From Candidatus Lloydbacteria bacterium RIFCSPHIGHO2_02_FULL_50_18 (GTDB taxonomy: Bacteria > Patescibacteriota > Minisyncoccia > Phycocordibacterales > UBA6899): DNA of 64,000 bases. The position numbers and the translations under genes were made by a program. Positions 1 through 64,000 of this stretch are shown here, one piece after another. Positions within the stretch are counted from its first letter, which is position 1. Each line of letters starts with the position of its first letter. The notes beneath the pieces were generated by a model. It had not been told where the DNA came from. It did no database searches and was given only the letters and a program-made list of their open reading frames with translations. The stretch lies in contig MHLM01000006.1 of assembly GCA_001821395.1 (NCBI GenBank), forward strand, positions 1 through 64,000. Reading direction: 5' to 3'.

Positions 1-289
1 ACTCCTTGCAAGGTATTCGGAGCATGTTGCGTTTCAAGATAGAATTTAAGTGCACTCATCGCAGCCCTCATTTATTTGGCGATAGCAACAGTTCTACAAT
101 AATAAGTTTAGGATATTTGAATCTCATCCTCACTCATCACATAATCGATTTCGAATCCTGTGTGATGATTAATAACTGCACCCGCAGGAAGAATACCTGT
201 TTTTCCCCTTATTCGTTCGCGTAATTTAACTATTTTAGTGACAGATGACGCACATATTCAACCTATTCAGTCAAAAACTTTCTATACCG

Positions 290-346
290 AAAAGCGACCC
301 TTATCGGTCGCCTCTTGAGTCTCTGCGTCGGGGGTGCCTATAGGGA
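290..346. repeat. Putative attL: 57-bp direct repeat of the tRNA-His 3' end plus terminator hairpin (54/57 identical to 21303..21359)
   Basis: aaaagcgaccc..tcgggggtgcctataggga recurs at 21303..21359 with 3 mismatches; contains the tRNA-His acceptor/T-arm 3' fragment in the same orientation as the tRNA. Confidence 0.75.
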
Positions 347-372
347 GATCTCGGCTTACAGCCGCAGTACAC

Positions 373-418
373 CTTTGCGATTTATTCAGCATGAGAATGC
401 TTCACAAATAACGCAAAG
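373..418. repeat. Conserved hairpin motif, copy A: core TTTATTCAGCATGAGAATGCTTCACAAATA enclosed by the CTTTGCG/CGCAAAG stem
   Basis: Core is 30/32 identical to 29727..29756; the outer stem sequence differs but stays complementary (covariation). Confidence 0.6.
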
Positions 419-475
419 CTCTTCGATTCCCTATCGCAAGCAAAGCAGTTTGCTTGCTTAGTCACCCCTCAACGA

Positions 476-505
476 AAAAACTCCCGGGAGGGAGTCTTTT
501 CTTAT
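476..505. terminator. Bidirectional rho-independent terminator-like hairpin (A-run, CTCCC-GGGA-GGGAG, T-run)
   Basis: aaaaaactcccgggagggagtcttttctt. Confidence 0.5.
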
Positions 506-797
506 TCGGGGTGCCAATCCAGTTGTGAACCATACCCGCGAGACGGTTGAGAGGTTTCTTGACCGATATCTCGAGATCGCACTAATGCAATGCGGTCTGG
601 GTCTGATCGATACCTCTCTCCCTTCTACTCCCTCTCTGACTCCCCCTCCTACCTCTGACGATTCTCGACCCCAGTGAGACACCACAAGGGTTTCTTGTGT
701 TTCGCGAATAGTTCGACAATTCAGGAGCCCTGCTCCTCGGTCGTGAACCAATTATGTAGGGTGAGGAGGCAGTTTATCAATTTTAATCACACACAAT

Positions 798-1457
798 ATG
801 CAACTCTCTGAAGAGTCGGTTGATGAATTTAAGGAAATTTACAAGAAAAAGTACGGCAAAGAATTGGGTGATGCCGAGGCGCATGAATCCGCGAGAAAGC
901 TTGCGGGGTTCTTCGAGCTACTCTACAAGTGCGCACAGGAAGACAGCGCGAAGAAGCGTCGACTGAAAAAAGAGCCTGGAGGGTTCCCCACTGACGGGAA
1001 TCGCAACTGTCTTGTCTGTCATGCAATGATCACATCAGAAAATGGTTGGTACGATAAGTACGGTCAGAAATGTCTCAACTGCCAGCGCGCACTCAACACG
1101 GGTGCTGTTCCAACTTATGTCTTTATTAACCACGATAGTTTCTTCCTCCCTTGGCAGCTCAAGAGTAAGTTCGATCTCCCGCATGCAACTATGCGCAAAT
1201 TATTGCGACAGGGAAAATTAACAGCGAGAGTTATCACCACCGAGAATGGAGGTGTTCACGAATACATTCTTCTCAAAAAAGAAAATCCTGCGCTTGTTGC
1301 TCTTGAGAAATGGAATCCGATGCGAAAGTCATATGATCGACATCGGGATAAGGTGCACCGACGAGAAATGCGTGAGGAACTAAAAAAATTAAAGGCGGGA
1401 CTCTACGCTGAACACGCGAAGTGGAAAAAGAAGATCGAGAAACTGCGTACACGTTGA
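798..1457 (+). CDS. Hypothetical protein with a CxxC..CxxC zinc-ribbon and a basic C-terminus
   Basis: 219-aa ORF with NCLVCH..CLNCQ; no recognisable family. Confidence 0.5.
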   Translation: MQLSEESVDEFKEIYKKKYGKELGDAEAHESARKLAGFFELLYKCAQEDSAKKRRLKKEPGGFPTDGNRNCLVCHAMITSENGWYDKYGQKCLNCQRALNTGAVPTYVFINHDSFFLPWQLKSKFDLPHATMRKLLRQGKLTARVITTENGGVHEYILLKKENPALVALEKWNPMRKSYDRHRDKVHRREMREELKKLKAGLYAEHAKWKKKIEKLRTR

Positions 1458-1491
1458 TTGCGTACGCAGTCTCAAATCCTTCGAGTTGCAA

Positions 1492-1701
1492 TTACCCGAA
1501 ACGGTGCTCGACCTCTAATACAAGAGAGGGGTCTTTTCGATGATCCGCGATTTCGGCAACAACTTTCAATACATGCTCCTTGGTCAGATTGCCGATTTTC
1601 GCGTCTGCGACCCACTGGGAAATGTATCCACGAAATGCGGCATCCGCGCTGACTTCCTCGATCCACTCTTTGCCCCAGATGATATTTGGATTAGTGCTCA
1701 T
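1492..1701 (-). CDS. Small hypothetical protein (69 aa)
   Basis: Protein-like composition; competing overlapping ORFs on both strands. Confidence 0.25.
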   Translation of the reverse strand: MSTNPNIIWGKEWIEEVSADAAFRGYISQWVADAKIGNLTKEHVLKVVAEIADHRKDPSLVLEVEHRFG

Positions 1702-1837
1702 GTTCTTATCGATTAACTAATAATATCCTTATTTTACAAGAGTACATTTCGATCACGGGGGGATAGATTTCGGTGCGATTCCTCCGGGGACTGCTCCTCG
1801 GTCGTGAACTAAAATAGTACGACCCTCGAGGACATTG

Positions 1838-2347
1838 CTACTGCGTCACCGCATCACTCCCATGGTCACTCACTTGTGCATCAAACCACGCATGGATAGC
1901 ACTAAGTGTTTCGGTGTCTGTAGTCTCAAAATCGATCTTTGCTCCGTTCTCAATCTCACTGTAGGTTACCTTCATCTTTGTATAATTTGTTTTCAAAACG
2001 GATATACCTGCCATGCTCTCTCCGTGTAACCCCGTTGGGTCGGAAAAATTACCCTGCGCAAAGTTCTGCGCTTCCATCTGTAAGTGCATACGTATGAGCG
2101 AGAGATCTTGTGTGTCTCCCGGGTCACGCACAACGACACTCTGTGTTCCCCCGTTTTCGGTCTTCTTAAAGATATGCTGCGTCTTATCAAGACTGAACGG
2201 CATCACATTCTGACCTTTTTCATGGATCATTTGCTGGCGTGATGCGGGTTGTCTATTCCCAAGGAGAACATAAGACACGGCAACTACTACAATAACCGAT
2301 ACGGCTCCAATGATGATTTTGTGTGTGTTTTGAATTTGCATGCTCAC
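1838..2347 (-). CDS. Membrane-anchored hypothetical protein (N-terminal TM helix)
   Basis: 169 aa with an N-terminal hydrophobic helix; overlaps the downstream SHOCT gene by 4 bp (operon). Confidence 0.5.
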   Translation of the reverse strand: MSMQIQNTHKIIIGAVSVIVVVAVSYVLLGNRQPASRQQMIHEKGQNVMPFSLDKTQHIFKKTENGGTQSVVVRDPGDTQDLSLIRMHLQMEAQNFAQGNFSDPTGLHGESMAGISVLKTNYTKMKVTYSEIENGAKIDFETTDTETLSAIHAWFDAQVSDHGSDAVTQ

Positions 2348-2589
2348 TGGAGATCTTTCTTTTTTTCCTCAAACTCCTTCTGGTCTATCTCCCCTTTGGC
2401 ATACCGCTCTTTCAAAATATCAAGCGGAGATTTTTCGTGAGCATCACCACCATGGTTGTGTCCACATGCATGACCACCACCAAAACCTGATCTCACCAAG
2501 GAGACGATGCCCCAGATGACGAGGCCCCAAAAGATAATCATAAAGATCGGACCAAAACCGCCCATATATCCGTATCCAAAATCCATCAT
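2344..2589 (-). CDS. SHOCT-domain membrane protein
   Basis: N-terminal TM segment, Gly/His-rich linker, C-terminal LKERYAKGEIDQKEFEEKKKDL (SHOCT signature). Confidence 0.7.
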   Translation of the reverse strand: MMDFGYGYMGGFGPIFMIIFWGLVIWGIVSLVRSGFGGGHACGHNHGGDAHEKSPLDILKERYAKGEIDQKEFEEKKKDLQ

Positions 2590-2626
2590 ATGTTTGTGAA
2601 TTAATTATTAATAGTCGCAGGAATGA

Positions 2627-2956
2627 TCAAAACGTGACGACTTTATCCGAAGTCTCGATCATCTTGAGTAAGTCAGTCATCGTGGAAATGGGGCAGACTC
2701 CGCTCTCTTCTTTATTGCGAAGCTTCAGACACGTACCGCAAGCAAAGATCTCGCCCTTCAGTTCCTTAAACTCCGCTACCTTTACCGAGATGTCGAAATG
2801 TTCAGAATCTGCAATCGTATCGAGCTCGGATCCCTCGCTCATTAAAAAAACTTCCGCCTGATTGCCCGCTTTGAGCGCGGTGATTCCAAGGCGGAATGCA
2901 TTCCACGCATGTTCAGGGTTATTCGATTGCAAGATGATGCCGAGTTTCATTTTCAA
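2627..2956 (-). CDS. DsrE/DsrF (YchN)-like sulfur-relay family protein
   Basis: 109 aa; MKLGIILQS..; Cys-containing DsrE-like fold pattern. Confidence 0.55.
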   Translation of the reverse strand: MKMKLGIILQSNNPEHAWNAFRLGITALKAGNQAEVFLMSEGSELDTIADSEHFDISVKVAEFKELKGEIFACGTCLKLRNKEESGVCPISTMTDLLKMIETSDKVVTF

Positions 2957-3139
2957 ATTGTATCATAAATTAGCAGTGCGTGATTCCTTGGAGGTAATCC
3001 TTCAGGGAGTCGAACCAGATGTTACAAATGTTACACCCAAAGCCCCATTTTGGAGGCAATCTGAGCGAGCGTTTTTAAAAACGAAACGGCTATAAATATA
3101 GGTATTTGACGAAAAAAAGGGTTGATATAATGAGGGTAT

Positions 3140-3766
3140 ATGAATACACACAAAACGCCGCGATTCTCGGCACGTAAAAAGAACAAGGATCATATGACGC
3201 TTCTCCTTAGCTCGGAAGCGTTCCAGGCGGACGTCAAACTTCTCCGTGAGAGGTTCAACATCCATAAGGGTGGGAATACACAGGATGGTGCTCAACTCGC
3301 ATGGCTCTCACTGAACGCACCCCAGATGTATGAGTACGTAAAGGCAGTGAGCGATCTCGCAAGAGCATACCAAGTACCGGGGAACTTCGGCCGTCACTTG
3401 AAGACATATATCGAAGAAGGGATCGTGAGTAATCCCGTGAATCGCTTTGATGTGATCCCTCCGAATCCCCTCAATCCCTCGCTCACGGTGCAGATGCATG
3501 CAAAGCTCACCCGTGACGAGAAGGAGGATACGCTTGCGGAGGTCGACCGAGTTGGCGAAGCACTCATGGCATATGGAACGATCAAGGATCTCCCCGACCT
3601 CCTTGAAAGCGAGCGCCTTTATGGCGAGTGCGAGCAATACAATACAAGCAAGGATCGTGAGTACATCCTCACAGTGAAAGAGCAGGATCCGCGCAATACC
3701 GATCGCCACTACGAGAACATGCGCGTCCTCCGCAAAAAGCGCAATGAGCGATTCGGAATAAAGTGA
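3140..3766 (+). CDS. Hypothetical protein
   Basis: 208-aa ORF with GC-rich coding-like composition; no family recognised. Confidence 0.45.
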   Translation: MNTHKTPRFSARKKNKDHMTLLLSSEAFQADVKLLRERFNIHKGGNTQDGAQLAWLSLNAPQMYEYVKAVSDLARAYQVPGNFGRHLKTYIEEGIVSNPVNRFDVIPPNPLNPSLTVQMHAKLTRDEKEDTLAEVDRVGEALMAYGTIKDLPDLLESERLYGECEQYNTSKDREYILTVKEQDPRNTDRHYENMRVLRKKRNERFGIK

Positions 3767-3811
3767 GGAGGGTTTTTCCCAAGTCGAGAAAATAAGGGTG
3801 AAACACTGAAT

Positions 3812-5131
3812 ATGCGGTCACACGATCGCATTATTCACTCATCTTTACCCTCTATGGCAAAGACGCAACTCACTTGGCAGACGGAGAAACGCAAGGTCGA
3901 TGACCTCGTTCCCCACGCCAAGAACCCTCGCACCCTCTCTCCAAAGCAGAAGGAGGAAATCGAAGCGAGCATTACCAAGTTTAACCTCGTCGAGATCCCC
4001 GCGATCAACACCGACAATCTCGTCCTCGCCGGACACGTTCGCCTGAAGACCATGCAGGCACTCGGGCGCGGGCAGGAACTGATCGACGTGCGCGTCCCAA
4101 ATCGCACGCTCACTGCAAAGGAGTGCGAAGAGTACCTTCTCCGTTCCAATAAGAACACCGGCTCATGGGATTATGAGCTACTCAGAGCATTCGATACCGA
4201 GTTTTTGCTCGACATCGGATTCGACGATACCGACCTTTCGAATATTTGGGACGATGTACTCTCACTCGAAGACGACGACTTCAATGAGACGAAAGAGCTC
4301 GAGAAAGCCAAGAAAACCACCATCAAGGTCGGTGACTGCTTTCAGCTCGGTGATCACTCCCTCATATGCGGTGACAGCACCGACGAAGCGGTCGTGAAAG
4401 ACTTGGTCGGAGGCTTCCGCATCGACACCATCTATTCGGATAGCCCGTACAACATCGACCTGAACTATGACAAGGGCGTAGGCAACAAGCAGTCATACGG
4501 TGGAGATGTCGACGACAACAAGTCTGATGCGGAGTTCAGGGCATTCACCGTGAAGACCCTTGCGAACGGACTCTCGGTCATCAAGAAGGACGCACATGTC
4601 TTCTGGTGGTGCGACCAGCGTTATGTCGGGATGATCCAATCGGTGTATCAGGAGGTTGGGATCAAGTACAAGCGCACCTGCTTGTGGATCAAGAACGGAT
4701 TTTCGCCGACACCCAAGGTCGCCTTCAACAAGTGCTACGAGCCTTGTATCTATGGCACTATCGGCAAGCCCTATCTCTCCGACAAACAGCGCAAACTCCA
4801 CGAGATACTCAACACCGATGTTGGCACGGGAAACGCCACGGTAGATGACATCAGTGACATGATCGACATATGGCTTGCAAAGCGTGTGAGTAGCGACGAG
4901 TACGAGCACCCCACCCAGAAGCCACTCACGCTCCACGAACGCCCACTCCTGCGCTGCACGAAGATTGGCGATAATGTCCTCGACCTCTTCGGGGGAAGTG
5001 GTTCGACGCTTCTCGCTTGTGAACAACTGGGGCGCAAGGCCTTCCTCGTCGAACTGAGCCCCATCTTTTGTCAGCTCATCATCAACCGCTATGAAAAATT
5101 CACCGGAGACAAAGCAATCAAGCTCAATTAA
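3812..5131 (+). CDS. ParB-like nuclease domain fused to a beta-class DNA (N4-C/N6-A) methyltransferase
   Basis: N-terminal ParB-like motif region; motif IV DSPYN then motif I DLFGGSGST (order IV then I is beta class). Confidence 0.8.
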   Translation: MRSHDRIIHSSLPSMAKTQLTWQTEKRKVDDLVPHAKNPRTLSPKQKEEIEASITKFNLVEIPAINTDNLVLAGHVRLKTMQALGRGQELIDVRVPNRTLTAKECEEYLLRSNKNTGSWDYELLRAFDTEFLLDIGFDDTDLSNIWDDVLSLEDDDFNETKELEKAKKTTIKVGDCFQLGDHSLICGDSTDEAVVKDLVGGFRIDTIYSDSPYNIDLNYDKGVGNKQSYGGDVDDNKSDAEFRAFTVKTLANGLSVIKKDAHVFWWCDQRYVGMIQSVYQEVGIKYKRTCLWIKNGFSPTPKVAFNKCYEPCIYGTIGKPYLSDKQRKLHEILNTDVGTGNATVDDISDMIDIWLAKRVSSDEYEHPTQKPLTLHERPLLRCTKIGDNVLDLFGGSGSTLLACEQLGRKAFLVELSPIFCQLIINRYEKFTGDKAIKLN

Positions 5132-5888
5132 GACGGGAGATGTGATCGCGCTCGGTGATCACATCCTGATCTGTGGAGATGCGACAAAGGTTGACCTCGC
5201 GAGCATTGTGAAAGGCAGAGTCCACCTTGTCCTCACCGACCCGCCGTATGCGATCGACTACGTGGCGAGCAAGCGCAACATCGTCGGCGTGTCGAAGGAC
5301 AAGGATATTGCGAACGATGGCTTCATGAGTGATGCAGAGTATGTGACATTCACGAAGGGGTGGCTCACGCCAGTACTCCCCCTCCTTGAGAAGAAGAACA
5401 GCATCTACGTCTTCAACTCGGACAAGATGATCTTCGCTCTGAGGCAGGCATTCGTGGAGCTCAGGCTCAAGGTGGCACAGCTCATCATTTGGGTGAAGGA
5501 TCGCGCCATCGTCGGGAGACTCGACTACCTCCCACAACATGAGCTCATCCTCTATGGATGGCACGGGACCCACGACTTCAAGCGCGGGAAGGACAAGTCA
5601 GTCATGTTCGTGCCGAAGCCATCACGCAGTACGCTTCACCCCACCATGAAGCCGATCCCTCTCCTCCGCAAACTCATCTTGAACAGTACCGATGTGGGTG
5701 ACGTGGTCTATGACCCGTTCGGAGGGAGCGGATCGACGCTCATCGCCTGCGAACACACGAAGCGCAGATGCGTCATGGTGGAGATGGATCCCGAGTACTG
5801 CGCAACGATCGTTCGTCGCTACGAGCAGTTGATTAACCGCGAAGACAATGGCAAGCAAGCACCCCACAGTACTGGAAAAGCGAATTGA
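5091..5888 (+). CDS. Beta-class DNA methyltransferase (DPPY)
   Basis: LTDPPYAIDY (motif IV) then DPFGGSGSTLIA (motif I); overlaps the upstream MTase by 41 nt. Confidence 0.8.
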   Translation: MKNSPETKQSSSIKTGDVIALGDHILICGDATKVDLASIVKGRVHLVLTDPPYAIDYVASKRNIVGVSKDKDIANDGFMSDAEYVTFTKGWLTPVLPLLEKKNSIYVFNSDKMIFALRQAFVELRLKVAQLIIWVKDRAIVGRLDYLPQHELILYGWHGTHDFKRGKDKSVMFVPKPSRSTLHPTMKPIPLLRKLILNSTDVGDVVYDPFGGSGSTLIACEHTKRRCVMVEMDPEYCATIVRRYEQLINREDNGKQAPHSTGKAN

Positions 5889-6246
5889 TGCCCAAAAGGA
5901 AAAGGTTATCGAGTTCCTTGCTGAATCCGGCAACATCAGCTTCGCATGCAAGCGAGGGGGTATCAGTCGCGAGACATACTACCGATGGAGGGACGATGCG
6001 AGGTTTGCGGCAAAGGCTGACAGTGCCATTCAGTCGGGCAAGACCTTCGTGAACGACCTTGCCCACACCCAGCTCATCCGCAAGATCCAAGAGGGTGACA
6101 TGCAAGCGATACGCTTCCATCTCGTGAACTGCCATGACGACTATCGCCCGAAGCTGCCCGAGCGCATCGAGCGCGTGGTGCCGATCACTGCGGTGGAGAT
6201 CATTCAGGCGAGCCATGACTGCAAGAAAGAGGTTAACGCCGAGTAG
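5848..6246 (+). CDS. Phage terminase small subunit-like HTH protein (P27 family-like)
   Basis: GNISFACKRGGISRETYYRWRDDARF..AIRFHLVN pattern typical of TerS-type HTH proteins; no large terminase nearby. Confidence 0.55.
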   Translation: MASKHPTVLEKRIDAQKEKVIEFLAESGNISFACKRGGISRETYYRWRDDARFAAKADSAIQSGKTFVNDLAHTQLIRKIQEGDMQAIRFHLVNCHDDYRPKLPERIERVVPITAVEIIQASHDCKKEVNAE

Positions 6247-6982
6247 TCGCCTCCATAATCTTCTCCGCGATCTGTTTCCAATCATTATTCGATACTCCGT
6301 GTGCCACCGAGTGAGGGACGACTGCATATACTGTGTGGTCGTCTTTTGCTACATAGAGTTTCTTGGGAATTGTTTCGTGAAATGGTGCATCAGTGATCTC
6401 TCTCCAGTCTTCGAGATAGACCATGGAGTAACAGATGACGACTTTGGGTTTGTGTTTTTGGATGAGTTCACGGAGACGCTTAATGCGTTCGGGTTTGTAC
6501 ATCTTGAGGTACTCACGGCGAGATGACAGCCCCTCAATTCCCGATGATGCATACACCCAATCTTTTGCATGGAGCGAACGAGCAGGGAGCGGCATCAATT
6601 CGAGTAGCGCGTGATCATTGTTCTTTCTGCCAAAATGATTGATCTGGTATTCGCGGATATCTTCAAGTGATGGTTCTTTGCTTGTTTGGAAATAGCGTAG
6701 CAGATAGATCAGCTTGCGATAGGTTGCTTGTGTCGGCGCACCGTCCGTAAACCACGCCATGTGATCCGCATCACCGCCCATATCGTCGCAGATATCAAAG
6801 ACTTCTCCGTTTGATGTTGCTTCGAAACGTTTGATGAGTTTGGGTATTGATCCGTCGCATCCTTCTTCCATTCCTACAAACCACACATCACTATCTAATT
6901 CTCCATAACCCCAGAAATGTGCAATGCGTTCGTTGATCAGATGCCGAAAATTCCCTTCCGAAGAAAGTGTCGAGTTGTTCAT
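6233..6982 (-). CDS. Hypothetical protein
   Basis: 249-aa ORF; CTCTAGCGGG motif 10-20 nt upstream of the start. Confidence 0.45.
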   Translation of the reverse strand: MNNSTLSSEGNFRHLINERIAHFWGYGELDSDVWFVGMEEGCDGSIPKLIKRFEATSNGEVFDICDDMGGDADHMAWFTDGAPTQATYRKLIYLLRYFQTSKEPSLEDIREYQINHFGRKNNDHALLELMPLPARSLHAKDWVYASSGIEGLSSRREYLKMYKPERIKRLRELIQKHKPKVVICYSMVYLEDWREITDAPFHETIPKKLYVAKDDHTVYAVVPHSVAHGVSNNDWKQIAEKIMEATTRR

Positions 6983-7014
6983 ATATTGCTCTAGCGGGTT
7001 GGCAAATATGCTCG

Positions 7015-7581
7015 CTACTCTTTATCGGTTGTTCCATCCTGATAGATGATCGTACCAGGAAGCCAGACGTACTTGAGATTTTCAAGATCGGTGTTGTTCA
7101 ACTTGATATCGCTATCAATGAACTGGTTGTATTTGATGCTTGCAACCCACGCTTTGTCGGTGTGTGCAGCAATGGGAGTATCGTCGTATGCAATGCTCAC
7201 GCGTTTGATCTCGTTCTTGAAGATGTCGTAGAAGATGATCATTCCCTCTACGCCGCGAACATCTTTTGCGGTTTTGTTGGAGAACTTAAAGCCAAGGGTG
7301 ATGTAACTTTGAAATTGACCATCCTCGGCATTTGCGGGGTCAAACTTTTTCGAGGTGACCGTGAGGTCAACCTTTTCACGAAGTTTGTTCGGGGTGGCGA
7401 TATCCGCAACGGGAGCTTTCTCCTCGATGGTGGTTTTTCCATCCATCATGCCCGTGATTCCTTTTAATCCTTCAGATAATGCATTGCGTATTTGATACGC
7501 TTTGTACTCCATACCGGAGAAAAATCCTATGATAAAAATAAGTGCCGCAAGAGCGGTCTTTACGATGTGCTGCTTGTTCAT
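7015..7581 (-). CDS. Membrane-anchored or secreted hypothetical protein
   Basis: 188 aa with an N-terminal hydrophobic helix; structured leader upstream. Confidence 0.5.
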   Translation of the reverse strand: MNKQHIVKTALAALIFIIGFFSGMEYKAYQIRNALSEGLKGITGMMDGKTTIEEKAPVADIATPNKLREKVDLTVTSKKFDPANAEDGQFQSYITLGFKFSNKTAKDVRGVEGMIIFYDIFKNEIKRVSIAYDDTPIAAHTDKAWVASIKYNQFIDSDIKLNNTDLENLKYVWLPGTIIYQDGTTDKE

Positions 7582-7740
7582 AATTTGCTCTAGCGGGGTT
7601 TAAAGCGGGGAGGTAAGCAAAAGGCTCCCAGCCATTGCGATGGTGCCTTTCGGCGACCACCCGTATCCCTTTCGAGACACGACCCGCTAGAGCGACTCTG
7701 ACTGGGAGTCTTTTATTCTCTAGCGGGGATTTTCGACCAT
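7582..7740 (-). promoter_or_regulatory. Structured leader or small RNA with three copies of the CTCTAGCGGG motif able to form alternative pairings, plus nested hairpins
   Basis: CCCCGCUAGAG (from 7718-7728) and CUCUAGCGGG (from 7683-7692) form a 10-bp stem; a third copy (7588-7598) lies 9 nt before the AUG of 7015..7581; GAAA and CGCA tetraloop hairpins between them. Confidence 0.4.
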
Positions 7741-7809
7741 ATCCTAAAGCGTGAGCCGTAGGGGTTAGGTCTCCTATTAAGTTGTACTTGGTATTGTACG
7801 GCATATAAA

Positions 7810-7847
7810 GAAACCGCTCAACCTTAGCTTAGATCAAGCGGTTTGCG
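7810..7847 (-). terminator. Hairpin downstream of the RM operon (AAACCGCT..AGCGGTTT), a possible terminator
   Basis: 8-bp stem with an 18-nt loop; followed on the minus strand by a weak CTTTATAT tract. Confidence 0.3.
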
Positions 7848-7868
7848 AAGCAGAGTTACCAACAGCAA

Positions 7869-9023
7869 TTAATCAACCAGTTGGTAAAAACAGTTAGTTA
7901 ATTGGCGAATTAATTCTGGATAAATAGCGTCAAACGAGGAACCTTCTGGAATACCCAGCCGCTGACATACTGATACTAAGGCTTCAAATTTTTTCTCGTC
8001 ACTTACGGCATGGAGAAGATTTACCCGAAGATCGTACAGAACAAATAATGGGGAAACTATTTTGTGGACGTCCTTTTTAGGAAACTTCAGGCTAAACAGT
8101 AGTTCAATCCTCTTTAGTCCACCCAAATTTTTGGGGTCACCACCCAGCTTAATTATGATTGCCCCAAGATTGCTGACATCCAAAGATTCAATATTTATCT
8201 TATTCAAAAGATCCACGATATCCTTTTGCTCCTTTTCCGTATGAAGGACCGGTGGATTAAGTTTGGAGATGGATTGAATGGTCTCGTTTGTTAAATGACT
8301 CACCTCAAGTCCAAACTCTTTTGTACAAAACTCTAGGAATACAGACCGAGCATTAATTAACTTATCTTCAGGTGTATAGTCAGTAAATTTAACTTCAATC
8401 TGGCCATCATAGAACTCACTTCCAATGTCGTGGTCAGACTCAATATTTTCTGAACGCAGATAGTATTGCTCAGACTCATCTAGCGTGGCCATGTCACCAA
8501 GCCACATTATTACTTTTCCAGACTTGTTTACACCAAAAGATATATCGAAATCCTTTCCGCTGTAAATACTCCCATAGGTTTTTGAAGCAAATCGCACTCT
8601 ATAATCGGAATGGTTCTGGAATTTGAGCAGCACAGATTTTTTAAAAAATACAGGAGTTAAAAACCCAGAATTGTGATCTCTTTGCAGTCCAGGTATATAA
8701 TAGTAATCATCCGCATCATAAATAAATTTAACTTTTGTAAATCCAAGGTCCTCAACTATCTTCCTTCGATTACTGAAAATAGTATCCCGGTGTTCCTCAA
8801 GCGCCTTTTGGTGTAAATGAATGATCACAAATCTACTGTGATCAGGAAAATATTTTAAATCACATGATCCACAAAATAGATACGGTAGGGCTTGAATTGA
8901 TATATTTATTCCTGACACCAGTTCGTTGAAATCGAAATATTTCAAAACCATCGACTGTCCGCAATTTTCACAATATATACGCTGAACTTTTCCATCTTCG
9001 GGAAAGATATCCTTTATATCCAT
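7869..9023 (-). CDS. Uncharacterised zinc-ribbon protein that is the last gene of the type I RM operon
   Basis: 384 aa; N-terminal CENCG..CGSCD; 3-bp gap after the hsdR stop; no Walker motif, so not PrrC-like. Confidence 0.55.
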   Translation of the reverse strand: MDIKDIFPEDGKVQRIYCENCGQSMVLKYFDFNELVSGINISIQALPYLFCGSCDLKYFPDHSRFVIIHLHQKALEEHRDTIFSNRRKIVEDLGFTKVKFIYDADDYYYIPGLQRDHNSGFLTPVFFKKSVLLKFQNHSDYRVRFASKTYGSIYSGKDFDISFGVNKSGKVIMWLGDMATLDESEQYYLRSENIESDHDIGSEFYDGQIEVKFTDYTPEDKLINARSVFLEFCTKEFGLEVSHLTNETIQSISKLNPPVLHTEKEQKDIVDLLNKINIESLDVSNLGAIIIKLGGDPKNLGGLKRIELLFSLKFPKKDVHKIVSPLFVLYDLRVNLLHAVSDEKKFEALVSVCQRLGIPEGSSFDAIYPELIRQLTNCFYQLVD

Positions 9024-9026
9024 AGA

Positions 9027-11996
9027 CTAGTAATACTGCCTTATGTACTCATATGCTTTATCAAACAAAATATTATCTTTATGTAAGGCGTATTTATAGA
9101 GCGTCTTGCGAAGTGCCTGCTTGATCTCTCTCTCACCTGCTGCGGTACTCTGCCAACCCGGGAATCGTACAACTTTAACGATTCCATCTATGTCATTCAC
9201 TATGCGTTCTACTATTACAGGAGTTTGGTCAGTTTTGAGTTCAAGAAAAAGTTCGGAAAGAGCGGTCTTGGCACCATCTCTGCGTGTTTCTGTCTCAACT
9301 TCTTTTTCAGCCTGGACAGTTTCCTTCGCCAATTGAATAAGGTCTTTCAAAAACTCAATACTGTTAATTAGGCCCCGCTCAGCCTTATCCCTTAATTCCT
9401 CCAAGCGTTGACCAAGTGCGACAAAACGGGGGTCACCTTTGTGGCGAAGAAATCTCTTTGTAATCTCGATTTCAATTAGCTTAATTTTTTTCTTGTCAGT
9501 AGTGTGCATCAAATCCTCGATAACCTCTGCATCCAGAACTATTTCTTCGAGATGATCGTCAACTCCTTGGACGTGAATGTGTTCATGAATGAGTTTCATC
9601 GTCTGAGCACCAAGTGCATGCCAGAGAAGCCGACCTGTTTCTCCAGAGGGAGGGCGCACGGATTCATACACCTGCGATAACCATGTGTATTCATTCTGAA
9701 ATTTATTCAATATCGGATCTGGAGACAATGCTTCCCATATTTTACTTAAAACCGAGTAGTCCGCAGCATAGGCATCTCGTTTCTCGTCGGTATTTAAACA
9801 ATCCTGAGCTAGCAAAAGGCCTTCATAGCCCACCACAGATCGGTCGATGCCATGAAAATGACCGAGGCAAGTATTAACTGCTCCCTGAAGCTCATTTTTT
9901 AACTCGTTGAGATTTGTGATTACATACCGAACACTGGCATCGTCAAACTCGAGAGCTTTTGCAACATCATCGAATACGCCAAAATAATCCACGACTAATC
10001 CGTATGCCTTATCTTTATATACACGATTAGTGCGGCAAATGGCCTGTAGAAGGTTGTGATCTTTTAGCGCCTTGTCGAGATACATACACTGGAGAATCGG
10101 CGCATCAAACCCTGTAAGTAATTTAGCAGTAACGATCAAAAACTTAAGAGGATGCTCAGGATCCCGGAAGTTGTCGAGAAGTTTTTCCTGGTCTTCCTTG
10201 CTCATCTCATACTTCTGCTTAAGCATGGTGTCTGTTTCGCCCTTGCCGCCCGTTGAGATGACCACCGCACTTGCTTCCGGAGGTAAAATCTTATCAAGTT
10301 CTTGCTTATAGAGGTCACAGGCGTATCTGTCAGGAGTTACGATTTGGGCCTTAAAGCCCTGCGAATCAATTTTTTCTTGAAAATGTTTTACAACATCTTT
10401 AACGATTGTCTCAATGCGAGCAGGAGATTTAAGAAAAGCAGACATCTTTGCCGCTTCCTTTACCAAGCTCGTTCGATCGTCTTCTGAAAGATGTTCTGTC
10501 ATCTGGTCGAATTCAGCATCAATCAAGTCTCTGTCAACGTGAACATTCAATAGGCGCGGTTCGAAGTGCAGAGGGAGTGTTGCCTTGTCGCGAATTGAAT
10601 CCTGAAAAGTATATCGGGTCATGTAACCCTGATCATCTTCTTCGGCACCAAATGCCCAGAACGTGTTTCTTTCTGTTTTGTTGATAGGGGTACCAGTCAG
10701 ACCAAATAGGAATGCGTTCGGCAGGGCATCGCGCATTTTACGACCAAGATCACCCTCTTGTGTGCGATGAGCCTCATCTACCAAGACAATGATGTTTTCT
10801 CGTTCATTAAGCACGCCTCCAGCCTCAGCAAATTTAAAAATGGTAGTTATAATAATCTTTCTCGTATCCTTGTTTAAGAGATCGTGGAGTTCTGATCGTT
10901 TATCTGTTGACACAACATTTGGTATCTCTGTTGCGTTGAAAGTTCCTGTAATTTGAGTATCCAAATCGACTCGATCAACCACAACGAGAACGGTGGGGCT
11001 TTTTAATTCTTGAGATCGACGGAGCTTCTGCGCTGCAAATACCATCAATAGTGACTTACCAGATCCTTGAAAATGCCAAATGAGTCCCTTCTTCGGCCTA
11101 CCCGCCTTTACGCGCTCAATGATCAGGTTTGCGCCCTCCATCTGTTGGTAGCGGGCTATTATTTTTATCCGCTGCTTTCGCTTGTCTGTCGCAAAGAGCG
11201 TGAAGTTTTGAAGCAAGTCCAAAACAACTCCTGGATCAAGTGCTCCGGAAATCGCTTGTTTAATTTCAGAAAGACCCGCAATGGCACCTTTTGAGTCACG
11301 CCAAGGCCCCCACAACTCGAGCGGCATACGAATTGAGCCGTAACGGAATGTTTTACCCTCGGTTGCAAACGAAAACACATTTGGAACAAATAGTTGCGGG
11401 ATTGTATTTTCGTAATCGTCGTGAATATCGATCGCGCCGTCGAGCCAAGAAATAGAGGGGCGCACGGGTGTCTTAAATTCTCCCACGACGAGCGGAATTC
11501 CATTAACCAACATCACCAAATCGGGACGTTTCTCAGCCTTGCCTTGAACGGTGTACTGATTTGTGACAATGTATGTATTTTTCCCCAAGCTATCGAAATC
11601 AATAAAACTGATCGAAACGTGCTCATTATTTTCGCCAAACGGCATTGTCTTGTCACCACGGAGCCACGCAGAAAATTCTTCGTTCGCTCTAACGAGACCG
11701 GATGTTCCGACCGAGAGAAAGATCGCTCGTATTTTATATAAAACTTCGTCGGCTTTATTGGGGTCAGCTGCAATATCCGGATTAAGACGAATCAGAGCGT
11801 CTTTTAATAGCGACTCAACGATTGCATCTTTGGCTTCGCGCTTGAGTTGAGAGGAGGGAACGTATTGCCACTTCAAACCAGGGTGAAAAGCACTATCTGG
11901 GGCAAGATAGTTTGAATCCTGCATAAGCTCCGGGCTTATGCCGGTAAGTTCGTTCAAGATAAAGTGTTCGGTTGTATTTATTTCGTTAAATTTCAT
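9027..11996 (-). CDS. hsdR: Type I restriction enzyme R subunit
   Basis: 989 aa; SF2 helicase motif I FQGSGKS and DEAH box VLVDEAHRTQ; position after hsdS. Confidence 0.9.
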   Translation of the reverse strand: MKFNEINTTEHFILNELTGISPELMQDSNYLAPDSAFHPGLKWQYVPSSQLKREAKDAIVESLLKDALIRLNPDIAADPNKADEVLYKIRAIFLSVGTSGLVRANEEFSAWLRGDKTMPFGENNEHVSISFIDFDSLGKNTYIVTNQYTVQGKAEKRPDLVMLVNGIPLVVGEFKTPVRPSISWLDGAIDIHDDYENTIPQLFVPNVFSFATEGKTFRYGSIRMPLELWGPWRDSKGAIAGLSEIKQAISGALDPGVVLDLLQNFTLFATDKRKQRIKIIARYQQMEGANLIIERVKAGRPKKGLIWHFQGSGKSLLMVFAAQKLRRSQELKSPTVLVVVDRVDLDTQITGTFNATEIPNVVSTDKRSELHDLLNKDTRKIIITTIFKFAEAGGVLNERENIIVLVDEAHRTQEGDLGRKMRDALPNAFLFGLTGTPINKTERNTFWAFGAEEDDQGYMTRYTFQDSIRDKATLPLHFEPRLLNVHVDRDLIDAEFDQMTEHLSEDDRTSLVKEAAKMSAFLKSPARIETIVKDVVKHFQEKIDSQGFKAQIVTPDRYACDLYKQELDKILPPEASAVVISTGGKGETDTMLKQKYEMSKEDQEKLLDNFRDPEHPLKFLIVTAKLLTGFDAPILQCMYLDKALKDHNLLQAICRTNRVYKDKAYGLVVDYFGVFDDVAKALEFDDASVRYVITNLNELKNELQGAVNTCLGHFHGIDRSVVGYEGLLLAQDCLNTDEKRDAYAADYSVLSKIWEALSPDPILNKFQNEYTWLSQVYESVRPPSGETGRLLWHALGAQTMKLIHEHIHVQGVDDHLEEIVLDAEVIEDLMHTTDKKKIKLIEIEITKRFLRHKGDPRFVALGQRLEELRDKAERGLINSIEFLKDLIQLAKETVQAEKEVETETRRDGAKTALSELFLELKTDQTPVIVERIVNDIDGIVKVVRFPGWQSTAAGEREIKQALRKTLYKYALHKDNILFDKAYEYIRQYY

Positions 11997-13138
11997 GTAA
12001 TTACTTGAGTGAGGATTGCGTTTCGCATCGCCCTCGTTAGTTCGATAGAATTTTGCAACTGCTTCTTGATCTCCGTAAGTTGAGCAAGGTTCCTGAGAAT
12101 ATCTTTTTGCTTCTCGAGAGTAGGAACATAGATTTTATACTCGGAAACAATCTTATGAGATATGCGAGGCATCTTTGTCCCAAACCCCAGGGAAACAGCA
12201 TAGTGAATGAAACCATCAGAGTGTAGGTGGTGGAGAACGTATTCAATGTCTATATCAGGCGTTGCATCATACACAAGCAATTCCGTTGTACAGACTCCAT
12301 CAAATGATGGAATAACAGCCTTATCCAAATTGGGGCGTAGCTTGCTATAGAGCAATTGCCCGCTTTTGAAGACGTTGCAAGAGGACTGTGATTGTTGAGC
12401 GTCGCCATAAGCATCTACATTAAACGACCCTGGTTCAATATGCTCCAAACCTAAGTATTTCTCAAGTTTGTGTGGCGGAGCACTCTTCATCTTTGAAAGT
12501 TTTAAACATTCGCCTAGTTTTTTCCTGTCTAGTTTATTCTTAGTGAGTTCAGCAAAAATTGTCTTGAGTGTCAAATTTATTTTGTCCGCCGCGATTCTGT
12601 ATTTCTCTTCCAATTGATCTGACGCTATCAAAAGACCCAGTATTTTCTTCTGTACCTGACGGGGTGGCAGAAGAAATTTCTGTTGCGCAAGAATTTTCCA
12701 TTTAATGGTCGGTGAAAGTGAGCCTTCAGAGATATCTATCGCCCGATTCATAAATGCGTCAGAATGCATAAAGAATGGAAGAAAATCTGGTTCAATATGG
12801 GATGAATCTGCGCGGACGACCATCGCATGTGCGGAGCAAATTCCATCAAACTCTGCTATGGAGGCTTTTCTCTGGTATGCACGCCGTTTCCCAAAGATTA
12901 TGTCCCCTTTATATACACGAAGCTTGACGCCTTTTACATCAGACGGCACGCCGAATCGACGGATGTGAATAGAGTCGGAATCTAGATGTTCAAGACCAAC
13001 ATAAATATCGGCATCGGAACTGTTCGGGTCAACCCTTTCAGAGATATTCTTCGCTATATCACCAAACTTAGCCAACTCCCAATCGGAGCGGTTATGTTTA
13101 ACGAAAATATTTTCAGCTTGTTTATTAAGAGTTTTCAT
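11993..13138 (-). CDS. hsdS: Type I RM specificity subunit
   Basis: 381 aa with two TRD-like halves and conserved central/C-terminal repeats; operon position. Confidence 0.8.
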   Translation of the reverse strand: MKTLNKQAENIFVKHNRSDWELAKFGDIAKNISERVDPNSSDADIYVGLEHLDSDSIHIRRFGVPSDVKGVKLRVYKGDIIFGKRRAYQRKASIAEFDGICSAHAMVVRADSSHIEPDFLPFFMHSDAFMNRAIDISEGSLSPTIKWKILAQQKFLLPPRQVQKKILGLLIASDQLEEKYRIAADKINLTLKTIFAELTKNKLDRKKLGECLKLSKMKSAPPHKLEKYLGLEHIEPGSFNVDAYGDAQQSQSSCNVFKSGQLLYSKLRPNLDKAVIPSFDGVCTTELLVYDATPDIDIEYVLHHLHSDGFIHYAVSLGFGTKMPRISHKIVSEYKIYVPTLEKQKDILRNLAQLTEIKKQLQNSIELTRAMRNAILTQVIT

Positions 13139-14612
13139 ATGTTTTTTTGTCTAACATCTCTAAGAGAGATCGGGATCCCCTTTTTAGGTCAGAACTATTC
13201 TGAGACCATTCCTCTACTACCACTCGGAGTCCTTTTTCTTTAATACCATTCCCTTGAGTAGATATGTAGAGCGGAATATTAAGATTTGCGTTATTGTTGA
13301 GGATATTTTGATTGTCGATCACTTTCGTAAAATTTGGTATATCAATAAATTCCTTAAATGCTGCATGAATTCTTTCAACATGTGGATCTTCAAGAAAAGA
13401 AAAAGCATTCTGCCGCGTTACTTCTTTAACAGCATTTATAAAAAGTACTCTACCTTTTCGTTCTTTAGGTTTGTCCCAACGGCAAACCAACAAGCAGGCC
13501 TCCATGGGTGAGTTGTAAAATAGATTTGGGCCCAAACCGATGACTGCTTCGATTACGTCATCCTTTAGCATTTTTTCTCTGAACTCCCGCTCAGAATCAC
13601 GAAAGAGAACCCCGTGAGGCCAAAGGACAATGCTCCGGCCGTTTTTCTTGTCTAGGCTTTTGAGAATATGCTGCTCAAAAGCATAGTCTGCACATCCTTG
13701 TGGAGGGGTGCCGTAAATGTTTCTCCCGTAAGGATCATTCGTCCACGCATCTCGATTCCACCTCTTAACTGAATACGGCGGGTTCGCAAGGATGACGTCG
13801 AAGGTTTTAAGTTTGTCGTCCTCCAAAAACTTTGGGCTAGACAATGTGTCTCCACGCTCAATATGAAAGTCCTCGATTCCATGAAGAAACATGTTCATTC
13901 GCGCGATGGAGGATGTCATCAGATTCAACTCTTGCCCATAGAGCTTAAGCGTTCGGTATTCTTTACTCTGGTCCTTAAGTTGGTTTACGCAGTTCAGTAA
14001 TAACCCACCAGAACCACAAGTTGGATCGTATACGCTCTCACCTGGCTGGGGGTTCATTATCAAGCTCATTAAACGAACGACCGTACGATTGGTGTAGAAC
14101 TCAGCAGCTGTATGCCCACTATCATCTGCAAACTTCTTGATAAGGAATTCATATGCATTACCAAGTTCGTCATTGGGAACATTGGCAATGCTTAGGTCTT
14201 GTTCAGAAAAATGTTCGAGTAGGTCTATTAGAATCTCGTCAGATAGACGACTCTTGTTTGTCCAAGAGGCGTCGCCAAAAATACCGAATAAACGATCCTC
14301 GTTCGTCTTTTCAATTTTGCGGAGCGCCTTCTGTAGGGCATCCCCCACATTAACCGTCACCTGTCGAACATCATTCCAGTGTGCCCCTTTGGGAATTTGG
14401 AATCTATGATTTTCATCAAATTTTGCATATTCTTTGTCGCCCCCCGATTCATTGAGTGCCCGCTCGTATTCTTCTTTGTAGACATCACAGATGCGCTTAT
14501 AAAATAATAAGGGGAAAATATATTGCTTGTAGTCTCCAGCATCAATGACACCACGAAGAAGTGTCGCCGCTCCCCAAAGATATCTTTCCAGTTCTTGTTT
14601 TTTAATAGCCAT
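13125..14612 (-). CDS. hsdM: Type I RM N6-adenine methyltransferase subunit (paralog 1)
   Basis: 495 aa; VYDPTCGSGGLLL (motif I) and ILANPPYS (motif IV). Confidence 0.9.
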   Translation of the reverse strand: MAIKKQELERYLWGAATLLRGVIDAGDYKQYIFPLLFYKRICDVYKEEYERALNESGGDKEYAKFDENHRFQIPKGAHWNDVRQVTVNVGDALQKALRKIEKTNEDRLFGIFGDASWTNKSRLSDEILIDLLEHFSEQDLSIANVPNDELGNAYEFLIKKFADDSGHTAAEFYTNRTVVRLMSLIMNPQPGESVYDPTCGSGGLLLNCVNQLKDQSKEYRTLKLYGQELNLMTSSIARMNMFLHGIEDFHIERGDTLSSPKFLEDDKLKTFDVILANPPYSVKRWNRDAWTNDPYGRNIYGTPPQGCADYAFEQHILKSLDKKNGRSIVLWPHGVLFRDSEREFREKMLKDDVIEAVIGLGPNLFYNSPMEACLLVCRWDKPKERKGRVLFINAVKEVTRQNAFSFLEDPHVERIHAAFKEFIDIPNFTKVIDNQNILNNNANLNIPLYISTQGNGIKEKGLRVVVEEWSQNSSDLKRGSRSLLEMLDKKTYENS

Positions 14613-14613
14613 A

Positions 14614-16101
14614 CTATTTTGATATCAGAGAAAACCCATCTAAGAGTCTTTTGAGTTCTGTCTCAGCCTCCCATACCTCCTCGAGAGAATTCTTCAACTC
14701 TTTCGTGGCCTCTTCTACTGACGGGAGTGTCTTACCTGAAATCTTTTCAATATAAAGAGAAATATTTAGGCTCCAATCATTTGCCGCAATGTCTTTGAGG
14801 GTTGCCACCACGGCGTGGTCTTTAACACCCTTGAACGCAGAGTACCAGTCGAAAATCTGATCAACATGCCTCTGCTCAAGATAATTTTGAGCACGATCCA
14901 CGCGCACCTGGTCTGATGCGTCTATAAACAAAACCTTACCTTCTTTGTTGTCAGGCTTATTAGCACGAAATACTAAAATGCATGCGGCAACTGTTGCTCC
15001 ATAGAAGATATTAGGCCCAAGTCCTATCACTGCTTCAAGCGCATCTGTCTCTATTATTTTCTTTCTTATTTGTCCTTCTCGACCCTTGCGAAATAGTGCG
15101 CCATGAGGAAGAACCACGGCTATGCGTCCGCGAGGATAAGACATGGATTTGATCATGTGTTGCACCCACGCGTAATCTCCATAACCAGCTGGTGGTACCC
15201 CTGCAAAATTTCTACCGTATGGGTCCTGAATCCAAAGGTCATCACCCCACTTCTTTAGGGAGAAGGGTGGATTAGCAATAACGCAATCAAAGGTCGAAAG
15301 TTGATCGCCTTCATAGTATGCGGGACTTCGTAATGTATCTCCACGCTGAATTTGGAAGTCCTGAACATCGTGGAGGAACATGTTCATGCGAGCAATGGAT
15401 GAAGTGGTGAGGTTTTTTTCCTGTCCAAATATTTTTAGAGTGCGGGCGTCCTTACCATGAGAGCGTAGGTGCTCAACACAATTGAGTAGCATGCCTCCCG
15501 TACCACAGGCTGGGTCATATACAGTCTCACCTTCTTTTGGATCAATTATACGGCCCATGAGCTGAACAACTGTTCTCGGTGTATAAAACTCCCCCGCTTT
15601 CTTGTTTGTTAAATCAGCAAACTTTTTTATGAGGTATTCGTATGCCTGACCGAGCATGTCGAGGTCGACCGTTCCGTTTGCCAGCTTGTATTCAGAAAAA
15701 TGTTCAATAAGTTCCACCAATAAGCTGTCGGGCAACTTCTCCTTGTTGGTCCATTGTGCATCTCCAAAGATCCCATACAGAAAATCAGGATTGGCTTTTT
15801 CAATTTCACGAAATGCATACTGAAGCTTTGCTCCAACATTCTTTGTGGTGGCGCGCACATCTGCCCAATGACATCCATCAGGAATTATAAATCTATGGAA
15901 TTCTGGCAAAACTGCGTAACCCTCATCGCCCTTAGATTCTTCTAATAGCTTTTTATATTCATCATCATAAACATCTGAAAGTCGTTTAAAAAACAGGAGT
16001 GGAAAAACATATACCTTAAAATCAGCAGCATCAACTGGCCCCTTGAGTATCCATGCGGCTTGAGCGAGATGTTGTTCGAGTTGTGGGAGTGTCAATTTCA
16101 T
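14614..16101 (-). CDS. hsdM: Type I RM N6-adenine methyltransferase subunit (paralog 2, roughly 50% identical to paralog 1)
   Basis: 495 aa; VYDPACGTGGMLL and IANPPFS; collinear with paralog 1. Confidence 0.9.
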   Translation of the reverse strand: MKLTLPQLEQHLAQAAWILKGPVDAADFKVYVFPLLFFKRLSDVYDDEYKKLLEESKGDEGYAVLPEFHRFIIPDGCHWADVRATTKNVGAKLQYAFREIEKANPDFLYGIFGDAQWTNKEKLPDSLLVELIEHFSEYKLANGTVDLDMLGQAYEYLIKKFADLTNKKAGEFYTPRTVVQLMGRIIDPKEGETVYDPACGTGGMLLNCVEHLRSHGKDARTLKIFGQEKNLTTSSIARMNMFLHDVQDFQIQRGDTLRSPAYYEGDQLSTFDCVIANPPFSLKKWGDDLWIQDPYGRNFAGVPPAGYGDYAWVQHMIKSMSYPRGRIAVVLPHGALFRKGREGQIRKKIIETDALEAVIGLGPNIFYGATVAACILVFRANKPDNKEGKVLFIDASDQVRVDRAQNYLEQRHVDQIFDWYSAFKGVKDHAVVATLKDIAANDWSLNISLYIEKISGKTLPSVEEATKELKNSLEEVWEAETELKRLLDGFSLISK

Positions 16102-16331
16102 TTTGGTGACGATGTCAGCTTTTCAACGGTAGTCCCCAGAGCTGTGGCAATTTTTACCATCGTTGCCACTCGGGGATCAGGAGTGAGTCCGCTCTCAATC
16201 TTCGCAATGGTGTGATAATCAAGGCCGGTTTTCGTAACCAGCTTGCTCTTAGACAATCGCTTTTCATTTCTAATTTTTCTCAAGTTTCCTGCGATATTTG
16301 AGAATTTTTTTGGGTGAGATTTCTTTTTCAT
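16098..16331 (-). CDS. XRE-family HTH protein; candidate controller (C) protein of the RM operon
   Basis: 77 aa HTH_3-like (LSKSKLVTKTGLDYHTIAKIESG); 4-bp overlap with hsdM. Confidence 0.7.
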   Translation of the reverse strand: MKKKSHPKKFSNIAGNLRKIRNEKRLSKSKLVTKTGLDYHTIAKIESGLTPDPRVATMVKIATALGTTVEKLTSSPK

Positions 16332-16488
16332 ACGACAACCTTGCTTAGCATAATTATACCAAATTTATTGAGTTTTTGCTGCAATAAAAAGTGGATAAAA
16401 ATAGGGCTATTTGAGGGATGGTTACCAACAGCTTACCAACTGACCCTCCCTGGACTCCCTGGGAGGGTTGCGTCATCAATTGGTGTGT

Positions 16489-17844
16489 ATGAAAAATACA
16501 AACCCGCTAGAGGGCTCTGACGAGCCGAAAATTAAGTACTGTTTATACGCTAGAAAATCGAGCGAATCGGACGAGCAGCAAGCCCTTTCGATCGACTCCC
16601 AAGCCAAGGAGATGCTCCAGCTGGCGCAACGAGAGGGGCTTGATGTGGTCGACATCAAGCGCGAGTCGCACTCCGCAAAAAGCACCGGGCAACGCCCGGT
16701 CTTCAATGAGCTGATCAGCGACCTCAAGGAGGGCAAGTTTAATGCCATTCTCGCATGGCATCCGGATCGCTTAAGCAGAAATGCAGGCGACCTCGGTGCT
16801 ATCGTCGACCTGATGGACGAGCACCGACTTATCGAAGTGAGAACCTTTGGTCAAAAGTTTACAAATAGTCCAAGCGAGAAGTTTCTACTCATGATTCTAT
16901 GCTCGCAAGCAAAGCTTGAGAACGACAACAAGGGCGTGAACGTGAAGCGGGGGCTACGAGCAAAAGTTGAGATGGGACTATGGCCATGCGTTGCACCGAC
17001 CGGATACATCAACGACCGCATGCCTGGGCGTGCAGGATATGTGCTCGTCGACCCGGTGCGTGCTCCGATTATCAAGCAAATATTTGAAAAGGTCGGCAAT
17101 GACCGATGGAGCGCTAGGACGGTTTATAAATGGATGGTCAAAGAAGGAAAGTTCAATAGCGTGAGAAAAGGAAATAAGGCACTCACCCTGAGCACAATCT
17201 ATCGACTTCTGCATCAGCCTTTCTATTCGGGAACATTCGAGTACCCCACCGGGAGCGGTAACTGGTACAAAGGTCAACATGAGCCACTCGTTTCCAAGGA
17301 ACTCTTCGAGAAGGTGCAGCAAAAAATAGCGGAGGAGTTGAAGTCAAAGAAACAATATCAAGAATTCACCTTCACGAACCTTATGCTCTGCGGATACTGT
17401 GGGTCAGGTATTACCGCACAATCAAAAGACAAAAATCTCAAAGATGGGAGCGTCAAAAGTTACACCTACTACAACTGCACGCACAACAAGGATCACTTCT
17501 GCAAAAACCCGTTCATTCGCGAAGAAGAACTTCTCAAACAGATCGATGAGATCTTCGACAAGATCGATATCGACGAACTTGGAACACGGCATATCATTGA
17601 AAGAGAGGTTGCGCGATACAACAACATTCGGGCAAAACTCCTCGGCGCAAAAGAAAATGACAAAGCACTCGACGTCGACGTGCGAAACTATGCCAAGTAC
17701 ATGCTCAAAGAAGGCACGATGCTCGAAAAACGCGAACTCCTAGGGTGCCTAAAAAATAGAATTATTCTGAAGGATAAAACGATAACGCTTGAAAAAAGTT
17801 TGCAAATTAATGACTTAACGCCACAAACACAGATAGCACGCTGA
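16489..17844 (+). CDS. Large serine recombinase (resolvase domain, recombinase domain and zinc ribbon)
   Basis: YARKSSESDEQQALSIDSQ catalytic Ser region; C-terminal CGYCGS..YYNCTH; an alternative TTG start exists at 16468. Confidence 0.85.
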   Translation: MKNTNPLEGSDEPKIKYCLYARKSSESDEQQALSIDSQAKEMLQLAQREGLDVVDIKRESHSAKSTGQRPVFNELISDLKEGKFNAILAWHPDRLSRNAGDLGAIVDLMDEHRLIEVRTFGQKFTNSPSEKFLLMILCSQAKLENDNKGVNVKRGLRAKVEMGLWPCVAPTGYINDRMPGRAGYVLVDPVRAPIIKQIFEKVGNDRWSARTVYKWMVKEGKFNSVRKGNKALTLSTIYRLLHQPFYSGTFEYPTGSGNWYKGQHEPLVSKELFEKVQQKIAEELKSKKQYQEFTFTNLMLCGYCGSGITAQSKDKNLKDGSVKSYTYYNCTHNKDHFCKNPFIREEELLKQIDEIFDKIDIDELGTRHIIEREVARYNNIRAKLLGAKENDKALDVDVRNYAKYMLKEGTMLEKRELLGCLKNRIILKDKTITLEKSLQINDLTPQTQIAR

Positions 17845-18172
17845 GGATGACGAGTATCTTCACCCCACCTCCATACACAATCCAAGTAAATAATTTTTTT
17901 GCAGCAAGCATAACTATTCCGAGCACCAGAATGGAAACTCCAACGCCCGTGAGTGGGTCGTGCAATCCTTTCATAGGAGCATGAGTCCAAACAAAAAATA
18001 TACCTACGACAACCATAAGCCGCGCAATTATGTTAAACCAGCTTATGGAATCTTCGTGGCCAAAAGGAGCACCTCCTATGCCAACTTTCTTAGCAAAGAA
18101 GACACGAGTTACTGCTCCGGCAACACTTGCGATAACACGAATTACTAACTGTTGGAAAAAACTCCCATCCAT
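17807..18172 (-). CDS. Small four-TM membrane protein, last gene of the Ubl/E1 operon (candidate effector)
   Basis: 121 aa with four hydrophobic helices; 1-nt gap after the JAB-E1 stop; convergent 38-nt overlap with the recombinase 3' end. Confidence 0.5.
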   Translation of the reverse strand: MDGSFFQQLVIRVIASVAGAVTRVFFAKKVGIGGAPFGHEDSISWFNIIARLMVVVGIFFVWTHAPMKGLHDPLTGVGVSILVLGIVMLAAKKLFTWIVYGGGVKILVILSVLSVFVALSH

Positions 18173-18173
18173 A

Positions 18174-19565
18174 CTATTTTAAGTTCTCATCAAAAACTTG
18201 ATAACTATCATCATTTGAGTCTCCTTTTCCGGTAAATTCTGAGAATGGGCAATTTGGCAAGCAGTCTTCACCGAGTTTTCTTTCCAGCTCCCCGGTAACA
18301 AAATGGTATAGATTTTCACCGTGATGACTTATGCCGTTGGGTTTTACTACAAGTGCCAACATCTGTAGCACCATCATTGAGGCGAGGTGCATGCTAAAAG
18401 CAAAAACGTTTTGATTGTTCAAGTGATGGCGCAAACCGTCAACGGTGTTTATGTACTCCGAATCATCCAGCAGACCTTTGCGTTCAAGAGACACTTCAGC
18501 AAAGGTGTACTGCCCAATGCACGAGAGACATTTATTACCCGGGGTTGCAGTGTGCGCACGCCAATCCGCTGAGCGCAACAAATCCTCCTTGGTGTGCACT
18601 CGAATACCACCATCAACGACTGGAATCAGGTGTGTATAAGCAATGTAATTAAGAACGTGGCGCGCCCACGGCCTATCAACGCAACTGAACAGGAGGTCAC
18701 AATTTAGTGCACCTCGGTATCCCTCAGCTCCAGTTACATGAACTGGTAATCGTGTGACGAAAAAGTTGTCGGCAGTTGCGTGTTCAATAAGTCTTTTTGC
18801 AATTACATCCGTCTTCAATTCACCAACATCTTTTATCGTCGCATGCATAAGTCGATCGAGGTTGTGTTTCTTTACTACGTCAAAATCGATAAGCGAAATA
18901 TGCTGAACTCCAGTTCTAGCAAGTGCCTCAGCAATAGCACTTCCGACACTTCCCGTGCCGACTATTCCTATGTGTAAACGAGATAATTCGTCTTGCTTAT
19001 CTTGACCCCATGAAGAAATTGTACGTTTCAGTTCTTCTCTAAAACCCTGCGGCTTAAGCAGCGCGTCACAATAGGTGATAGAAAGGCCCATTTGACCTAT
19101 AGTGCGAACACTCTCGCACCATGATGGAGCATATTCCCGAACCCCGGTTCTATTCCAAAAACGAGCACTCCACGCACCATCTGTGCCTATAGTTAGTCCA
19201 AGGAGGGGTCGTTCTGTTATTCCAAAGGTTGCCGCAGCGTGCGATAACTCCGCCCGAACATCGGTCCTGCTCATATTCTGCCATCCAGGAAACGGGTGGC
19301 TATGCATAAAAGCAAGGCCCATATCTCGGGCGGATGCTATTTGTAGTGCTCTCTGAAAATACTCGGGAGAAAAACTCGCGTTGCCATGCACTTCCCGCTC
19401 TCCGTCTTCAGGAAGAATCGGTTCAACCAAGAGTGCTGTCAGTCTTTCTCCTCCGCTGCTCGGCTGCCACAAAGCAAAACATAAGTCTTCCTGCCCATCC
19501 TTACGCACAAGATGAGAAAAGAGTTTCTGGTTTACCTCGGTTGTCATCGCTACGCTGTATCTCAT
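18174..19565 (-). CDS. JAB/MPN (JAMM) metalloprotease fused to an E1-like ThiF/MoeB adenylyltransferase
   Basis: N-terminal HSHPFPGWQNMSRTD (HxH..SxxD JAMM motif); then GIVGTGSVGS..IDFDVVKKHNLDRL E1 Rossmann motifs; C-terminal CxxC pairs. Confidence 0.8.
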   Translation of the reverse strand: MRYSVAMTTEVNQKLFSHLVRKDGQEDLCFALWQPSSGGERLTALLVEPILPEDGEREVHGNASFSPEYFQRALQIASARDMGLAFMHSHPFPGWQNMSRTDVRAELSHAAATFGITERPLLGLTIGTDGAWSARFWNRTGVREYAPSWCESVRTIGQMGLSITYCDALLKPQGFREELKRTISSWGQDKQDELSRLHIGIVGTGSVGSAIAEALARTGVQHISLIDFDVVKKHNLDRLMHATIKDVGELKTDVIAKRLIEHATADNFFVTRLPVHVTGAEGYRGALNCDLLFSCVDRPWARHVLNYIAYTHLIPVVDGGIRVHTKEDLLRSADWRAHTATPGNKCLSCIGQYTFAEVSLERKGLLDDSEYINTVDGLRHHLNNQNVFAFSMHLASMMVLQMLALVVKPNGISHHGENLYHFVTGELERKLGEDCLPNCPFSEFTGKGDSNDDSYQVFDENLK

Positions 19566-19924
19566 AGTGTGTTGAGGAGTTTTATAACGTGAGCAAGGTA
19601 AACATCGACGTTACGTTTACTACTTTCCCAGCTCGGGTGCGGCCTACTAAGATGCATCCACTCAGGGCCAAAATCACTGTCGTGAATTCGATCACGATGC
19701 TCCTGTGATGAGGTGTTGGTGGGCAACGTACGCGGATGAATATGTGGGCCGTGGGGAGCAGTCAGCTCAAAGTCTCCTGGGACATCTACCCCAACGCGAA
19801 CTGTCTTGCCTGCAAGAGTTCCTTCGTTGACAGACAGCGCAAATGCCAGCCGATTGCCTTCAAGGTTTTCAACCTCAAAACCAAGATTCTTGAGACCTTG
19901 AATAAATTTTTCTTTGCCGCTCAT
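19562..19924 (-). CDS. E2/UEV-like protein lacking a catalytic Cys
   Basis: 120 aa, beta-rich, then PHGPHIHP (HPN-like) and two W.P-like motifs; no cysteine; 4-bp overlap with the E1 gene. Confidence 0.4.
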   Translation of the reverse strand: MSGKEKFIQGLKNLGFEVENLEGNRLAFALSVNEGTLAGKTVRVGVDVPGDFELTAPHGPHIHPRTLPTNTSSQEHRDRIHDSDFGPEWMHLSRPHPSWESSKRNVDVYLAHVIKLLNTL

Positions 19925-19929
19925 GTTGT

Positions 19930-20184
19930 TTACCCCACAGGCGTTTGTCCAGTAAACACCGTGACGAACTTCATGTGATTATGCATCTTGATCACCTCGT
20001 CCAAATCTTTATGCGGTTCCTGCTGATGACCCTTAACCTCAACCAAATAGTACTGCTGCGAATCGACATTCGCCATTGATAATATCTCTCGAACAGACAA
20101 CTCCTTCTTTTCAGTAGTGAGTGTTTCACCGTCGACCGTAAAATCGATACCGTGACCTTTTTCCTCCTTCTCGTGGTTTTCCAT
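19930..20184 (-). CDS. Ubiquitin-like beta-grasp protein ending ...TGQTPVG
   Basis: 84 aa; IDFTVDGE..YYLVEV..KFVTVF beta-grasp pattern; terminal Gly; 5-bp gap to the next gene. Confidence 0.5.
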   Translation of the reverse strand: MENHEKEEKGHGIDFTVDGETLTTEKKELSVREILSMANVDSQQYYLVEVKGHQQEPHKDLDEVIKMHNHMKFVTVFTGQTPVG

Positions 20185-20295
20185 ACAGTTTTTTTATATA
20201 ATTAATGAATTAACACATGAACCAATATTCCTCTTGACTCTGGACGAGAGTCGCGGTAACCTGTTTCATATGTAAGACAGTGTACACCTGAGGTG

Positions 20296-20315
20296 TTTCA
20301 CTAGTCAAACACTTT
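20296..20315. promoter_or_regulatory. Near-perfect 20-bp palindrome GTGTTTCACTAGTCAAACAC; candidate operator in the divergent promoter region
   Basis: 18/20 self-complementary; 9 bp upstream of the XRE start and upstream of the divergent Ubl operon. Confidence 0.45.
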
Positions 20316-20323
20316 TTTCATTT

Positions 20324-20674
20324 ATGAAACACAATAAAAACAGCGTCAATTTTGCTATTGAGCAATTGGGTCAGAAGGTCGCGCTTAAAAGATCGGGAAG
20401 CGGGATGAGAGATACCTCCGCAGAGATTGGCATCAGCCCTGCTACCCTCTCGCGAATCGAGAGGGGGTACATGCCCGATATCGGCACATTCCAAAAAGTA
20501 TGCACTTGGCTCAACATTGATCCGGGTGAAATTCTTGGTGCAAAAACTCACGTCAGTGAGGTGCAGATGGCAACTGTGCATTTTCGTAAGAAGCAAACGG
20601 TTGCTCCGGAAACCGCGCAAGCTTTAGCACAACTCATTATTGCAGTACAAAATAATGTTCTCGCATCAGAGTAA
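20324..20674 (+). CDS. XRE-family HTH repressor (CapH/ImmR-like)
   Basis: SAEIGISPATLSRIERG HTH_3; paired with the downstream ImmA peptidase. Confidence 0.8.
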   Translation: MKHNKNSVNFAIEQLGQKVALKRSGSGMRDTSAEIGISPATLSRIERGYMPDIGTFQKVCTWLNIDPGEILGAKTHVSEVQMATVHFRKKQTVAPETAQALAQLIIAVQNNVLASE

Positions 20675-20692
20675 AAAACTGATTATGTTGTC

Positions 20693-21271
20693 ATGTTTAA
20701 AAAAGGATTTAAAACCTGGTGTGAAAGAGCTTCAATTAGTACTCGCAGACAACTGGGTCTGCAATCTTTCGATCCGATAGACTTATACAAGGTCGCGGCA
20801 ATCGTCGAGGCTGATATTAAGTATCCAAAAGATGTTCCTGGGCTTGATAAAAAGTTTTTAAAAATTTTAACGGAGGAGGACCCAGATAGCTGGTCTGCAA
20901 TAACCATAAAAATAAAACAGAAAATCGTTATTATTCTAAACTCTGCCCACACCAAAGCGCGTCAGATGAGTAGTCTTGGTCATGAGTTATCTCATTTGAT
21001 TATCGGACACCCTGCGTCCAAAACTGGTATTTCAGCAGATGGGCTTTTGATAACTGGGTTCGATCGACTTCAAGAGGATGAGGCGGGATGGCTTTCGGGG
21101 TGTCTTCTTTTGCCCCATGATGCGTGTCAGTATATTAAAAAGACAAAGATGGACCAAAGCAGTGCTCAACGACATTACGGAATAAGCGCTGATATGTATA
21201 CATATCGCATGAACGCCTCTGGGGTAAATCGCTTGTGGACCCCTAAAGTAAGTAGCATTAAAGCGAAGTAA
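20693..21271 (+). CDS. ImmA/IrrE-family zinc metallopeptidase (CapP-like)
   Basis: HELSHLIIGH HExxH motif in the DUF955 context, directly after the XRE gene. Confidence 0.8.
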   Translation: MFKKGFKTWCERASISTRRQLGLQSFDPIDLYKVAAIVEADIKYPKDVPGLDKKFLKILTEEDPDSWSAITIKIKQKIVIILNSAHTKARQMSSLGHELSHLIIGHPASKTGISADGLLITGFDRLQEDEAGWLSGCLLLPHDACQYIKKTKMDQSSAQRHYGISADMYTYRMNASGVNRLWTPKVSSIKAK

Positions 21272-21302
21272 CGACCTATCAGGTCTAGAACCTTTAATGC
21301 CA

Positions 21303-21359
21303 AAAAGCGACCCTTCTGGGTCGCCTCTTGGGTCTCTGCGTCGGGGGTGCCTATAGGGA
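21303..21359. repeat. Putative attR: the partner of the 57-bp direct repeat, overlapping the tRNA-His 3' end and its terminator hairpin
   Basis: See 290..346; the GCGACCC-TTCT-GGGTCGC hairpin serves as the tRNA terminator. Confidence 0.75.
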
Positions 21360-21418
21360 ATCGAACCCTAGCTAAAGGCTCCACAAGCCTCTGTGCTAAC
21401 CGCTACACCATAGGCACC
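21346..21418 (-). tRNA. tRNA-His (GTG) with an encoded G-1
   Basis: Acceptor GTGCCTA/TAGGCAC, anticodon loop TTGTGGA, T-loop GGTTCGATTCC, extra 5' G pairing with discriminator C. Confidence 0.85.
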
Positions 21419-21610
21419 ATGCATAAACCAAACTCACACAACGACCACACTACTTTTTCACGTCATGATGTGGACCATGAACGAAAACGCACCTTGCGGT
21501 GCTGACTAGGATAATAACAGACTTTCAAAAAAAATCAACGTCACGCCAGTCTTCGGTTCTCCCCGTTAAAAACAGAAGAAAGGCCCCATGGCAGGAGGCC
21601 TTCTGATAAC

Positions 21611-22078
21611 TCACACGACGTGTTCGATGATGACCCTTCGATGAAGCGTGACGCGGTCTCCCGCCGAGAGCGAAAGTCCGTAGTGATTGAGGGCAAAATA
21701 ATCACTGCTCTCTTTTGCATCAGCACCATACACCCGCACTGCGATCTTTTTTTGAGAGCACGCAACCAACACCACACCATGAAGCACTCGGCAGTCCCCT
21801 TCGTGCCCGTGATGATGACGCCAGAACAAGGTTATGGTCTCTTTTGTCCACGGAGATTTCCCTTGTTGACCGGCAAACGCAAAAAGACCGCGCGTCGCAT
21901 CTGCAAAACATTCCATGAGCAGGGCCTGTTCGGGATCGCCATTCTCTTCGATGAGTTTTTGGAGTGTTGCGACATGCTCCTCCTTTATCAGCCCCCGAGA
22001 AAAACGGTCGTCCGTACAAACATATGCATAGCGCAGAAAAAGCTGCTCTCCCGTCAGTAAGGTCATAATGTTCTCCAA
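21611..22078 (-). CDS. Hypothetical protein
   Basis: 155-aa ORF; no family recognised. Confidence 0.4.
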   Translation of the reverse strand: MENIMTLLTGEQLFLRYAYVCTDDRFSRGLIKEEHVATLQKLIEENGDPEQALLMECFADATRGLFAFAGQQGKSPWTKETITLFWRHHHGHEGDCRVLHGVVLVACSQKKIAVRVYGADAKESSDYFALNHYGLSLSAGDRVTLHRRVIIEHVV

Positions 22079-22122
22079 AGTGCTACCTGTGCGGAGTATA
22101 GCAAAAGAATATTGGAACGCAA

Positions 22123-22641
22123 TTAAAACTTACGGCTATCGTAAGCCCAATGCAAAAGTGCTTGACGCTGGCGGGGACGACAGAAAATATCTCCGGCACG
22201 ACAGTTATTGCGTACCTGCGCGATGTGCCGCGTCATCGCCTTCCAGCGCTTGATCTGTCGGGTGTCTTCTATTGGAATACGCCGACCAATATAATACCGA
22301 CAATACCACTGAAACCAACCGCGCGGATCGTCGTCGTAGATCCAGCCTTTTGCTTTCCATACGGCAAGTGATTGAGAGGCGTGCACACCAAAATAATTCA
22401 ATGACTTATCCGCCTTTCCTTTTGCGAGTCTTGCGCCCTTCCACCACGATGCAGGAAATTCATCAGTGCAGTCACGCATATACTTTCCACCAAAGACACC
22501 GAGTGCGAGCATCTCGCGAGGTGTGAGGTCGGGCTTAAAGAGAGGATCAAAATCCTTTCCCACGAGCGCCGTACACGTGTAGTGATAGTTATGCTGCATA
22601 GTGTCATGGACAACTATCATTCTTGTTTCTCCACTCTTCAT
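22123..22641 (-). CDS. Hypothetical protein
   Basis: 172-aa ORF, Trp/Cys-rich; no family recognised. Confidence 0.4.
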   Translation of the reverse strand: MKSGETRMIVVHDTMQHNYHYTCTALVGKDFDPLFKPDLTPREMLALGVFGGKYMRDCTDEFPASWWKGARLAKGKADKSLNYFGVHASQSLAVWKAKGWIYDDDPRGWFQWYCRYYIGRRIPIEDTRQIKRWKAMTRHIAQVRNNCRAGDIFCRPRQRQALLHWAYDSRKF

Positions 22642-22651
22642 AATTGTATGA

Positions 22652-23215
22652 TCAATAGCGAGGTTGTTCTTCCTTCACATCCCCGCGATGATTTGCCAAT
22701 CGCGCGAGTGCGTAGAGCAGAGATGAAAGTCGATTCATGTATTGAAACATCGGAGGGTGAAGCGCGGGGTCGGCGATATTAAGTGCGCACACAACACGAC
22801 GTTCAGCGCGCCGTGCGACCGTCCGTGCGAAATCACATAATGCCGCAAGCTTCGTTCCTCCGGAAACAAAGAACGAAGTGATGGGTGACAGCTCGCCCTC
22901 GATCAGCCCGATCCATTCCTCCAGTTTTTTGACACGTGTAATATCCATCTTTTTGTCTGCTCCGGCAAGTTCTGCTTGAATAACAAAGAGGTCTTGCTGA
23001 ACGAGCGATAAGAGCTGCTGATAATTAAGACCGTCTGTCGCAATGGTATTTCCTCCCGCTAATTTTACAATACCCAACAGTGAGTTAATCTCATCAACCG
23101 TTCCGAGTGCTTCGGCAATATCCGAACTTTTTGCGATGCGTTGATCGCAACCAAACAGCTGCGTCGTACCGTTATCACCTTTTCCCGTGAATAGCATGTT
23201 CATAGTATAAGACAA
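22652..23215 (-). CDS. ATP:cob(I)alamin adenosyltransferase, PduO/MMAB type
   Basis: N-terminal TGKGDNGTT signature and family length. Confidence 0.8.
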   Translation of the reverse strand: MSYTMNMLFTGKGDNGTTQLFGCDQRIAKSSDIAEALGTVDEINSLLGIVKLAGGNTIATDGLNYQQLLSLVQQDLFVIQAELAGADKKMDITRVKKLEEWIGLIEGELSPITSFFVSGGTKLAALCDFARTVARRAERRVVCALNIADPALHPPMFQYMNRLSSLLYALARLANHRGDVKEEQPRY

Positions 23216-23284
23216 CGTTAACCTTTTGACGAAAGCAGCCCCACGAGATAGAGTGGCGGAAGATCATCAGGAAAGGAGTTCGTC

Positions 23285-23911
23285 ATGGCGCTTCCTTCTC
23301 AAGCCAAAGCAGCTTGCTACCAAAAAACGCTTCCGATCGGTGCCTTTCTTTTTCTTTTTCAAATAGCGATCCTTATCTGGATCGTGTTCAGCCGTACTCT
23401 TGGTGCGGACACGTTTCATGCACTGCTTGACGTCCTTACGCTTGCAGGCACGACATATTTATTCCAACGAAACTGGAAGACGGAAGAAGAGTTCGAACGA
23501 TACGAACATCGATGGCTCCTAATCGGTGTCATCTCGCTCGGATTGGGGGGTATCATGGTTGGACTCGAATCTGCCTCCTGCCTGCTCAGAGGAACGGCCT
23601 CAACACCTCCTCCCGCGTGGCCGCTCCTTATTGCGGCACTCGTGGGTGCACTCGGAAATTGGCGCATGCACCACCTCCTCGAATCGGTCGAGGACGCCGA
23701 GCACGACCACCTGCACAAGAACAACCTCGATCACGTATTCTGGGATATGATTCTATCATTCGCGGTCTTTTGCTCCGGCTGTTCGATGCTGCTCTTTGCA
23801 ACGAGTGCGGTCGACGGTTGGATCGCCACGGTCGTTGGCTTCATCGTTCTCCCCTATCTTGCACTGAAGCGATGGAAAGAGGGGACTCATGAACACGCGC
23901 ATCATCACTAG
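23285..23911 (+). CDS. Cation diffusion facilitator-like six-TM membrane protein with a His-rich C-terminus
   Basis: Six hydrophobic helices; HxxxD motifs in TM2 and TM5 (FHALLD, HVFWD); C-terminal HEHAHHH. Confidence 0.5.
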   Translation: MALPSQAKAACYQKTLPIGAFLFLFQIAILIWIVFSRTLGADTFHALLDVLTLAGTTYLFQRNWKTEEEFERYEHRWLLIGVISLGLGGIMVGLESASCLLRGTASTPPPAWPLLIAALVGALGNWRMHHLLESVEDAEHDHLHKNNLDHVFWDMILSFAVFCSGCSMLLFATSAVDGWIATVVGFIVLPYLALKRWKEGTHEHAHHH

Positions 23912-23999
23912 AACGATACTCCCGCAGTTATGCTGCGGGAGCTTTTTATACAAAAAACCCGCCCATATCATAGGCGGGTTGTAGAACCCAAACAAGAAA

Positions 24000-25559
24000 T
24001 TATTCGTCGTCATCCATTTTCGGTGCCAGACACTTTCGTGTCTCAACAACCTTTCCATCTTCTGCGACGCTTTCGATCTGCACACCGAAGCCCCAAAGGC
24101 GAGCGACATGTCGCAACACCTCATCCGTATCGTCATTCAACGGACGATTATTGGAACGTGTGTGACGCAGCGTCAGCGACCGATCCCCTCGCACATCAAC
24201 ATTCCATACTTGAATGTTCGGCTCCCGGTTTCCCAGGTTGTATTGATTCGAGAGCACCTCACGAACACGTCGATAGCCGGCATCATCATGGATCGCCGTC
24301 ACCACGTATTCTTCCTCATTCTCATCATCAAGGAGCGCGAAGAGATGAAAATCGCGGATGAGTTTCGGACTTAAGAACTGACCGATGAAACTCTCATCTT
24401 TGTAGTTGTGCATTGCATCGTGCAATACTGGCAACCAGTCCTTTCCCGCAATGTCCGGGAACCACTGCCGATCTTCATCGGTCGGCTCCTCACAGATACG
24501 CTTGATATCGGTATACATTGCGAAACCGAGCGCATAGGGATTGAACCCGTTGTAATACCTACTTGAGACCGGCGGCTGGTAGACCACATTGGTATGCGAC
24601 TTCAGGAACTCGATCATGAGTCCGTCGGACAGATACCCGTCATCGAACATCGTGTTCAATATCTTGTGATGCCAAAATGTTGCCCACCCCTCGTTCATCA
24701 CCTGCGTTTGGCGCTGCGGGTAAAAGTATTGCGCGATCTTTCGCACGATGCGCACGATCTCTCTTTCCCACGTCTGCAGATGCGGAGCCCGCTTTTCAAT
24801 GAAGTAGAGCAGGTTTTCCTCAGGCTCTTCCGGAAAACGTTTTTTCAAAGATTCCTTTGACGCGCTACCCGGTTTCGTTGGAACCGTGCTCCAGAGCTCA
24901 TTGACCTGCTGCTGCGCATATTCCGCATGCTCCGCTCTGCGTACCAACTCCTGTGCCAAACTCAATTTTTCCGGATGACGATAGCGGTCTACCCCGTAGT
25001 TCATGAGTGCATGGCAGGAATCGAGCACTTCTTCAACGCGTTCATACCCGTGTCTTTCCTCGCATGCTGCGATGTAATTCTTCGCGTACACGAGGTAGTC
25101 AAGGATGCTTCCCGCGTCAGTCCACATGCGGAACAAATAGTTGCCCTTAAAGAAACTGTTATGCCCATATGCTGCGTGTGCAATCACCAGCGCCTGCATC
25201 CCCATGGTATTTTCTTCCATGAGATAACTGATGCATGGACTCGAGTTGATCACGATCTCATAGGCGAGCCCCATTTCCCCGCGATGATAGCGTTGCTCAT
25301 TGGAGATGAACTCCTTCCCAAAGCTCCAATGCCGGTAATTGATCGGCATCCCGACAGACGCATATGCGTCCATCATCTGCTCGGCAGTGATGATCTCAAG
25401 CTGATTCGGATACGTATCAAGACCGAAGCGCTCTGCCGTGTCTCTGATCACCCGATGATATTGTTCGATCAGCGGAAATGACCATTCACCCGGCGACGGA
25501 AGTCGCTCGTGGGGTCGCTCTCCCGCAGGTAGCGGGATGCGTGGTATGACCTTGCTCAT
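24000..25559 (-). CDS. spoVR: SpoVR/YcgB family protein
   Basis: 519 aa; conserved N-terminal block; third gene of the prkA-yeaH-spoVR arrangement. Confidence 0.8.
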   Translation of the reverse strand: MSKVIPRIPLPAGERPHERLPSPGEWSFPLIEQYHRVIRDTAERFGLDTYPNQLEIITAEQMMDAYASVGMPINYRHWSFGKEFISNEQRYHRGEMGLAYEIVINSSPCISYLMEENTMGMQALVIAHAAYGHNSFFKGNYLFRMWTDAGSILDYLVYAKNYIAACEERHGYERVEEVLDSCHALMNYGVDRYRHPEKLSLAQELVRRAEHAEYAQQQVNELWSTVPTKPGSASKESLKKRFPEEPEENLLYFIEKRAPHLQTWEREIVRIVRKIAQYFYPQRQTQVMNEGWATFWHHKILNTMFDDGYLSDGLMIEFLKSHTNVVYQPPVSSRYYNGFNPYALGFAMYTDIKRICEEPTDEDRQWFPDIAGKDWLPVLHDAMHNYKDESFIGQFLSPKLIRDFHLFALLDDENEEEYVVTAIHDDAGYRRVREVLSNQYNLGNREPNIQVWNVDVRGDRSLTLRHTRSNNRPLNDDTDEVLRHVARLWGFGVQIESVAEDGKVVETRKCLAPKMDDDE

Positions 25560-26938
25560 GCTTTTCGCTCCTTTTGAAATAATCCACGGAATACGGGATA
25601 GATCTCACTCACTGCTTTCACCTTGCGGATAGCAAAGGACTTGTTTCTCTCGGCCAACTTTGCATATTCGCGCCAGAGGTTTTGCTCCTCTTCGACGACT
25701 TGAATATAGGCAAAGTAGCGGCACAAAGGCAACAATCTTGCCTCAAGCAGGTCGGAACAGGTCCCACTATCGTTCCCCCAATTATCACCGTCGCTTGCCT
25801 GCGCGCCGTAGATATTCCATTCACCTGACGGATAGCGTTCACGAATGATCTGCTCCATAAGCAAGAGCGCACTCGAAACGATGGTACCGCCGGTCTCCCT
25901 GGAGTGGAAGAATTCTTCTTCCGTCACTTCCTGTGCTTCAGTGTGATGCCGGATGAACACGATGTCGATCTTTTCATAATGCCGCGTCAAAAAGAGATAC
26001 AGCAGAATAAAGAAGCGTTTAGACAAGTCTTTACGCAGCTCATCCATCGAACCCGAAATATCCATGAGGCAGAACATGACCGCCTTTGAATACGGCATCG
26101 GCACACGCATACGAGCGCGATACTTCAGATCGATCGGATCAAGATAGGGAATGACCCGCATCTTCGATACGATCGCTGCAATGCGATTTGCGATGCTCTC
26201 GTGAGATTCAACCTCTGGATCGTGTCCGATCTTTGTCTCAAGCACACCGATCTCTTCAGTGAGCTTTTGATGCGCTTCGTCGTAACCGGCCGGACACATA
26301 TGACAGACCGACTCAAGCTGATCAAGCTCCTCAAGCAACTCCAGCAACTTTTTGCGGTCGTTCTTGTGGAATGCGATCCCGCGCCCGATCGAATTACGCA
26401 TCGAATGCACAATGGACAGATTATTCGGTGTCCCATCGTTCGTAAATCCCGATCGCACGCTCTTATATTCGGGCGTATCAGCAAGTGTCGTTTTGATCAG
26501 ATTCGGCAACGCGAGGTCGTCGAAAAAGATATTCATGAACTCTTCCTTGGTCAGATGGAAAACAAAATCGTCTTCCCCCTCACCCGAATCGCTCGCACTG
26601 CCTCCACTTCCCTGTCCGCCCCGTGGCCGCTCGATACGGTCACCGGTAACGTATTCTTCGTTACCCGGATGAACACCTTCGCGCGAACCACCCGGCCCAT
26701 GACCGAATACCGGCTCACGGAGGTCACGCTTCGGAATGCGCACGTCCTCGCCGCCATCTCCCACATCTCGGATCCCGCGACCTTCGATCGCGCGCTTTAC
26801 CGCCTCACGCACCTGCTCGCTCTGGCGACGCAGAAAACGTTGGCGATTACCAATAGACTTACCTTTGCCCGCCAAACGACGGTCGATCGGCGGGGGTAGT
26901 GTCCCGGAATCAACTCGCGTTATTTCATGATCACTCAT
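25556..26938 (-). CDS. yeaH: YeaH/YhbH (DUF444, vWA-like) protein
   Basis: 460 aa; operon partner between prkA and spoVR; 4-bp overlap. Confidence 0.75.
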   Translation of the reverse strand: MSDHEITRVDSGTLPPPIDRRLAGKGKSIGNRQRFLRRQSEQVREAVKRAIEGRGIRDVGDGGEDVRIPKRDLREPVFGHGPGGSREGVHPGNEEYVTGDRIERPRGGQGSGGSASDSGEGEDDFVFHLTKEEFMNIFFDDLALPNLIKTTLADTPEYKSVRSGFTNDGTPNNLSIVHSMRNSIGRGIAFHKNDRKKLLELLEELDQLESVCHMCPAGYDEAHQKLTEEIGVLETKIGHDPEVESHESIANRIAAIVSKMRVIPYLDPIDLKYRARMRVPMPYSKAVMFCLMDISGSMDELRKDLSKRFFILLYLFLTRHYEKIDIVFIRHHTEAQEVTEEEFFHSRETGGTIVSSALLLMEQIIRERYPSGEWNIYGAQASDGDNWGNDSGTCSDLLEARLLPLCRYFAYIQVVEEEQNLWREYAKLAERNKSFAIRKVKAVSEIYPVFRGLFQKERKA

Positions 26939-27013
26939 TTGCGTCTCCTAAAGAAAACAGGGTGCGTCTGGCGCACCCTGTAAGGTTTAAATCACAATTG
27001 TCGCACGGTTCTC

Positions 27014-29005
27014 TTATGAGGATTTCCGCACGCGCATATACCACTCACAAAGCAAACGCACCTGTTTCGGTGTGTAGCCTTTTCCGACCATCCGCGTCAC
27101 GAAATTCTCGTGCTTTTCCGCATCATTGGCACTTGCCTTGGGATTGAACGAAATGACCGGAAGCAGCTCTTCAGTATTCGAGAACATCTTCTTCTCGATC
27201 ACCGTCCGCAGCTTCTCGTAGCTCGTCCACACGGGATTCTTCCCTCCATTACTGGCTCGCGCACGAAGCACGAAATTCACGATCTCATTCCGGAAATCCT
27301 TCGGATTGGAAATCCCCGCAGGTTTCTCGATCTTCTCGAGGTCGCTGTTGAGCGCGGCACGATTAAAGGTTTCCCCCGTATCGACGTCGCGATATTCCGT
27401 ATCTTGGATCCAATAGTCGGCATAGTTCACGTAACGGTCAAAAATATTCTGACCATACTCGCTGTAACTCTCAAGATACGCCGTCTGAATTTCCTTCCCG
27501 ATGAACTCCGCATACTTGGTCGCCAATTGCTCTTTGATGAACGCATGGTATTTGTCGGACTGCTCCTTCGGAAGCTGTTCACGATCGATCTGCTGTTCCA
27601 ATACATACATGAGATGCACCGGATTTGCCGCGATTTCAGACGAGTCGAAGTTGAACACTTTCGACAGGATCTTGAACGCAAAACGCGTCGAGATACCCGT
27701 CATGCCTTCGTCGACTCCGGCGTAGTCACGATACTCCCCGTAGCTCTTCGCCTTCGGGTCAGTGTCTTTCAGGCTTTCACCGTCATACACCAACATCTTG
27801 GAAAAGAGATTCGAGTTTTCCGGATCTTTGAGCCGCGTGAGCGTAGCGAACTGCGCCATCATCTTGAACGTCCCCGGAGCACATTTGGCTTCCGAGAGCG
27901 ATGAGTTGCGAATCAATTTCTCGTAGATCTTGATCTCTTCGCTGACGCGGAGACAGTAGGGAACCTTCACGATATAGATACGGTCAAGGAACGCTTCATT
28001 GTTCTTATTGCCGCGGAATGTCTTCCATTCGCTTTCGTTCGAGTGAGCGAGCACGATACCGTCGAACGGGATCGCACCGAAACCCTCAGTACCCTTGTAA
28101 TTGCCTTCCTGCGTTGCCGTAAGAAGCGGATGGAGCACCTTAATGGGCGCCTTGAACATCTCGACGAATTCGAGCAGGCCCTGATTGGCCAAACACAGAC
28201 CTCCCGAGAAGCTATATGCATCAGGGTCGTCCTGCGAAAGATGCTCGATTTTTCGAATATCGGTCTTCCCAACCAAGGACGAAATGTCCTGATTGTTTTC
28301 ATCACCCGGCTCTGTCTTTGCGATAGCGATCTGCCGCAAAATGTTCGGGTAACGTTTCACGACCCTGAATTTGCTGATATCACCGTCGAATTCTTCGGAG
28401 GCGAGGCGTTTGACCGCCCATGGTGACAACACACGATTCAAATACCGTCGTGGAATGTTATATTCCTTTTCAAGCATCTCCGCGTCTTCGAGTGCATCGA
28501 ACAATCCGAGCGGTGATTCGTTCACCGGTGAACCTTCGATAGCGAAGAAGGGTACGTCCTGCATGAGCAGTTTCAGCCGTTCCGCGATAGACGATTTGCC
28601 GCCGCCAACGGGGCCAAGCAAATAGAGGATCTGTTTCTTTTCTTCCAGCCCCTGGGCAGAATGACGGAAGTAGGCGACCACTTGTTCAATGGCATCTTCC
28701 ATACCGTAAAATTCTTCAAAGGCCGGATAGACCTTGATGGTCTTATTCGCAAACAGCCGAGACAAGCGCGGATTAGTCCGCGTGTCGATCATCTGAGGTT
28801 CGCCGATCGCCTTCAGCATCCGCTCGGAAGCGGTTGCATAGGCCATTGGATTCCGTTTGCATTCTTCAAGGTACTCCTCAAGCGACATCGATTCTGAACG
28901 CAAGCGTTCATGACGTTTTGTTGCCTGAAGAGAAAAATGACTATTTCCCATGACTATCTCCTTATTTACCGGTGAATGATAAGCGAAGTGTGGTTGCGCA
29001 CCCAC
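27014..29005 (-). CDS. prkA: PrkA/YeaG serine protein kinase (AAA-type)
   Basis: 663 aa; Walker A LLGPVGGGKSS; family length. Confidence 0.85.
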   Translation of the reverse strand: MGAQPHFAYHSPVNKEIVMGNSHFSLQATKRHERLRSESMSLEEYLEECKRNPMAYATASERMLKAIGEPQMIDTRTNPRLSRLFANKTIKVYPAFEEFYGMEDAIEQVVAYFRHSAQGLEEKKQILYLLGPVGGGKSSIAERLKLLMQDVPFFAIEGSPVNESPLGLFDALEDAEMLEKEYNIPRRYLNRVLSPWAVKRLASEEFDGDISKFRVVKRYPNILRQIAIAKTEPGDENNQDISSLVGKTDIRKIEHLSQDDPDAYSFSGGLCLANQGLLEFVEMFKAPIKVLHPLLTATQEGNYKGTEGFGAIPFDGIVLAHSNESEWKTFRGNKNNEAFLDRIYIVKVPYCLRVSEEIKIYEKLIRNSSLSEAKCAPGTFKMMAQFATLTRLKDPENSNLFSKMLVYDGESLKDTDPKAKSYGEYRDYAGVDEGMTGISTRFAFKILSKVFNFDSSEIAANPVHLMYVLEQQIDREQLPKEQSDKYHAFIKEQLATKYAEFIGKEIQTAYLESYSEYGQNIFDRYVNYADYWIQDTEYRDVDTGETFNRAALNSDLEKIEKPAGISNPKDFRNEIVNFVLRARASNGGKNPVWTSYEKLRTVIEKKMFSNTEELLPVISFNPKASANDAEKHENFVTRMVGKGYTPKQVRLLCEWYMRVRKSS

Positions 29006-29321
29006 ATGATTCCTCGCCGCAGAATGTCAAAGAACGATATTGTTCTTACCCTTTTTCAGACTAACATCGTACTCAACGTCGTAAAGATTGATATATTGTC
29101 AAATATGTTGCGCAACTGAAGCATGGGTGAACAGCGAGGACAACAGCGACTCTTCCGTGGGTAAAGCTTGGATTTCTCTCGACCTGTCTGCTAGACTAGC
29201 CAGATCAAGCACTGAGCGGAAGTACCCCTTGAGATAACTTGGCATTCGTCCTTGTGAATGAGAAAATATCCAAAAGATGTGCGGCTCCATGGGAGTTTCG
29301 AGAGAGTTTTGTGCATTGTGT

Positions 29322-29403
29322 GGGCGTGTGGCGGAATTGGTATACGCGTACGTCTCAGAAGCGTATCCCGTAAGGGTTGGGAGTTCGAGTCTCCCCACGC
29401 CCA
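29322..29403 (+). tRNA. tRNA-Leu (CAG), type II
   Basis: Acceptor GGGCGTG/CACGCCC, anticodon loop CTCAGAA, long variable arm, T-loop GGGAGTTCGAGTCTCCC. Confidence 0.85.
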
Positions 29404-29709
29404 CAGAGTGCAAAAAGAGTCTCCCCAAGTTCACAAATACTCAGTCAGCCAAAGCGGGCGATTTTTGTTTGTAGCGAAACGTCCACTCACGCAAGCCAAG
29501 CAATTAAATAGGGAGGATGCTTGGTCACAGATAATTTTCTCGTCGTCATTCGAAAATTTCTGCGACCCCGACTCGCTGCGGTTTCTGCTGAAACCGCATT
29601 CGCTCCGTCTTTCAAATCCCCTTAAAAAAAGAAGATTTGAATCTTACAGATTCGGTACACCTTTCACCACGAAGAGTACTTCATTTTTCTAAGGCGGAGT
29701 ACCGCTAAG

Positions 29710-29806
29710 AAAAATTGGTCGGTGATTTATTCAGCATAAGAATGCTTCATAAATATCACAAAGCTTTTCAAATCCTCTCTCGCGACTGAAGCAGCGACCA
29801 ATTTTT
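29710..29806. repeat. Conserved hairpin motif, copy B (core 29727..29756) inside an outer 12-bp inverted repeat AAAAATTGGTCG/CGACCAATTTTT, with an inverted 16-nt tRNA-Leu 3' fragment at 29767..29782
   Basis: Core 30/32 identical to 380..411; inner stem GTGAT/ATCAC covaries with copy A's CTTTGCG/CGCAAAG. Confidence 0.6.
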
Positions 29807-29861
29807 CTTCATGGTATTCCATGTTAGAAAAATGAAGTACCCTTGTGGTGTTCAGTCGCTT

Positions 29862-29914
29862 CGGGCACAAATACAAAAAAGTCGCACTGTGCGACTTTTT
29901 TGTATTTGTGCCCG
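29862..29914. repeat. Perfect palindrome with 26-bp arms abutting and overlapping the last 6 nt of tRNA-Leu(GAG)
   Basis: cgggcacaaatacaaaaaagtcgcac t gtgcgacttttttgtatttgtgcccg. Confidence 0.8.
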
Positions 29915-29992
29915 AGAGAGGATTTGAACCTCCATGCCCTTACGAGCGCTACCACCTCAAGGTAGTGCGTCTACCAATTTCGCCACCCGGGC
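29909..29992 (-). tRNA. tRNA-Leu (GAG), type II
   Basis: Acceptor GCCCGGG/CTCGGGC, anticodon loop TTGAGGT, long variable arm, T-loop GGTTCAAATCC. Confidence 0.85.
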
Positions 29993-30090
29993 TTGGGATT
30001 TAACTACTATACGCAAAACATCCGATATTTTCAAGCTCAAAGAAAAAAACGAGGTGCCCTCAGTAAAACTTGGTCACCCCGCTCTCGTTC

Positions 30091-30543
30091 TTATTCAGCA
30101 ACGGCTTCGTTGGACTCTGCTTCCACGGGAACCTGGGTTGCCTCAAAATCCTTCGTTGATCCGCCTCCCATGCGGGTCTGTTTTAATTTGCGGCGGACAT
30201 CTCGGACAGCCTTGTCACGCACATAGTAGAGTTTCGAACGACGGACGACGGAACGTTTTACGAGTTCGATCTTATCGATCATCGGTGAGTAGAGCGGGAA
30301 GATACGCTCAACACCAACATTACTTGCGACCTTGCGCACGGTGAATGTCGCCCCAGTCTCCTTTCCATGCTTTCGTGCGAGCACCATTCCCTCGAATGCT
30401 TGCAAGCGATACTTTTTCTTTTCCGCATCCTCAAGCACCTTTACCCAAACGCGAACGGTGTCACCGGTGCGAAACTCAAGCTTGCGGCGTGACTCCACGT
30501 CAACAGGAGAGAGCGTAAACTTCGTGTGCAATGTGGAATTCAT
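30091..30543 (-). CDS. rplS: Ribosomal protein L19 with a basic C-terminal extension
   Basis: FRTGDTVRVWVKV..EGMVLARKHGKE..GVERIFPLYSP L19 core. Confidence 0.85.
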   Translation of the reverse strand: MNSTLHTKFTLSPVDVESRRKLEFRTGDTVRVWVKVLEDAEKKKYRLQAFEGMVLARKHGKETGATFTVRKVASNVGVERIFPLYSPMIDKIELVKRSVVRRSKLYYVRDKAVRDVRRKLKQTRMGGGSTKDFEATQVPVEAESNEAVAE

Positions 30544-30669
30544 AAGTTGATATTAATGATAGTATTCGCGTGTCACTTATGCAGAGGGGGGCTTTTATGC
30601 CGACCAACCTGCTCCACGTATGCGAATGTAGTCGCCAATCTAGCACGACCACCCCCATCGTGCAACTGT

Positions 30670-30732
30670 CCTATATTTTGCTTCATATTTTCTCACTTTT
30701 TTGTCAAGGTTTAACCTTGACATTTTGCTAAG
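30670..30732 (+). repeat. REP-like element copy 1 (extended 5' part plus palindrome TGTCAAGGTTTAACCTTGACA)
   Basis: Roughly 55 bp similar to 50601..50653 and, inverted, to 31463..31520. Confidence 0.75.
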
Positions 30733-30737
30733 TTTCG

Positions 30738-31424
30738 ATGAGAATGTGCGCTATGGCAAGATCAATTACGTTCGCCCCCGGTGAGTATTACCATATCTAT
30801 AATCGTGGCACCGACAAACGCCTCATCTTCCTTGACCAAGCAGACCATGAGCGCTTCATCTCTCTCCTCTACCTCTGCAACAGCGGCATCCCCATTCATC
30901 GGAGTGATCACCGCGTCACTTCTCTCGATGATATTTTTCTTATTCCGAAGGAGACATCACTGGTAAACATCGGTGCATACTGCCTCATGCCAAATCACTT
31001 TCATTTATTGTTGAACGAACAATCAGAAGGCGGCATCAGTCTCTTCATGCAAAAGCTCATGACCGCGTATACGATGTACTTCAACAAAAGGCATCTCCGC
31101 AAAGGAACGCTTTTTGAAGGCAGTTTTCAGGCGACACACGCGCAGAAAGATGAATACCTGAAGTATCTTTTCGCGTATATCCACTTGAATCCGATCGGCA
31201 TCAACGCCGAAGGATGGAAAGAGCACCACATTAAGGACACCAAGGCGGCAGAACTCTTCATTCAAACATACCCGTATTCAAGCCACCTTGATTATGCAAA
31301 GTTAGGATCCCCGCGCAGACAAGGAGTAATCCTCAACAAGCTCGCATTTCCCGAATACTTCGAAAAGCAACGGGATTTCAATGAATACATTAAAGACTGG
31401 ATGAGTGGGGACAAAGAGCCATAG
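30738..31424 (+). CDS. IS200/Y1-type HUH transposase, RAYT-like (REP-associated tyrosine transposase)
   Basis: YHIYNRG..CLMPNHFHLLL HUH motif; flanked by inverted REP palindromes. Confidence 0.8.
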   Translation: MRMCAMARSITFAPGEYYHIYNRGTDKRLIFLDQADHERFISLLYLCNSGIPIHRSDHRVTSLDDIFLIPKETSLVNIGAYCLMPNHFHLLLNEQSEGGISLFMQKLMTAYTMYFNKRHLRKGTLFEGSFQATHAQKDEYLKYLFAYIHLNPIGINAEGWKEHHIKDTKAAELFIQTYPYSSHLDYAKLGSPRRQGVILNKLAFPEYFEKQRDFNEYIKDWMSGDKEP

Positions 31425-31462
31425 TTTGAGACTACCCCCAGTCGCCCTCCGCCGTCCACGCA

Positions 31463-31520
31463 TGTCAAGGTTAAACCTTGACAAAAAAGGTCAAAAAAAT
31501 GGCTTAAAATATGAGATAGG
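31463..31520 (-). repeat. REP-like element copy 2 (inverted relative to copy 1)
   Basis: TGTCAAGGTTAAACCTTGACA plus an extended arm whose reverse complement matches copy 1. Confidence 0.75.
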
Positions 31521-31551
31521 CTGTCGCTGGATTATGAAGATGGTGTGCGCC

Positions 31552-32292
31552 CTACCCTAATGAAACTCCAAAAAGTGGGGCTGCGCTTTCAAAATCGGTG
31601 GGGTACGGTGCCGTGACCTCCATCTTTTTTCCTGCATAAAGAAACGCAATCCTCCGTGCATGTAGCGCCAAGCGCTTGAACCCGCACGCAGACGCTTTTG
31701 TTCCTCCATACCGAGTATCCGCAGCGATCGAATGTCCGAGTGCACTCAAATGCACGCGCAACTGGTGTGTGCGACCGGTTTTTGGACTTAACTCAAGAAA
31801 GGAATACTTATCATATTCTCCAAGCACAGCGTAGTCGGTAATGGCTGACCGAAGTGTCCCTCGTGCATGCGGCGCAATTGCCCACTGTCGAAAGTCCGCA
31901 CGGTTACGCCCAATGGGCATATCGATCCTTCCGTGGTCATTTTCGAGAGATCCGCGCACGACCGCATGGTACGTCTTCTCGATCTTTCTTTCGAGAAATT
32001 GTCGCTGCAGGTCGAGGAATGTTTGCGCATCTTTTGCAATGAGTAGCACTCCCGATGTGTCACGATCAAGGCGATGCACGATACCCCACCGCTCGACATA
32101 TCGCCCCGAGTCGAGCGTATGTAGCCCACCGATATCTTTCAGTTCAGGATATTTTTCTTTCACCCAGTCGCTGAGCGTAGCCTCCGTAGTGCGCCCATCT
32201 GAATGCACAACGAGACCAGCCGGCTTGTTTATCACGAGCAGGTGCTGATCTTCATAAAGGATCGTTGGGGTGATTTGACTCACAATACTCAA
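31552..32292 (-). CDS. RluA-family pseudouridine synthase
   Basis: HRLDRDTSGVLL catalytic motif. Confidence 0.8.
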   Translation of the reverse strand: MSIVSQITPTILYEDQHLLVINKPAGLVVHSDGRTTEATLSDWVKEKYPELKDIGGLHTLDSGRYVERWGIVHRLDRDTSGVLLIAKDAQTFLDLQRQFLERKIEKTYHAVVRGSLENDHGRIDMPIGRNRADFRQWAIAPHARGTLRSAITDYAVLGEYDKYSFLELSPKTGRTHQLRVHLSALGHSIAADTRYGGTKASACGFKRLALHARRIAFLYAGKKMEVTAPYPTDFESAAPLFGVSLG

Positions 32293-32316
32293 TAGGTTAG
32301 CGTACTTACAGACAGT

Positions 32317-32691
32317 TTGAAAGGACGCGTCATGAAGAAAAGTTCCCCATCTGACTCGGTCAACAAAAAATCAGCGCCGGTTGACGCAAAAACTCGACGG
32401 CAAGCAAGGAGGTGGCTCGAAAAGATCTGGCCATCACTCATCAAGCCCAAGCGACTGCGCAATGTCGTGCGCCGTGCAGTACGTAAAACAAAATCGAAAG
32501 AGTTTGCCGACAAACTCGATGCGGTATTGCTGTTCATGGCCACTGTCCACGACCTCACACAGCAAGAGAATGCGATGAATCCAAGTCCGGCGTTGCTCAA
32601 ATTGCAGCGCAGCGGAACGGTCACACGAGAGATCAAGGAAGAATTCCAGAAACTCTTGGCAGCCTGGAAGGAATTAATTGCCATAGTTTAA
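32317..32691 (+). CDS. Hypothetical basic protein
   Basis: 124-aa ORF. Confidence 0.4.
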   Translation: MKGRVMKKSSPSDSVNKKSAPVDAKTRRQARRWLEKIWPSLIKPKRLRNVVRRAVRKTKSKEFADKLDAVLLFMATVHDLTQQENAMNPSPALLKLQRSGTVTREIKEEFQKLLAAWKELIAIV

Positions 32692-32854
32692 CATTTAACA
32701 CAGCATTGGCTGTGTTTTTTATTTATATTTTCACCGAAAATTGGTGGCCACTATCAGGGAAAGAAAGTTCTTCGAACAAGAGAGAATATCCTCTCGTACG
32801 GCTCTAGGTGAAACGTTACACACGATACAGAAACTGCCAAACTCACGTGCGTTC

Positions 32855-33595
32855 CTATTTTCCCAACCTACGTTCCCGCTCACTGTAATTTTTAAGAATC
32901 GAAAGAAACTCTTCTTTGGAAAAATCCGGCCAGAGGGTCTTGGTAAATACTAGCTCGCTATACACGCTCTGCCACGGAAGAAAATTCGACAACCGCTCCT
33001 CGCCGCTCGTGCGAATGATCAGGTCGGGGTCACACATCTCTTTTGTCCAAAGCAATTGTGCAAATTCATCTTCGGAGATCGTTTCAAGTTTTTCTTTAGG
33101 AATACGGTGGATCGCATCAATGATCTCCGTGCGGCCCCCATACGAAAGCGCGATACCAAATGTGAGTGACACGTACATTCGCGTCTCTTGTTCTGCACGT
33201 TCGATCGCCTGCAGAATATCTTCGGCAAATCGTGTCCGCTCACCCAAAAAGATCAATCGTGTTTGTTTTTCTTTGGCTTCTTTTGTCATCGTCGCGATCA
33301 TTTCACGAAATAGATTCATCAGATAACCGACTTCTTCTGTCGTCCTATTCCAATTTTCTGTCGAGAATGCATAAACGATGATCTCATTTATTCCCGCTTC
33401 CTTTGTCCAAGAAAGGACGTCACGCAATTTATGATAACCCATGCGATGGCCTTCGAGGGTCGGTAGGCCTTTTGCTTTTGCATAGCGGCGATTGCCATCC
33501 ATGATTATCGCAATAGATTGAGGAACGAGATTATTTTTCTGCCGTAATAATTCCATATGATAATATTTTTTTTCTATATAAATACCCTTGAGCAA
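32855..33595 (-). CDS. uppS: Undecaprenyl diphosphate synthase
   Basis: HIAIIMDGNRRYA signature. Confidence 0.9.
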   Translation of the reverse strand: MLKGIYIEKKYYHMELLRQKNNLVPQSIAIIMDGNRRYAKAKGLPTLEGHRMGYHKLRDVLSWTKEAGINEIIVYAFSTENWNRTTEEVGYLMNLFREMIATMTKEAKEKQTRLIFLGERTRFAEDILQAIERAEQETRMYVSLTFGIALSYGGRTEIIDAIHRIPKEKLETISEDEFAQLLWTKEMCDPDLIIRTSGEERLSNFLPWQSVYSELVFTKTLWPDFSKEEFLSILKNYSERERRLGK

Positions 33596-34631
33596 TCATG
33601 GCAAGTGAATTTTTCCAAAATATGTCAGATAATATATTTATCAGTCGCAAGGGGAAAAAAGCAATTAAATTCGACACTCCAGATAGAACACGCCCAAGTA
33701 CGCAACCACTAATTGCATCGGAGTAATCATGATACACGACATTACGAAATCCCGCCTTCTTAAAATACTGGATCGCTTCAACTTTTGTTGACACAGATGG
33801 CGCAAGAAAACCGTCACAAAAATTAGTATATGCAGATAATTCTGTTGGTGCAGAAGGTTGCTTGAGAAGAAAAAGATCGGCAACAATAATTCGACCATTA
33901 GGCTCCAACACGCGGTATGCTTCGTTCACAAATCGAGCCTTTTCATGAACATGACAAATACTTTCGAGTGCCCACACAAGAGAAAAATACCCAGAAGTAA
34001 AATGCATATTCAACATATTTTCTTCGAAGACATTAATGCGCTTTGTATATTTCTTCCGTTTGATAAGTTTTTTGACCACAGAGACCTCACGTGCACCGAT
34101 TGTCACCGCATCAATGGTGCATAAATAGTGACGAGCAAGCCAAAACAAACTCCCACCCTGCCCACAACCAGCATCAAGAATATGATCTGAATCAGCGACA
34201 TGAGCAAGATGTGCAAGTTCTCTGTTTATATCAAGAGGCCATCGCATCTGATAATGAATATTGGGCGAATAAAGTCGAGAAAATCTCATAAATGCAGAGG
34301 CGGCAAAATTGTAAAAAGCAGGAACGGCATCTTCTCTTTCTTTTTCTTTATTTTTTTCATAGATGATCCGGAAATCACGATACAATCCGCTCGATTCCAC
34401 ATAATGGACATGCACATCTTCCACGGCAGAGAGTAGAGATCCTCGCTTTAATAGATCGATAAGCCTACAAAGTTGTGACTCATCACCTTCCGCAATGACG
34501 CGGACAGTACCATCCGTTTCGTTCCACACTTCCCCGACGACCCCGAGTTTTTTCGCATTCCGTGATACAAAATCACGAAACATCACCATCTGGACGCGCC
34601 CAAAAATCGTGCATTCAACGCGTTTTTTCAT
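33531..34631 (-). CDS. Acylphosphatase-like domain fused to a class I SAM-dependent methyltransferase
   Basis: N-terminal IFGRVQMVMFRDF (acylphosphatase signature-like); central ILDAGCGQGGS (SAM motif I). Confidence 0.6.
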   Translation of the reverse strand: MKKRVECTIFGRVQMVMFRDFVSRNAKKLGVVGEVWNETDGTVRVIAEGDESQLCRLIDLLKRGSLLSAVEDVHVHYVESSGLYRDFRIIYEKNKEKEREDAVPAFYNFAASAFMRFSRLYSPNIHYQMRWPLDINRELAHLAHVADSDHILDAGCGQGGSLFWLARHYLCTIDAVTIGAREVSVVKKLIKRKKYTKRINVFEENMLNMHFTSGYFSLVWALESICHVHEKARFVNEAYRVLEPNGRIIVADLFLLKQPSAPTELSAYTNFCDGFLAPSVSTKVEAIQYFKKAGFRNVVYHDYSDAISGCVLGRVLSGVSNLIAFFPLRLINILSDIFWKNSLAMIAQGYLYRKKILSYGIITAEK

Positions 34632-34666
34632 ACAGCAATAGTAACTCTCGATAAAATAAAACCATG

Positions 34667-34696
34667 CTTGACATAATCACAAAAAAGATATATACT
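34667..34696 (+). promoter_or_regulatory. Sigma70-like promoter (TTGACA, 18-bp spacer, TATACT)
   Basis: Consensus hexamers upstream of a non-coding 200-nt segment. Confidence 0.5.
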
Positions 34697-34702
34697 GTTA
34701 TT

Positions 34703-34900
34703 AGTTCACTTCCGCAATCTGAAGATGCAATGACTTGTTTCTTCTGACTGCGGCGGAGGAGCGATCCTTACAAGGAAGCCGGTCTATCGTTCGGGGAAGC
34801 TCGAATGGTGTCCACAGCTGTGAGAAGCTGGACCTCGAAGACGGAGGAGCCGTCGCAGCCAACACTAGTCGCCGAGCAATCGGCGACTAATCTTTTTTTC
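34703..34900 (+). ncRNA. Candidate small RNA (about 200 nt) bounded by a promoter and a terminator; possibly SRP/4.5S-like
   Basis: No ORF; contains an AAGGAAGC block resembling the SRP helix-8 consensus; ends with GTCGCCGA-GCAA-TCGGCGAC plus a T-run (34868..34900). Confidence 0.35.
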
Positions 34901-34940
34901 TTTTGAGATTTAGCGTAAGCTATGGACACGGAAGAGATAC

Positions 34941-35012
34941 GTCCTCGTAGTTCAATGGATAGAACGAAAGCCTTCTAAGCTTTAGATCTAGGTTCGATTC
35001 CTAGCGGGGGCA
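34941..35012 (+). tRNA. tRNA-Arg (TCT)
   Basis: Acceptor GTCCTCG/CGGGGGC, anticodon loop CTTCTAA, T-loop TTCGATT. Confidence 0.8.
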
Positions 35013-35081
35013 CAACCGGATTGCAGAGAGCAGTAAAATGTTCTATTGTTCAGAAATCTCAAGTGGGCGCGTATGTCATAT

Positions 35082-35154
35082 GCGCGATTAGCTCAGTTGG
35101 TAGAGCAGCGCTTTTACACAGCGAAGGTCGCAGGTTCGAATCCTGCATCGCGCA
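35082..35154 (+). tRNA. tRNA-Val (TAC)
   Basis: Acceptor GCGCGAT/ATCGCGC, D-arm GCTCAGTTGGTAGAGC, anticodon loop TTTACAC. Confidence 0.85.
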
Positions 35155-35331
35155 CAAGAAAACCACCCTTTGGTGGTTTTTGCGCGATAGGACACAACTG
35201 CTTGTGTCCGTAAGGATTCGAAAGGATATTCATTATCGAGTCTTCGAGATTGAATATCACCTGCGGCGGTAGCCGAGAATCCTCTGCATCGCGCACAGTC
35301 AGCGAGAAACTCCTGCATCGGCCACTGTTCA

Positions 35332-35748
35332 CTAATTCGGTGTCGCCTCAAAAGGGACCGCATCGTTACCCACATTCAACACTTCAACCTGAGCGGAGTC
35401 GACGATCTTTAGATCGATTCCTCTATCCCCACCGAGCGCCGGGGCGGTCGGTTGTGTCACAAGAAGTTCATCATATCGTTTTTGTTTTTCCGTATAAAAA
35501 TCGATGATACGATGGATCTCTTCGCTCGAGACAGTGCCCCTATCGACTTTTTGATCGACTACGGGCTCTTCAAGGGTTGACGCCCACTGGTAGGAATAAG
35601 AGGCGAATATCGCAAGACTGGTGAGCACGAGTAAGGTACTTGCAATAATAATCCTCCAGGAAAGATCGGGGTTCATATTACCGCTCGTCAATGAACGAAA
35701 CGAGGTTAAAAGAGCGGTAAACGTCGGTTTGGGGTTAAATTTTTCCAT
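35332..35748 (-). CDS. Membrane-anchored hypothetical protein in the pilus assembly operon (PilP-like position)
   Basis: 138 aa; N-terminal TM; follows pilO. Confidence 0.4.
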   Translation of the reverse strand: MEKFNPKPTFTALLTSFRSLTSGNMNPDLSWRIIIASTLLVLTSLAIFASYSYQWASTLEEPVVDQKVDRGTVSSEEIHRIIDFYTEKQKRYDELLVTQPTAPALGGDRGIDLKIVDSAQVEVLNVGNDAVPFEATPN

Positions 35749-35753
35749 AATGT

Positions 35754-36278
35754 TTACTGCACGCTTTTTAAGCTATCTAAGACTATCGCTGCGGTACCTG
35801 ACCAGACCCCGCCTGCTCCAGACCCTTTCACTTCAAATCGTGAGATGGTCAAATGGGAGGGAAATTCTTCCAGAAGTCGCAGAAAATGATACATTTGCCC
35901 CCAAGTTCCACTCATTGAAAATGAGCCACGCAGACTAGGCTGTGCATCAGTGCTCAAATCGAGTGATACTGTTTCTATCCTCGCACCGGTCGTACTCGAA
36001 CCGAGTTGTTCCATCCGTGAAACAAAATCTATTTGGCTTTCATCACTCGGATCATATAAGAATTTTAGCATTTCCTCATGGTCTTTTTCTACGGTAGCCA
36101 ATGTGCGTTTCAGGGCGATCAGGTTTCTCCCTTTTTGATCCTGCAGGAGCAACTCCTTACGTAATTCACTACCCTCATCTTTTTTACTCTGTATCACTGT
36201 ATACCCCCACCACAAACCCGCCGCCATGAATGCGTCGAGTGCGAGCAGTATCATCAGGATGTGTAAAATACGTTTCAT
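35754..36278 (-). CDS. pilO: Type IV pilus assembly protein PilO-like
   Basis: 174 aa; N-terminal TM; operon position after pilN. Confidence 0.55.
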   Translation of the reverse strand: MKRILHILMILLALDAFMAAGLWWGYTVIQSKKDEGSELRKELLLQDQKGRNLIALKRTLATVEKDHEEMLKFLYDPSDESQIDFVSRMEQLGSSTTGARIETVSLDLSTDAQPSLRGSFSMSGTWGQMYHFLRLLEEFPSHLTISRFEVKGSGAGGVWSGTAAIVLDSLKSVQ

Positions 36279-36279
36279 A

Positions 36280-36825
36280 CTATTTGATCGTTTTTTTGAA
36301 TGTTACCGTCACGGTAAAATCGATCGGTGACTTCTTCGTAATGAAACTGCTTCCGAATTTTATCGATTCCACCATTGATGTCTTGAACGCCTTCTGCAGT
36401 GCAAGTAATTCTTCACGAGTTATTGCAGTTCCCGAAAATTGGATGGCGATGATCCCGCCCATTTCAGCATACGCAACAGAAGAGAGCTCTATCCCGCGAG
36501 GTTTATTTTGCAGCAACTCCCCAATCAGACGTGAGGGCGGTATCCCGAGTATGTCATCGGACGATTGAAGCAACGCAAGCTCCTTTTTGATCGTCGTTAA
36601 TTGCGAAGGAATTTGCTCATTCACTTCAGGAGAAAGCGTCTTCTTCTGTTCCAATTCATCTGCAAGAGTTTTTGTCATCGAATTCATAATAAAATATGAC
36701 GGCAAAAAGAGGATGACCGAGGAGAGCTCAAGGACAAAGAGCGCGCACAGGACCACGATGACCAGACGAAGTCGGTATTCCTTATGGATCGTTTTTTTCG
36801 CGATAGGAGGGAGGAGGTTGATCAT
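36280..36825 (-). CDS. pilN: Type IV pilus assembly protein PilN-like
   Basis: 181 aa; N-terminal TM; adjacent to pilM; 4-bp overlap. Confidence 0.6.
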   Translation of the reverse strand: MINLLPPIAKKTIHKEYRLRLVIVVLCALFVLELSSVILFLPSYFIMNSMTKTLADELEQKKTLSPEVNEQIPSQLTTIKKELALLQSSDDILGIPPSRLIGELLQNKPRGIELSSVAYAEMGGIIAIQFSGTAITREELLALQKAFKTSMVESIKFGSSFITKKSPIDFTVTVTFKKTIK

Positions 36826-37916
36826 AGGTGGGAAAAGGTATTACGGAGAGCCAGTCCGATCGCCGCTGAATACCCATGGGACTCACGCATCGTAAGCGGC
36901 GGCACATATGTCTCGAACGAACAAACGTTGACCCAAGAATTTGCGATCGTGACCCTTACGGCTAATTCCATTCCAAGAAACTCGGTGATACCGCGCAAAT
37001 TCGCCCCTCCTCCGGTGATAAATACGCATTCAATGTTCCCTCCGACCTTTTCACCATGATGCGTCTGCCAATATGAATAGTGCCTCATCAATCGCGTGCG
37101 AAGGTCGGACACCACGGGTAGCATGGCATGATAGACCGCATCCGATTTCTCTCCCCCGACCAGACCATGCAGGACCTTTAATGCTTCAGCCTCATCATGG
37201 GTGACATTAAGTGCGCGCTCAATAGCCTGCGTCAGATAATGACCACCAATATCGAGTGATGCGGAGAACTGCACGACCCCGTTCGCAGCAACAAAAACAT
37301 TCGTTTCCATTTTTCCGATATCCAACACGAGAAAGGTCCCATTGTCCCCATGCGGAATAAGTGCGCGCGCCATTGCCTGCGATTCAAATTCAAACGCCTT
37401 CGGAGTGATCCCCGTCCCTGAAAAAATATCGAGATATTCTTCAACGACGACACGGGGCAGCACGGACACCACAACGTCCATATTTTCCTGACGCTTTGTC
37501 GCCGACTCCCCGACAACAACATAATCAAATACGGCATCAACGCCTGAAATTGGTACGTGTTCTTCAAGTCGTAGCTCGATCGTATCATGAAGGTCTCCAG
37601 GTGAAACGCGGGGAATACGCATATTAGCCAGATATGCCTGCTCCTCGGGAAGCGAAATATTCGCAAAAGAAAGATCGTGCTCCTTTGCAAGTGAGGCGAT
37701 CGCATCCTGTAGTTTTTTCTTGTCACGAACATGTCCCTCGGAAATGATCCCGAGAGGAAAATTCCTTGTGGCATGTCGCACGACCTCAAGGCAACCGTTC
37801 CGATTCTTGTCGAGTTCGATGAACCGAAGCGCATCAGCGGAAATATCAAAGCCGACCGCAGGCATGGAGAGGAATTTGGGTGCAGTAAGAAAAGGCATCA
37901 CCCATATTATACGCAA
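36822..37916 (-). CDS. pilM: Type IV pilus assembly protein PilM (actin-like ATPase fold)
   Basis: 364 aa; VGFDISADALRFIEL N-terminal motif. Confidence 0.8.
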   Translation of the reverse strand: MRIIWVMPFLTAPKFLSMPAVGFDISADALRFIELDKNRNGCLEVVRHATRNFPLGIISEGHVRDKKKLQDAIASLAKEHDLSFANISLPEEQAYLANMRIPRVSPGDLHDTIELRLEEHVPISGVDAVFDYVVVGESATKRQENMDVVVSVLPRVVVEEYLDIFSGTGITPKAFEFESQAMARALIPHGDNGTFLVLDIGKMETNVFVAANGVVQFSASLDIGGHYLTQAIERALNVTHDEAEALKVLHGLVGGEKSDAVYHAMLPVVSDLRTRLMRHYSYWQTHHGEKVGGNIECVFITGGGANLRGITEFLGMELAVRVTIANSWVNVCSFETYVPPLTMRESHGYSAAIGLALRNTFSHL

Positions 37917-37973
37917 TTGGCCCTACTCTGCCAAAGGAAAACTGCATGTGGTGGCGGGATTATTTGAAAGACG

Positions 37974-38321
37974 CTAGCGTAGTGCGCTTCCGGCGGGTAC
38001 CTCCTTGTCCGGATGCAGCAACACCGCACCTCCATCGGCGACACCAACAGCAAGGATCATGCCGTAACTCGTAAGTCCGCGCATCGTTCGTGGCTCAAGG
38101 TTGGTCACAAAGGGGCACTGCTTTCCGATCAGCTCTTCAGGCTGATAATATTCACGGATCCCGGAAAGGATCTGCCGCGGTTCCGCCTCACCGAAATCAA
38201 CAGTGAGTTTCAGTAGTTTATCCGCGCCCTCGATGTACTCGGCGGTCATGATCGTTCCGATCTTCATTTCAATCGCGTGGAAATCCTCTACGGTGGCCAT
38301 ATGGCAGGTATAGTAACACAA
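37974..38321 (-). CDS. tRNA-binding domain protein (CsaA/Trbp111-like)
   Basis: 115 aa EMAP/MetRS C-terminal-like OB fold (KIGTIMTAEYIEGADKLLKLTVDFG). Confidence 0.75.
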   Translation of the reverse strand: MCYYTCHMATVEDFHAIEMKIGTIMTAEYIEGADKLLKLTVDFGEAEPRQILSGIREYYQPEELIGKQCPFVTNLEPRTMRGLTSYGMILAVGVADGGAVLLHPDKEVPAGSALR

Positions 38322-38792
38322 CTACTCGTCATCAGAAAATTCTTCCTGCAGTTTTGGGAAATGTTTATCCAAATAACTCTGCAGGATGATGGCCGCAGCC
38401 GACGCATCATTTTGGGGATTATCCCCCTGCAAATGCATTGCTTCCCGGGAAGAAAGCACTTCGTTCATAAGAAAAATGGGGAGCGACGTCGTCGTCTTCA
38501 ACTGTCCCATGAACACGCCGATCTTTTTCATGATCGGATTCGGTAGATTCTGAAAATTCAACGACTCACCAATAACGATGGCATCAATGTGTTCCTTTTG
38601 ACAAATAGCAACAATATCCTCGATCAAGGAGTGAGTATTCAAGATGACGCACAAAGGAAAGGCCATCGTTCCCCCATCTGGGGCAACCGCAAGCCCAACG
38701 CGCTTTGTTCCAAAATCAATACCTAAATATTTCATCTCTACACAGTAGCGCACGTTCTCTGAGGGCACAACGTGATGAGTTTCGGTGAGCAA
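38322..38792 (-). CDS. ruvX: Holliday junction resolvase-like YqgF/RuvX
   Basis: KYLGIDFGTKRVGLAV N-terminal signature. Confidence 0.85.
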   Translation of the reverse strand: MLTETHHVVPSENVRYCVEMKYLGIDFGTKRVGLAVAPDGGTMAFPLCVILNTHSLIEDIVAICQKEHIDAIVIGESLNFQNLPNPIMKKIGVFMGQLKTTTSLPIFLMNEVLSSREAMHLQGDNPQNDASAAAIILQSYLDKHFPKLQEEFSDDE

Positions 38793-38855
38793 TCAAGCAA
38801 AGCGCTCTCCTTTGACTAATCAAAATGGCGCCACATGGCGCTCATTTTTAACGGG

Positions 38856-38942
38856 CGGAGGAGGTGAGATTCGAACTCACGGTCCACTTACATGGACGAC
38901 GGTTTTCAAGACCGTTGCCTTAAACCACTCAGCCACTCCTCC
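38856..38942 (-). tRNA. tRNA-Ser (TGA), type II
   Basis: Acceptor GGAGGAG/CTCCTCC, anticodon loop CTTGAAA, long variable arm, T-loop GAGTTCGAATCTC. Confidence 0.8.
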
Positions 38943-39235
38943 CTTATTGCACTCAGCCTCTCTTTCTAAATCGAACGAAACGCACAAATTCATTCGTGCT
39001 CATCACTATACTGAAAAATAGATAATTGGCAAAAGATCAATGTGGTATTGCTAATTCTTTTTTAATCGGAGCGCTTGACAAGCTGAACATATTGTGCTAA
39101 ACTTTCGCTAGTCTTCTTTGAAGAACCGTCTGTGGTCACCCCCGTGTCAATAAAAGCCTTATGGGCATCGGGGTGACCACAACAATACCGTTACCAGCCC
39201 ACGGCGGGTGTCAGCCGAAACTTTAGGAGATCTCC

Positions 39236-39739
39236 ATGGAAACAAACACTATGTCCTTCAATGAGCGTGAGACATTGCGCATCAGCGCATTCCGCGTCTC
39301 CGAGGCAAAAAAGACAAAAGGGAGGCTGTTGGCCTGGGCAGAAGCCGAGAAGCCACCGCTCGTCACATTCGTGAAGGAGCTGTCCGCTGCAGGGTTCGAC
39401 TACTCGCATGATGACCGCAATGCGGCGGTCTATGTCTGCGAAGGCGTGGAGATCCGCGCATTCGGCGGGGCGATCAACCCACCGGAAGCAAACGGAAAGC
39501 GGTTTACCGCCAACTTGAATCGTGAGCAACTCATGGCAAAATCGCGCCGCGAGGAGCTCGCGCGAAATCGTGCCCATGCACCTGAAACGGCCGCCGATCG
39601 GGCAAAGCGCGAGTCGGACCGTGTGGCTCGTCGACTTGAACGTCAGTCCGCTCAACCCAAGAAAGGCTTCGGCGGATCAACCGATCCTCACGGTAAGGGT
39701 AAGGATAAGGGCGACAAGAAAAACGGCAAGAAAAAATAG
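39236..39739 (+). CDS. Hypothetical protein with a Lys-rich tail
   Basis: 167-aa ORF followed by the terminator CCCCGCATGCGGGG plus a T-run at 39762..39787. Confidence 0.5.
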   Translation: METNTMSFNERETLRISAFRVSEAKKTKGRLLAWAEAEKPPLVTFVKELSAAGFDYSHDDRNAAVYVCEGVEIRAFGGAINPPEANGKRFTANLNREQLMAKSRREELARNRAHAPETAADRAKRESDRVARRLERQSAQPKKGFGGSTDPHGKGKDKGDKKNGKKK

Positions 39740-39841
39740 TCCTGCCACAAGCACATTTAAGACCCCGCATGCGGGGTCTTTTTTCTTTTCCCCTTTTTAC
39801 ATTGAGCAGCGACAAAGTGCATGCTACTATGAACTGACATT

Positions 39842-40291
39842 ATGGAGTGGGACACCCTTGAACATTCATATCATGAAAAAACGAACGACTGGTATCTATC
39901 AGTTATTTTGATCGCGAGTGCATTGATCATTGTGGAATTTTTCATGAATAACTTCCTCTTGATCACACTCACCTTCATCGGGACCATCGCCTTTGTCCTA
40001 CTCGCAGCACGAATACCGGAGATGATACATATCGAGATCCGTGAGATGGGTATCCGCGAGGGAGACCTGCTCTATCCGTACCAGAGTCTCGATGCGTACA
40101 CCGTCACCACATACGAGCACGAAACAAAACTGCTCCTTGAGTCGAACCGCCGCCTCATGCCACTTATTGTCATTCCCATTCCCGATGATATCGACCCCGA
40201 TCAGGTGCGCGTGGAATTAGACAAACATCTCCCCGAAAAAGAACTCCATGAGTCATTTGCACACCTACTCCTCGAACGCCTCGGATTCTAA
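39842..40291 (+). CDS. Hypothetical membrane protein
   Basis: 149 aa with two TM helices. Confidence 0.45.
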   Translation: MEWDTLEHSYHEKTNDWYLSVILIASALIIVEFFMNNFLLITLTFIGTIAFVLLAARIPEMIHIEIREMGIREGDLLYPYQSLDAYTVTTYEHETKLLLESNRRLMPLIVIPIPDDIDPDQVRVELDKHLPEKELHESFAHLLLERLGF

Positions 40292-40368
40292 GCGTTTTTG
40301 ACGAAATACCATTTCGTATGGTAATGTATCCCTAGCCACCCTCCTTGTTTGTTTGGTGGCTTTTATTT

Positions 40369-40440
40369 GTCTCCGTCGTTCAATGGATAGGACAAGAGTT
40401 TGCGGAACTCTAAATATAGGTTCGATTCCTATCGGGGGCA
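40369..40440 (+). tRNA. tRNA-Arg (GCG)
   Basis: Acceptor GTCTCCG/CGGGGGC, anticodon stem AGAGT/ACTCT, loop TTGCGGA. Confidence 0.7.
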
Positions 40441-40679
40441 CAAAACGAGATTCAAAGAGCGCTCTGCAGCGCTCTTTGCGTTTTGTGCGGGCACAGCGAT
40501 GTTTCGTCAGCAGACGAAACCGCGAGCCGGGGTCGCGAGCACTTACGTTTTTTAGTTAGGCTTTGCGCTAAAAAACTTAGTGACTTGTGACACAAGATAG
40601 ATCTCGCCTCCGAAGGAGCCAGCATGACGCGGACGTCGTCCTAGTAGCACGAAATTTTTTACGCTATACTGTCTACAAC

Positions 40680-41066
40680 ATGGAATCCAAAAAAGTACTT
40701 TCGATCGAAGATGACGCGTTCCTCTCCAGTCTTGTTTCAGGGAAACTGGTCGAAAGAGGATTTTCCGTCGTGACCGCGAGCACCGGCAAGGATGGGCTCG
40801 CAAAGGCGACACTCGAACATCCTGATCTTATCCTACTCGACATCATGCTTCCCGATATGGGAGGCTTTGAGATCCTTGAACATCTAAAAAACAACCCCGA
40901 AACAAAAAATATACCCGTGATCATTCTTTCAAATCTTGGAGGAAGAGATGAGATCGAAAAGGGAGTGTCGCTTGGAGCCTCTTCATATCTAATCAAATCA
41001 AACATTCTCCCGCATGAAGTAGCGGAAATGGTCCAAAGCCAGATCGCATCGGCCTCGCATAATTAA
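40680..41066 (+). CDS. Stand-alone response-regulator receiver domain (CheY-like)
   Basis: LLDIMLPDMGGFEILEHLK; the conserved Asp; the ATG at 40680 is preferred over the longer ORF. Confidence 0.8.
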   Translation: MESKKVLSIEDDAFLSSLVSGKLVERGFSVVTASTGKDGLAKATLEHPDLILLDIMLPDMGGFEILEHLKNNPETKNIPVIILSNLGGRDEIEKGVSLGASSYLIKSNILPHEVAEMVQSQIASASHN

Positions 41067-41191
41067 CGAGAAAAAATAGCATAGGACTCGTCCACCAATA
41101 ACTTCATAGTTATTGGTGATGACGGTCCTTTGTGCATCATCCATTTTTTATAGCAACTTATTCATGGATGAGGCCATGGCTCACCATCGTA

Positions 41192-41230
41192 GAAAAAAAC
41201 ACACTCATGAATCATGAGTGTGTTTTTTGT
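41192..41230. terminator. Bidirectional rho-independent terminator
   Basis: aaaaaaacacactcatgaatcatgagtgtgttttttg between convergent genes. Confidence 0.7.
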
Positions 41231-41237
41231 TTCAAAA

Positions 41238-41549
41238 TTACTTTTTTGCTTTCGCGACCTTCGGTACCTTTACGACGGGAATTTTTACGCTTTCCTTTTT
41301 CATAAAGAGCACGAGACGTGACTTCTTTCTTGCGGCAGTGTTCTTTTTGATCACTCCGCGCTTTGCCGCCTTATCAATAGCCTTATATACACCGGGAAGT
41401 GCTTTTAACGCACCCTCATGATTCCCCGCCTCAGACAACTTGCGGAGCGCCTTCATCCCATCCTTCATCGTGTCTGAACGACGAAGATTCAATACGCGCT
41501 TACGCGCCGATACTCTGATTGCCCGCTTTGCGGAAGACGTGATTGCCAT
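41238..41549 (-). CDS. rpsT: Ribosomal protein S20
   Basis: MAITSSAKRAIRVSARKRVLN... (S20 family); the longer ORF's N-terminal 90 aa is judged spurious. Confidence 0.8.
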   Translation of the reverse strand: MAITSSAKRAIRVSARKRVLNLRRSDTMKDGMKALRKLSEAGNHEGALKALPGVYKAIDKAAKRGVIKKNTAARKKSRLVLFMKKESVKIPVVKVPKVAKAKK

Positions 41550-41672
41550 AATCGAGAATCCTACAGGAGTCGCAAACAAAAGGCAAGCGGACGGCCGTGG
41601 GGGGCAAACAGTCGCACGAACGATCTCGCCACCCATCGCCACAATGCGTCTTCGCATAGTACAATATGATTC

Positions 41673-42248
41673 ATGATCGGATACATAGAAGGAACCGTAA
41701 AATGGAAGGATGAGCGCACGCTCATCGTGCTTGTTTCCGGCATAGGCTACATACTTTCCGGTACTCCGCACCTTCAAAATGCGGCCAAGGTCGGTGGATC
41801 GATAGCACTCTTTACCCACCTTGCCGTTCGGGAAGATGCACTCGATCTGTATGGTTTTCTAGAGCGGGACGAACTCATGCTTTTTCGATTGCTCATCGGT
41901 ATTTCCGGTATTGGACCGCGGAGCGCAATGAACGTCCTTGCGCTTGCCGATCGCAGTACACTCATTCATGCCATACAAAAGGGTGACGCAAGTTATCTCA
42001 CCAAAGTCTCAGGTATCGGAAAAAAGCTCGCAGAGAAAATCATTCTTGAACTCAAAGATAAGGTCGCCACATGGAACGCGGGGGAACAAAGTGCGAGTGC
42101 TGAAAGCGAAGCGCTTGATGCGCTCGAAGCACTCGGATATCTCCCCAGAGATACAAGAGAGATCGTACGACTACTCACGAAAGAGCACGAAAAACCCGAA
42201 GACATCATTCGTCGTGCACTACAGATCCTCGGGGGACGCCTAGAGTAG
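41673..42248 (+). CDS. ruvA: Holliday junction branch-migration complex subunit RuvA
   Basis: MIGYIEGTV..LLIGISGIGPRSAMNVL. Confidence 0.9.
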   Translation: MIGYIEGTVKWKDERTLIVLVSGIGYILSGTPHLQNAAKVGGSIALFTHLAVREDALDLYGFLERDELMLFRLLIGISGIGPRSAMNVLALADRSTLIHAIQKGDASYLTKVSGIGKKLAEKIILELKDKVATWNAGEQSASAESEALDALEALGYLPRDTREIVRLLTKEHEKPEDIIRRALQILGGRLE

Positions 42249-42300
42249 CGGGATGGCCTACCGCTTTTTTTGAAGCATTTCGTCATGCTATGATAGCTTC

Positions 42301-43563
42301 ATGCTTTCGATCGTGAAACGTATCACTCCGCAATTCGTTCTGCGCGCACTGCGTCCCGTCTACCACTACCTGCTTGCCCTCATCGGCGCGCTCTATTACC
42401 GCTTCCCGGGAAGAGAGCTCATCGTCGTCGGGGTGACCGGAACAAAAGGCAAATCAAGTACCGCGGAGATACTGGGAAATATTTTTGACCGTGCGGGATA
42501 TACGACAGCTGTGCTTGGGACGATCAAATTCAAGATCGGCAACACCACGGAGCGCAATCTCAAAAAAATGACGATGCCTGGTAGATTTTTTGTGCAAAAA
42601 TTTCTTCGCGATGCCGTCCGAGCCGGCTGTACGCACGCGGTCATCGAAATGACTTCTGAGGGTGCCAAGCAATACCGAGAACGATTCATCGACATGGATG
42701 CGCTCATCTTCACCAACCTCTCTCCGGAACATATCGAATCGCACGGCTCGTATGAGCACTATCGTGCAGCGAAACTTGCTATTGCACGCACACTCGCACG
42801 CTCAAAAAAACAGAAGCGCTTCATGGTCGGGAATGCAGACGACAAGGAATCCGCTTTATTCTTTGCCGTGCCTGACGTCATTCCCATACCCTTCTCCCTC
42901 GACCAAGCGAAAGGGCTCATTGCGGACGAGAAACACATCGCATTTCTCTGGCATGACACCGCGGTAACGAGTGACCTCGGCGGTCGATTCAACGCCTTTA
43001 ACATCCTCGCTGCGGCAACGGTGGCGCGCGAGCTTGGAGTGCCTCTCCCCGCGATCGTGGATGGCATAGCAACAACTGCGAAGATCGACGGGCGACTAGA
43101 GCGCATCGAAGTCGGACAGACCTATCCGGTCATCGTAGACTACGCGCATACGCCCGACTCCCTTGAGGCGGTCTACAAGACCTTTACCGAATACGACACG
43201 ATATGCGTACTAGGAAATACCGGTGGAGGAAGAGATAAGTGGAAGCGCCCCGTCATGGGAGCACTCGCAGAGCGCTACTGTGGAGAGGTGATCCTCACGA
43301 ATGAAGATCCATATGATGAAGACCCAACACAAATACTCACAGAGATCGCAAGTGGGATGAAACAAAAACATCCGGAGATCATCCTCGATAGACGTGAGGC
43401 GATCATGCGTGCACTATTGCTGGCAAAAGAGAAAAAACATCCCGCCGTACTCATCACAGGTAAAGGGACTGACCCGTTCATCATGGGCCCGAATGGAACA
43501 AAAGAACCGTGGGACGATCGCAGTGTGGCGGAGGAGGCACTGCACAAGGTCCTCGCCTCGTAA
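42301..43563 (+). CDS. Mur ligase family protein, MurE-like
   Basis: VGVTGTKGKSST P-loop and DYAHTPDSLEAV C-terminal motif; shorter than canonical MurE. Confidence 0.55.
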   Translation: MLSIVKRITPQFVLRALRPVYHYLLALIGALYYRFPGRELIVVGVTGTKGKSSTAEILGNIFDRAGYTTAVLGTIKFKIGNTTERNLKKMTMPGRFFVQKFLRDAVRAGCTHAVIEMTSEGAKQYRERFIDMDALIFTNLSPEHIESHGSYEHYRAAKLAIARTLARSKKQKRFMVGNADDKESALFFAVPDVIPIPFSLDQAKGLIADEKHIAFLWHDTAVTSDLGGRFNAFNILAAATVARELGVPLPAIVDGIATTAKIDGRLERIEVGQTYPVIVDYAHTPDSLEAVYKTFTEYDTICVLGNTGGGRDKWKRPVMGALAERYCGEVILTNEDPYDEDPTQILTEIASGMKQKHPEIILDRREAIMRALLLAKEKKHPAVLITGKGTDPFIMGPNGTKEPWDDRSVAEEALHKVLAS

Positions 43564-43575
43564 TACTCCCCGTCT

Positions 43576-44076
43576 TTAACGGATATTCCTATCTGTATCG
43601 AACATGCGATACATAGCTACACCGAACGCGACCGCAACGTTCAATGATTCCTTCTTTCCACGCATCGGAATCTCAACGATCGTATCTGCATGACGCTTCA
43701 TCGCGGGGGATAAACCAAGCACTTCATTGCCGACGAGCACCAATACTTTTTCAGATGCACACTGATACTCCTTGTAATCGATCGCGGACTCATCTTGTTC
43801 TATCGCGACGATTGCAAACCCCTCTTTTTTGAGTTTGTTGATGAGTCGTACAGCACTCTTCACTCCTTCCCAGGCGATCGTCTGCTCTGCACCAAGCGCT
43901 GTCTTCGCGATCTCTTTCACGGGACGGCCAAATCGGTCGAGGGGCAACGGAGCATATCCGGAAAGATAGATGTGTGAAACACCGATCGCATCAGCGGTGC
44001 GGAATATCGATCCCACGTTGTGGGCACTGCGAATGTTGTGCAACAAGATGCGAATATCATGAGACATTGATCCCAT
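43576..44076 (-). CDS. SpoU/TrmH-family RNA 2'-O-methyltransferase
   Basis: IRSAHNVGSIFRTADAIG SPOUT motif. Confidence 0.8.
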   Translation of the reverse strand: MGSMSHDIRILLHNIRSAHNVGSIFRTADAIGVSHIYLSGYAPLPLDRFGRPVKEIAKTALGAEQTIAWEGVKSAVRLINKLKKEGFAIVAIEQDESAIDYKEYQCASEKVLVLVGNEVLGLSPAMKRHADTIVEIPMRGKKESLNVAVAFGVAMYRMFDTDRNIR

Positions 44077-44149
44077 CGTACCTCGGCCTTTAAAAAATCA
44101 AAAACATGTGTTAGTATCGCTTTGTTTCACCATTGTTATATACTTTCCA

Positions 44150-44260
44150 ATATCCCCCTATAACTGTTTTGGTAGATAACAGGAATTAGGGAAAATAAAG
44201 GAAAAAATCTACAGTAATGAACGAAGCACCCACTATAGCTGTTTTGGTAGACAACAGCGG
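44150..44260 (+). repeat. Two degenerate copies of the tRNA-Lys 5' half (44154..44183 and 44229..44258)
   Basis: CCCCCTATAACTGTTTTGGTAGATAACAG and CACCCACTATAGCTGTTTTGGTAGACAACAG versus tRNA CCCCCTATAGCTCAGCTGGTAGAGCAG. Confidence 0.6.
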
Positions 44261-44301
44261 ATAAGTGTAGCCAGAAATAACTCCACCACACACAATGACA
44301 T

Positions 44302-44374
44302 CCCCCTATAGCTCAGCTGGTAGAGCAGTAGCCTTTTAAGCTAACGGTCGCAGGTTCGAGCCCTGCTGGGGGGA
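44302..44374 (+). tRNA. tRNA-Lys (TTT)
   Basis: Acceptor CCCCCTA/TGGGGGG, anticodon loop CTTTTAA, T-loop GGTTCGAGCC; terminator AAAACCGCGCAAGCGGTTTTTT downstream. Confidence 0.85.
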
Positions 44375-44530
44375 CAAGACATAAAACCGCGCAAGCGGTT
44401 TTTTGCTGGGACCCACAAGAAAGTGCCCTACGGCACTTTCGGCAGGGCTCGAAAAGGTTCTCCGTTATTTTCTGGAAATTCCTATTTCTAGAAAATCGGA
44501 AACCTGCACTGCGCCTGTAAGGCGAGAGAC

Positions 44531-44547
44531 CCCTGCTGGGGGGACAA
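44531..44547 (+). repeat. 17-bp direct repeat of the tRNA-Lys 3' end (CCCTGCTGGGGGGACAA); a possible att scar
   Basis: Identical to 44361..44377; the intervening ~150 bp contains a terminator and an 8-bp-stem hairpin (44419..44442). Confidence 0.6.
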
Positions 44548-44731
44548 TGTGCTCTATTCCCCCCAAGAAGGTGCTTTGCGGCGACTAATTTTTCTTATTC
44601 GCTAAATGAGTGAGCGACATGAGAAAGCTTGCGTTCTCATGTTCGAGCGAATGACGCGAAAAAGAGGTCGTCCGATTAGCGGTACTCCGCCTTAGAAATA
44701 CGTCATAACTATTGTTCTGATCCTCGTAGCT

Positions 44732-44968
44732 GTGCAATTCCGCGGACTGTTCGTTTCCGACGACGTCGGCGCACAGGCGCTGAAGAATGAGGGATACACG
44801 AATGTCCGCGTAACAGACAACGCATTCTTCTTGGTCGGAATTCGCGGGTGCGACAACACTGATGCCACGCGGATAACCGCGCTTGTAACAAACTCACAGG
44901 GCAAAGAAGTCACTATGTACGCCTGCGTCGGTTGGCCGTTCAAGGGCGCAACAGTGCGAAACCCCTGA
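44732..44968 (+). CDS. Small hypothetical protein
   Basis: 78-aa ORF followed by the terminator GCCGAGGATCTCTCCTCGGC plus a T-run. Confidence 0.35.
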   Translation: MQFRGLFVSDDVGAQALKNEGYTNVRVTDNAFFLVGIRGCDNTDATRITALVTNSQGKEVTMYACVGWPFKGATVRNP

Positions 44969-45084
44969 TCAGAGTACTAATTCAAAAGCCGAGGATCTCT
45001 CCTCGGCTTTTTTCTGTCCAAATATGCACCTTGCACCAATGAAAATGCAACAAAAAAAACCCGCAATAAATTGCGGGTTGTGTT

Positions 45085-46278
45085 TCAAAAGAACGAGTCG
45101 GGCGAGCGATACTCTTTCGAGAGATCGTGATGTGCCGCTACGTGCTCGTTGGTAACGTATCCGTTATAGGTCTGGAGTCCTTTTCTGAGATCGGTATTAT
45201 CTCGTAATGCGGTATATTCTCCGCCTTTGGAACGCAGACTTTCGGAAACCAAAACAAGGACATACGGCAACGTTGTGTCGGTGAGCGCGAGGGTTGCCTC
45301 AGCGGGAACCGTTGAGCCGGGAATATTCGGAACAGCAGAGAACACGAGCTTGCGCGCGCCGCGGGTGAACGTCTCACCGGGCTTGGTGGGATTTCCCTTT
45401 GTCCACGCAGTTGAACCGCCTTGATCGATCGACACATCCGCGATGTAGCACCCTTGCTTCATGATGCGGAAATGTTTCTGCGTAAGGACGATCGGAGCCT
45501 CTTTCCCTCCGGGAAGCATCGGTCCGGAAATAACGATATCCGCTTCCTTCAGATATTTCCTCACACTCTTGTCATCCAGCATCGTGAGGGGAAAGATCTT
45601 CACTTTTTCTATGCGACCATACTCTTTTTTCAGCTCAAGAATACGCTTCTCCCAAGCCTCAAAGATCACGATTGAACCAACGCCGCATACGGCACGGCAG
45701 AGAGCCGCCTCTCCGACATTTCCTCCGCCGATGATGACGACGGAAAGATCTTGATGATGCTCCGGCTGGTGACGCGCGAGTGCACCGTGCATCGCTTGAG
45801 TTCCTGCGATCTGCGACATGGGCACAAGAAGTGGAAACACCGCTCTGTTGTCTTTCCCAGGCAGAGACACCGTTTCATAGGCAATTGCAGTGATCTTATT
45901 GTCCAACAACGTGCGCGTGAGGTCAATTGCGCCTCCTGCCAAGTGCAGATACGTGAAGAGCGTCCTTCCCGCAAATGAACGTAAGTGCGGATACTCAGAC
46001 TTGATCGGCTCCTTGATCTTCACGACGATATCCGCGTTCTTCCAGATCTCGTCCGAAGTTTCGACGATGATTGCGCCGAGATCTTTGTATGCTTGATCAG
46101 AAAATCCCGACAACACTCCCGCATCATGCTCAACGAGCACTCTCCCGCCCAACTGGGTGACCACCCAAACGCCGGCCGGAGTCATGCCGACCCGACCTTC
46201 TTGAGTTTTCTGTTCCCGAGGAACACCAACGACACATTCAGCCATGACCAGCTCCTTTACAAAGTAATCCTCCATCAA
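45085..46278 (-). CDS. ald: Alanine dehydrogenase / PNT-alpha family NAD(H)-binding protein
   Basis: VGVPREQKTQEGRVGMTP N-terminal signature, Rossmann VIIGGGNVG; terminator downstream. Confidence 0.7.
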   Translation of the reverse strand: MMEDYFVKELVMAECVVGVPREQKTQEGRVGMTPAGVWVVTQLGGRVLVEHDAGVLSGFSDQAYKDLGAIIVETSDEIWKNADIVVKIKEPIKSEYPHLRSFAGRTLFTYLHLAGGAIDLTRTLLDNKITAIAYETVSLPGKDNRAVFPLLVPMSQIAGTQAMHGALARHQPEHHQDLSVVIIGGGNVGEAALCRAVCGVGSIVIFEAWEKRILELKKEYGRIEKVKIFPLTMLDDKSVRKYLKEADIVISGPMLPGGKEAPIVLTQKHFRIMKQGCYIADVSIDQGGSTAWTKGNPTKPGETFTRGARKLVFSAVPNIPGSTVPAEATLALTDTTLPYVLVLVSESLRSKGGEYTALRDNTDLRKGLQTYNGYVTNEHVAAHHDLSKEYRSPDSFF

Positions 46279-46300
46279 TCTAGACCTTCCGAAATAAAAG

Positions 46301-46876
46301 TCAAAGGATCACGCCCCTTTTTAGGAGAATCTGATATGCACCCTCTACTGTTTCCTCAAATTTACCATCAATGTTCAGAACCTCCTCGTCAAATGCGGTC
46401 CGTGAATGCATTTCCTCTTCAGCAACCGTAAGTCTCTTTTGTATTTCTTCATCACCAGTTCCCCGCAAATGCAGACGAACAGAGAGATCTTGCATATCTC
46501 CGGGAGAGAGAAATATCACCAACGCATCGGGCTCAAGTTTTTTTACAATATGACACCCCTCCACATCAAGTGCTCCAAAAACGATCGGATGCTGCTCAAG
46601 GAGGCTATGCACCTGTAACCGTGAACTACCGTAATACCCCGTCGGCCGCTCAACCGCTTCGTAGAATTCCCCTTTTGCCTTTCTTTCGATGAAGTCTTCC
46701 GCTGTCGTGAACTCATAATCGACACCGTGTTTTTCAGTGGGTCGGATCGCACGCGTCGTCGTCGATATGATAACGCCGGTATTTGGGATGCGTTTTCGCA
46801 ATGCATCAATGAGTGTCGTCTTGCCGACACAGGTCGGTCCAACGATAAGAATGATCTGTCCTTTAGTGTTAGTCAT
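46301..46876 (-). CDS. gmk: Guanylate kinase
   Basis: IILIVGPTCVGKTTL P-loop and family length. Confidence 0.85.
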   Translation of the reverse strand: MTNTKGQIILIVGPTCVGKTTLIDALRKRIPNTGVIISTTTRAIRPTEKHGVDYEFTTAEDFIERKAKGEFYEAVERPTGYYGSSRLQVHSLLEQHPIVFGALDVEGCHIVKKLEPDALVIFLSPGDMQDLSVRLHLRGTGDEEIQKRLTVAEEEMHSRTAFDEEVLNIDGKFEETVEGAYQILLKRGVIL

Positions 46877-47225
46877 GTATGTTTAATATAACACAATGAG
46901 TTATCCACAGTTTGTCCTTGACCTTGATAAAGGACACCGATATACTTGTCCCAGACGCGATTGCAGTAATATCCTCTTTTTTAAAGGACTACTGCACAAG
47001 CAGTAGTTCTTTACACAATCCAAAAAGTTTTCCTCCAACAAAGACCTCCGAGATCTCCAGCTCGGGGGTCAATTTTTATAAAAAAAGCTCATTTCATGGG
47101 CTTTTTTTATTCCTCGGTGAAGAAAACACAAGATTCTTCACCATTTGAGATGCCTCTCGTTCTTGTCTCGCAAAATGCTTCCTCACCCTTCCGGACCTTG
47201 AATAAGCCAATCTAGACCTCAGATG

Positions 47226-47975
47226 CTAGGCATTCAGGAAATACTGCTCAAGCAGCGTATCAAGATCACCTTCGCCGTGATGCGCCTTGTGATACATATC
47301 CTTAAGTTCGCGGAGGCGATCTTCAAGCTCGTGACCGAGATATTTCTTCGAGTTGGTCAGATAGCGCTGATAGTTATATGGACTCACCCCGGCCTTTATG
47401 GCCTCATCTTTGTCGCAATGCGCGCAGAGATAGAGCAGTTTCGTCGCCCAAAATATGGTCCCATGAATCTCTTCCGCCGCCGCCCCACGTGACTTTGCAC
47501 GTACAAACTCCACCCAAGCAGTCTTCTTATCCCGCGCGGCGATGGCATCAGCGATCACAAAATTATTCTCAATTTTAGCCTTTTTAATCAGTGGAAAATC
47601 GTGAACTGTTCCGACCTTCTGAAAAAGTTTTAACATATCCTTATTTGGAGCCGTTTCACGGATAAAGAGGTGATTGGGAGTCGCAGCTATCTCTTCAGAA
47701 TAAAATGACTCAGCCTCTTTTGAGCCCGATATCCCATCAAAAACGATCATATTTTTCTCTCCAAAGAGATTTTGCGCAAAAATAGCCTCACGTGCGGCCA
47801 TTGGATCAAAACTCACATCGGAAAAGCGTGATACTCCGACGGATGGATCATCCGATATTGTAGCATCTACGGCCTTGCGTAAGGCTTTTCTGGCGGATTG
47901 AGTATCTTCTCCGATGAATATGTCGATCATAGGTAGGTACATTTTATCATGCCGGCACGAAGAGACCGAATGCAC
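47226..47975 (-). CDS. Hypothetical protein; possibly a short DNA polymerase III delta (HolA)-like protein
   Basis: MIDIFIGEDT N-terminus resembles HolA; shorter than usual. Confidence 0.35.
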   Translation of the reverse strand: MHSVSSCRHDKMYLPMIDIFIGEDTQSARKALRKAVDATISDDPSVGVSRFSDVSFDPMAAREAIFAQNLFGEKNMIVFDGISGSKEAESFYSEEIAATPNHLFIRETAPNKDMLKLFQKVGTVHDFPLIKKAKIENNFVIADAIAARDKKTAWVEFVRAKSRGAAAEEIHGTIFWATKLLYLCAHCDKDEAIKAGVSPYNYQRYLTNSKKYLGHELEDRLRELKDMYHKAHHGEGDLDTLLEQYFLNA

Positions 47976-48008
47976 AGCTTCCGGTGATTCATATTGGAGT
48001 TCTTCCTA

Positions 48009-50522
48009 TTATTTTAGACTTCCCCAGCGTTTTCCATGCTTGCTGTCCACGACAAGCGGGACATTTGCACCGCGGGTACCTACATTGACCGATGTCATGG
48101 CCTTTTTGATCACTTCCGTTACCGTTGTAATGGTTTCCGGGTCATCGCGCACTTCAAGAATGAGTTCATCATGAACCTGAAGGATCAGTGCCGCATCATT
48201 ATCCAGATGCTTATCTTTCAGCGCATTATCGGCCTTCTGCATTGCGATCTTAAAAAAGTCCGCCGCAGTCCCCTGAAGAGGTGCATTCATTGCCATACGT
48301 TCCGCCATCGCTTTCATAAACGGAATACGTGAGCGAAGGTTCGGAAAATACCGACGTCTTCCAAAGAGCGTTTCCGTATAGCCCTTTTTTGTTGCTTCAA
48401 CTTTTACGTTATCAAAATATGCGGCGATCTTTGGAAATGCGATAAAATACTGATCATAGAACTGTTGTGCTTCCTCACGCGTTGCGCCGAGATTCTGTTT
48501 GAGTGCATTCACTCCCATCCCATAGATGATACCGAAGTTGATGACCTTTGCGCGACGGCGCATTTCTTTTGTCACTTCTTCGGGCTTCATACGGAAAACA
48601 CGTGACGCAACCGATGTATGGATATCCGCGCCCGATCGAAATATTTCTGCCAACCCCGGATCTTCGGAGAGCATCGCGAGCACGCGCATTTCGATCTGTG
48701 AATAATCAAACGACATGAGCACGGATCCCAGAGGGGCAATAAATGCGTCGCGCACGACCGCACCCAAGCCCTCACGAACGGGGATGTTTTGGACATTCGG
48801 ATTGGATGAGGAAAATCTTCCGGTTGTCGTACCATCTTGATGCAGCGTCGAATGAAGCCGGCTGTGCTCATCAACCATGAGTGGAATATTGTCGATATAG
48901 GTCGAAAGGAGTTTTTGGACTTCCCGATATGCAAGGATGGAAGCAATGATCGGATGTACGTCCCGAAGCTTCTCCAGCTCTGACTCGCGCGTTGAGCGCG
49001 CCCCACCCGCGGTCTTCTTCAGACCCTTCACCGCAAGCCCCATGTGGTCAAAAAGAACGACCCCGAGCTGTTTTGGCGAATTCATATTGAATTCTTCCCC
49101 CGCAAGACGATATATCTCTTTTTCCGACTTATCGAGCTGTGCATGATAATCAAGCGAGAGCTTTTTCAGATACGCAACATCAATGAGCACGCCCTTTTTT
49201 TCTGCACGGAGAATGAGTGGAATGAGTGGAAGCTCAATATCCTCATACAGATGCAGGAGCCCCTGTGCCGCAAGCTCTCCTATGATCTTCTGATGCGCAA
49301 GAGATAGATCATGCTCTCCTGTGTGATCGACGATCTCCTCTATGCCGGGCGTGGTTAGATCTGAATTGAGCAACCATAAGCCTATCGCGGTCTTTCTGAG
49401 TAACACTTGATCAACGTCTCCCCCATCCTTCTTCTCCTTACCCCCCGTAATTTTTTTTTGTTTTGTCTCATCGCTCTTCTCTACACTATCATTAAGCGAT
49501 CTCACGCGAGCGCCGAGGTTTTTAAATTCAAGCTGATTAAAGAGCGTAATGGCCTTATCAACAGTGAATGTTTCTTTCCATGTTTTCTCCGGCAGTGTGT
49601 AGGTAATTGGCGCATCCCTCCGTATCGTCCCAAGCATTTTTGAAAAAAGCGCATCTTCCTCACCCGCAATGAGCAGCTCGACCATGCGTGGTGAAATTCC
49701 CGCTTCGGTGAGTTTCTCTTTCCCCTTTTTCAACGCCGCATATATTCCTTCTATCGTGCCAAATTTTTGGATCAATGTGCTTCCGGTCTTTTCTCCGATG
49801 CCTGCGATACCAATGATATTGTCGGACGGATCACCGCGCAGACCCTTATAGTCAGGCAGCTGTAACGGACCAAAGCCAAATCGCTCGTTCACCTTATCCT
49901 CATCGTAAACAATCGTATCATTAATGCCTTTCCGCAGGGTGTACACTCGTACGCGTTTTTTTGATACGAGCTGAAGCGTGTCCATATCTCCGGTCACGAT
50001 AAGAATTTCAAGATCCTTCTCTTTCTTTAGCTGCTCCACGATCGTCCCGAGCATGTCATCAGCCTCAAACCCCGGCGTATCGTAAATCGGAATATGAAAT
50101 GCGGAAAAGATGTCGCGACTTCGATTGAGCTGCTGTTTCAGCTCTTCATCCGCCTTTGCGCGTCCCGCCTTATAGTCTTTATATTCTTTATGACGGAACG
50201 TCGGACCGGGGAGATCGTAGCAGGCCGCCATATAGTCAGGCTGAAATTCCTGGATCGAACGCAGGAGCATCGTCGAAAGACCATACAGGCCTCCTGTTGG
50301 CTCTCCTGCCTTTGTCGCGAACTCGGGAAGTGCATGATACGCACGATGCACGATCGCGTGTGCATCAAAGAGGACGAGTCGTTTTGCATGGGTTTTTGCA
50401 ACCATGTGGATATCATACCAGTTCGTTGATGTTTTCCACTCTCGCCCATACCAATATTGTTCATATTTGGCAAAAAACTGAGAAAGAAGATTGTGATCTC
50501 CATTAAGCATAACGAAACACAC
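48009..50522 (-). CDS. polA: DNA polymerase I
   Basis: 837 aa; 5'-3' exonuclease N-terminus; pol motifs RRRAKVINFGIIYGMG and QVHDELILE. Confidence 0.9.
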   Translation of the reverse strand: MCFVMLNGDHNLLSQFFAKYEQYWYGREWKTSTNWYDIHMVAKTHAKRLVLFDAHAIVHRAYHALPEFATKAGEPTGGLYGLSTMLLRSIQEFQPDYMAACYDLPGPTFRHKEYKDYKAGRAKADEELKQQLNRSRDIFSAFHIPIYDTPGFEADDMLGTIVEQLKKEKDLEILIVTGDMDTLQLVSKKRVRVYTLRKGINDTIVYDEDKVNERFGFGPLQLPDYKGLRGDPSDNIIGIAGIGEKTGSTLIQKFGTIEGIYAALKKGKEKLTEAGISPRMVELLIAGEEDALFSKMLGTIRRDAPITYTLPEKTWKETFTVDKAITLFNQLEFKNLGARVRSLNDSVEKSDETKQKKITGGKEKKDGGDVDQVLLRKTAIGLWLLNSDLTTPGIEEIVDHTGEHDLSLAHQKIIGELAAQGLLHLYEDIELPLIPLILRAEKKGVLIDVAYLKKLSLDYHAQLDKSEKEIYRLAGEEFNMNSPKQLGVVLFDHMGLAVKGLKKTAGGARSTRESELEKLRDVHPIIASILAYREVQKLLSTYIDNIPLMVDEHSRLHSTLHQDGTTTGRFSSSNPNVQNIPVREGLGAVVRDAFIAPLGSVLMSFDYSQIEMRVLAMLSEDPGLAEIFRSGADIHTSVASRVFRMKPEEVTKEMRRRAKVINFGIIYGMGVNALKQNLGATREEAQQFYDQYFIAFPKIAAYFDNVKVEATKKGYTETLFGRRRYFPNLRSRIPFMKAMAERMAMNAPLQGTAADFFKIAMQKADNALKDKHLDNDAALILQVHDELILEVRDDPETITTVTEVIKKAMTSVNVGTRGANVPLVVDSKHGKRWGSLK

Positions 50523-50600
50523 GCAAAAAGCGGGGGTCTTTCACTTCGTCTATTAACGGTTCATTCCAATGACTTCATCCTCGACTCTCCAACGAACTCA

Positions 50601-50653
50601 TCCTATATTTTTCAACATATTTTCACCGTTTTTTGTCAAGGTTTAACCTTGAC
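50601..50653 (+). repeat. REP-like element copy 3 (solitary)
   Basis: CCTATATTTTTCAACATATTTTCACCGTTTTTTGTCAAGGTTTAACCTTGACA, near-identical to copy 1. Confidence 0.75.
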
Positions 50654-50683
50654 AAAAAACGTCGATGGAGGAGCGGGGGGTGT

Positions 50684-50917
50684 TTAATCTTTATCCTCAC
50701 CCCATCCTGATCCAAACTCATAATTAAGCAGCGTGCGCGCCTCATCCACGTCCTCTTCTCGAAGCGCAAAAAGGTCGAAACCAAAGGCCTCTCCACTCGT
50801 TTCAGATCTCGCTCCTTCACGATTGCGAATGAAGCTCTTGATCCCATGCGTGATCAAGAACTGGCGTGTATCTCGCGCCTGATCCGCCTCGCGAAAGAAT
50901 TTGATCCGCGTACTCAT
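50684..50917 (-). CDS. Small hypothetical protein (DUF2007-like?)
   Basis: 77 aa; 4-bp overlap with tsaE. Confidence 0.35.
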   Translation of the reverse strand: MSTRIKFFREADQARDTRQFLITHGIKSFIRNREGARSETSGEAFGFDLFALREEDVDEARTLLNYEFGSGWGEDKD

Positions 50918-51378
50918 ATATTTCCTTTTTTATCATAAATGCGCCGCACTGTCTCACTGATTACCTGAAAAAAAAGAATTGCTCCATATGAAGGAAAGCT
51001 CTTCCCGATCATCTCCGGCCATTCAACAAGAAGAAGATTCGTCGGCTCTGCAAGCAACGCGCTCCATCCGATCGGACCAAGCTCATCCTCGGATCCGATA
51101 CGATACGCATCCACATGCACGAGCCGACGAAATTGCGCAGTATTTGGAATGTCATAAAATCGCGCAATCACAAATGTGGGTGAGGGAACGGATTCACGAA
51201 TACCGAGCGCACGTGCAAACGATTGTGTAAATGCTGTTTTCCCGGCTCCCAACTCACCGGAAAGACCGAGTACGGTCGCATGAGTAGCATGAGCATCTTT
51301 CGTCTCACGAAGCATTTGTTCAAGTATCGCTGCTGCAACACCGTCCATCTCGATCTTATTGTTGATGATCTTTTCCAT
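50914..51378 (-). CDS. tsaE: tRNA t6A biosynthesis ATPase TsaE (YjeE)
   Basis: GELGAGKTAFTQ P-loop in a 154-aa protein. Confidence 0.85.
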   Translation of the reverse strand: MEKIINNKIEMDGVAAAILEQMLRETKDAHATHATVLGLSGELGAGKTAFTQSFARALGIRESVPSPTFVIARFYDIPNTAQFRRLVHVDAYRIGSEDELGPIGWSALLAEPTNLLLVEWPEMIGKSFPSYGAILFFQVISETVRRIYDKKGNI

Positions 51379-51439
51379 CGTGATGTCATTCTCTCACAAA
51401 AAAGCACCACATGGTGCTTTTTTGTTTTGTTTTCTTCAT

Positions 51440-53113
51440 TTAACGGGGTGTCCCGCCCACCGAAGGAAGCATTCGCGCAAGCCGCGAACCGTCTTCCTCC
51501 TGCTCCATCGCCTCGATCGAGGCTTTCTTCTGTCGGTAATATGCTATTCCTTTTCGGACCCCAATGATCGCAAGCACAACAAATATGAGGTAGAGGATCC
51601 AGCCAACAAACGAACTGGGGAGCATACCGTTTCCCGCTCCCGCAGTGTTTGCTCTTGCTCCCGTACTTCCTTTTGCGCCGGCTAGGGCGGTGCCGCCCGA
51701 CGATACGACACGCGTCGCACCCATCTGCTGAAATTCCAATCGTGCACGCGCATCAGGAAAACCTTTTGCACTTCCCGTTGTCATACCAAGAATGCTCAAC
51801 ACTCTCGTTCCACCTTTTTCAAGACGCCCAATCGGAAGAACGTACGTACGCTCTCCTCCTGATCCATCTTCAAGCAAGAGCTCATTGTTCGTATTATCAC
51901 CGATATACACAACGTCAAACGGAATGATGATCTTCAATTTCGCACCGGTTGCAACGGATGATTCCCCGTATTGATAGGTGATACGATACTCCACCGGAGT
52001 ATGGATCGAGACATTGGTGGGTCCGATCTTTTCTATCTGCACCGCGGTCTTCTTATCGCTCCCCATAAGTGCATTCCAAAATGCGCCGAGTGGTCCGCCT
52101 GCCGTGGCGACACTCGCGACTTGCGCGCTGGGATCATTGACCATGCTGGTATTCACGGAGTCTGCGGTGTCAGATTGAGGAGTGGCCGTTGTTGTTTTTT
52201 TCCGAAAAAGTGAAGCGAGGAGATCGCCGGCAAAGTTCTGCGAAGTAATCCCGCCCGCGGCCACTGATGACCCCTGATTCGTTGCAAGATAGACCCCGCT
52301 TGACGACGTCGTGCGGGCAACACCGTCGCCACCCACTGTCGCAGGCGGAATTGCTTGAGAAACTTGCGCTTCGGGTGGCGGAGGAGGAGTGCCTGCAGTA
52401 TTCAATATGCGGATTGCACCATAGGTACGCCCTGCGGAATTTTCCGCAACGATCCGATAAAAATATGTCGTTCCGGGAGTCAGGCTCGAGAGAGCGCTCT
52501 CAAAGAAATTTGCGTTCGACGAGACGCCCACTTTAGACGTTTGGCCTTCAAGGCGCTGGGACGTACCCCAATCAAACCATGCCTTTGTCGTAGTGTCCCC
52601 ATGCGGGCTCACGTACCCCCGAAGCGTCACCGTCGTTTCACCGACGGCGCTTGGAGAGTCCGTCTCTGCAATCACCAGCGGCGGGACACCAATGACGAGT
52701 ACCTTTGTGGTGAAATACAATGTTTGACCGACATCCTTACCGCGTCCGTTCTCTACGATCTGACGGTAAAAATATTGTGTACTCGGCGCGAGCCCAACGA
52801 TGTCCGCACTTGTGTCAGTAAGCGTGTTTCCATACCAACTCGACACCGACTGATGCGTGGTCTCGTAGACGACCCCGGGTCGGCCGGAAATTCCCCACTC
52901 AAACCAGGCATAGGCATCGGGCATTTCACTAGGATTCGCCTGACCATTCAGCTTTGCGCTCTTTTCCGTGATGAATAATGCCTGCTTTGAGATCGCGATC
53001 GGTGCGGCCTGATATGCAAAGACCGTCACCGGGGAGATGATGAGCAGTAGCGGCATCACAAAAAGGGAGACCGATAAATAATTCGATGTCTTTTTCATTC
53101 GCCCATTATACAC
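51440..53113 (-). CDS. Surface-anchored protein with Fn3-like repeats, a Pro-rich linker and a C-terminal TM anchor
   Basis: Signal peptide; two repeated ..WFEWG..YFYR.. Fn3-like modules; PPPPP linker; C-terminal hydrophobic helix then a cytoplasmic tail. Confidence 0.55.
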   Translation of the reverse strand: MYNGRMKKTSNYLSVSLFVMPLLLIISPVTVFAYQAAPIAISKQALFITEKSAKLNGQANPSEMPDAYAWFEWGISGRPGVVYETTHQSVSSWYGNTLTDTSADIVGLAPSTQYFYRQIVENGRGKDVGQTLYFTTKVLVIGVPPLVIAETDSPSAVGETTVTLRGYVSPHGDTTTKAWFDWGTSQRLEGQTSKVGVSSNANFFESALSSLTPGTTYFYRIVAENSAGRTYGAIRILNTAGTPPPPPEAQVSQAIPPATVGGDGVARTTSSSGVYLATNQGSSVAAGGITSQNFAGDLLASLFRKKTTTATPQSDTADSVNTSMVNDPSAQVASVATAGGPLGAFWNALMGSDKKTAVQIEKIGPTNVSIHTPVEYRITYQYGESSVATGAKLKIIIPFDVVYIGDNTNNELLLEDGSGGERTYVLPIGRLEKGGTRVLSILGMTTGSAKGFPDARARLEFQQMGATRVVSSGGTALAGAKGSTGARANTAGAGNGMLPSSFVGWILYLIFVVLAIIGVRKGIAYYRQKKASIEAMEQEEDGSRLARMLPSVGGTPR

Positions 53114-53184
53114 TATTTATATTTTTTGTCAAACATTAATATAACTTCTTGTTGAGCCATCGCAGAGGGAGTACAATATGATTT

Positions 53185-54864
53185 ATGCCCCATTTTCAAG
53201 ACGAAAAACAAACAAAGGTGTTCAGCGATATGCGCGAAAAGGAAGCAGAAGACCTTGCGCAGATCCTTGCAGCACGATATGAGCTTCCCTACGTTGACCT
53301 TTCACGGGTCATCATCAACAACAACGCCGCACGTCTTATACCGGAAGAAACGGCACGCAAGGCAAAGCTCATCGTGTACTCGGTCGACATGAAAAATGTC
53401 AGTATTGCGATACAGACTCCGCACATAGAGGGCGTCAACCAGGTCGTCACAGAGCTCACTCGACAAGGTTATAATCCTACCATATTGATCGCATCGGAAT
53501 ACGGGATCGCTCGCGCATGGGAGGTCTACAAAGAGGTCTCGCACGCGATCGCCTCGACCGCAGGAGTGATGTCAGTATCGAACGAAACAATGCAGAAATA
53601 TGTCTCAATGATCAAGACCATCGCGGACGTGAAGGCGGTCGTTGATGAAGCGATCGGCTCGGGTGATGTGCACTCACTTTCTACGGTCGTGGAGATCATC
53701 TTGGGCGGTGCAGTTGCGACAAGCGTCTCCGATGTGCATATCGAACCGGAGAAGGAAACGGTCCGCGTGCGTTATCGTCTCGATGGAGTCCTCCAGGATG
53801 TCGTTGAGATCACACACGTCGGCTATAAAAAAGTACTCGCGCGCATTAAGCTGCTGGCGGGAATGAAGCTCAATGTCACCCACGAAGCCCAAGACGGACG
53901 GTTCACGATCAAGATCAACGACATCGATGTTGAGGTGCGTACCTCGGTACTCCCGGCCGCATATGCGGAATCGGTAGTGATGCGTATTTTGAATCCGAAA
54001 TCCATTTCCGTTCCGCTTGAGGAACTCGGTATGGATGAATACTTTTATAAGATCATGACGGAGCAGATTGGAAAACCGAACGGACTCATTCTTACGACCG
54101 GGCCGACCGGATCAGGAAAAACAACGACACTCTACGCCTGTCTAAAAAAATTACGTAGCCCGCAAATAAAGATCATCACCATTGAGGACCCTATCGAATA
54201 CCACCTTGACGGCATCTCGCAAACACAGATCGATCACGAAAAAGGTTACGACTTCTCTCATGGGCTCCGCGCAGCGGTGCGCCAAGACCCCGATGTCATC
54301 ATGGTCGGTGAAATTCGAGACGAAGAAACAGCTTCCGTTGCGATCGACTCTGCGCTCACCGGTCACTTGGTCTTTTCAACACTCCATACCAATAATGCCG
54401 CCGGCGCTATTCCTCGACTCATCGATATCGGTGTGAATCCGAAGATCATCAGTTCCGCGCTCAACATCGCAATCGGTCAACGACTCGTGCGCAGACTCTG
54501 CACGCAGTGCAAAGAAGAATATGTTCCCGTAGGGAAAGAGATAGAGCTGCTCATGCGCGAATTACCGGAGATAAAAAAATATCGTCCGAACATAGAATTT
54601 CCCGAACACCTTTGGCGACCCGCCGGATGTGAAAAATGTTCGTTCACCGGTTATAAAGGCCGCATCTCTATTTACGAGGGTATCCTCATGGATAGAAACA
54701 TTGAGGAGATCCTTCGAGAGAACCCGAGCGAGCGCGAGATCAAAGAAGCCTCAAAATCGCAAGGGCTCCTGGATATGCGCCAAGACGGGATCATCAAGTG
54801 CATCAAAGGAATAACTTCAATCGCCGAAATCGAGCGGTCTGTCGGACTCGAAGAATCACGCTAA
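53185..54864 (+). CDS. pilB: Type II secretion / type IV pilus assembly ATPase (GspE/PilB family)
   Basis: LILTTGPTGSGKTTTLYA Walker A and a C-terminal tetracysteine motif. Confidence 0.85.
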   Translation: MPHFQDEKQTKVFSDMREKEAEDLAQILAARYELPYVDLSRVIINNNAARLIPEETARKAKLIVYSVDMKNVSIAIQTPHIEGVNQVVTELTRQGYNPTILIASEYGIARAWEVYKEVSHAIASTAGVMSVSNETMQKYVSMIKTIADVKAVVDEAIGSGDVHSLSTVVEIILGGAVATSVSDVHIEPEKETVRVRYRLDGVLQDVVEITHVGYKKVLARIKLLAGMKLNVTHEAQDGRFTIKINDIDVEVRTSVLPAAYAESVVMRILNPKSISVPLEELGMDEYFYKIMTEQIGKPNGLILTTGPTGSGKTTTLYACLKKLRSPQIKIITIEDPIEYHLDGISQTQIDHEKGYDFSHGLRAAVRQDPDVIMVGEIRDEETASVAIDSALTGHLVFSTLHTNNAAGAIPRLIDIGVNPKIISSALNIAIGQRLVRRLCTQCKEEYVPVGKEIELLMRELPEIKKYRPNIEFPEHLWRPAGCEKCSFTGYKGRISIYEGILMDRNIEEILRENPSEREIKEASKSQGLLDMRQDGIIKCIKGITSIAEIERSVGLEESR

Positions 54865-55470
54865 GGTAATTTTGACGCACTACTTGTTATTTTTTTGCTC
54901 GGTCTTGGGGCAGTATCACTCATACAGCCCCTGCAACACTGCGCCAAAAATAACTTCGTATTGCATTCAAAATAATCTCAGCGAAACATATCGAAATACA
55001 AAACAACCGCGTTAAGCGGTTATTTCATCATCTCATTATCTTGCCGAAAGCGCAGTGAAGAAGTGCCGGAAACTATTGAGCACATTACCCTTCAAATAAC
55101 TACTTTAATCAAAGTTGAAAAAAGTTAAAGGTATTCCTAAGGAGATCGCCAGCACGTACGCACGGGGCGACAACCAGTGAATCCTCGGATATACATCATG
55201 GAAGCCTGTGGGGCCTTAATTATTTGAAGGGTGACATGTTCAAGAGCAGAACCTCTGCCACCGAAGCGAGTGAGAAGATCAGTACAGATGCATAATATCA
55301 CAGATAATATCTTTTGTCAAGAGATTACCGTGTAGACATGAAAACTCAATCTTTTTGGGGAAGAGTCTTACTTATGGCATACTGAGAAGGAAATTGGCCG
55401 AAGGTATTCCGAAGCGTTTTTTCGAGCCACCAATTTCTGTACTAAAGGCAGCATAGCACAACCATTTTTT

Positions 55471-56484
55471 ATGTCAAGCGATATTTCCCCTCAACACAAA
55501 GAAGCATTATTTTTGGACCAAAAACTCCGCCCCGAACGGTGGGAAGATTACATCGGGCAAAGCCATATCAAGCAGAATCTGGAAATCCTTCTCGCTGCAG
55601 CAAAAGAGCGCGCGCACCCTCCCGAGCACCTGCTCTTTTACGGGCCTCCGGGCTTGGGAAAAACGACGCTTGCGCACTTGATCGCAAAAGAAACTCAGTC
55701 ACAGATGAAAAGCACTTCCGGCCCGGCGATCGAGAAGGTCGGTGACCTCGCGTCCATTCTTACAAACCTCAATCCGGGTGATATTTTATTCATCGATGAG
55801 ATCCATCGTCTAAATAAAATGGTTGAAGAGGTACTCTACCCCGCGATGGAATCAGGAATCCTCGACATCATCATCGGCAAGGGTCCTTCGGCACGGACAA
55901 TCCAGCTTGAGCTTCCTCCTTTTACACTGATCGCCGCCACCACGCGTATTGCTCTTCTCTCGGCACCCTTGCGTTCACGTTTTTCCGGAGGGGTATTTCG
56001 TCTCGAATTCTACACGGAAGCGGAGATCGAGGAGATCGTCTCCCGCTCCGCTCTCATACTCGGGGTACCGCTCGCAAGCGGTGCGGGTCATGAGATCGCA
56101 ATGCGCAGTCGATTCACTCCCCGTACGGCGAATTATTTCTTAAAACGTGCACGTGATTTCGCCCAAGTGAGCAAAACCTCACTGAATGAACTAGCGGTCA
56201 AAGAAGCACTTCGACTTCTTGAGATCGATGAGATAGGACTCGGGCAACCCGATCGACACATGCTCACCATTCTTATCGAAAAATTTGGCGGTCGTCCGGT
56301 CGGGCTTGGCACTATCGCCGCCGCGACAAGTGAAGAAGCCGCAACCATCGAAGAAGTCTACGAACCCTATCTCCTCAAGCTCGGACTGCTCGAACGCACT
56401 CCCCGCGGACGAATACCGACAAAGAGGGCATATGAACATCTCGGGTTTGATTATCCGGAGGCCCTGCAGGAAAAATTATTATAA
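55471..56484 (+). CDS. ruvB: Holliday junction ATP-dependent helicase RuvB
   Basis: [19 protein letters not shown] Walker A and DEIHRL. Confidence 0.9.
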
Positions 56485-56508
56485 TTATTTATTTTAATCA
56501 ACACATAT

Positions 56509-57039
56509 ATGTCCGGTCACAGCAAGTGGGCGCAAATTAAACGGCAAAAAGGTGCGGAGGACTCGAAGAAATCGAAGGTATTTGGAAAACTCGGTAGTCT
56601 CATAGCAACGGAATCCCGTAAGGCCGGAGGTGATGTCAACGCGCCGGGCCTGCGTATGCTGATCGAGAAAGCAAAAAAAGAGAACATGCCAAAAGACACA
56701 ATCGAACGCGCCGTTAAAAAAGGCGCCGGAGGTGAGGTCGAGACCATGGAGGCACTCACCTACGAGGGGTACGGGCCGGGCGGCTGCGCGCTCATCATCG
56801 AGGCATTCACCAGTAATCGGAACAAAGCATCCCAAGAGATCAAACACATCTTAACAAGAAGCGGGGGATCGCTTGCCGCACAAGGAGCTGCCGCGTGGGC
56901 TTTCACAAAAACAGAGGAAGGATGGGAGCCAAACTCCACCATTCCACTCTCCGACGAAGATGGTGCGGTACTCTCGACTATCATCGAAGACCTTGAGAAC
57001 AATGACGAAGTACAGGAGGTCTTCACCAACGCCGACTAG
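56509..57039 (+). CDS. YebC/PmpR-family protein (short)
   Basis: MSGHSKWAQIKRQKG N-terminus. Confidence 0.75.
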   Translation: MSGHSKWAQIKRQKGAEDSKKSKVFGKLGSLIATESRKAGGDVNAPGLRMLIEKAKKENMPKDTIERAVKKGAGGEVETMEALTYEGYGPGGCALIIEAFTSNRNKASQEIKHILTRSGGSLAAQGAAAWAFTKTEEGWEPNSTIPLSDEDGAVLSTIIEDLENNDEVQEVFTNAD

Positions 57040-57180
57040 TCAATCACGAGAGGTGCTGCGACTGAAGTACTTTTCACGATTTGTTTTTTCATCATACAAT
57101 ACGCATCCCAGTAACTCAGTAGCCCGAGATAAAAAGCGGGTGACAATGTGTCATATCAACCACCATACTATTCGACATTT

Positions 57181-57210
57181 AGAGCATTTGCTACTATAAG
57201 CAAATGCTCT
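57181..57210. promoter_or_regulatory. Perfect 12-bp-arm palindrome AGAGCATTTGCT-ACTATA-AGCAAATGCTCT; related imperfect copies at 57640..57657 and 58197..58220
   Basis: Overlaps the ATG of the 57204 ORF; operator-like. Confidence 0.45.
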
Positions 57211-57587
57211 ATCATTCGAAAGCAAAATTGGAAAAATTGAAAAAGAAACGGATCGCGGCACGATATGATATGTCCGGACGACCGACCCCCGAAGAACGAG
57301 CACGAAGACTTTTGCATGCAGAGCCGATCTGGGGACCAATACTCCGCGAATGTCTCGCCATCGCGGACGAGAAAGAACGCAGTAAAAAGAGCACGAGTGG
57401 CTTTGCTGGTGCATGGGTCATGCAAGCACTGCGAGCGAAAGGTATCACTCCTCCAAACAATCTGCGTACCCCAGCCTGCCTTGGTATTTTGAAGTTAGTC
57501 GCGACGACACGCTCCGGGAATCGCGCCTACTACCACATCCCCGATCCAAAAGGTCTCGCCAGGGCATTAAAAAGTTCGACCCGCTGA
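57204..57587 (+). CDS. Hypothetical basic protein
   Basis: 127-aa ORF whose start codon lies inside the palindrome. Confidence 0.35.
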   Translation: MLYHSKAKLEKLKKKRIAARYDMSGRPTPEERARRLLHAEPIWGPILRECLAIADEKERSKKSTSGFAGAWVMQALRAKGITPPNNLRTPACLGILKLVATTRSGNRAYYHIPDPKGLARALKSSTR

Positions 57588-57805
57588 GTAGCGAGGCTTC
57601 CACTGCTCCGCTCACCCCAATATCCACATTTGTGAATCTGCACATGCTTATCGTAGCGACCTGAATTTCACGACCGCAGGGAGATGAAATTGGAAGTACT
57701 CTCTATGGTGCAAATGCAAGATGAACCAATTGGTGGAGAAGACTTCATCTTCCTTTATGAATTAGGCGCTTCAAAATGAAGCTCCACGCAGCAAGCTGTA
57801 CCCTC

Positions 57806-58049
57806 GCTCGCTCCGCTCCGCATCGGCGTGGTATCTCAGGAGCTCCGCTCTAGATTATCTTGAGAAACCAACGGTTTCTCAGGCTCTTCCTCAGCGGAGT
57901 CCCCGCCGCAAGCGGACGGGGTATGGAGAGAAATGAAGCCCCCCGAGGCAGAGCATACCCTCACTCCGCTACCGCTCCGTATCGACAGAATATCGAGAGA
58001 TTCGCCCTAGACCACCCTGAGAAACCAACGGTTTCTCAGGCTCTTCCTT
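57806..58049 (+). repeat. Two ~85-bp direct repeats (period ~160 bp), each carrying the hairpin GAGAAACC-AACG-GTTTCTC
   Basis: 31-bp cores at 57861..57891 and 58018..58048 identical; no ORF. Confidence 0.7.
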
Positions 58050-58583
58050 GGTGGAGACCCTGTAGTAGAACCACGAGGAATTGAGAGACTGAAAACTGGT
58101 GTGTCGATATTATCGATACCACAGACGGTGTCCAAAAAGGGGAGGTGTCGGATGAAACAAATTATCGAATAACTACCGCCATTATGTTTTCTCTTTGCAC
58201 ATGCTTATAGTAGCAAATGCGAAGAGTAAAATTACTGTTGCAACTAATTTCCGTTAGGTATCACCACAATTCAGGGGAACAAGATTTCAAGAAATTATTT
58301 CGCACGAAGTTTCAACGTATCAAAAATACAAAGGGCCAGTTCGATCACCATGGGCAGGAGCCCGGGGGTTAATCGTCGGCTAGAGTGTGGAAGTGAAATA
58401 GGGCATCAGCGAAGCGCTGGTGAGTTTTACGCACCGCAGCGCCTATTACTCAAACTGCGCGTCCATTCCCGTGCAGAGCACGGGATTTTAATTCCGCACA
58501 ATAAAAAGCCCCGCGCCGTATTTGCATACATGCGTGGGGCGATATTGAAGGTCAAAATATCAGCATGACACAAGAAATCCAAG

Positions 58584-60461
58584 TTACCCAGCATCAGACT
58601 TGCGGATACGGAAGACAAACTGGTAGCTCGCACTCCACCTACCCGAGGGCTCCGCATGGCTCGTGTTGAGCCACAGACCATCATCGTTCCGATAGAGGTT
58701 GAATATGTTCGGGTAGCCATCGCGGACAGAAATTTGTTTAATTCCTATGCGCATCCATTCGGGATTGTCAGTGGCGAGGCGCAGTGCGGGACCCACTTCG
58801 GGAGGACAGAGTTCCAGTCCCCACTCGTTTGCTCGCTTGTATATTTCATCAGTCGTTGCACCTTGTGAAAGTCCGAGGTCGAAAACGGTGAGGCGTACGA
58901 GTGCGATATGCTCGCCGGATGGAAGTGTGACGAACTCAGGACTTTCCAAGAGTTGCTGTGCATAGGTACCAATTTTGATGTTTTTCTCTGTAAGTGCATT
59001 GAGGTATTCTTCTTTGGCTTTTCCTCCGATCTCGATGTTGTATGTTTGGAGTTTGCCTTCGGGAAAAGTGGTATAGATATGTTCGATGTTTGATTGAAAG
59101 ATTTTGGAGGAAAGTGTTCCCACATAGGCGATAGTATCCGTGGTAACCTCGCCTTCATTGTGCGCGATCTGTTCTTTTGTGCAACCGAAGATCATTGGCA
59201 TGTCTTCTCCGGGGTTTCTTTTATCGCGGAGTTCTTTGATGCGCGGGTCTTTCTTGTAGCCAAAGCCTTCTATCGAAGTGTCAACTTCATAGAGGAAGGT
59301 GAGGTCTTCTTTGGAGAATGATTCGCCCTTCTTTGTCTTCTGTTCAAGCAGCGTGAGATACCTCATGTCTTCCGACTTTTTTTCATAGGAGGCTCCATCG
59401 GGAAATTCCTTCATTTTCAGGGCTATGACGGGAGCGATGAAGGGGTCGATGTTTTGATTGGGAGCGATGCCGCGGACCTCAGCGATGCTTCCCTCTTGCA
59501 TGCGGATGGCGGCACGGGGAATGACTGCTTCACCGTCCTGGTTTATTGAGTAGTATACGAAGAAGTCACCTCCTTCGAGCTGTGTCTGTGCAGTGCTCAT
59601 GTTTGCGGTGCACCATTCGAGGGGATAGCCGTCGAGTGAGCGGACGAGCGGGGTGGGGTCTGAGTGTTGCGGATAGGTGACCCACTCGCCGCGCGTTTCT
59701 TCAAGCCCTTCTTTGCTATATGCAGGAAGCTCGATCAAGAATTGGGTATAGAGCTTGGGGAAGCTTTCCCCCGCAAGGAGGGTGGCAAACTCCTCATCGA
59801 AAAGCTTAGTACTCGTATTTGGTACGGGCATGCGCTCGCCTTTTGCTTTTTGTTGCTCGGTGATGCGTTTTTCCATTGCGGCGACGACCATACCCAGTGC
59901 GCGAGGGTTGAGCGGAGGAAATGGTGCAACGGTATTCTTTTCACGCTTCGCAAAGCGTGCGGATTCTTTTCCTTCTTCGTCTTCCGCCTTCTCAAACTTT
60001 CCCATATTGACCATCTGGGTGAATGCCCAATACTTTGCCCATATGGGGTATTGTGCATCGGGTGAAGTGAGATAGTCGACCCACTTATCGAGGCTTTCTT
60101 CTTGGGCATGGATGATTTCCTCCTGCTTTTTTTCTTTGTATTCGTTGGTGATTTCAACCGTACCATGTCCGAGATTGCGGGCGATGCGTTGCTCGAGGAG
60201 GTATGCGGCCTCGGGTACTTCGTCCGGAGTGATGACGTATTCCTTTTTATAATAGTCCTTGATGCGCTCGAGGACTTCCGGATTGTCGGGGTGTCCCATG
60301 TGGGTCTCTTCAAGAACACGCATCCAATCCGCGATCTTGTCTGCGGGTTTTTGGTGTACTTCCTCACCTGCACGTGCGCGCTGTGTCTGCTCGTACTCAA
60401 CGGGGTCGGAAATGTGGAGTGCGGGGTCTTTTTGGTGGAGGAATTGTTCGGGGGATTCCAT
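58584..60461 (-). CDS. Large hypothetical protein (625 aa), acidic, with no recognisable domains
   Basis: Long ORF with a terminator at 58508..58545 downstream. Confidence 0.5.
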   Translation of the reverse strand: MESPEQFLHQKDPALHISDPVEYEQTQRARAGEEVHQKPADKIADWMRVLEETHMGHPDNPEVLERIKDYYKKEYVITPDEVPEAAYLLEQRIARNLGHGTVEITNEYKEKKQEEIIHAQEESLDKWVDYLTSPDAQYPIWAKYWAFTQMVNMGKFEKAEDEEGKESARFAKREKNTVAPFPPLNPRALGMVVAAMEKRITEQQKAKGERMPVPNTSTKLFDEEFATLLAGESFPKLYTQFLIELPAYSKEGLEETRGEWVTYPQHSDPTPLVRSLDGYPLEWCTANMSTAQTQLEGGDFFVYYSINQDGEAVIPRAAIRMQEGSIAEVRGIAPNQNIDPFIAPVIALKMKEFPDGASYEKKSEDMRYLTLLEQKTKKGESFSKEDLTFLYEVDTSIEGFGYKKDPRIKELRDKRNPGEDMPMIFGCTKEQIAHNEGEVTTDTIAYVGTLSSKIFQSNIEHIYTTFPEGKLQTYNIEIGGKAKEEYLNALTEKNIKIGTYAQQLLESPEFVTLPSGEHIALVRLTVFDLGLSQGATTDEIYKRANEWGLELCPPEVGPALRLATDNPEWMRIGIKQISVRDGYPNIFNLYRNDDGLWLNTSHAEPSGRWSASYQFVFRIRKSDAG

Positions 60462-60542
60462 ACTCCAAATCTATCAGAGATGGGTTTCTCCGTCTAACAG
60501 CGAACACTTGCTTCCTGATGTCCGATACTTAATACTGATGTC

Positions 60543-61034
60543 ATGACTGTCTTAGCCATCGATCCGGGATTTGGGCGGTGTGGGGTTGCCGTACTTGAGG
60601 GAGACGGAGCGAGGGCAACCCTCCTTTATTCTGCGTGCGTGGAAACAGGTCCGAAGAATACTTTTCCTGAACGCCTACTTACGGTCGCAACTGAAGTGAC
60701 GCGTCTCATTGAAGTGTATACACCGGAAACAATGTCCATCGAGGAGATCTATTTCACCAACAACGCAAAAACGGCGATCAATGTCGCGGAGATCCGCGGC
60801 ATGCTTATTTACCTTGCCACTTCACGAAAAATTCCCCTTGTTGAATTCAATCCCCTTGCGGTCAAGATCGCCATAACGGGGTACGGCCGCGCGACGAAAG
60901 AGCAGGTTACCAAAATGGTGAAAAAACTTGTCGCTATCCCAAACAAGAAGATGCTCGACGACGAATATGACGCCATCGCCCTTGGCCTCACCGCTCTCGC
61001 CCACGCGCGACACACACAATCTCGAAAGCTCTAA
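60543..61034 (+). CDS. ruvC: Crossover junction endodeoxyribonuclease RuvC
   Basis: VLAIDPGFGRCGVAVLE N-terminal signature. Confidence 0.85.
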   Translation: MTVLAIDPGFGRCGVAVLEGDGARATLLYSACVETGPKNTFPERLLTVATEVTRLIEVYTPETMSIEEIYFTNNAKTAINVAEIRGMLIYLATSRKIPLVEFNPLAVKIAITGYGRATKEQVTKMVKKLVAIPNKKMLDDEYDAIALGLTALAHARHTQSRKL

Positions 61035-61391
61035 CTCTATTAAGCGAGGGTTTTCCTTTTTGAGAAGCCTTGCGGAGGCCCATGAGCCCGGCATGGTCAA
61101 CGCCGAAGGCGTTGCGGGCTCGCCGAGCAGAATCACAATTTTTCGCTGGAAAAATTGATGATGAGCTTTTCAAAAAGGAAAACCCGAGCGCCCCTTTATC
61201 CACAGTTTTCTTCCCAACCCTTGCAAAAAAACACTGAAATATGTTACATAATGGATTAGCCCTGTGAGTTGTATTCTCTCTAGTGTTCCGACTGAGCATT
61301 CTACTCGGACGCCAGAGGCATCTCACGAACGTGTTGCATTGTTGTCACATGGGGTGGTCGGATTATGAATTAATTAAGGTAAAATCTAATC

Positions 61392-61550
61392 ATGAGCGAT
61401 GATTTTCTCGCAGGAGGGGTCCTCCCGGGTGATGATGCATTAGTAGGCGCGGATGATCCAAATGCGGTGAGCAGTGATGCTTTCCTCGATGAACTCGATC
61501 TACCTCTCGGAATTTTCGAGGAGGATGACGAGATGCCTGAAGACGAATAG
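61392..61550 (+). CDS. Small, highly acidic hypothetical protein (52 aa)
   Basis: ATG..TAG ORF below the ORF-track length cutoff; followed by a strong terminator. Confidence 0.25.
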   Translation: MSDDFLAGGVLPGDDALVGADDPNAVSSDAFLDELDLPLGIFEEDDEMPEDE

Positions 61551-61560
61551 CCGGTCACAA

Positions 61561-61592
61561 TAAAAAACTCGCCCTAGTGGGCGAGTTTTTTA
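61561..61592. terminator. Bidirectional rho-independent terminator (AAAAAACTCGCCC-TAGT-GGGCGAGTTTTTT)
   Basis: Perfect hairpin flanked by an A-run and a T-run between convergent genes. Confidence 0.8.
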
Positions 61593-61593
61593 T

Positions 61594-63042
61594 TTACTTG
61601 ATGTCGAATGAAACGAACCGATGTTTTCCTATCTTGAGGATGATCGGCTCATTGATCACCACCTGAGGATCGGTCAATTTTTCCTCTCCGTTCTTCTTGA
61701 TCGCCCCATCGGTCATCAGTCTACGGAAGTCAGTCTTTGACTCAACGATATGCTGTGTGAGCAGCGCGTCGACAAGCAATGTTCCTCTTGCGACCGAAAC
61801 GACTGGGATATCATCGGGAATTTCTTTTTTCTGGAACGTATTCACAAAATTCTCACGTGCACCCCTCCCCGCCTCTGCACCATGGTAGATATTCACGATC
61901 TGTTCGGCAAGGTCCATTTTCACCTCCTTTGGATGCAGCTTACCGGATGCCAGTTTTTTCTCTATTTCTCTTACCTCTGCGACGGGTGTATAAGTACAGA
62001 GTTCGAAATATTTCGGCAAAACACTGTCAGGGATACTCATTAATTTGCCAAACATATCATTCGGCTCATCCGTGATTCCCACATAATTATCAAGTGATTT
62101 CGACATTTTTTCTTTCCCATCGAGCCCGACGAGGAGATCGAAGGCAAGTACCGCTTGAGCTTCTTTTTTGGTCATTTCCATTACCTTCCTCCCGATAAGC
62201 ATATTGAACGTCTGGTCAGTCCCGCCAACCTCAAGGTCACATGAGCCATATACTTGAGCAAGTACATCGGAGTCGATCCCCTGCATCACCGGATAGAGCA
62301 TCTCATGCATGAACAGTGGCTCACTGCTTTTTATGCGATCCTGAAACATGTCGCGTTCGATCAACTGCGCAAGAGAGATCTTTCTCAATACGGCGAGCAT
62401 GTTGACCAGCGAGACACTGTGCACTGCGGTGCGGGAAAGAAAAGATTTTTGCATGCGCGTATTCTCGTACACGACGGCTTTTGAAACAAAAGAATTGGAC
62501 GCGATAGGAATATTGATTTTCTTTCCGTCGAATTCTGCCGTGAGCGCGCTCTGACTCGCACCCTCGGGAGTGATATCGGTGACTCCATAGAACCAGTCAG
62601 AATTGCGCATCCAACTGAATGACCGGCCATCCTTCATCGCACCAGAATCATCTCTTTCAACAAGAAGGATCTTGTCTACCTGATCAAGATACGTACGCAT
62701 GTTCTCATTGATCGCCGCCTGGTCGACCTCCGGCCGAACTTTGCTTTTGCCGGTAGGGTCACCGATCAACGCGGTAAAATCCCCGATCAAGAAGATGACC
62801 TTCACTCCCATGTCCTGCATTTGGCGGAGCTTACGCAGTACTACGGCGTGACCCAAGTGAATGTCCGGTCGGGTCGGGTCGACACCGAACTTCACGATAA
62901 TCTCGGCATTACTTGTTCCATTCGCCCTTGCGATCAATTTTTTGCGAAATACTCCATTGGGATCAACGAATGTGCCGACCCCGCGCGTCAAAATGTCGTC
63001 GACGCGTGCTTCTATCTCCTTTGTATTGTCTATCTTTTCCAT
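61594..63042 (-). CDS. tyrS: Tyrosine--tRNA ligase
   Basis: HLGH (HIGH) motif, IGDPTGKS, KMSKS, C-terminal S4-like domain. Confidence 0.75.
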   Translation of the reverse strand: MEKIDNTKEIEARVDDILTRGVGTFVDPNGVFRKKLIARANGTSNAEIIVKFGVDPTRPDIHLGHAVVLRKLRQMQDMGVKVIFLIGDFTALIGDPTGKSKVRPEVDQAAINENMRTYLDQVDKILLVERDDSGAMKDGRSFSWMRNSDWFYGVTDITPEGASQSALTAEFDGKKINIPIASNSFVSKAVVYENTRMQKSFLSRTAVHSVSLVNMLAVLRKISLAQLIERDMFQDRIKSSEPLFMHEMLYPVMQGIDSDVLAQVYGSCDLEVGGTDQTFNMLIGRKVMEMTKKEAQAVLAFDLLVGLDGKEKMSKSLDNYVGITDEPNDMFGKLMSIPDSVLPKYFELCTYTPVAEVREIEKKLASGKLHPKEVKMDLAEQIVNIYHGAEAGRGARENFVNTFQKKEIPDDIPVVSVARGTLLVDALLTQHIVESKTDFRRLMTDGAIKKNGEEKLTDPQVVINEPIILKIGKHRFVSFDIK

Positions 63043-63236
63043 AGAACAAATCCTAACATGGTGTCTTTAGTTTGTCTTATGAACCCATTTTTTGTGATAA
63101 ACTGTGTAGGATTTGCATATTTTGCGAATTTCTTCTTTACTACACTTTCTTGCTTCCGAATTGTAGAGCGCGAGAGCGTAGCAGGAAGCAGTGCTTGCCC
63201 TCGGGGCAACATGAACACACGCAGACCTTACTGAAT

Positions 63237-64000
63237 ATGCTAAAAAAACACCGCAGGAATAAGGGGAATTTCTTATATTGGCTACAGATCATAACGATCA
63301 CCATGCTTATTTTGGGTATTTTTTTAGTGAGCGCATTCCTAATCTGGGCCGCAACGATCAAGATACCGGACTTTAGCCTGTTCGAATCGCGCAAAGTCTC
63401 TCAATCCACCAAGCTCTATGACCGTACCGGAACGATCCTTCTGTATGATGTCCACAAGGATATTCGCCGTACGATCGTACCGTTTGAAAAGATCAGCCCG
63501 TATGTCAAGAATGCCAGCGTCGCGATCGAGGATGAGCGCTTTTACCAACACATAGGGATAGAGCCGAAAGCGATATTACGTGCGGTCTTGGTGAATCTTC
63601 ATCTTCGCGAGGGATATCTTGGTCAGGGAGGTTCTACGATCACTCAGCAGGTGATCAAAAATGCGCTCTTAACGAACGAGAGGACGATCACCCGCAAACT
63701 GACTGAATGGATACTTGCGATCAAGCTCGAACGACAGCTGAACAAAGAACAGATCTTGACCCTGTATCTGAATGAAGCACCCTATGGAGGAAACATCTAC
63801 GGGGTTGAGGAGGCGAGCATGTCGTTCTTTGGAAAACATGCGGGAGAGATCACCCTTGCTGAAGCGGCATACCTTGCAGCACTTCCTCAATCACCGACGC
63901 GCTACTCACCGTACGGAAACAATATTACACTGCTTGAAACACGCAAAAATATCGTATTAAAAAAAATGAGCGAGCTCGGCTCAATCTCGGAAGATGAATA
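63237..64000 (+). CDS. Penicillin-binding protein 1A (GT51 transglycosylase domain), partial; continues beyond the window
   Basis: N-terminal TM; IEDERFYQHIGIEPKAILRA and GGSTITQQVIKN transglycosylase motifs. Confidence 0.8.
   Translation, partial: MLKKHRRNKGNFLYWLQIITITMLILGIFLVSAFLIWAATIKIPDFSLFESRKVSQSTKLYDRTGTILLYDVHKDIRRTIVPFEKISPYVKNASVAIEDERFYQHIGIEPKAILRAVLVNLHLREGYLGQGGSTITQQVIKNALLTNERTITRKLTEWILAIKLERQLNKEQILTLYLNEAPYGGNIYGVEEASMSFFGKHAGEITLAEAAYLAALPQSPTRYSPYGNNITLLETRKNIVLKKMSELGSISEDE

Follow-up and report, generated by a model that had tools for sequence, protein, structure and literature searches.

A type I restriction-modification operon as a cassette in a recurrent cargo slot upstream of a large serine recombinase gene in a patescibacterial prophage-derived island

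The composite SCC islands of staphylococci carry the large serine recombinases (LSRs) CcrAB or CcrC, with SCC and pseudo-SCC elements in tandem at the 3′ end of rlmH/orfX. SCC blocks often contain type I restriction-modification (RM) genes, use one specific site, are flanked by short direct repeats of that integration site and form tandem arrays, and blocks without a recombinase of their own are presumed to be mobilised in trans. Integrons combine the tyrosine recombinase IntI, the attI site and cassettes bounded by attC. The defence hotspots of P2 and P4 phages and satellites are thought to turn over by recombination in conserved flanks, and their cargo is not known to be bounded by repeats of a specific site. 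In serine-integrase prophages (phiC31, Bxb1, TP901-1, A118, SPbeta), attP lies next to int, and canonical LSR att sites require two recognisable half-sites.

We analysed a window of 64,000 nt that holds a prophage-derived island of about 21 kb, sited at tRNA-His, in a Patescibacteria (CPR) bacterium. In this island, a type I RM operon sits as a cassette, inserted site-specifically, in a repeatedly used cargo slot upstream of an LSR gene. As in SCC, an LSR appears to be involved, cargo sits at one specific site (here termed S) between short direct repeats, and tandem arrays occur; unlike SCC, the site lies just upstream of the recombinase gene in a prophage-like element rather than at a host housekeeping gene, the recombinase remains on the platform outside the cassettes and has known LSRs as no more than distant relatives (best PDB match 1e-11, SPbeta SprA), the host belongs to the CPR, a LOOT RNA gene forms the other border, and excision is predicted. 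As in integrons, the primary site is just upstream of the recombinase gene, cassettes are stacked on the side away from that gene, each ends in a copy of the site, and empty, single and multiple states exist among relatives; a slot with none, other (often defence) or two cargo blocks can be read as much like an integron-cassette arrangement. The differences are that the recombinase is of the serine rather than the tyrosine type, that short direct repeats, each with a phased left arm, take the place of folded attC hairpins, that each cassette comprises several genes, brings its own promoters and may have either orientation rather than being a promoterless single ORF, and that the platform is on a prophage-like element. 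The slot shares with the P2/P4 hotspots a fixed position between conserved prophage-like genes and varied cargo with much anti-phage defence and RM, but here the cargo is delimited by copies of a conserved site that goes with a recombinase gene. With serine-integrase prophages it shares the domain architecture of the enzyme, a gene at the end of a prophage-like element and a conserved non-coding site adjoining that gene; unlike in them, the junction of the element with the chromosome is at tRNA genes, beyond the LSR as seen from S, and has no resemblance to S; S itself lies within the integrated element, where it delimits internal cargo.

The island, the RM operon and the recombinase

The protein-coding genes and island ends are as follows.

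261–346, plus strand: left island-end repeat, an 86-nt copy duplicating the tRNA-His 3′ end and the downstream hairpin
7867–16409, minus strand: RM cassette body (about 8.5 kb; GC 0.424) with a leftward promoter region of its own
7869–9023, minus strand: 384-aa protein, last operon gene, no Pfam match
9027–11996, minus strand: HsdR, type I restriction subunit (Pfam HSDR_N, SWI2_SNF2, ResIII, T1R_D3-like; PADLOC REase_I, 7e-131)
11993–13138, minus strand: HsdS, specificity subunit (Pfam Methylase_S; PADLOC Specificity_I)
13125–14612, minus strand: HsdM paralogue 2 (Pfam N6_Mtase, HsdM_N)
14614–16101, minus strand: HsdM paralogue 1 (Pfam N6_Mtase, HsdM_N)
16098–16331, minus strand: HTH_3 (XRE-type) controller-like protein, first operon gene (Pfam HTH_3; weak PADLOC Control_protein match)
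16489–17844, plus strand: LSR, 451 aa (Pfam Resolvase, Recombinase, Zn_ribbon_recom)
21274–21418, minus strand: right island-end repeat (21274–21359), overlapping tRNA-His (21343–21418, minus strand)

An earlier note on this DNA had described a type I RM operon beside a serine recombinase within a larger island. The operon is as described, with genes for the HTH controller-like protein, HsdM, HsdM, HsdS, HsdR and the 384-aa protein all on the minus strand, and the larger island is borne out by its end repeats (261–346 and 21274–21359; 86 nt, 85% identical), which include the tRNA-His 3′ end. The segment, which the note had called visibly AT-richer than its flanks, does differ in GC, albeit modestly (0.424 at 7867–16420 vs 0.481 in the remaining island and 0.490 in the chromosome to the right). 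The HsdM paralogues are 50% identical to each other. The 384-aa protein has 754 homologues, one relative being named YgiT-type zinc finger protein in one source, and it ends the same type I RM operon in all three relatives' contigs examined. A promoter-like TGnTATAAT, read by eye, lies at about 16346–16354 on the minus strand.

The LSR is the sole recombinase on the island, and the exact protein is present on 11 contigs. Its PDB relatives, the SPbeta SprA/YokA, TP901-1 and A118 integrases, are distant (best E-value 1e-11, SPbeta SprA). Elements of this LSR family contain terminase genes, and IMG/VR viral contigs are among the carriers. The family looks like the integrase of the whole element, beside tRNA genes: 44 of 60 loci have a minus-strand tRNA 1.4–7.7 kb downstream, counted from where the LSR match starts, and in eight loci the tRNA is no more than about 400 nt from the LSR stop.

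Site S, conserved with the LSR gene, bounds the operon

The 12-mer GTTACCAACAGC occurs at 7855–7866 and 16421–16432, where the earlier note had placed it, and at no third position in the window even with one mismatch allowed. The left copy ends 2 nt short of the stop codon TTA (7869–7871) of the last operon gene, and some 90 nt separate the right copy from the downstream start of the first (HTH, start 16331). Since the window contains 375 direct 12-mer pairs overall, the repeat as such is unremarkable; for a 12-mer common to these two intergenic intervals in particular, 64 and 157 nt long, p is about 3.5e-4 to 6e-4. A second TTACCAAC, absent from the earlier note, directly follows the right 12-mer. 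The 12-mer is part of a conserved site, S, which reads A-GTTAYCWAC-AG and has a left arm that is T-rich/AAGG; the layout is this arm, 3–5 nt and A-GTTACCAAC-AG, next to which comes the LSR leader (CTGGACTCC..GCGTCAT). The intergenic features are as follows.

7642–7771, minus strand: LOOT RNA gene (Rfam RF03000; cmscan 71.4 bits vs gathering score 46.4, full model)
7793–7821, minus strand: putative sigma-70-like LOOT promoter (consensus scan: TTGAGC, 17 nt, TACAAT)
7843–7866, plus strand: platform-side (distal) copy of S, with arm TTGCGAAG at 7843–7850, GCAGA, and GTTACCAAC-AGC at 7855–7866
16410–16432, plus strand: cassette-borne (proximal) copy of S, with arm TTTGAGGG at 16410–16417, ATG, and GTTACCAAC-AGC at 16421–16432
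16433–16488, plus strand: LSR leader, with TTACCAAC at 16433–16440, CTGGACTCC at 16450–16458 and GCGTCAT at 16470–16476, then the ATG

The window holds three copies: distal S, which behaves like attL; the cassette-borne S with its own left arm, which behaves like the left part of attR; and the further copy at 16433. The leader is conserved in most of about 89 LSR loci, and S lies 60–170 nt upstream of the LSR gene in at least 54 of 89 related loci; a position-weight scan gives 62–71 matches at −200 to −40 of the LSR vs 2–5 on the opposite strand. S is present with the LSR in every gene arrangement seen. In the eight loci with LOOT downstream of the LSR, S is upstream of the LSR in six, and none has S between the LSR stop and LOOT. 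The site sequence shifts with the LSR subfamily (GTTACCAAC/CTGGACTCC/GCGTCAT vs TTGCTAAG/TGCATAGCTATGCA/CTGTCAT), and among about 150 loci the vicinity of S has no other conserved recombinase. S with its leader is also found upstream of a small ORF family (f17), so S could be, or also be, a regulatory element.

Empty, filled and tandem slots in related loci

Comparison with islands lacking the RM operon, a check the earlier note had proposed, finds the slot empty, differently filled or tandem. In 12 empty loci, LOOT is 165–232 nt from the LSR match with no cargo between, and single or tandem S lies between LOOT and the LSR in seven; S is entirely absent from empty locus L021, and the LOOT-side S is missing in L046, L071 and L088. 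Filled relatives have 0.4–9.7 kb of cargo between direct copies of S or a lineage-specific equivalent. LOOT is adjoined by TTGCGAAG-N3-5-GTTACCAAC-AG in L012, L028, L066, L069, L094, L095/L164, L096, L105 and in empty loci. The exact 9-mer of the LSR-proximal S is repeated upstream in direct orientation in 10 loci, mostly preceded by the LOOT-side signature CCTAGCTTAG..TTGCGAAG, while 680 kb holds two reverse and two downstream copies (about 2.6 expected per strand). Variants of S match at both cargo ends (L052 has GTTGCCAAC twice, L047 has ..CGAC on either side), and lineages with other sites have their own exact bracketing repeats of 20 nt (TGCATAGCTATGCACCACCA, L074) and 19 nt (L068). S always points the same way with respect to the LSR, regardless of how the cargo genes run (L052, L020), and the right arms on the cassette side of the distal S are unconserved between cassettes.

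The cargo itself varies. It includes another type I RM system, accompanied by a Shedu-like gene; an RM-like cluster that combines a Res-type helicase-endonuclease with an N6/N4 methylase; DpnII RM, near which lies an RT-protease gene; and also small ORFs or even ParB-methylase/terminase genes. L004 (LSR 96% identical) and L005 (91–92%) align to the window only rightward from 16431–16433 and have other cargo leftward, and L011 keeps the left arm of the proximal S with different cargo (RadC). The window's RM cassette family occupies the same junctions in L094, L095/L164 and L096, with proximal-S equivalents at the same cassette end (TTTGAGTG..GTTGCCAACAAC in L094, TTTTGAAGG..GTTACCAACAG in L164). 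L164 is an array, LOOT-S-RM (8.6 kb)-S-second cassette (about 4 kb)-S-LSR, with exactly three A-GTTACCAAC-AG sites in a single orientation and none elsewhere on either strand of the contig. HsdS is only 32–45% identical to its counterparts in cassette relatives whose other proteins reach 73–97%. The RM proteins of L096 are 73–87% identical to the window's and its LSR 52%, so cassette and platform have separate histories. Because S is conserved at the LSR and relatives are empty, filled or tandem at S, the RM operon is an inserted cassette. Its retention in place in all four cassette relatives indicates an old insertion, and the window's lineage yielded neither an excision product nor a circular junction or an empty site.

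Origin of the S-bounded cargo

As the best explanation of these data as a whole, we lean towards entry of the RM operon at S by site-specific recombination, with the LSR as the likeliest catalyst. The platform would be a conserved divergent pair, the LOOT RNA gene running leftward and the LSR gene rightward with S between them, and the operon would have been inserted precisely at S when the platform site recombined conservatively with a similar site carried by the incoming DNA, leaving the cassette between two direct copies of S. The resulting hybrids would be platform/cassette at 7843–7866 and cassette/platform at 16410–16440, with the 12-mer GTTACCAACAGC as shared core. Repeated use of the slot would leave it empty, with other cargo, or with two cassettes and a third S between them; excision in the window's lineage would yield an empty junction ..TTGCGAAGCAGAGTTACCAACAGCTTACCAACTGACC.. 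and a circle junction ..TTTGAGGGATGGTTACCAACAGCAATTAATCAACC.., and the RM cassette may still be excisable. The adjacent LSR is most likely the enzyme acting at S, because S travels with the LSR gene and not with LOOT and because no other recombinase is conserved nearby. Weighing against this account are the lack of excision products and empty sites in the window's lineage, the integrase-like behaviour of the LSR family at tRNA genes, the unconserved cassette-side right arms where a canonical LSR att site would show a second half-site, the loci without a LOOT-side S or without any S, and the occurrence of S before f17 ORFs.

A less likely alternative is a hotspot akin to the P2/P4-like defence hotspots, in which the LOOT and LSR flanks exchange cargo by homologous recombination, S is a regulatory or protein-binding motif, and its repeats are pre-existing similar motifs rather than products of recombination. 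Many empty or LSR-proximal sites indeed have two tandem copies 11–12 nt apart (e.g., GTTACCAAC-AGT-GTTACCTAC in L007), and in several filled loci the distal S is like the first of such a pair (AG after) and the proximal like the second (T after). By scan and by eye, S lies 40–65 nt upstream of leftward promoter-like sequences of LOOT, the RM operon and the second cassette of L164, and f17 ORFs are likewise preceded by S with the leader; the left arms repeat with a phase of about 11 nt, suggestive of protein binding, and cassette and LOOT have co-diverged in four lineages. However, the window's RM cassette brings its own first-type S and left arm (16410–16432) besides the copy at 16433, and a cassette-borne S is kept in L164, where the rightward neighbour is another cassette and not the LSR. 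The constant orientation of S, the 19–20-nt exact repeats and the rare variants common to both ends also speak against such a hotspot. It is likewise rather improbable that the LSR serves solely to integrate the whole island, with the tRNA-His junctions as attL and attR, S near its gene reflecting control of LSR expression, and insertions at S made by a trans factor encoded outside the locus or by a non-recombinase process. The tRNA association (44/60), the 86-nt island-end repeats with the tRNA-His 3′ end and the LSR's position as the only recombinase on the island fit such a role, as does the usual restriction of an LSR to one site pair. No S was found within the tRNA junctions of LSR-family elements, and the S leader is no more similar to cognate junctions (17.0) than to non-cognate ones (16.4), so an LSR acting at S would need two classes of site. 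Against a role confined to integration stand the co-variation of the site with the LSR subfamily, its company with the LSR in all arrangements and the lack of an alternative recombinase conserved near S in the roughly 150 loci.

That the 12-mer is a chance match in AT-rich intergenic DNA has a practically negligible probability: the 375 direct 12-mer pairs allow for such matches, but the location-specific p is about 4e-4 and the same site occurs at the same two junctions in independent relatives and in arrays. The earlier note had also proposed an outer, nested pair of repeats, a 20-mer, CCCGCTAGAG(C/G)G(A)CTCTGAC, at 7683–7702 and 16503–16521; recombination between its copies would excise 7.7–16.5 kb. 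The two sequences exist in direct orientation (19/20 match, one gap), but they are not a simple pair, as the 10-mer core CCCGCTAGAG has five copies (6989(−), 7588(−), 7683(+), 7718(−), 16503(+)) where 0.04 are expected. This over-representation could favour a recombination site, which we nevertheless consider highly improbable. The left copy lies inside the long LOOT hairpin (arms 7683–7692 and 7718–7727, the core copies at 7683 and 7718 being its two arms) and forms the 3′ arm, in the RNA sense, of a covarying helix: across 33 related loci 94.8% of cells pair, with covariation of 0.858 vs 0.238 in shuffles and about 0.1 in slid registers. The right copy is LSR codons 5–11, within an ORF whose ATG is at 16489, so the gene does not begin at the repeat as the note had it, and recombination there would remove the start codon. 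Moreover, the match is unconserved in relatives: L004, L005, L006 and L011 keep the right copy as coding sequence with no LOOT in their fetched DNA, L164 retains the LOOT arm with an LSR that lacks the motif, and LOOT/LSR complementarity in 33 loci is 6.8 for cognate and 6.7 for non-cognate pairs. The proposed palindrome fares similarly; TTACCAAC (7856–7863) and GTTGGTAA (7880–7887) are both present, but the right arm codes for the C-terminal FYQL of the 384-aa protein and is missing in the two more distant cassette relatives L095 and L096, which makes the palindrome incidental. Of the earlier reading, the discrete block between direct repeats beside a recombinase stands, with S on both sides and tied to the LSR, and the 20-mer, the palindrome and the nested repeat sets fall away.

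LOOT RNA was derived from metagenomes and has no function assigned in the searched literature (Weinberg et al. 2017, PMC5737381; Rfam 14, PMC7779021). The window's copy is a full-length member above the gathering threshold, and the TTGAGC/TACAAT just upstream of its 5′ end, a position read from the sequence, may be a functional promoter. In our data LOOT RNA goes with a single LSR family, carried by CPR prophage-like elements, and the two genes adopt two fixed arrangements; the S slot can be seen as a cassette arrangement that resembles known cassette systems, with a serine recombinase on a CPR prophage-like platform.

Operon content and bounding site of the RM cassette

The slot between the LOOT RNA and the large serine recombinase (LSR) gene in the window is occupied by a type I restriction-modification (RM) operon, with a copy of the short site S at either end:

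7642-7771, minus, LOOT RNA (RF03000), 71.4 bits against a gathering threshold of 46.4, model positions 1-121 of 121
7843-7866, distal copy of S, on the LOOT side
7869-9023, minus, 384-aa protein without a Pfam match
9027-11996, minus, HsdR
11993-13138, minus, HsdS
13125-14612, minus, HsdM paralogue
14614-16101, minus, HsdM paralogue
16098-16331, minus, HTH_3 controller-like gene
16410-16432, proximal copy of S, on the LSR side
16489-17844, plus, LSR

Type I systems combine an HsdR helicase-nuclease, an HsdM N6-adenine methyltransferase and an HsdS subunit with two target-recognition domains, and all three are encoded together here, each with Pfam and PADLOC matches. Two HsdM genes aside, the operon is a standard type I system in an unusual setting. 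The tandem HsdM paralogues (13125-16101, minus) share only 50% identity with each other, and the pair is kept in all four cassette relatives. HsdS is the swapped subunit, at 32-45% identity throughout the cassette relatives and 32% even in L094, whose cassette is 97% related. Searching with the 384-aa protein yielded 754 homologues, among them copies of ~50% identity from Vibrio, Shewanella, Delftia and Alteromonas, and one source labels a homologue as a YgiT-type zinc finger protein. In the contigs examined from three relatives its gene likewise closes this type I RM operon, and we therefore suggest that it is an uncharacterised RM accessory. The earlier note had described the RM segment as AT-rich, and its GC content is indeed 0.424, compared with 0.481 in the rest of the island and 0.490 in the chromosome.

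The same note had placed the operon between direct repeats. The 12-mer of that description, GTTACCAACAGC, is found within the window only at 7855-7866 and 16421-16432, and its being common to exactly those two short intergenic stretches has p ~4e-4; a second TTACCAAC directly follows the right copy, at 16433. The proximal site reads GAGGG-ATG-GTTACCAAC-AG-CTTACCAAC-TGA-CCCTC and has a partial dyad symmetry that is not kept in other loci, while the right arms of distal S copies vary and are not conserved between loci. Serine-integrase att sites span ~40-50 bp, in which a non-palindromic dinucleotide at the centre is flanked by two imperfect inverted half-sites; here, the crossover can be placed no more finely than within the shared 9-12 nt. 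The palindrome TTACCAAC..GTTGGTAA, proposed as a half-site pair or terminator, turns out to encode FYQL and is absent from L095 and L096, two of the cassette relatives. Two motif readings were discarded: GTTACCA does not match the integron core site (GTTRRRY), and CTGGAC..TTGC of the LSR leader is, by eye, wrongly spaced for a sigma-54-like element.

A recurrent cargo slot beside the LSR in related elements

Relatives of the LSR were gathered from metagenomes (548 confirmed, 80 fetched) and from IMG/VR (67 viral contigs returned). Their common backbone comprises a ParB-domain N6/N4 methylase, an HTH (small-terminase-like) protein and a ~500-aa terminase-large-like protein, followed by one or two leftward genes, LOOT (leftward), S and the LSR (rightward). 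In most loci the pattern upstream of the LSR begins with one to three phased T-rich/AAGG repeats (TTTTGAAGG, TTGCGAAG, TTTGAGGG), continues after 3-5 nt with A-GTTAYCWAC, often with AG and a second, looser copy, and after another 8-25 nt reaches CTGGACTCC, GCGTCAT and the LSR ATG. A position-weight scan for S returned 62-71 matches at -200 to -40 of the LSR versus 2-5 on the opposite strand, with a background of 1-5 per 100 kb elsewhere; inside long cargo, the low-threshold background is too high for reliable array counts. Eight loci have LOOT just 3' of the LSR; the stretch from the LSR stop to LOOT is free of S in all eight, and S is 5' of the LSR in six. S goes with the LSR, not with LOOT. 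A sister LSR subfamily has borders of its own, namely TTGCTAAG, the palindrome TGCATAGCTATGCA and CTGTCAT (L074 at 4615 and 8571; L070, L087, L049, L041, L044, L050).

In some relatives, short ORFs of 100-122 aa (family f17) are situated directly 5' of the LSR and co-oriented with it, between two S copies and with their own S..GCGTCAT leader:

L030, 5876-6211
L035, 9277-9612
L041, 3269-3571
L069, 3740-4069
L096, 2158-2526, minus

The f17 ORFs have no Pfam match and are absent from the window; they are a candidate recombination directionality factor. Since S and the leader also precede these ORFs, S may have a regulatory role, alone or in addition.

The slot is found both empty and filled. LOOT lies 165-232 nt from the LSR match in 12 empty loci, which allow the comparison with islands lacking the RM block that the earlier note had proposed: seven of the 12 have a single or tandem S in between (for example L007, ..GTCGGA GTTACCAAC AGT GTTACCTAC..), and one empty locus has no S at all. 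In 13 further loci, cargo holds LOOT and the LSR 0.4-9.3 kb apart. The exact 9-mer of the LSR-proximal site repeats upstream in direct orientation in 10 loci, the upstream copy usually being preceded by the LOOT-side signature CCTAGCTTAG..TTGCGAAG, and S is absent from the LOOT side in some loci; two reverse and two downstream copies of the 9-mer occur in 680 kb, where ~2.6 are expected per strand. Rare site variants match at both ends (GTTGCCAAC in L052, ..CGAC in L047). Where a lineage uses a different site, its cargo is bracketed by other repeats: 20 nt and exact in L074 (4.2 kb of cargo), 19 nt in L068 (5 kb). Direct core repeats at both ends of the cargo, with a single copy at relatives' unoccupied sites, are the repeat arrangement seen here and the one expected of an excisable or mobile site-specific cassette.

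Cargo of related loci, located in the LOOT-LSR interval or immediately 5' of the LSR
L008: another type I RM system, a Shedu-like gene and a YgjP-type peptidase
L005: Res-type helicase-endonuclease, N6/N4 methylase and GHKL ATPase
L046: DpnII RM system, with an RT-trypsin protein nearby
L004, L066: large helicases
L011: RadC
L068: methylases
L012, L069: small ORFs
L020, L052, L071: the element's own methylase and terminase genes

Relatives of the RM cassette itself were found through the 384-aa protein (L094, 97%; L095/L164, 85%; L096, 73%). In all of them LOOT..TTGCGAAG-N3-5-GTTACCAAC-AG(C/T) is followed 2-5 nt on by the stop codon of the 384-aa gene. The other end reads TTTGAGTG-CTG-GTTGCCAAC-AAC-TTACCAAC and then the LSR in L094, and consists of a degenerate S, an f17 ORF with its own leader, S and the LSR in L096. 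In L164, the RM cassette ends in TTTTGAAGG-ACTA-GTTACCAAC-AG, a second cassette of ~4 kb (157-aa and 1125-aa genes) follows, and this in turn ends in TTGGATTA-GTTACCAAC-AG-..CTAGACT..GCGTCAT before the LSR; S occurs three times and no more on this 17.2-kb contig, always at a junction and always in the same orientation. The 157-aa gene was rejected as a marker of cassette mobility, being elsewhere chromosomal, beside clpP and without S context. The RM cassette is kept in place through four diverged lineages, and the RM proteins of L096 are 73-87% identical to those of the window with an LSR at 52%. DNA shared between the window and L004 (LSR 96%) or L005 (LSR 91-92%) is confined to the part right of 16431-16433.

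No circular or empty junction for the window's lineage was found in viral_contigs, a weak negative drawn from assembled contigs. The exact LSR protein is present on 11 metagenomic contigs, and the contigs shown with the exact 188-aa or LSR protein are RM-linked or end short of the junction. Contig breaks were considered as strain variation at S and proved uninformative, L002 and L003 breaking in the HTH gene and L170-L172 in or near LOOT.

The LOOT RNA, the recombinase and the tRNA-His island

The border opposite the LSR belongs to the LOOT family, matching the full model above the Rfam gathering threshold with helices backed by covariation. With covariance models built in this analysis, LOOT was detected in 33 of 90 sources (window 7642-7771, minus; L007 9657-9780; L012 9165-9280; and 30 further loci). 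Across the 33-locus alignment 94.8% of cells pair, 28 of 32 pairs are changed on both sides, and the covariation score is 0.858 versus 0.238 for shuffles and ~0.1 for slid registers. Within CPR prophage-like elements, LOOT shows tight linkage to a single LSR family, in two fixed arrangements, upstream of the LSR and divergent (25 loci) or co-oriented with it 40-60 nt past its stop (8 loci); in both, a small gene follows LOOT, often for a membrane or zinc-ribbon protein. In the searchable literature (Weinberg et al. 2017, PMC5737381), LOOT is described as no more than a structured RNA derived from metagenomes, and no function is given for it.

A 20-mer at 7683 and 16503 had been put forward as a second recombination repeat, with the recombinase gene beginning at its right copy. 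Its CCCGCTAGAG part occurs five times in the window versus 0.04 expected: 6989-6998 (minus), 7588-7597 (minus), 7683-7692 (plus), 7718-7727 (minus) and 16503-16512 (plus). The copies at 7683 and 7718 are both arms of the long LOOT hairpin, which varies by compensatory changes, and those at 6989 and 7588 stand 9 nt 5' of the ATGs of a 249-aa and a 188-aa gene, inside a duplicated 24-nt leader. The right copy of the 20-mer forms LSR codons 5-11 (CCCGCTAGAG, codons 5-8), coding-conserved in L004, L005, L006 and L011, so that the gene starts upstream of it, most plausibly at the ATG at 16489. The 3' arm of LOOT is complementary to all three mRNA copies of CCCGCTAGAG, and in the window its complementarity to the LSR mRNA is an 11-nt perfect match, extendable to 18 pairs. 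Over the 33 loci, LOOT/LSR complementarity averages 6.8 for cognate and 6.7 for non-cognate combinations, and L164 keeps the LOOT arm with the motif absent from its LSR. The 20-mer is therefore a lineage-specific match that is not conserved in other loci, rather than a recombination repeat. The same equality speaks against conserved antisense control of the LSR mRNA by LOOT, which was rejected as lineage-specific at best.

Serine integrases have an N-terminal resolvase catalytic domain, then a recombinase domain and a zinc-ribbon domain, which is the order found in the LSR (PF00239, PF07508, PF13408; Resolvase, Recombinase, Zn_ribbon_recom). As read from the sequence, YARKSSESD surrounds the expected catalytic serine, and distant PDB matches are the SprA, TP901-1 and A118 integrases. 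Homologues in reference genomes come mostly from Patescibacteria MAGs (Saccharibacteria, Peribacteria, Colwellbacteria). Of 60 loci scanned, 44 have an opposite-strand tRNA gene (Ser, Gln, Arg, His, Glu, Met and others) 1.4-7.7 kb past the point where the LSR match starts; in eight of these, its distance from the LSR stop is at most ~400 nt. This suggests that the LSR family consists of serine integrases targeting tRNA 3' ends, which to our knowledge is unusual for this enzyme class. As prophage-like elements, the relatives sit at tRNA 3' ends, and the end of the element nearer the tRNA is the one with the LSR. Some contigs carry two LSR genes of the same family, as in L083 (9886 and 12820; tandem, ~2.9 kb apart, each with its own S leader), and two LSR matches are seen on IMG/VR contigs (L106/L112, L122/L127, L125/L131, L104/L139, L135/L140, L161/L162).

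The island in the window spans ~21 kb between 86-nt direct repeats (261-346 and 21274-21359, 85% identical) that take in the 3' end of tRNA-His (21343-21418, minus) and a downstream hairpin; it is thus a tRNA-integrated island with a tRNA 3'-end repeat at its far border. L004 and L005 likewise sit at tRNA-His, L004 carrying another small element in tandem. No recombinase other than the LSR was found on the window's island. Relatives have a terminase-large-like gene at a position where this island has none, and no recognisable structural genes were found on it, so it looks like a decayed prophage or satellite. To its right are the ordinary chromosomal genes PrkA, DUF444 and SpoVR.

Several further features accompany the island. 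Two overlapping N6/N4 DNA methylase genes precede an HTH_Tnp_1_2 (small-terminase-like) gene (3812-5888, plus, and 5848-6246, plus); the homologous methylases of L020, L046, L052 and L071 additionally contain a ParB_N domain. The HTH_Tnp_1_2 gene and the ~500-aa F3 family were considered as a transposase pair acting on S and rejected: F3 gives (weak) terminase large-subunit matches, and the two are therefore packaging genes. Between the LSR and the island end, a leftward four-gene cluster (17807-20184, minus), also kept alongside the LSR in L004, encodes 121-aa, 463-aa ThiF/E1-like, 120-aa and 84-aa proteins; the 463-aa protein matches PADLOC E1-E2 models at 1e-19, no cyclase or effector was recognised in the cluster, for which ubiquitin-like conjugation or defence is a possible role. 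The tRNA-proximal pair (20324-21271, plus), an XRE-type HTH protein (116 aa) and an ImmA/IrrE Peptidase_M78 protein (192 aa), makes up a derepression module typical of prophages or ICEs. An IS200-like Y1 transposase gene (30738-31424, plus; 228 aa) lies near two tRNA-Leu genes in the window's chromosomal part. ARAGORN calls a 621-nt 'tmRNA*' with an odd tag peptide at 38328-38948 (minus), overlapping tRNA-Ser (38854-38942); Rfam reports no tmRNA there, and the call is probably false.

A cassette model and its significance

In the window, the RM operon is bounded as a cassette by a specific site. It occupies a cargo slot that recurs next to the LSR in CPR prophage-like elements, and LOOT forms the other border. 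In the simplest account, S would be a recombination site at which the operon was inserted as a cassette, and the 12-mer would be the shared core of two hybrid sites; excision would be predicted to leave the empty junction GCGAAGCAGAGTTACCAACAGCTTACCAACTGACCCTCC and a circle joined at CTATTTGAGGGATGGTTACCAACAGCAATTAATCAACCAG. The adjacent LSR is the inferred catalyst, because S co-occurs with it in every arrangement, the site sequence shifts with the LSR subfamily, and no other recombinase is conserved nearby. S itself is ruled out as the element's att site for tRNA integration, as it is absent from the tRNA junctions, which have no cognate similarity to it; the LSR, which looks like a tRNA integrase too, would thus need two site classes. 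The observation in the earlier note is partly confirmed and its interpretation as an excisable RM cassette partly supported: the repeat-bounded cassette and the empty and filled sites of relatives speak for it, while the excision junction was not seen in viral_contigs and the 20-mer and palindrome fail.

Beyond the window, we tentatively propose that CPR prophage-like elements possess an integron-like LSR platform, in which a primary site 5' of the LSR would capture, stack and possibly release cassettes of several genes each (in many cases RM or anti-phage systems), separately from or in addition to tRNA integration. LOOT, which borders the platform in most arrangements, would be a functional part, e.g., in regulation or site choice. 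A serious rival, which we consider rather improbable, is a hotspot where cargo is exchanged through homology of the conserved flanks, comparable to the P2/P4 defence hotspots. Such exchange does not account for the third S copy that the window's cassette carries, for the survival of this copy between the two L164 cassettes, for an orientation of S that is constant with respect to the LSR whichever way the cargo points, or for the 19-20-nt brackets of other lineages.

Among known systems, the architecture of the proposed recombinase-linked slot resembles that of integrons, in which the tyrosine recombinase IntI is encoded next to attI and cassettes end in attC, imperfect palindromes that fold as hairpins. 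However, the adjacent recombinase here is a serine recombinase, and the cassette ends are a short direct-repeat site with a T-rich/AAGG arm. SCC composite islands share the enzyme class and tandem repeat-bounded cassettes; SCC elements are inserted at the 3' end of rlmH (orfX) and carry the ccr genes inside, whereas the present site lies between LOOT and the LSR inside a prophage-like island, with the LSR outside the repeat-bounded cassette. A literature search on serine-recombinase cassette platforms and on Saccharibacteria prophage serine recombinases found nothing pertinent.

If S were only regulatory, the finding would shrink to an ordinary defence hotspot beside a prophage integrase. If S is a working recombination site, its short, defined sequence (~25-40 bp) and the compact 451-aa LSR would lend themselves to biochemistry, and, serine integrases being widely used genome-engineering tools, a cassette-stacking site in one of them would have practical appeal. 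LOOT, functionless since its description in 2017, would gain a genomic context and testable hypotheses. The system would then be a serine-recombinase counterpart of the integron and an SCC-like cassette system in the CPR, whose mobile-element biology is almost unexplored, and it would explain how these small-genome bacteria or their prophages exchange whole defence systems.

Follow-up and report, generated by a model that had tools for sequence, protein, structure and literature searches.

ApeA is a single-protein HEPN abortive-infection anticodon nuclease that is gated by a ligand (Gao 2020; bioRxiv 10.64898/2026.01.26.701840), and in some lineages it is embedded in restriction-modification (RM) operons (PMC3710099). 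The nuclease of PrrC belongs to the HEPN superfamily (PMC3710099), and PrrC is almost exclusively embedded in RM loci (10.1101/2024.01.29.577857). The HEC-08 protein EC042_2821 combines a DUF3644 HEPN domain with zinc fingers, and its defence is lost upon mutation of the motif histidine (10.1101/2024.01.29.577857). The catalytic Rx4-6H motif of HEPN domains is positioned at the end of a helix and the start of a loop. The arginine is usually followed by a polar residue (N, D or H), and an acidic residue is found upstream, typically within Ex3[KR] (PMC3710099). Payne et al. describe placement of such a gene at the end of another defence operon as embedding, and discuss both selfish co-transfer and functional back-up (10.1101/2024.01.29.577857).

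We analyzed a 64,000-nucleotide stretch of DNA (the window) that carries a type I RM operon with an additional gene at its 3' end. This gene, here named ZR384, is an ATG-started ORF of 384 amino acids at 7869..9023 on the minus strand, the strand being unstated in the sequence-only reading that had drawn attention to it. It directly follows hsdR (9027..11996, minus; 989 aa), which matches TIGR00348 (E 1.8e-160), PADLOC REase_I (E 7e-131) and the Pfam domains HSDR_N, SWI2_SNF2 and T1R_D3-like. When counted, the gap between the hsdR stop (ending at 9027) and the ZR384 ATG (at 9023) is exactly 3 nt, as that reading had it. No minus-strand promoter-like site was seen when the hsdR/ZR384 junction was searched. 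A terminator-like hairpin with a 14-pair stem and a T-rich tail (inverted repeat I2, 7811..7844, minus) closes the hsd operon, beginning 25 nt past the ZR384 stop. Given the short gap, the lack of a promoter-like site at the junction and the hairpin, ZR384 is the final cistron of this operon, and the proposed co-transcription with hsdR is supported.

Upstream of hsdR lie hsdS (11993..13138, minus; 381 aa, Pfam Methylase_S) and two tandem hsdM paralogs (13125..14612 and 14614..16101, minus), each with HsdM_N and N6_Mtase domains. The cassette is headed by an Xre-type HTH gene of 77 aa (16098..16331, minus; Pfam HTH_3, E 1.3e-8), giving the order HTH, hsdM, hsdM, hsdS, hsdR, ZR384. Domain matches, the 3-nt gap and the terminator place hsdM, hsdS and hsdR in one transcription unit with ZR384, as in a type I RM operon. 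The two hsdM paralogs are 51% identical to each other and 1 nt apart, and both are retained in the related loci L071-L073; the related cassette of a Nomurabacteria genome (L166) has a single hsdM. The pair suggests that the methylase is heteromeric, an uncommon arrangement for type I RM. An Xre-type HTH gene also heads the cassette in L071-L073 and L166. In the window this gene is placed like the RptR repressor of PMC12255303, a likeness of position only. A large serine recombinase (16468..17844, plus; Resolvase, Recombinase and Zn_ribbon_recom domains) flanks the cassette and may mobilize it. Such a gene adjoins the cassette in L072, L073 and L166 as well, and in L076 it is directly upstream of the ZR384 homolog. 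The lowest G+C in the window (0.40 versus about 0.48) is at 8001..10000. Together with a tRNA-His at 21343..21418, this is consistent with a horizontally acquired island covering roughly the first 21 kb.

Several further features were observed in the window. A LOOT RNA (Rfam RF03000, 71.4 bits, E 6.5e-12) at 7642..7771 on the minus strand lies between the ZR384 terminator and the next ORF (7015..7581), which encodes a protein of 188 aa whose N-terminus has a hydrophobic segment. Copies of CCCGCTAGAG / CTCTAGCGGG at 7587..7731 make nested inverted repeats that are largely the stems of the LOOT match. The RNA is also found about 100 nt past the stop of the ZR384 homolog in L071 and L077. However, it is 7 kb away in L073, just 5' of a 180-aa ORF, and 8 kb upstream in L001. 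Because of these distances it does not seem tied to ZR384, and we rejected it as a part of the ZR384 system. It follows the island backbone instead, and seems to be associated with that backbone or with the small downstream gene. A 463-aa ThiF/E1-like protein (18174..19565, minus) has many PADLOC 'E1-E2' matches (best E 6.7e-19) and may be a ubiquitin-like conjugation defence module; in L065 a 121-aa gene comes after the ThiF/E1-like gene. At 3812..5888 (plus), a ParB_N plus N6_N4 methyltransferase gene (439 aa) overlaps a second N6_N4 methyltransferase gene (265 aa), and L073, a related island, likewise has a ParB-methyltransferase. ARAGORN called a permuted tmRNA at 38328..38948 (minus) that overlaps a tRNA-Ser (38854..38942) and is probably a false positive.

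ZR384 belongs to a large family. A protein homology search identified 754 homologs (E<=1e-3) that share about 50% identity along their full length, and a representative library contains 1181 clusters at 50% identity (E<=1e-3), 191 of them at E<=1e-30. These numbers establish that the ORF at 7869..9023 is a real gene. The 754 homologs are named 'hypothetical' or 'YgiT-type zinc finger' throughout. Members are chiefly from Proteobacteria, and homologs are found in Vibrio, Alteromonas, Shewanella, Delftia, Brevundimonas and Candidatus Nomurabacteria, among others. The family also occurs in metagenome-assembled genomes assigned to Bacillota (plus Sporomusa malonica), Cyanobacteriota/Melainabacteria, Bacteroidota, CPR (Candidatus Nomurabacteria) and other phyla. 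ZR384 has no match in Pfam, NCBIfam or PADLOC, and PDB sequence and profile searches with ZR384 and the alignments A1 and A6 returned nothing meaningful. Pfam searches with 30 family members (E<=5) and with 100 diverse representatives gave marginal zinc-ribbon matches only. The protein is thus uncharacterised, as had been claimed, and the family is described neither in Pfam, NCBIfam or PADLOC v2 (PDC candidates included) nor in the literature search. No copies were found in IMG/VR or GenBank phages, ruling out a phage origin; distant homologs are carried on plasmids.

Proteins of about 533 aa form a sister family (746 matches), which includes an ORF at 4284..5885 of L168, on plasmid pRL8 of Rhizobium johnstonii, and the proteins P0271-P0390. 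It aligns with residues 119-384 of ZR384 (hhalign probability 99.8%, E 1.5e-27) and has the same YDLRxxxxH motif, but its N-terminal region, about 270 aa long, is different. These proteins are found on rhizobial and other plasmids and are annotated as hypothetical, and one member bears the UniRef name 'ApeA N-terminal domain-containing protein'. Within the ZR384 family, the zinc ribbon is missing in about ten representatives of roughly 290-300 aa. The different N-terminus of the sister family and the ribbon-less members indicate that the central and helical domains are the core of the protein and that the N-terminal module can be swapped. By analogy, a fixed core with an exchangeable N-terminal module matches the pattern of sensor-effector defence proteins.

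The AlphaFold model of ZR384 (pLDDT 85.4) consists of three parts. Residues 1-76 (8796..9023, minus) form a beta-rich C4 zinc ribbon and a helix, with the fold of the MqsA/YgiT N-terminal ribbon (Foldseek probability up to 0.93). The two CxxC pairs of the sequence-only reading are at residues 18-21 and 51-54, with C18, C21, C51 and C54 as the zinc ligands (codons 8862..8972, minus). The central alpha/beta domain comprises residues 77-217 (8373..8795, minus). Residues 218-384 form an all-helical, HEPN-like C-terminal domain (7872..8372, minus). Pfam detects no HTH domain in ZR384. The same reading's absence of NTPase motifs was borne out, as GxxxxGK[ST] is not present and no NTPase family of Pfam, NCBIfam or PADLOC matches.

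Conservation is highest in the central domain, where the column mean is 0.74-0.83 compared with 0.4-0.74 elsewhere in the protein. This domain contains the motifs YDxDDY, PGLxR..GFLTPVFF, MWLGD and EQYYLRSENIxSDHxIGSEFYDGQI, and the C-terminal domain contains PL(F/Y)xLYDLRxxxxH. Polar residues that are nearly invariant, both in 133 sequences and in 100 representatives reaching down to 23% identity, are D106, N166, N193, S196 and H198 in the center and E279, D331, R333 and H338 in the C-terminal domain. R333 and H338 are invariant in alignment A1, and are conserved in at least 97% of the 133 sequences and at least 90% of the 100 representatives. We found no convincing structural match for the central domain; its weak structural neighbors (KA1, TBP-like and RnlA NRD) are binding modules, not catalytic folds.

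R333-x4-H338 (8010..8027, minus; CGG at 8027..8025 and CAT at 8012..8010) spans, in the model, the junction between the end of helix 319-337 and the beginning of the loop after it, the site at which the R...H motif of HEPN domains is found (PMC3710099). A helical hairpin insert (residues 283-313) precedes this helix, and E279 ends the helix before the insert. The best structural neighbor of the C-terminal domain is HepT (5YEP/7AE8). From the model, the C-terminal domain resembles HEPN RNases, and R333 and H338 are a putative RNase catalytic pair. However, the motif is atypical. Family members have V, I or L directly behind R333, a hydrophobic residue in place of the usual polar one. E279 has no K/R at +4 and there is no clear Ex3[KR]; E263-x3-K/R267 is present in the family but less conserved. 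HEPN profiles from Pfam and PADLOC did not match any of about 130 family members at permissive E-values, and hhalign of the family profile against single AbiJ (L053) and DUF4145 (L014) sequences, a low-power test, gave no signal. Structure prediction had been recommended as a check; the model has a HEPN-like C-terminal domain, but Foldseek with the full model against the PDB recovered only the MqsA-like ribbon and not HEPN.

The HEPN-like domain with its invariant Rx4H makes ZR384 plausibly a toxic effector. With confidence slightly better than even, we favor a single-protein HEPN-type abortive-infection effector, a latent RNase that belongs to a defence-island family. Its RNase activity, toxicity, trigger and defence role we infer as follows. 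ZR384 would be a latent, metal-independent endoribonuclease whose HEPN domains dimerize and thereby build a composite active site from R333 and H338. The ribbon and central domain would hold this site off, or would sense an infection cue. Once triggered, ZR384 would cut host RNA, either tRNA anticodon loops or mRNA, and abort phage infection in the manner of ApeA, DARNA and HEC-08. In the window and its clade, a mobile type I RM cassette next to a serine recombinase has taken up the gene as its final co-transcribed member, and there it would serve as a second line behind restriction.

The sequence-only reading had proposed an effector coupled to the RM complex and a survey of homologs for linkage to hsdR. 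We compared the context of the gene in 64 loci (one genome per species), in 80 metagenome loci and in targeted contigs of the closest relatives, taking clusters with at least 1.5 kb of upstream sequence as assessable. Of the 69 assessable clusters in the two unbiased scans, only 3 have hsdR directly upstream. Linkage does recur among the closest relatives. The order HTH-hsdM-hsdM-hsdS-hsdR followed by the ZR384 homolog is retained at 85, 73 and 69% identity to ZR384, and a partial contig at 63% identity has hsdS-hsdR and the homolog. Among relatives at about 56% identity or more, hsdR is immediately upstream in all those examined except two, P0010 (60% identity) and L001 (55%), neither of which has any hsd genes. 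The gap after hsdR is 1-8 nt in the window clade and 1-12 nt when relatives down to 56% identity are included. Between cassettes HsdM and HsdR are 80-87% identical and HsdS only 43-44%; the ZR384 homologs diverge faster than HsdR between the cassettes of the window clade.

Three lineages of HsdR are found directly upstream of the gene. Besides the window type, the Nomurabacteria genome L166 (56% identity to ZR384) has the order recombinase-HTH-hsdM-hsdS-hsdR and then the homolog, with an HsdR of the EcoR124_C type that is only 27% identical to that of the window. In L014 (47% identity) the order is GmrSD, an EcoEI-type HsdR with an N-terminal DUF4145, the homolog and a TnsA-like gene; the nearest relatives of the L014 homolog show no RM linkage. 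Looser associations were also seen. A helicase gene lies 13 nt upstream of the homolog in L116, with hsdM downstream, and L053 has the order hsdR, AbiJ, an unknown gene and the homolog. The linkage is therefore recurrent but facultative, and it fits hitch-hiking in defence islands better than obligate coupling, which the context survey rules out as a property of the family. The earlier proposal is partly supported: the operon position holds and a toxic effector is plausible, but the survey does not bear out coupling to RM as a general trait of the family.

We also examined 148 immediate neighbors in about 85 contexts, counting PADLOC matches with E<=1e-10 as strong. Strong matches include Upx, LmuB, GajB, DndB, type I and IIG RM and PDC candidates, and the systems represented around the homologs include Lamassu and Gabija. 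Hachiman comes after the gene in L073. Other immediate neighbors are AbiEii-like ATPases, HipA and ArdC, as well as relaxases, integrases, resolvases and transposases of mobile elements. Upx, a one-protein terminase sensor (PMC13601566), lies 9-21 nt upstream of the homolog in L012, L061 and L139 and is convergent with it in L032, L033 and L040. These Upx neighbors have PADLOC E-values down to 3e-253, and where Upx is upstream, the homolog follows its 3' end as closely as it follows that of hsdR. SEC-C-motif proteins, in at least three architectures, directly adjoin the homologs in 8 independent clusters with varied orientation: proteins of 730-806 aa in L010, L023, L032, L033, L038, L040, L046, L048 and L051, of 367-375 aa in L045, L086 and L157, and another in L044. 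The SEC-C protein of L046 carries a NERD nuclease-related domain. SEC-C adjacency is commoner than linkage to hsdR, and Upx and SEC-C neighbors are each at least as frequent as hsdR. No family-wide partner gene was found across 167 loci, and all-against-all clustering of neighbors in 64 loci, searched for a partner or antitoxin, showed only lineage-specific synteny. The lack of a conserved partner gene indicates that ZR384 is a one-gene module. Since most homologs lie beside unrelated genes, the family needs no RM complex to be held in check.

These neighborhoods bear on three other explanations for ZR384. One is a PrrC-style arrangement in which the Hsd complex binds and inactivates ZR384, which is set off once the restriction enzyme is knocked out by an anti-restriction protein of a phage. 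The 3-nt gap, the absence of a promoter-like site of its own and the terminator after ZR384 would suit such an arrangement, as would the preservation of the hsdR junction in cassettes from 56% to 100% identity, its recurrence behind three dissimilar HsdR types (L014 included) and the probable nuclease fold shared with PrrC. However, hsdR is upstream in only 3 of the 69 clusters, the nearest relatives outside RM loci (P0010 and L001) have no hsd gene at all, and the same 3'-end position is occupied behind Upx, which is an autonomous one-protein system. ZR384 also lacks an ABC ATPase or other nucleotide-sensing module, and PrrC differs from it in lying between hsdS and hsdR and in its nearly exclusive confinement to RM loci. 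Because most members have no RM neighbor, such guarding is not a property of the family. It is possible in the window clade, but as an explanation of ZR384 we consider it unlikely. The varied partners could also be read to mean that the family consists of universal plug-in backup effectors, in which the ribbon and central domain, the latter a new sensor fold, dock onto or monitor the large nuclease-type defence protein encoded upstream (three kinds of HsdR, Upx or NERD/SEC-C proteins) and free the HEPN RNase when that protein is inhibited or overwhelmed. Such proteins would be modular guards serving unrelated defence systems. This version is a long shot. A function in mobile elements rather than in defence, as a regulator, a stability or addiction factor or a zinc-ribbon nucleic-acid-binding factor, would account for the frequent adjacency to serine recombinases, integrases, relaxases, transposases and plasmid backbones and for a ribbon of the MqsA antitoxin type. 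ZR384 lacks a DNA-binding HTH and a partner toxin gene, however, its neighbors are enriched for bona fide defence systems, and a pure regulator would hardly be expected to conserve an Rx4H within a HEPN-like fold, which makes this function very improbable.

The remaining explanation concerns the protein itself. Because conservation is strongest in the central domain and not in the helical domain, the chemistry could reside there, and the central domain could be the true active or sensing center. The helical domain would then be only a scaffold or oligomerization module, while the central alpha/beta domain would represent a novel fold, either enzymatic or ligand-binding. It might, for instance, be a nuclease that depends on metal or an enzyme that modifies nucleotides, acting through D103/D105/D106/D177/E185/E192/D197/H198. 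The many invariant acidic and polar residues of this block, its lack of a convincing structural match and the hydrophobic residue after the arginine in the HEPN motif are in keeping with this possibility. However, R333, H338, D331 and E279 are conserved as well as any central residue, down to 23% identity, R333 and H338 occupy the canonical HEPN position, and the weak structural neighbors of the central domain are binding modules. We consider it unlikely that the active center lies in the central domain; the HEPN-type abortive-infection effector is our preferred reading of ZR384.

If this reading is correct, a large, widespread and wholly unannotated family joins the single-protein HEPN abortive-infection nucleases. 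It would bring a new architecture, in which an MqsA-like zinc ribbon is followed by a central domain that is unmatched and extremely conserved, and then by a divergent HEPN domain. The occurrence of the gene at the 3' end of unrelated operons, behind three HsdR types and Upx, offers a clean test of whether appended genes are functionally coupled or merely co-transferred, and ZR384 is short, encoded by a single gene and easily testable.

Among known systems, the resemblance to MqsA (YgiT) is confined to a C4 zinc ribbon of the same fold, and some homologs are named 'YgiT-type zinc finger protein' by NCBI. MqsA has a C-terminal Xre HTH and an adjacent MqsR toxin, neither of which accompanies ZR384, and the ribbon is dispensable in some members of the family. 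Compared with RnlA/LsoA (RNase LS), ZR384 lacks an RnlB-like antitoxin gene and a HEPN_RnaseLS match, and the structural similarity is too weak for a claim of homology. With PrrC and RloC it shares a predicted HEPN-type nuclease domain with R and H residues, which are essential in PrrC/RloC, as well as type I RM linkage and a fit to the idea of a second-line suicidal RNase. The N-terminal ABC/Rad50-like ATPase of those proteins is absent from ZR384, which has no Walker A motif or ATPase family match. PrrC lies between hsdS and hsdR, nearly always in type I RM loci, whereas ZR384 follows hsdR and the linkage of its family is facultative (3 of 69 clusters). The statement that ZR384 is unlike PrrC accordingly holds for the ATPase but less so for the nuclease, whose probable HEPN fold is that of the superfamily to which the PrrC nuclease belongs (PMC3710099).

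The remaining comparisons are with single proteins. Like ZR384, HEC-08 unites HEPN and zinc-ribbon elements in one polypeptide and is embedded in other defence systems. However, its order is reversed, with the HEPN domain N-terminal and the zinc fingers C-terminal, it has no central alpha/beta domain, and ZR384 has no DUF3644 match. DARNA/PD-T7-3 and HEC-08 were ruled out as the family of ZR384, as the domain order differs and no models match. ZR384 has no Pfam (ApeA_NTD1, HEPN_Apea) or PADLOC ApeA match, and ApeA is about 580 aa and mostly helical, compared with 384 aa, a zinc ribbon and a beta-rich middle domain in ZR384. Both are nonetheless one-gene systems with a diverged C-terminal HEPN or HEPN-like domain that contains insertions and has HepT (5YEP/7AE8) as its best structural neighbor, and in each of them activity could be gated by the N-terminal and middle domains, which are non-catalytic. 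The function of ZR384 would be closest to those of ApeA, which cleaves tRNA anticodons, DARNA and HEC-08.

Follow-up and report, generated by a model that had tools for sequence, protein, structure and literature searches.

The window analysed here, a 64,000-nucleotide stretch of DNA from the metagenome-assembled genome of an uncultured Candidatus Lloydbacteria (CPR) bacterium, contains a single tightly coupled type I operon on the minus strand, in which an HTH gene is followed by two hsdM genes (M1 and M2), hsdS, hsdR and an open reading frame (ORF) of 384 aa. Reading of the sequence upstream points to a promoter-like candidate extended -10 element (TGgTATAAT; 16353..16361, minus strand) 22 nt 5' of the HTH start codon, which a consensus scan missed because a good -35 is absent. 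The first gene (16098..16331, minus strand) encodes a 77-aa HTH_3 protein of the Cro/C1 type (Pfam E 1.3e-8), possibly a controller protein, and its stop codon overlaps the start of hsdM1 in an ATGA. The genes hsdM1 (14614..16101, minus strand) and hsdM2 (13125..14612, minus strand), for the predicted m6A and m4C methyltransferase subunits, respectively, are separated by 1 nt. The 3' end of M2 is overlapped by 14 nt by hsdS (11993..13138, minus strand; 381 aa, Pfam Methylase_S), which meets hsdR (9027..11996, minus strand; 989 aa, Pfam HSDR_N, SWI2_SNF2, ResIII and T1R_D3-like) in another ATGA overlap. After a gap of 3 nt that lacks a terminator comes the 384-aa ORF (7869..9023, minus strand), which begins with an MqsA-like zinc ribbon, continues with a middle domain that has no assignment and ends in a helical domain containing an invariant R333-x4-H338. 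A terminator-like hairpin (7811..7844, minus strand; a 14-bp stem preceding a T-rich tail) lies 25 nt past the stop codon of this ORF and is the probable end of the operon. Directly upstream of the operon, and transcribed divergently from it, is a gene for a large serine recombinase (16468-17844, plus strand). The recombinase is of the large, integrase-type class and is encoded close to tRNA-His, a combination more in keeping with a mobile island than with a shufflon.

The original prediction of two tandem hsdM genes in one type I operon proved to be real, with S and R adjoining. Both M proteins are 495 aa long and contain HsdM_N and N6_Mtase domains (N6_Mtase E 1e-100 and 1e-84); GenBank labels them only as 'DNA methylase' and 'DNA methyltransferase'. 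In keeping with the roughly 50% identity first reported, BLASTP aligns them at 55% over 424 aa (residues 1-424, E 2e-174), with the last ~70 residues divergent, and their identity is 50% over the trimmed family alignment. The genes share a single stretch of 326 bp at 65% identity at the DNA level. Motif I reads VYDPACGTGGMLL in the upstream protein (M1) and VYDPTCGSGGLLL in the downstream protein (M2). M1 carries AGEFYTPR (residues 169-176), DPACGTG and NPPF (277-280), as well as a pocket loop of small residues, G-A-T-V-A (368-372). The corresponding features of M2 are R20, AAEFYTNR (169-176), DPTCGSG, NPPY (277-280), F365 and a pocket loop of bulky residues, NSPME (367-371). As had been proposed, both proteins keep motif I and motif IV and look catalytically competent from their sequences; the pocket residues are intact as well. 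Purifying selection acts on both genes (pN 0.10-0.18 versus pS 0.85-0.89, against three relatives); pN and pS are given instead of dN/dS, which saturation at synonymous sites (pS above 0.75) makes incalculable.

Non-canonical M1M2S type I systems were described by Morgan et al. in 2016 (NAR; PMC5100572), when the two-M subgroup already comprised more than 300 putative REBASE members (PMC5100572). The crystal structure of one such M1M2S complex, PacII from Pseudomonas alcaligenes NEB585 (PMC5100572; PMC9613975), was reported by Zhu et al. in 2022 (PDB 7VRU and 7VS4; PMC9613975). The family is defined by AGEF and NPPF in M1 and by AAEF, NPPY and an N-S-P-M-E loop in M2, its genes are ordered as the NPPF M, then the NPPY M adjoining S, then R downstream of S, and the two M proteins of one system are reported to be 45-55% identical, each having its nearest relatives among the corresponding subunits of other systems (PMC5100572; PMC9613975). 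M2-type subunits, unlike M1-type ones, also conserve an arginine equivalent to PacII M2 R29. The window follows this rule, with NPPF-M, NPPY-M, S and R in that order on the minus strand, and its M1-M2 identity of 50-55% falls inside the reported range. The suggestion of a heteromeric methylase in the original prediction therefore stood, since each M has its own orthologue in the PacII M1M2S heterotrimer and the functional residues are mostly conserved; what had been overlooked is that the NPPY paralogue is a predicted N4-cytosine methyltransferase and that the subgroup had been described. Among PDB entries, window M2 best matches 7VRU chain B (PacII M2; E 1.2e-189, versus 2.8e-137 for chain A), window M1 best matches chain A (PacII M1; E 8.5e-159, versus 5.4e-153 for chain B), and S matches chain C at E 1.1e-66. 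The next-best characterised relative is the M subunit of EcoR124 (E 3e-58). Window M1 is 52.6% identical to PacII M1 and 49.0% to PacII M2, a small margin, and its assignment to the M1 group rests mainly on diagnostic residues and clustering.

For the mapping of individual residues, the PacII sequences were rebuilt from HMMER alignments and lack the extreme termini; the alignments end 2-5 residues short of the C-termini, and these tails are the least conserved part of the proteins. PacII M2 residues kept in window M2 are (in PacII numbering) R29, D33, D36, K38, R130, K167, K168, H175, F180, N285-Y288, S289, K291, R346 and F373. R29 corresponds to R20 in window M2 and to K20 in window M1. Window M1 likewise retains PacII M1 residues D25, E170, F171, R252, N276-F279, S280, R336 and R401. 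Three DNA-contact residues of PacII M2 are altered in window M2 (K15 to Q, D19 to R, and R410 to N402), and family members differ among themselves in the R410 column (K 65, S 8, N 4).

The same duplication, which the original prediction had proposed to look for at homologous loci, recurs in the related loci. Gene order was assessed in the 76 related loci that had enough upstream DNA, and M1 lies upstream of M2 in every one of them, across many phyla; the gap between the two genes is under 20 nt in about a third. AAEFYTNR, DPTCGSG and NPPY are present in all 80 M2 orthologues, in which the M2-specific catalytic residues are also invariant (80/80). All M1 relatives have NPPF, and AGEFYTPR occurs in every M1 whose sequence spans that region. 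The R29-equivalent position is arginine in 80/80 M2 proteins and lysine in 70/71 M1 proteins. Average-linkage clustering of p-distances among 73 M1 and 82 M2 sequences separated the two groups in 99 of 100 bootstraps, placing window M1 with the 72 other M1 proteins and window M2 with the 81 other M2 proteins. Of 20 diagnostic columns, 19 show the residue typical of the respective group in the window pair, the sole exception being a conservative I-to-V change. Window M1 shows 52-84% identity to other M1 proteins and 48-52% to M2 proteins, and window M2 shows 57-82% identity to other M2 proteins and 46-52% to M1 proteins.

The specificity subunit provides a further link to PacII. Its first target recognition domain (TRD1, about residues 1-160) shares 68% identity with PacII TRD1, which reads CCC, and keeps all six DNA contacts: R85, R86, Y88, Q89, K91 and H104, equivalent to R75, R76, Y78, Q79, K81 and H94 in PacII. 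It falls into the 'RRYQKH' class, as does PacII TRD1, and belongs to the conserved group of cytosine-recognising TRDs. TRD2 is unrelated to PacII TRD2, and the adenine half-site is therefore expected to differ from that of PacII. In alignments read by hand, S is ~4 residues longer than PacII S after the second PLPPL-like motif and ~2 residues shorter in the central region, so that the coiled-coil lengths give conflicting signals on an N5 versus an N6 spacer. HsdR matches TIGR00348 (E 1.8e-160) and has an intact nuclease motif (PD159...E173-x-K175), intact motor motifs (GSGKS311, DEAH407 and TGTP434) and a QxxxRxxR element (QAICRTNR651). The sequence prerequisites for restriction of unmodified DNA appear intact in this subunit.

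Taken together, the locus is very probably a complete type I restriction-modification system of the two-methyltransferase, PacII-like M1M2S subgroup. Its gene content and order, the orthology of its M1, M2 and S subunits to those of PacII and, with few exceptions, its catalytic, interface and DNA-contact residues are those of this subgroup. By analogy with PacII, we propose that assembly begins with the binding of M1 by S, in a four-helix bundle made up of the coiled coil of S and the C-terminal tails of M. PacII M2 alone neither binds S nor modifies DNA (PMC5100572; PMC9613975) and is therefore dependent on M1; the M1-S complex would then recruit M2, and the resulting asymmetric M1-M2-S methylase would clamp a bipartite site. 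Positioned over TRD1, M2 would act on a C-rich half-site, most likely 5'-CCC-3', converting its central cytosine to N4-methylcytosine, and M1, over TRD2, would produce N6-methyladenine on the other strand. Finally, association of this complex with two copies of HsdR could lead to restriction of unmodified DNA.

A heterotrimer could also form in which M2 acts as an m6A enzyme, so that adenine would be methylated on both strands and the system would be functionally canonical. PacII M2 is indeed able to methylate adenine in vitro if this base is brought into its pocket (PMC5100572; PMC9613975), and because of this we infer m4C activity for window M2 from TRD1 and the pocket residues. Window M2 has the full set of cytosine-pocket residues (AAEF, NPPY, F365, N367 and M370), TRD1 belongs to the class of the CCC-reading PacII TRD1 with identical base-contact residues, and all ten characterised two-M systems produce m4C plus m6A (PMC5100572; PMC9613975), which makes adenine methylation by both subunits unlikely. 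Another possibility is that one of the paralogues lacks catalytic activity and has a purely scaffolding role, or acts as a decoy, whether against restriction, as envisaged in the original prediction, or against an inhibitor. The failure of isolated PacII M2 to bind S or to modify would agree with a non-catalytic role, and the P-to-N change in the FYTPR motif of window M2 seems degenerate at first sight. However, AAEFYTNR is invariant in the 80 M2 orthologues and is found in the active PacII M2, so the change is a family signature and not a sign of decay. Both motifs (I and IV) and the pocket are intact; pN (about 0.12-0.16) is far below pS (about 0.85-0.89); and NPPY-to-APPA mutants of characterised M2 subunits have m4C abolished or greatly reduced (PMC5100572; PMC9613975). 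Loss of catalysis in either paralogue is accordingly very unlikely.

The large serine recombinase gene directly upstream could be taken to favor a different arrangement, in which the M subunits serve alternative S subunits, as the original prediction had also suggested, or in which the recombinase drives shufflon-type, phase-variable specificity. A tblastn search with S, however, detected no second hsdS and no silent or partial TRD cassette in the 64 kb, no inverted repeats were found within or around hsdS, and the integrase-type class of the recombinase and its position near tRNA-His argue against such a role. Alternate S subunits are extremely improbable on this evidence, and the shufflon or phase-variable type I class was rejected because hsdS is single and relevant inverted repeats are absent. 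The sequence derives from a metagenome-assembled genome, where two strain variants of one gene might be placed side by side by the assembly. This explanation, which the original prediction had named as a potential refutation, has a negligible probability. The two genes have negligible identity at the DNA level, 19 metagenome contigs assembled independently in ENA, JGI and Logan data encode an identical M2 protein (M-M-S order being kept in all six inspected), and M1 precedes M2 in the 76 loci of other phyla. Contig recurrence, related loci and DNA divergence refute an artefact, and the independent contigs together with the low DNA identity indicate that the duplication is old.

The genes at either end of the operon differ in status from the M1M2SR core. 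Among 69 related loci, just one has an HTH homologue directly 5' of M1, and the HTH gene is therefore outside the family core. The HTH protein weakly matches the PADLOC 'Control_protein' model (E 9e-6), and an imperfect short palindrome (16345-16362, 82% complementary) lies over the -10 region, where a clear C-box is absent. For the 384-aa ORF, tblastn found no homologue in 80 related loci, on which ground it was rejected as a member of the core, and three homologues, on Oceanimonas, Delftia and Alteromonas-type contigs, occur as solitary genes within variable regions. We therefore regard it as a separate mobile gene of an uncharacterised yet widespread protein family, which appears to be co-transcribed here with hsdR. 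The EcoprrI-PrrC system, in which an anticodon nuclease is embedded in a type Ic system, resembles this arrangement in having an extra gene co-transcribed with type I genes, and the 384-aa ORF may carry a HEPN-like R-x4-H. Operon structure and this weak structural resemblance are the basis for a more far-reaching reading, namely that the M1M2SR core of this CPR lineage may have grown into a six-gene, regulated two-layer unit that opens with the controller-type HTH gene and closes with a PrrC-like fail-safe RNase. The 384-aa protein could in that case act as an RNase once the restriction complex is inhibited. We consider this reading unlikely.

Since the architecture has been known since 2016 and a crystal structure since 2022, the locus carries little weight as a discovery: the two-M arrangement is already described, and the locus is an ordinary, uncharacterised member of a known subgroup. 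Its value is more practical. The annotation of the downstream M should be corrected to flag a probable N4-cytosine methyltransferase, subunit M2, and m4C is predicted to occur in a CCC-type half-site in this Candidatus Lloydbacteria genome, a prediction that bears on the methylation-aware binning of groundwater metagenomes. In addition, tandem hsdM pairs can be sorted by a simple rule (AGEFYTPR and NPPF for M1; AAEFYTNR, NPPY and NSPME for M2), which held in 76/76 loci from many phyla and spares such pairs from being flagged as anomalies.

Compared with known systems, the locus is closest to PacII, with which it shares two M paralogues (NPPF/AGEF and NPPY/AAEF), an NSPME loop and an R29-equivalent arginine in M2 only, and similar M1/M2/S lengths (495/495/381 aa here versus 499/504/383 aa). 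It differs in that the PacII M genes are described as flanking S and R, whereas the window genes are contiguous and overlapping or near-abutting. Identity between the window and PacII M proteins is only 53-58%, the window operon has an extra HTH gene at its front and the 384-aa ORF at its end, and its host is a CPR bacterium. By description, the order M1, M2, S, R and the M1/M2 motif dichotomy are common to DbaKI, PcaI, BceNI, Mma5219I, Apa12260I, Asu14238II, Pme5I, Sen483I and Dac11109IV. Six of the ten characterised systems have extra ORFs between M1 and M2, in contrast to the 1 nt that separates the two genes here. The domain content of EcoR124I and EcoKI (HsdM_N and N6_Mtase, Methylase_S, and HSDR_N with an SF2 motor) and their overall clamp architecture are also shared. 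These canonical enzymes (M2S1, with an R2M2S1 nuclease) use two copies of one M and place m6A on both strands. Assignment to this single-M class was rejected, as the window encodes two distinct, divergent M subunits, each orthologous to a different PacII subunit and one of them with a cytosine-type pocket.

The type I restriction-modification operon consists of six closely packed genes on the minus strand. It opens with a gene for a 77-aa Cro/C1-type helix-turn-helix (HTH) protein (16098-16331), 5' of which a candidate extended -10 element can be read in the sequence (TGgTATAAT, 16361-16353, minus strand). There follow two hsdM genes, M1 (14614-16101) and M2 (13125-14612), each encoding a 495-aa protein with Pfam HsdM_N and N6_Mtase domains, then hsdS (S, 381 aa, Methylase_S; 11993-13138), hsdR (R, 989 aa; 9027-11996) and a 384-aa ORF (7869-9023), with a terminator-like hairpin (14-bp stem; 7844-7811, minus strand) at its 3' side. 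R contains HSDR_N, SWI2_SNF2, ResIII and T1R_D3-like domains and retains the PD-ExK nuclease and SF2 motor motifs. ATGA overlaps join HTH to M1 (4 nt) and S to R, M2 and S share 14 nt, and gaps of 1 nt and 3 nt separate M1 from M2 and R from the 384-aa ORF, respectively. The original prediction of tandem hsdM genes is confirmed at the coordinates it gave, and motifs I and IV, which it had attributed to both proteins, are present in both translations: M1 carries AGEFYTPR, DPACGTG, NPPF and the loop GATVA, and M2 carries AAEFYTNR, DPTCGSG, NPPY and NSPME.

As proteins, M1 and M2 are 55% identical across residues 1-424 (E 2e-174) and diverge over the final ~70 residues. At the DNA level their identity is nearly nil, confined to a single 326-bp stretch at 65%. 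Identical M2 proteins are encoded by 19 contigs that come from independent assemblies (ENA, JGI and Logan), and the order M, M, S was identical on all six M2-bearing contigs displayed. An assembly artefact was rejected on the basis of the negligible DNA identity and these independently assembled contigs. Sequences identical to M1, M2, S and R are deposited in GenBank as OGZ05518.1, OGZ05519.1, OGZ05520.1 and OGZ05521.1 from the CPR MAG Candidatus Lloydbacteria bacterium RIFCSPHIGHO2_01_FULL_49_22, where M1 is labelled 'DNA methylase' and M2 'DNA methyltransferase', with nothing more specific.

The best PDB sequence matches of all three methylase subunits lie in the same complex, the PacII M1M2S methyltransferase (7VRU and 7VS4; Zhu et al. 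2022, PMC9613975). M1 matches chain A best (8.5e-159; chain B 5.4e-153), M2 matches chain B best (E 1.2e-189; chain A 2.8e-137), and S matches chain C (1.1e-66). The heteromeric methylase proposed in the original prediction was therefore right, each subunit having its own PacII counterpart. In this subgroup, M1 is marked by AGEF and NPPF and produces m6A, whereas M2 is marked by AAEF and NPPY and produces m4C on the opposite strand; next to the flipped base M2 has a bulky N-S-P-M-E loop and M1 small residues, and R29 of PacII M2 is an arginine conserved in M2 only (PMC9613975; Morgan et al. 2016, PMC5100572).

In a survey limited to a single genome for each GTDB species, at least 521 relatives were confirmed, of which 80 loci were retained for analysis. 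An M1-type gene lies 5' of an M2-type gene in all 76 retained loci with enough upstream DNA, and S, and usually R, follows the M2-type gene. Within the retained loci, AAEFYTNR, DPTCGSG and NPPY occur in every M2, NPPF in every M1, and AGEFYTPR in every M1 covering that region. When 73 M1 and 82 M2 sequences were clustered, with the window pair and PacII included, the two groups separated in 99 of 100 bootstraps. At 20 diagnostic columns (at least 95% conserved inside each group and differing between groups), the window pair has the expected residue at 19, the exception being I to V. Against other M1, window M1 has an identity of 52-84%, and against M2, of 48-52%; the corresponding values for window M2 are 57-82% with other M2 and 46-52% with M1. 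The nearest relatives among the matches listed (three loci, 75-83% identity) also come from CPR or unclassified MAGs. In the closest of these, L001 (MAG SKS1.bin43; M1 83% and M2 82% identical), hsdR (12663-15629) lies on the strand opposite HTH, M1, M2 and S; it is co-directional in the window and in most other loci.

Residue mapping used PacII sequences reconstructed from printed HMMER alignments, with numbering verified against residues named in Zhu et al. 2022. In PacII numbering, window M2 keeps interface and blocking residues (R29, D33, D36, K38, R130), DNA-backbone contacts (K167, K168, H175, S289, K291, R346, S376) and aromatic-cage and catalytic residues (F180, N285, P286, P287, Y288, F373), and M1 keeps D25, E170, F171, R252, N276, F279, S280, R336 and R401. 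M2 deviates at three DNA-contact residues (K15 to Q, D19 to R, R410 to N402); the R410 column is variable among family M2 (K 65, S 8, N 4).

Catalytic residues that are both intact and invariant contradict the suggestion that one paralogue is dead or an anti-restriction decoy, and the P-to-N change seen in FYTPR, though odd-looking, characterises the family and occurs in the active PacII M2 too. Both M genes show pN of 0.10-0.18 versus saturated pS of 0.85-0.89 against three relatives. The original prediction had also considered that the paralogues serve alternate S subunits. Such an arrangement, or a shufflon, is contradicted by the single hsdS in the 64-kb window, where a search for TRD (target recognition domain) cassettes found none; inverted repeats were likewise looked for and not found. 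A large serine recombinase with Resolvase, Recombinase and Zn_ribbon_recom domains is encoded next to the operon and divergently from it (16468-17844, plus strand). It better suits island mobility than a shufflon, no inverted repeats or hsdS cassettes tie it to the restriction-modification genes, and it is probably a mobile-island integrase.

A heterotrimer in which both M subunits methylate adenine would accord with the tolerance of PacII M2 for adenine, but it is unlikely, since TRD1 and the M2 pocket residues point elsewhere. Window S and PacII S share 68% identity in TRD1; that of PacII reads 5'-CCC-3' (PMC9613975), and that of the window retains the three base-contacting (R75, R76, H94) and three backbone-contacting (Y78, Q79, K81) residues in PacII numbering. 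The TRD1 of 78 related S proteins falls into classes distinguished by the residue at H94 (H, D, T or K), and the window groups with PacII in the H class. Because of this identity, the kept contacts and the shared class, we predict a C-m4C-C half-site for an m4C-forming M2, with GCC as a further possibility. TRD2 has no similarity to PacII, and the adenine half-site is therefore not predictable; coiled-coil lengths of S do not separate an N5 from an N6 spacer.

Two operon genes stand apart from the methylase. An HTH gene lies 5' of M1 in one other locus, L001, among 69 related M1M2SR loci. The HTH protein weakly matches restriction-modification controller proteins and could act as a regulator of the C-protein kind, which would be unusual in a type I system. 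The 384-aa ORF has 754 homologues but belongs to no assigned family, and where it was followed in other contigs it occurs on its own in variable regions. Its AF2 model (pLDDT 86) divides into an N-terminal zinc ribbon of MqsA-like form, a middle domain without assignment and a C-terminal helical domain. This ORF raises a separate question and lies outside the two-M finding.

GC across the operon (8000-16000) is 0.37-0.44 versus 0.48 for the whole window, and is lowest in the 384-aa ORF (0.37), which points to acquisition by horizontal transfer, possibly in two or more steps. From ~3 kb to tRNA-His at 21.3 kb, the operon is surrounded by further genes of defence and mobile type. A second neighbouring DNA methyltransferase pair of the same island comprises two slightly overlapping N6_N4_Mtase genes (3812-5888, plus strand; 439 and 265 aa in the ORF list, the first 425 aa in public gene calls for this contig); the flanking ORFs at 3140-3766, 6233-6982 and 7015-7581 could include a cognate nuclease. 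The products of a four-gene operon (17807-20184, minus strand) measure 84 aa (weak Multi_ubiq match), 120 aa (no match), 463 aa (ThiF/E1-like; PADLOC E1-E2, E 7e-19) and 121 aa (no match), and this operon resembles a bacterial cassette for ubiquitin-like conjugation or defence. Next is a pair of HTH_3 (116 aa) and Peptidase_M78/IrrE (192 aa) genes (20324-21271, plus strand) of the ImmR/ImmA type known from mobile elements, adjoined by tRNA-His (21343-21418, minus strand), a likely island boundary. Elsewhere, this CPR genome carries a PrkA, DUF444 (YeaH) and SpoVR operon (24000-29005, minus strand), and a 621-nt ARAGORN 'tmRNA*' (38328-38948, minus strand) that overlaps tRNA-Ser (38854-38942) and an ORF is probably a spurious or permuted prediction.

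In the known two-methyltransferase systems, gene order is conserved: the NPPF-type M gene lies 5' of the NPPY-type, which adjoins S, and R is downstream (PMC9613975, PMC5100572). REBASE held more than 300 putative two-M systems in 2016, ~2.5% of all type I systems (PMC5100572). The window operon is an ordinary, uncharacterised member of this known and structurally solved type I subgroup.
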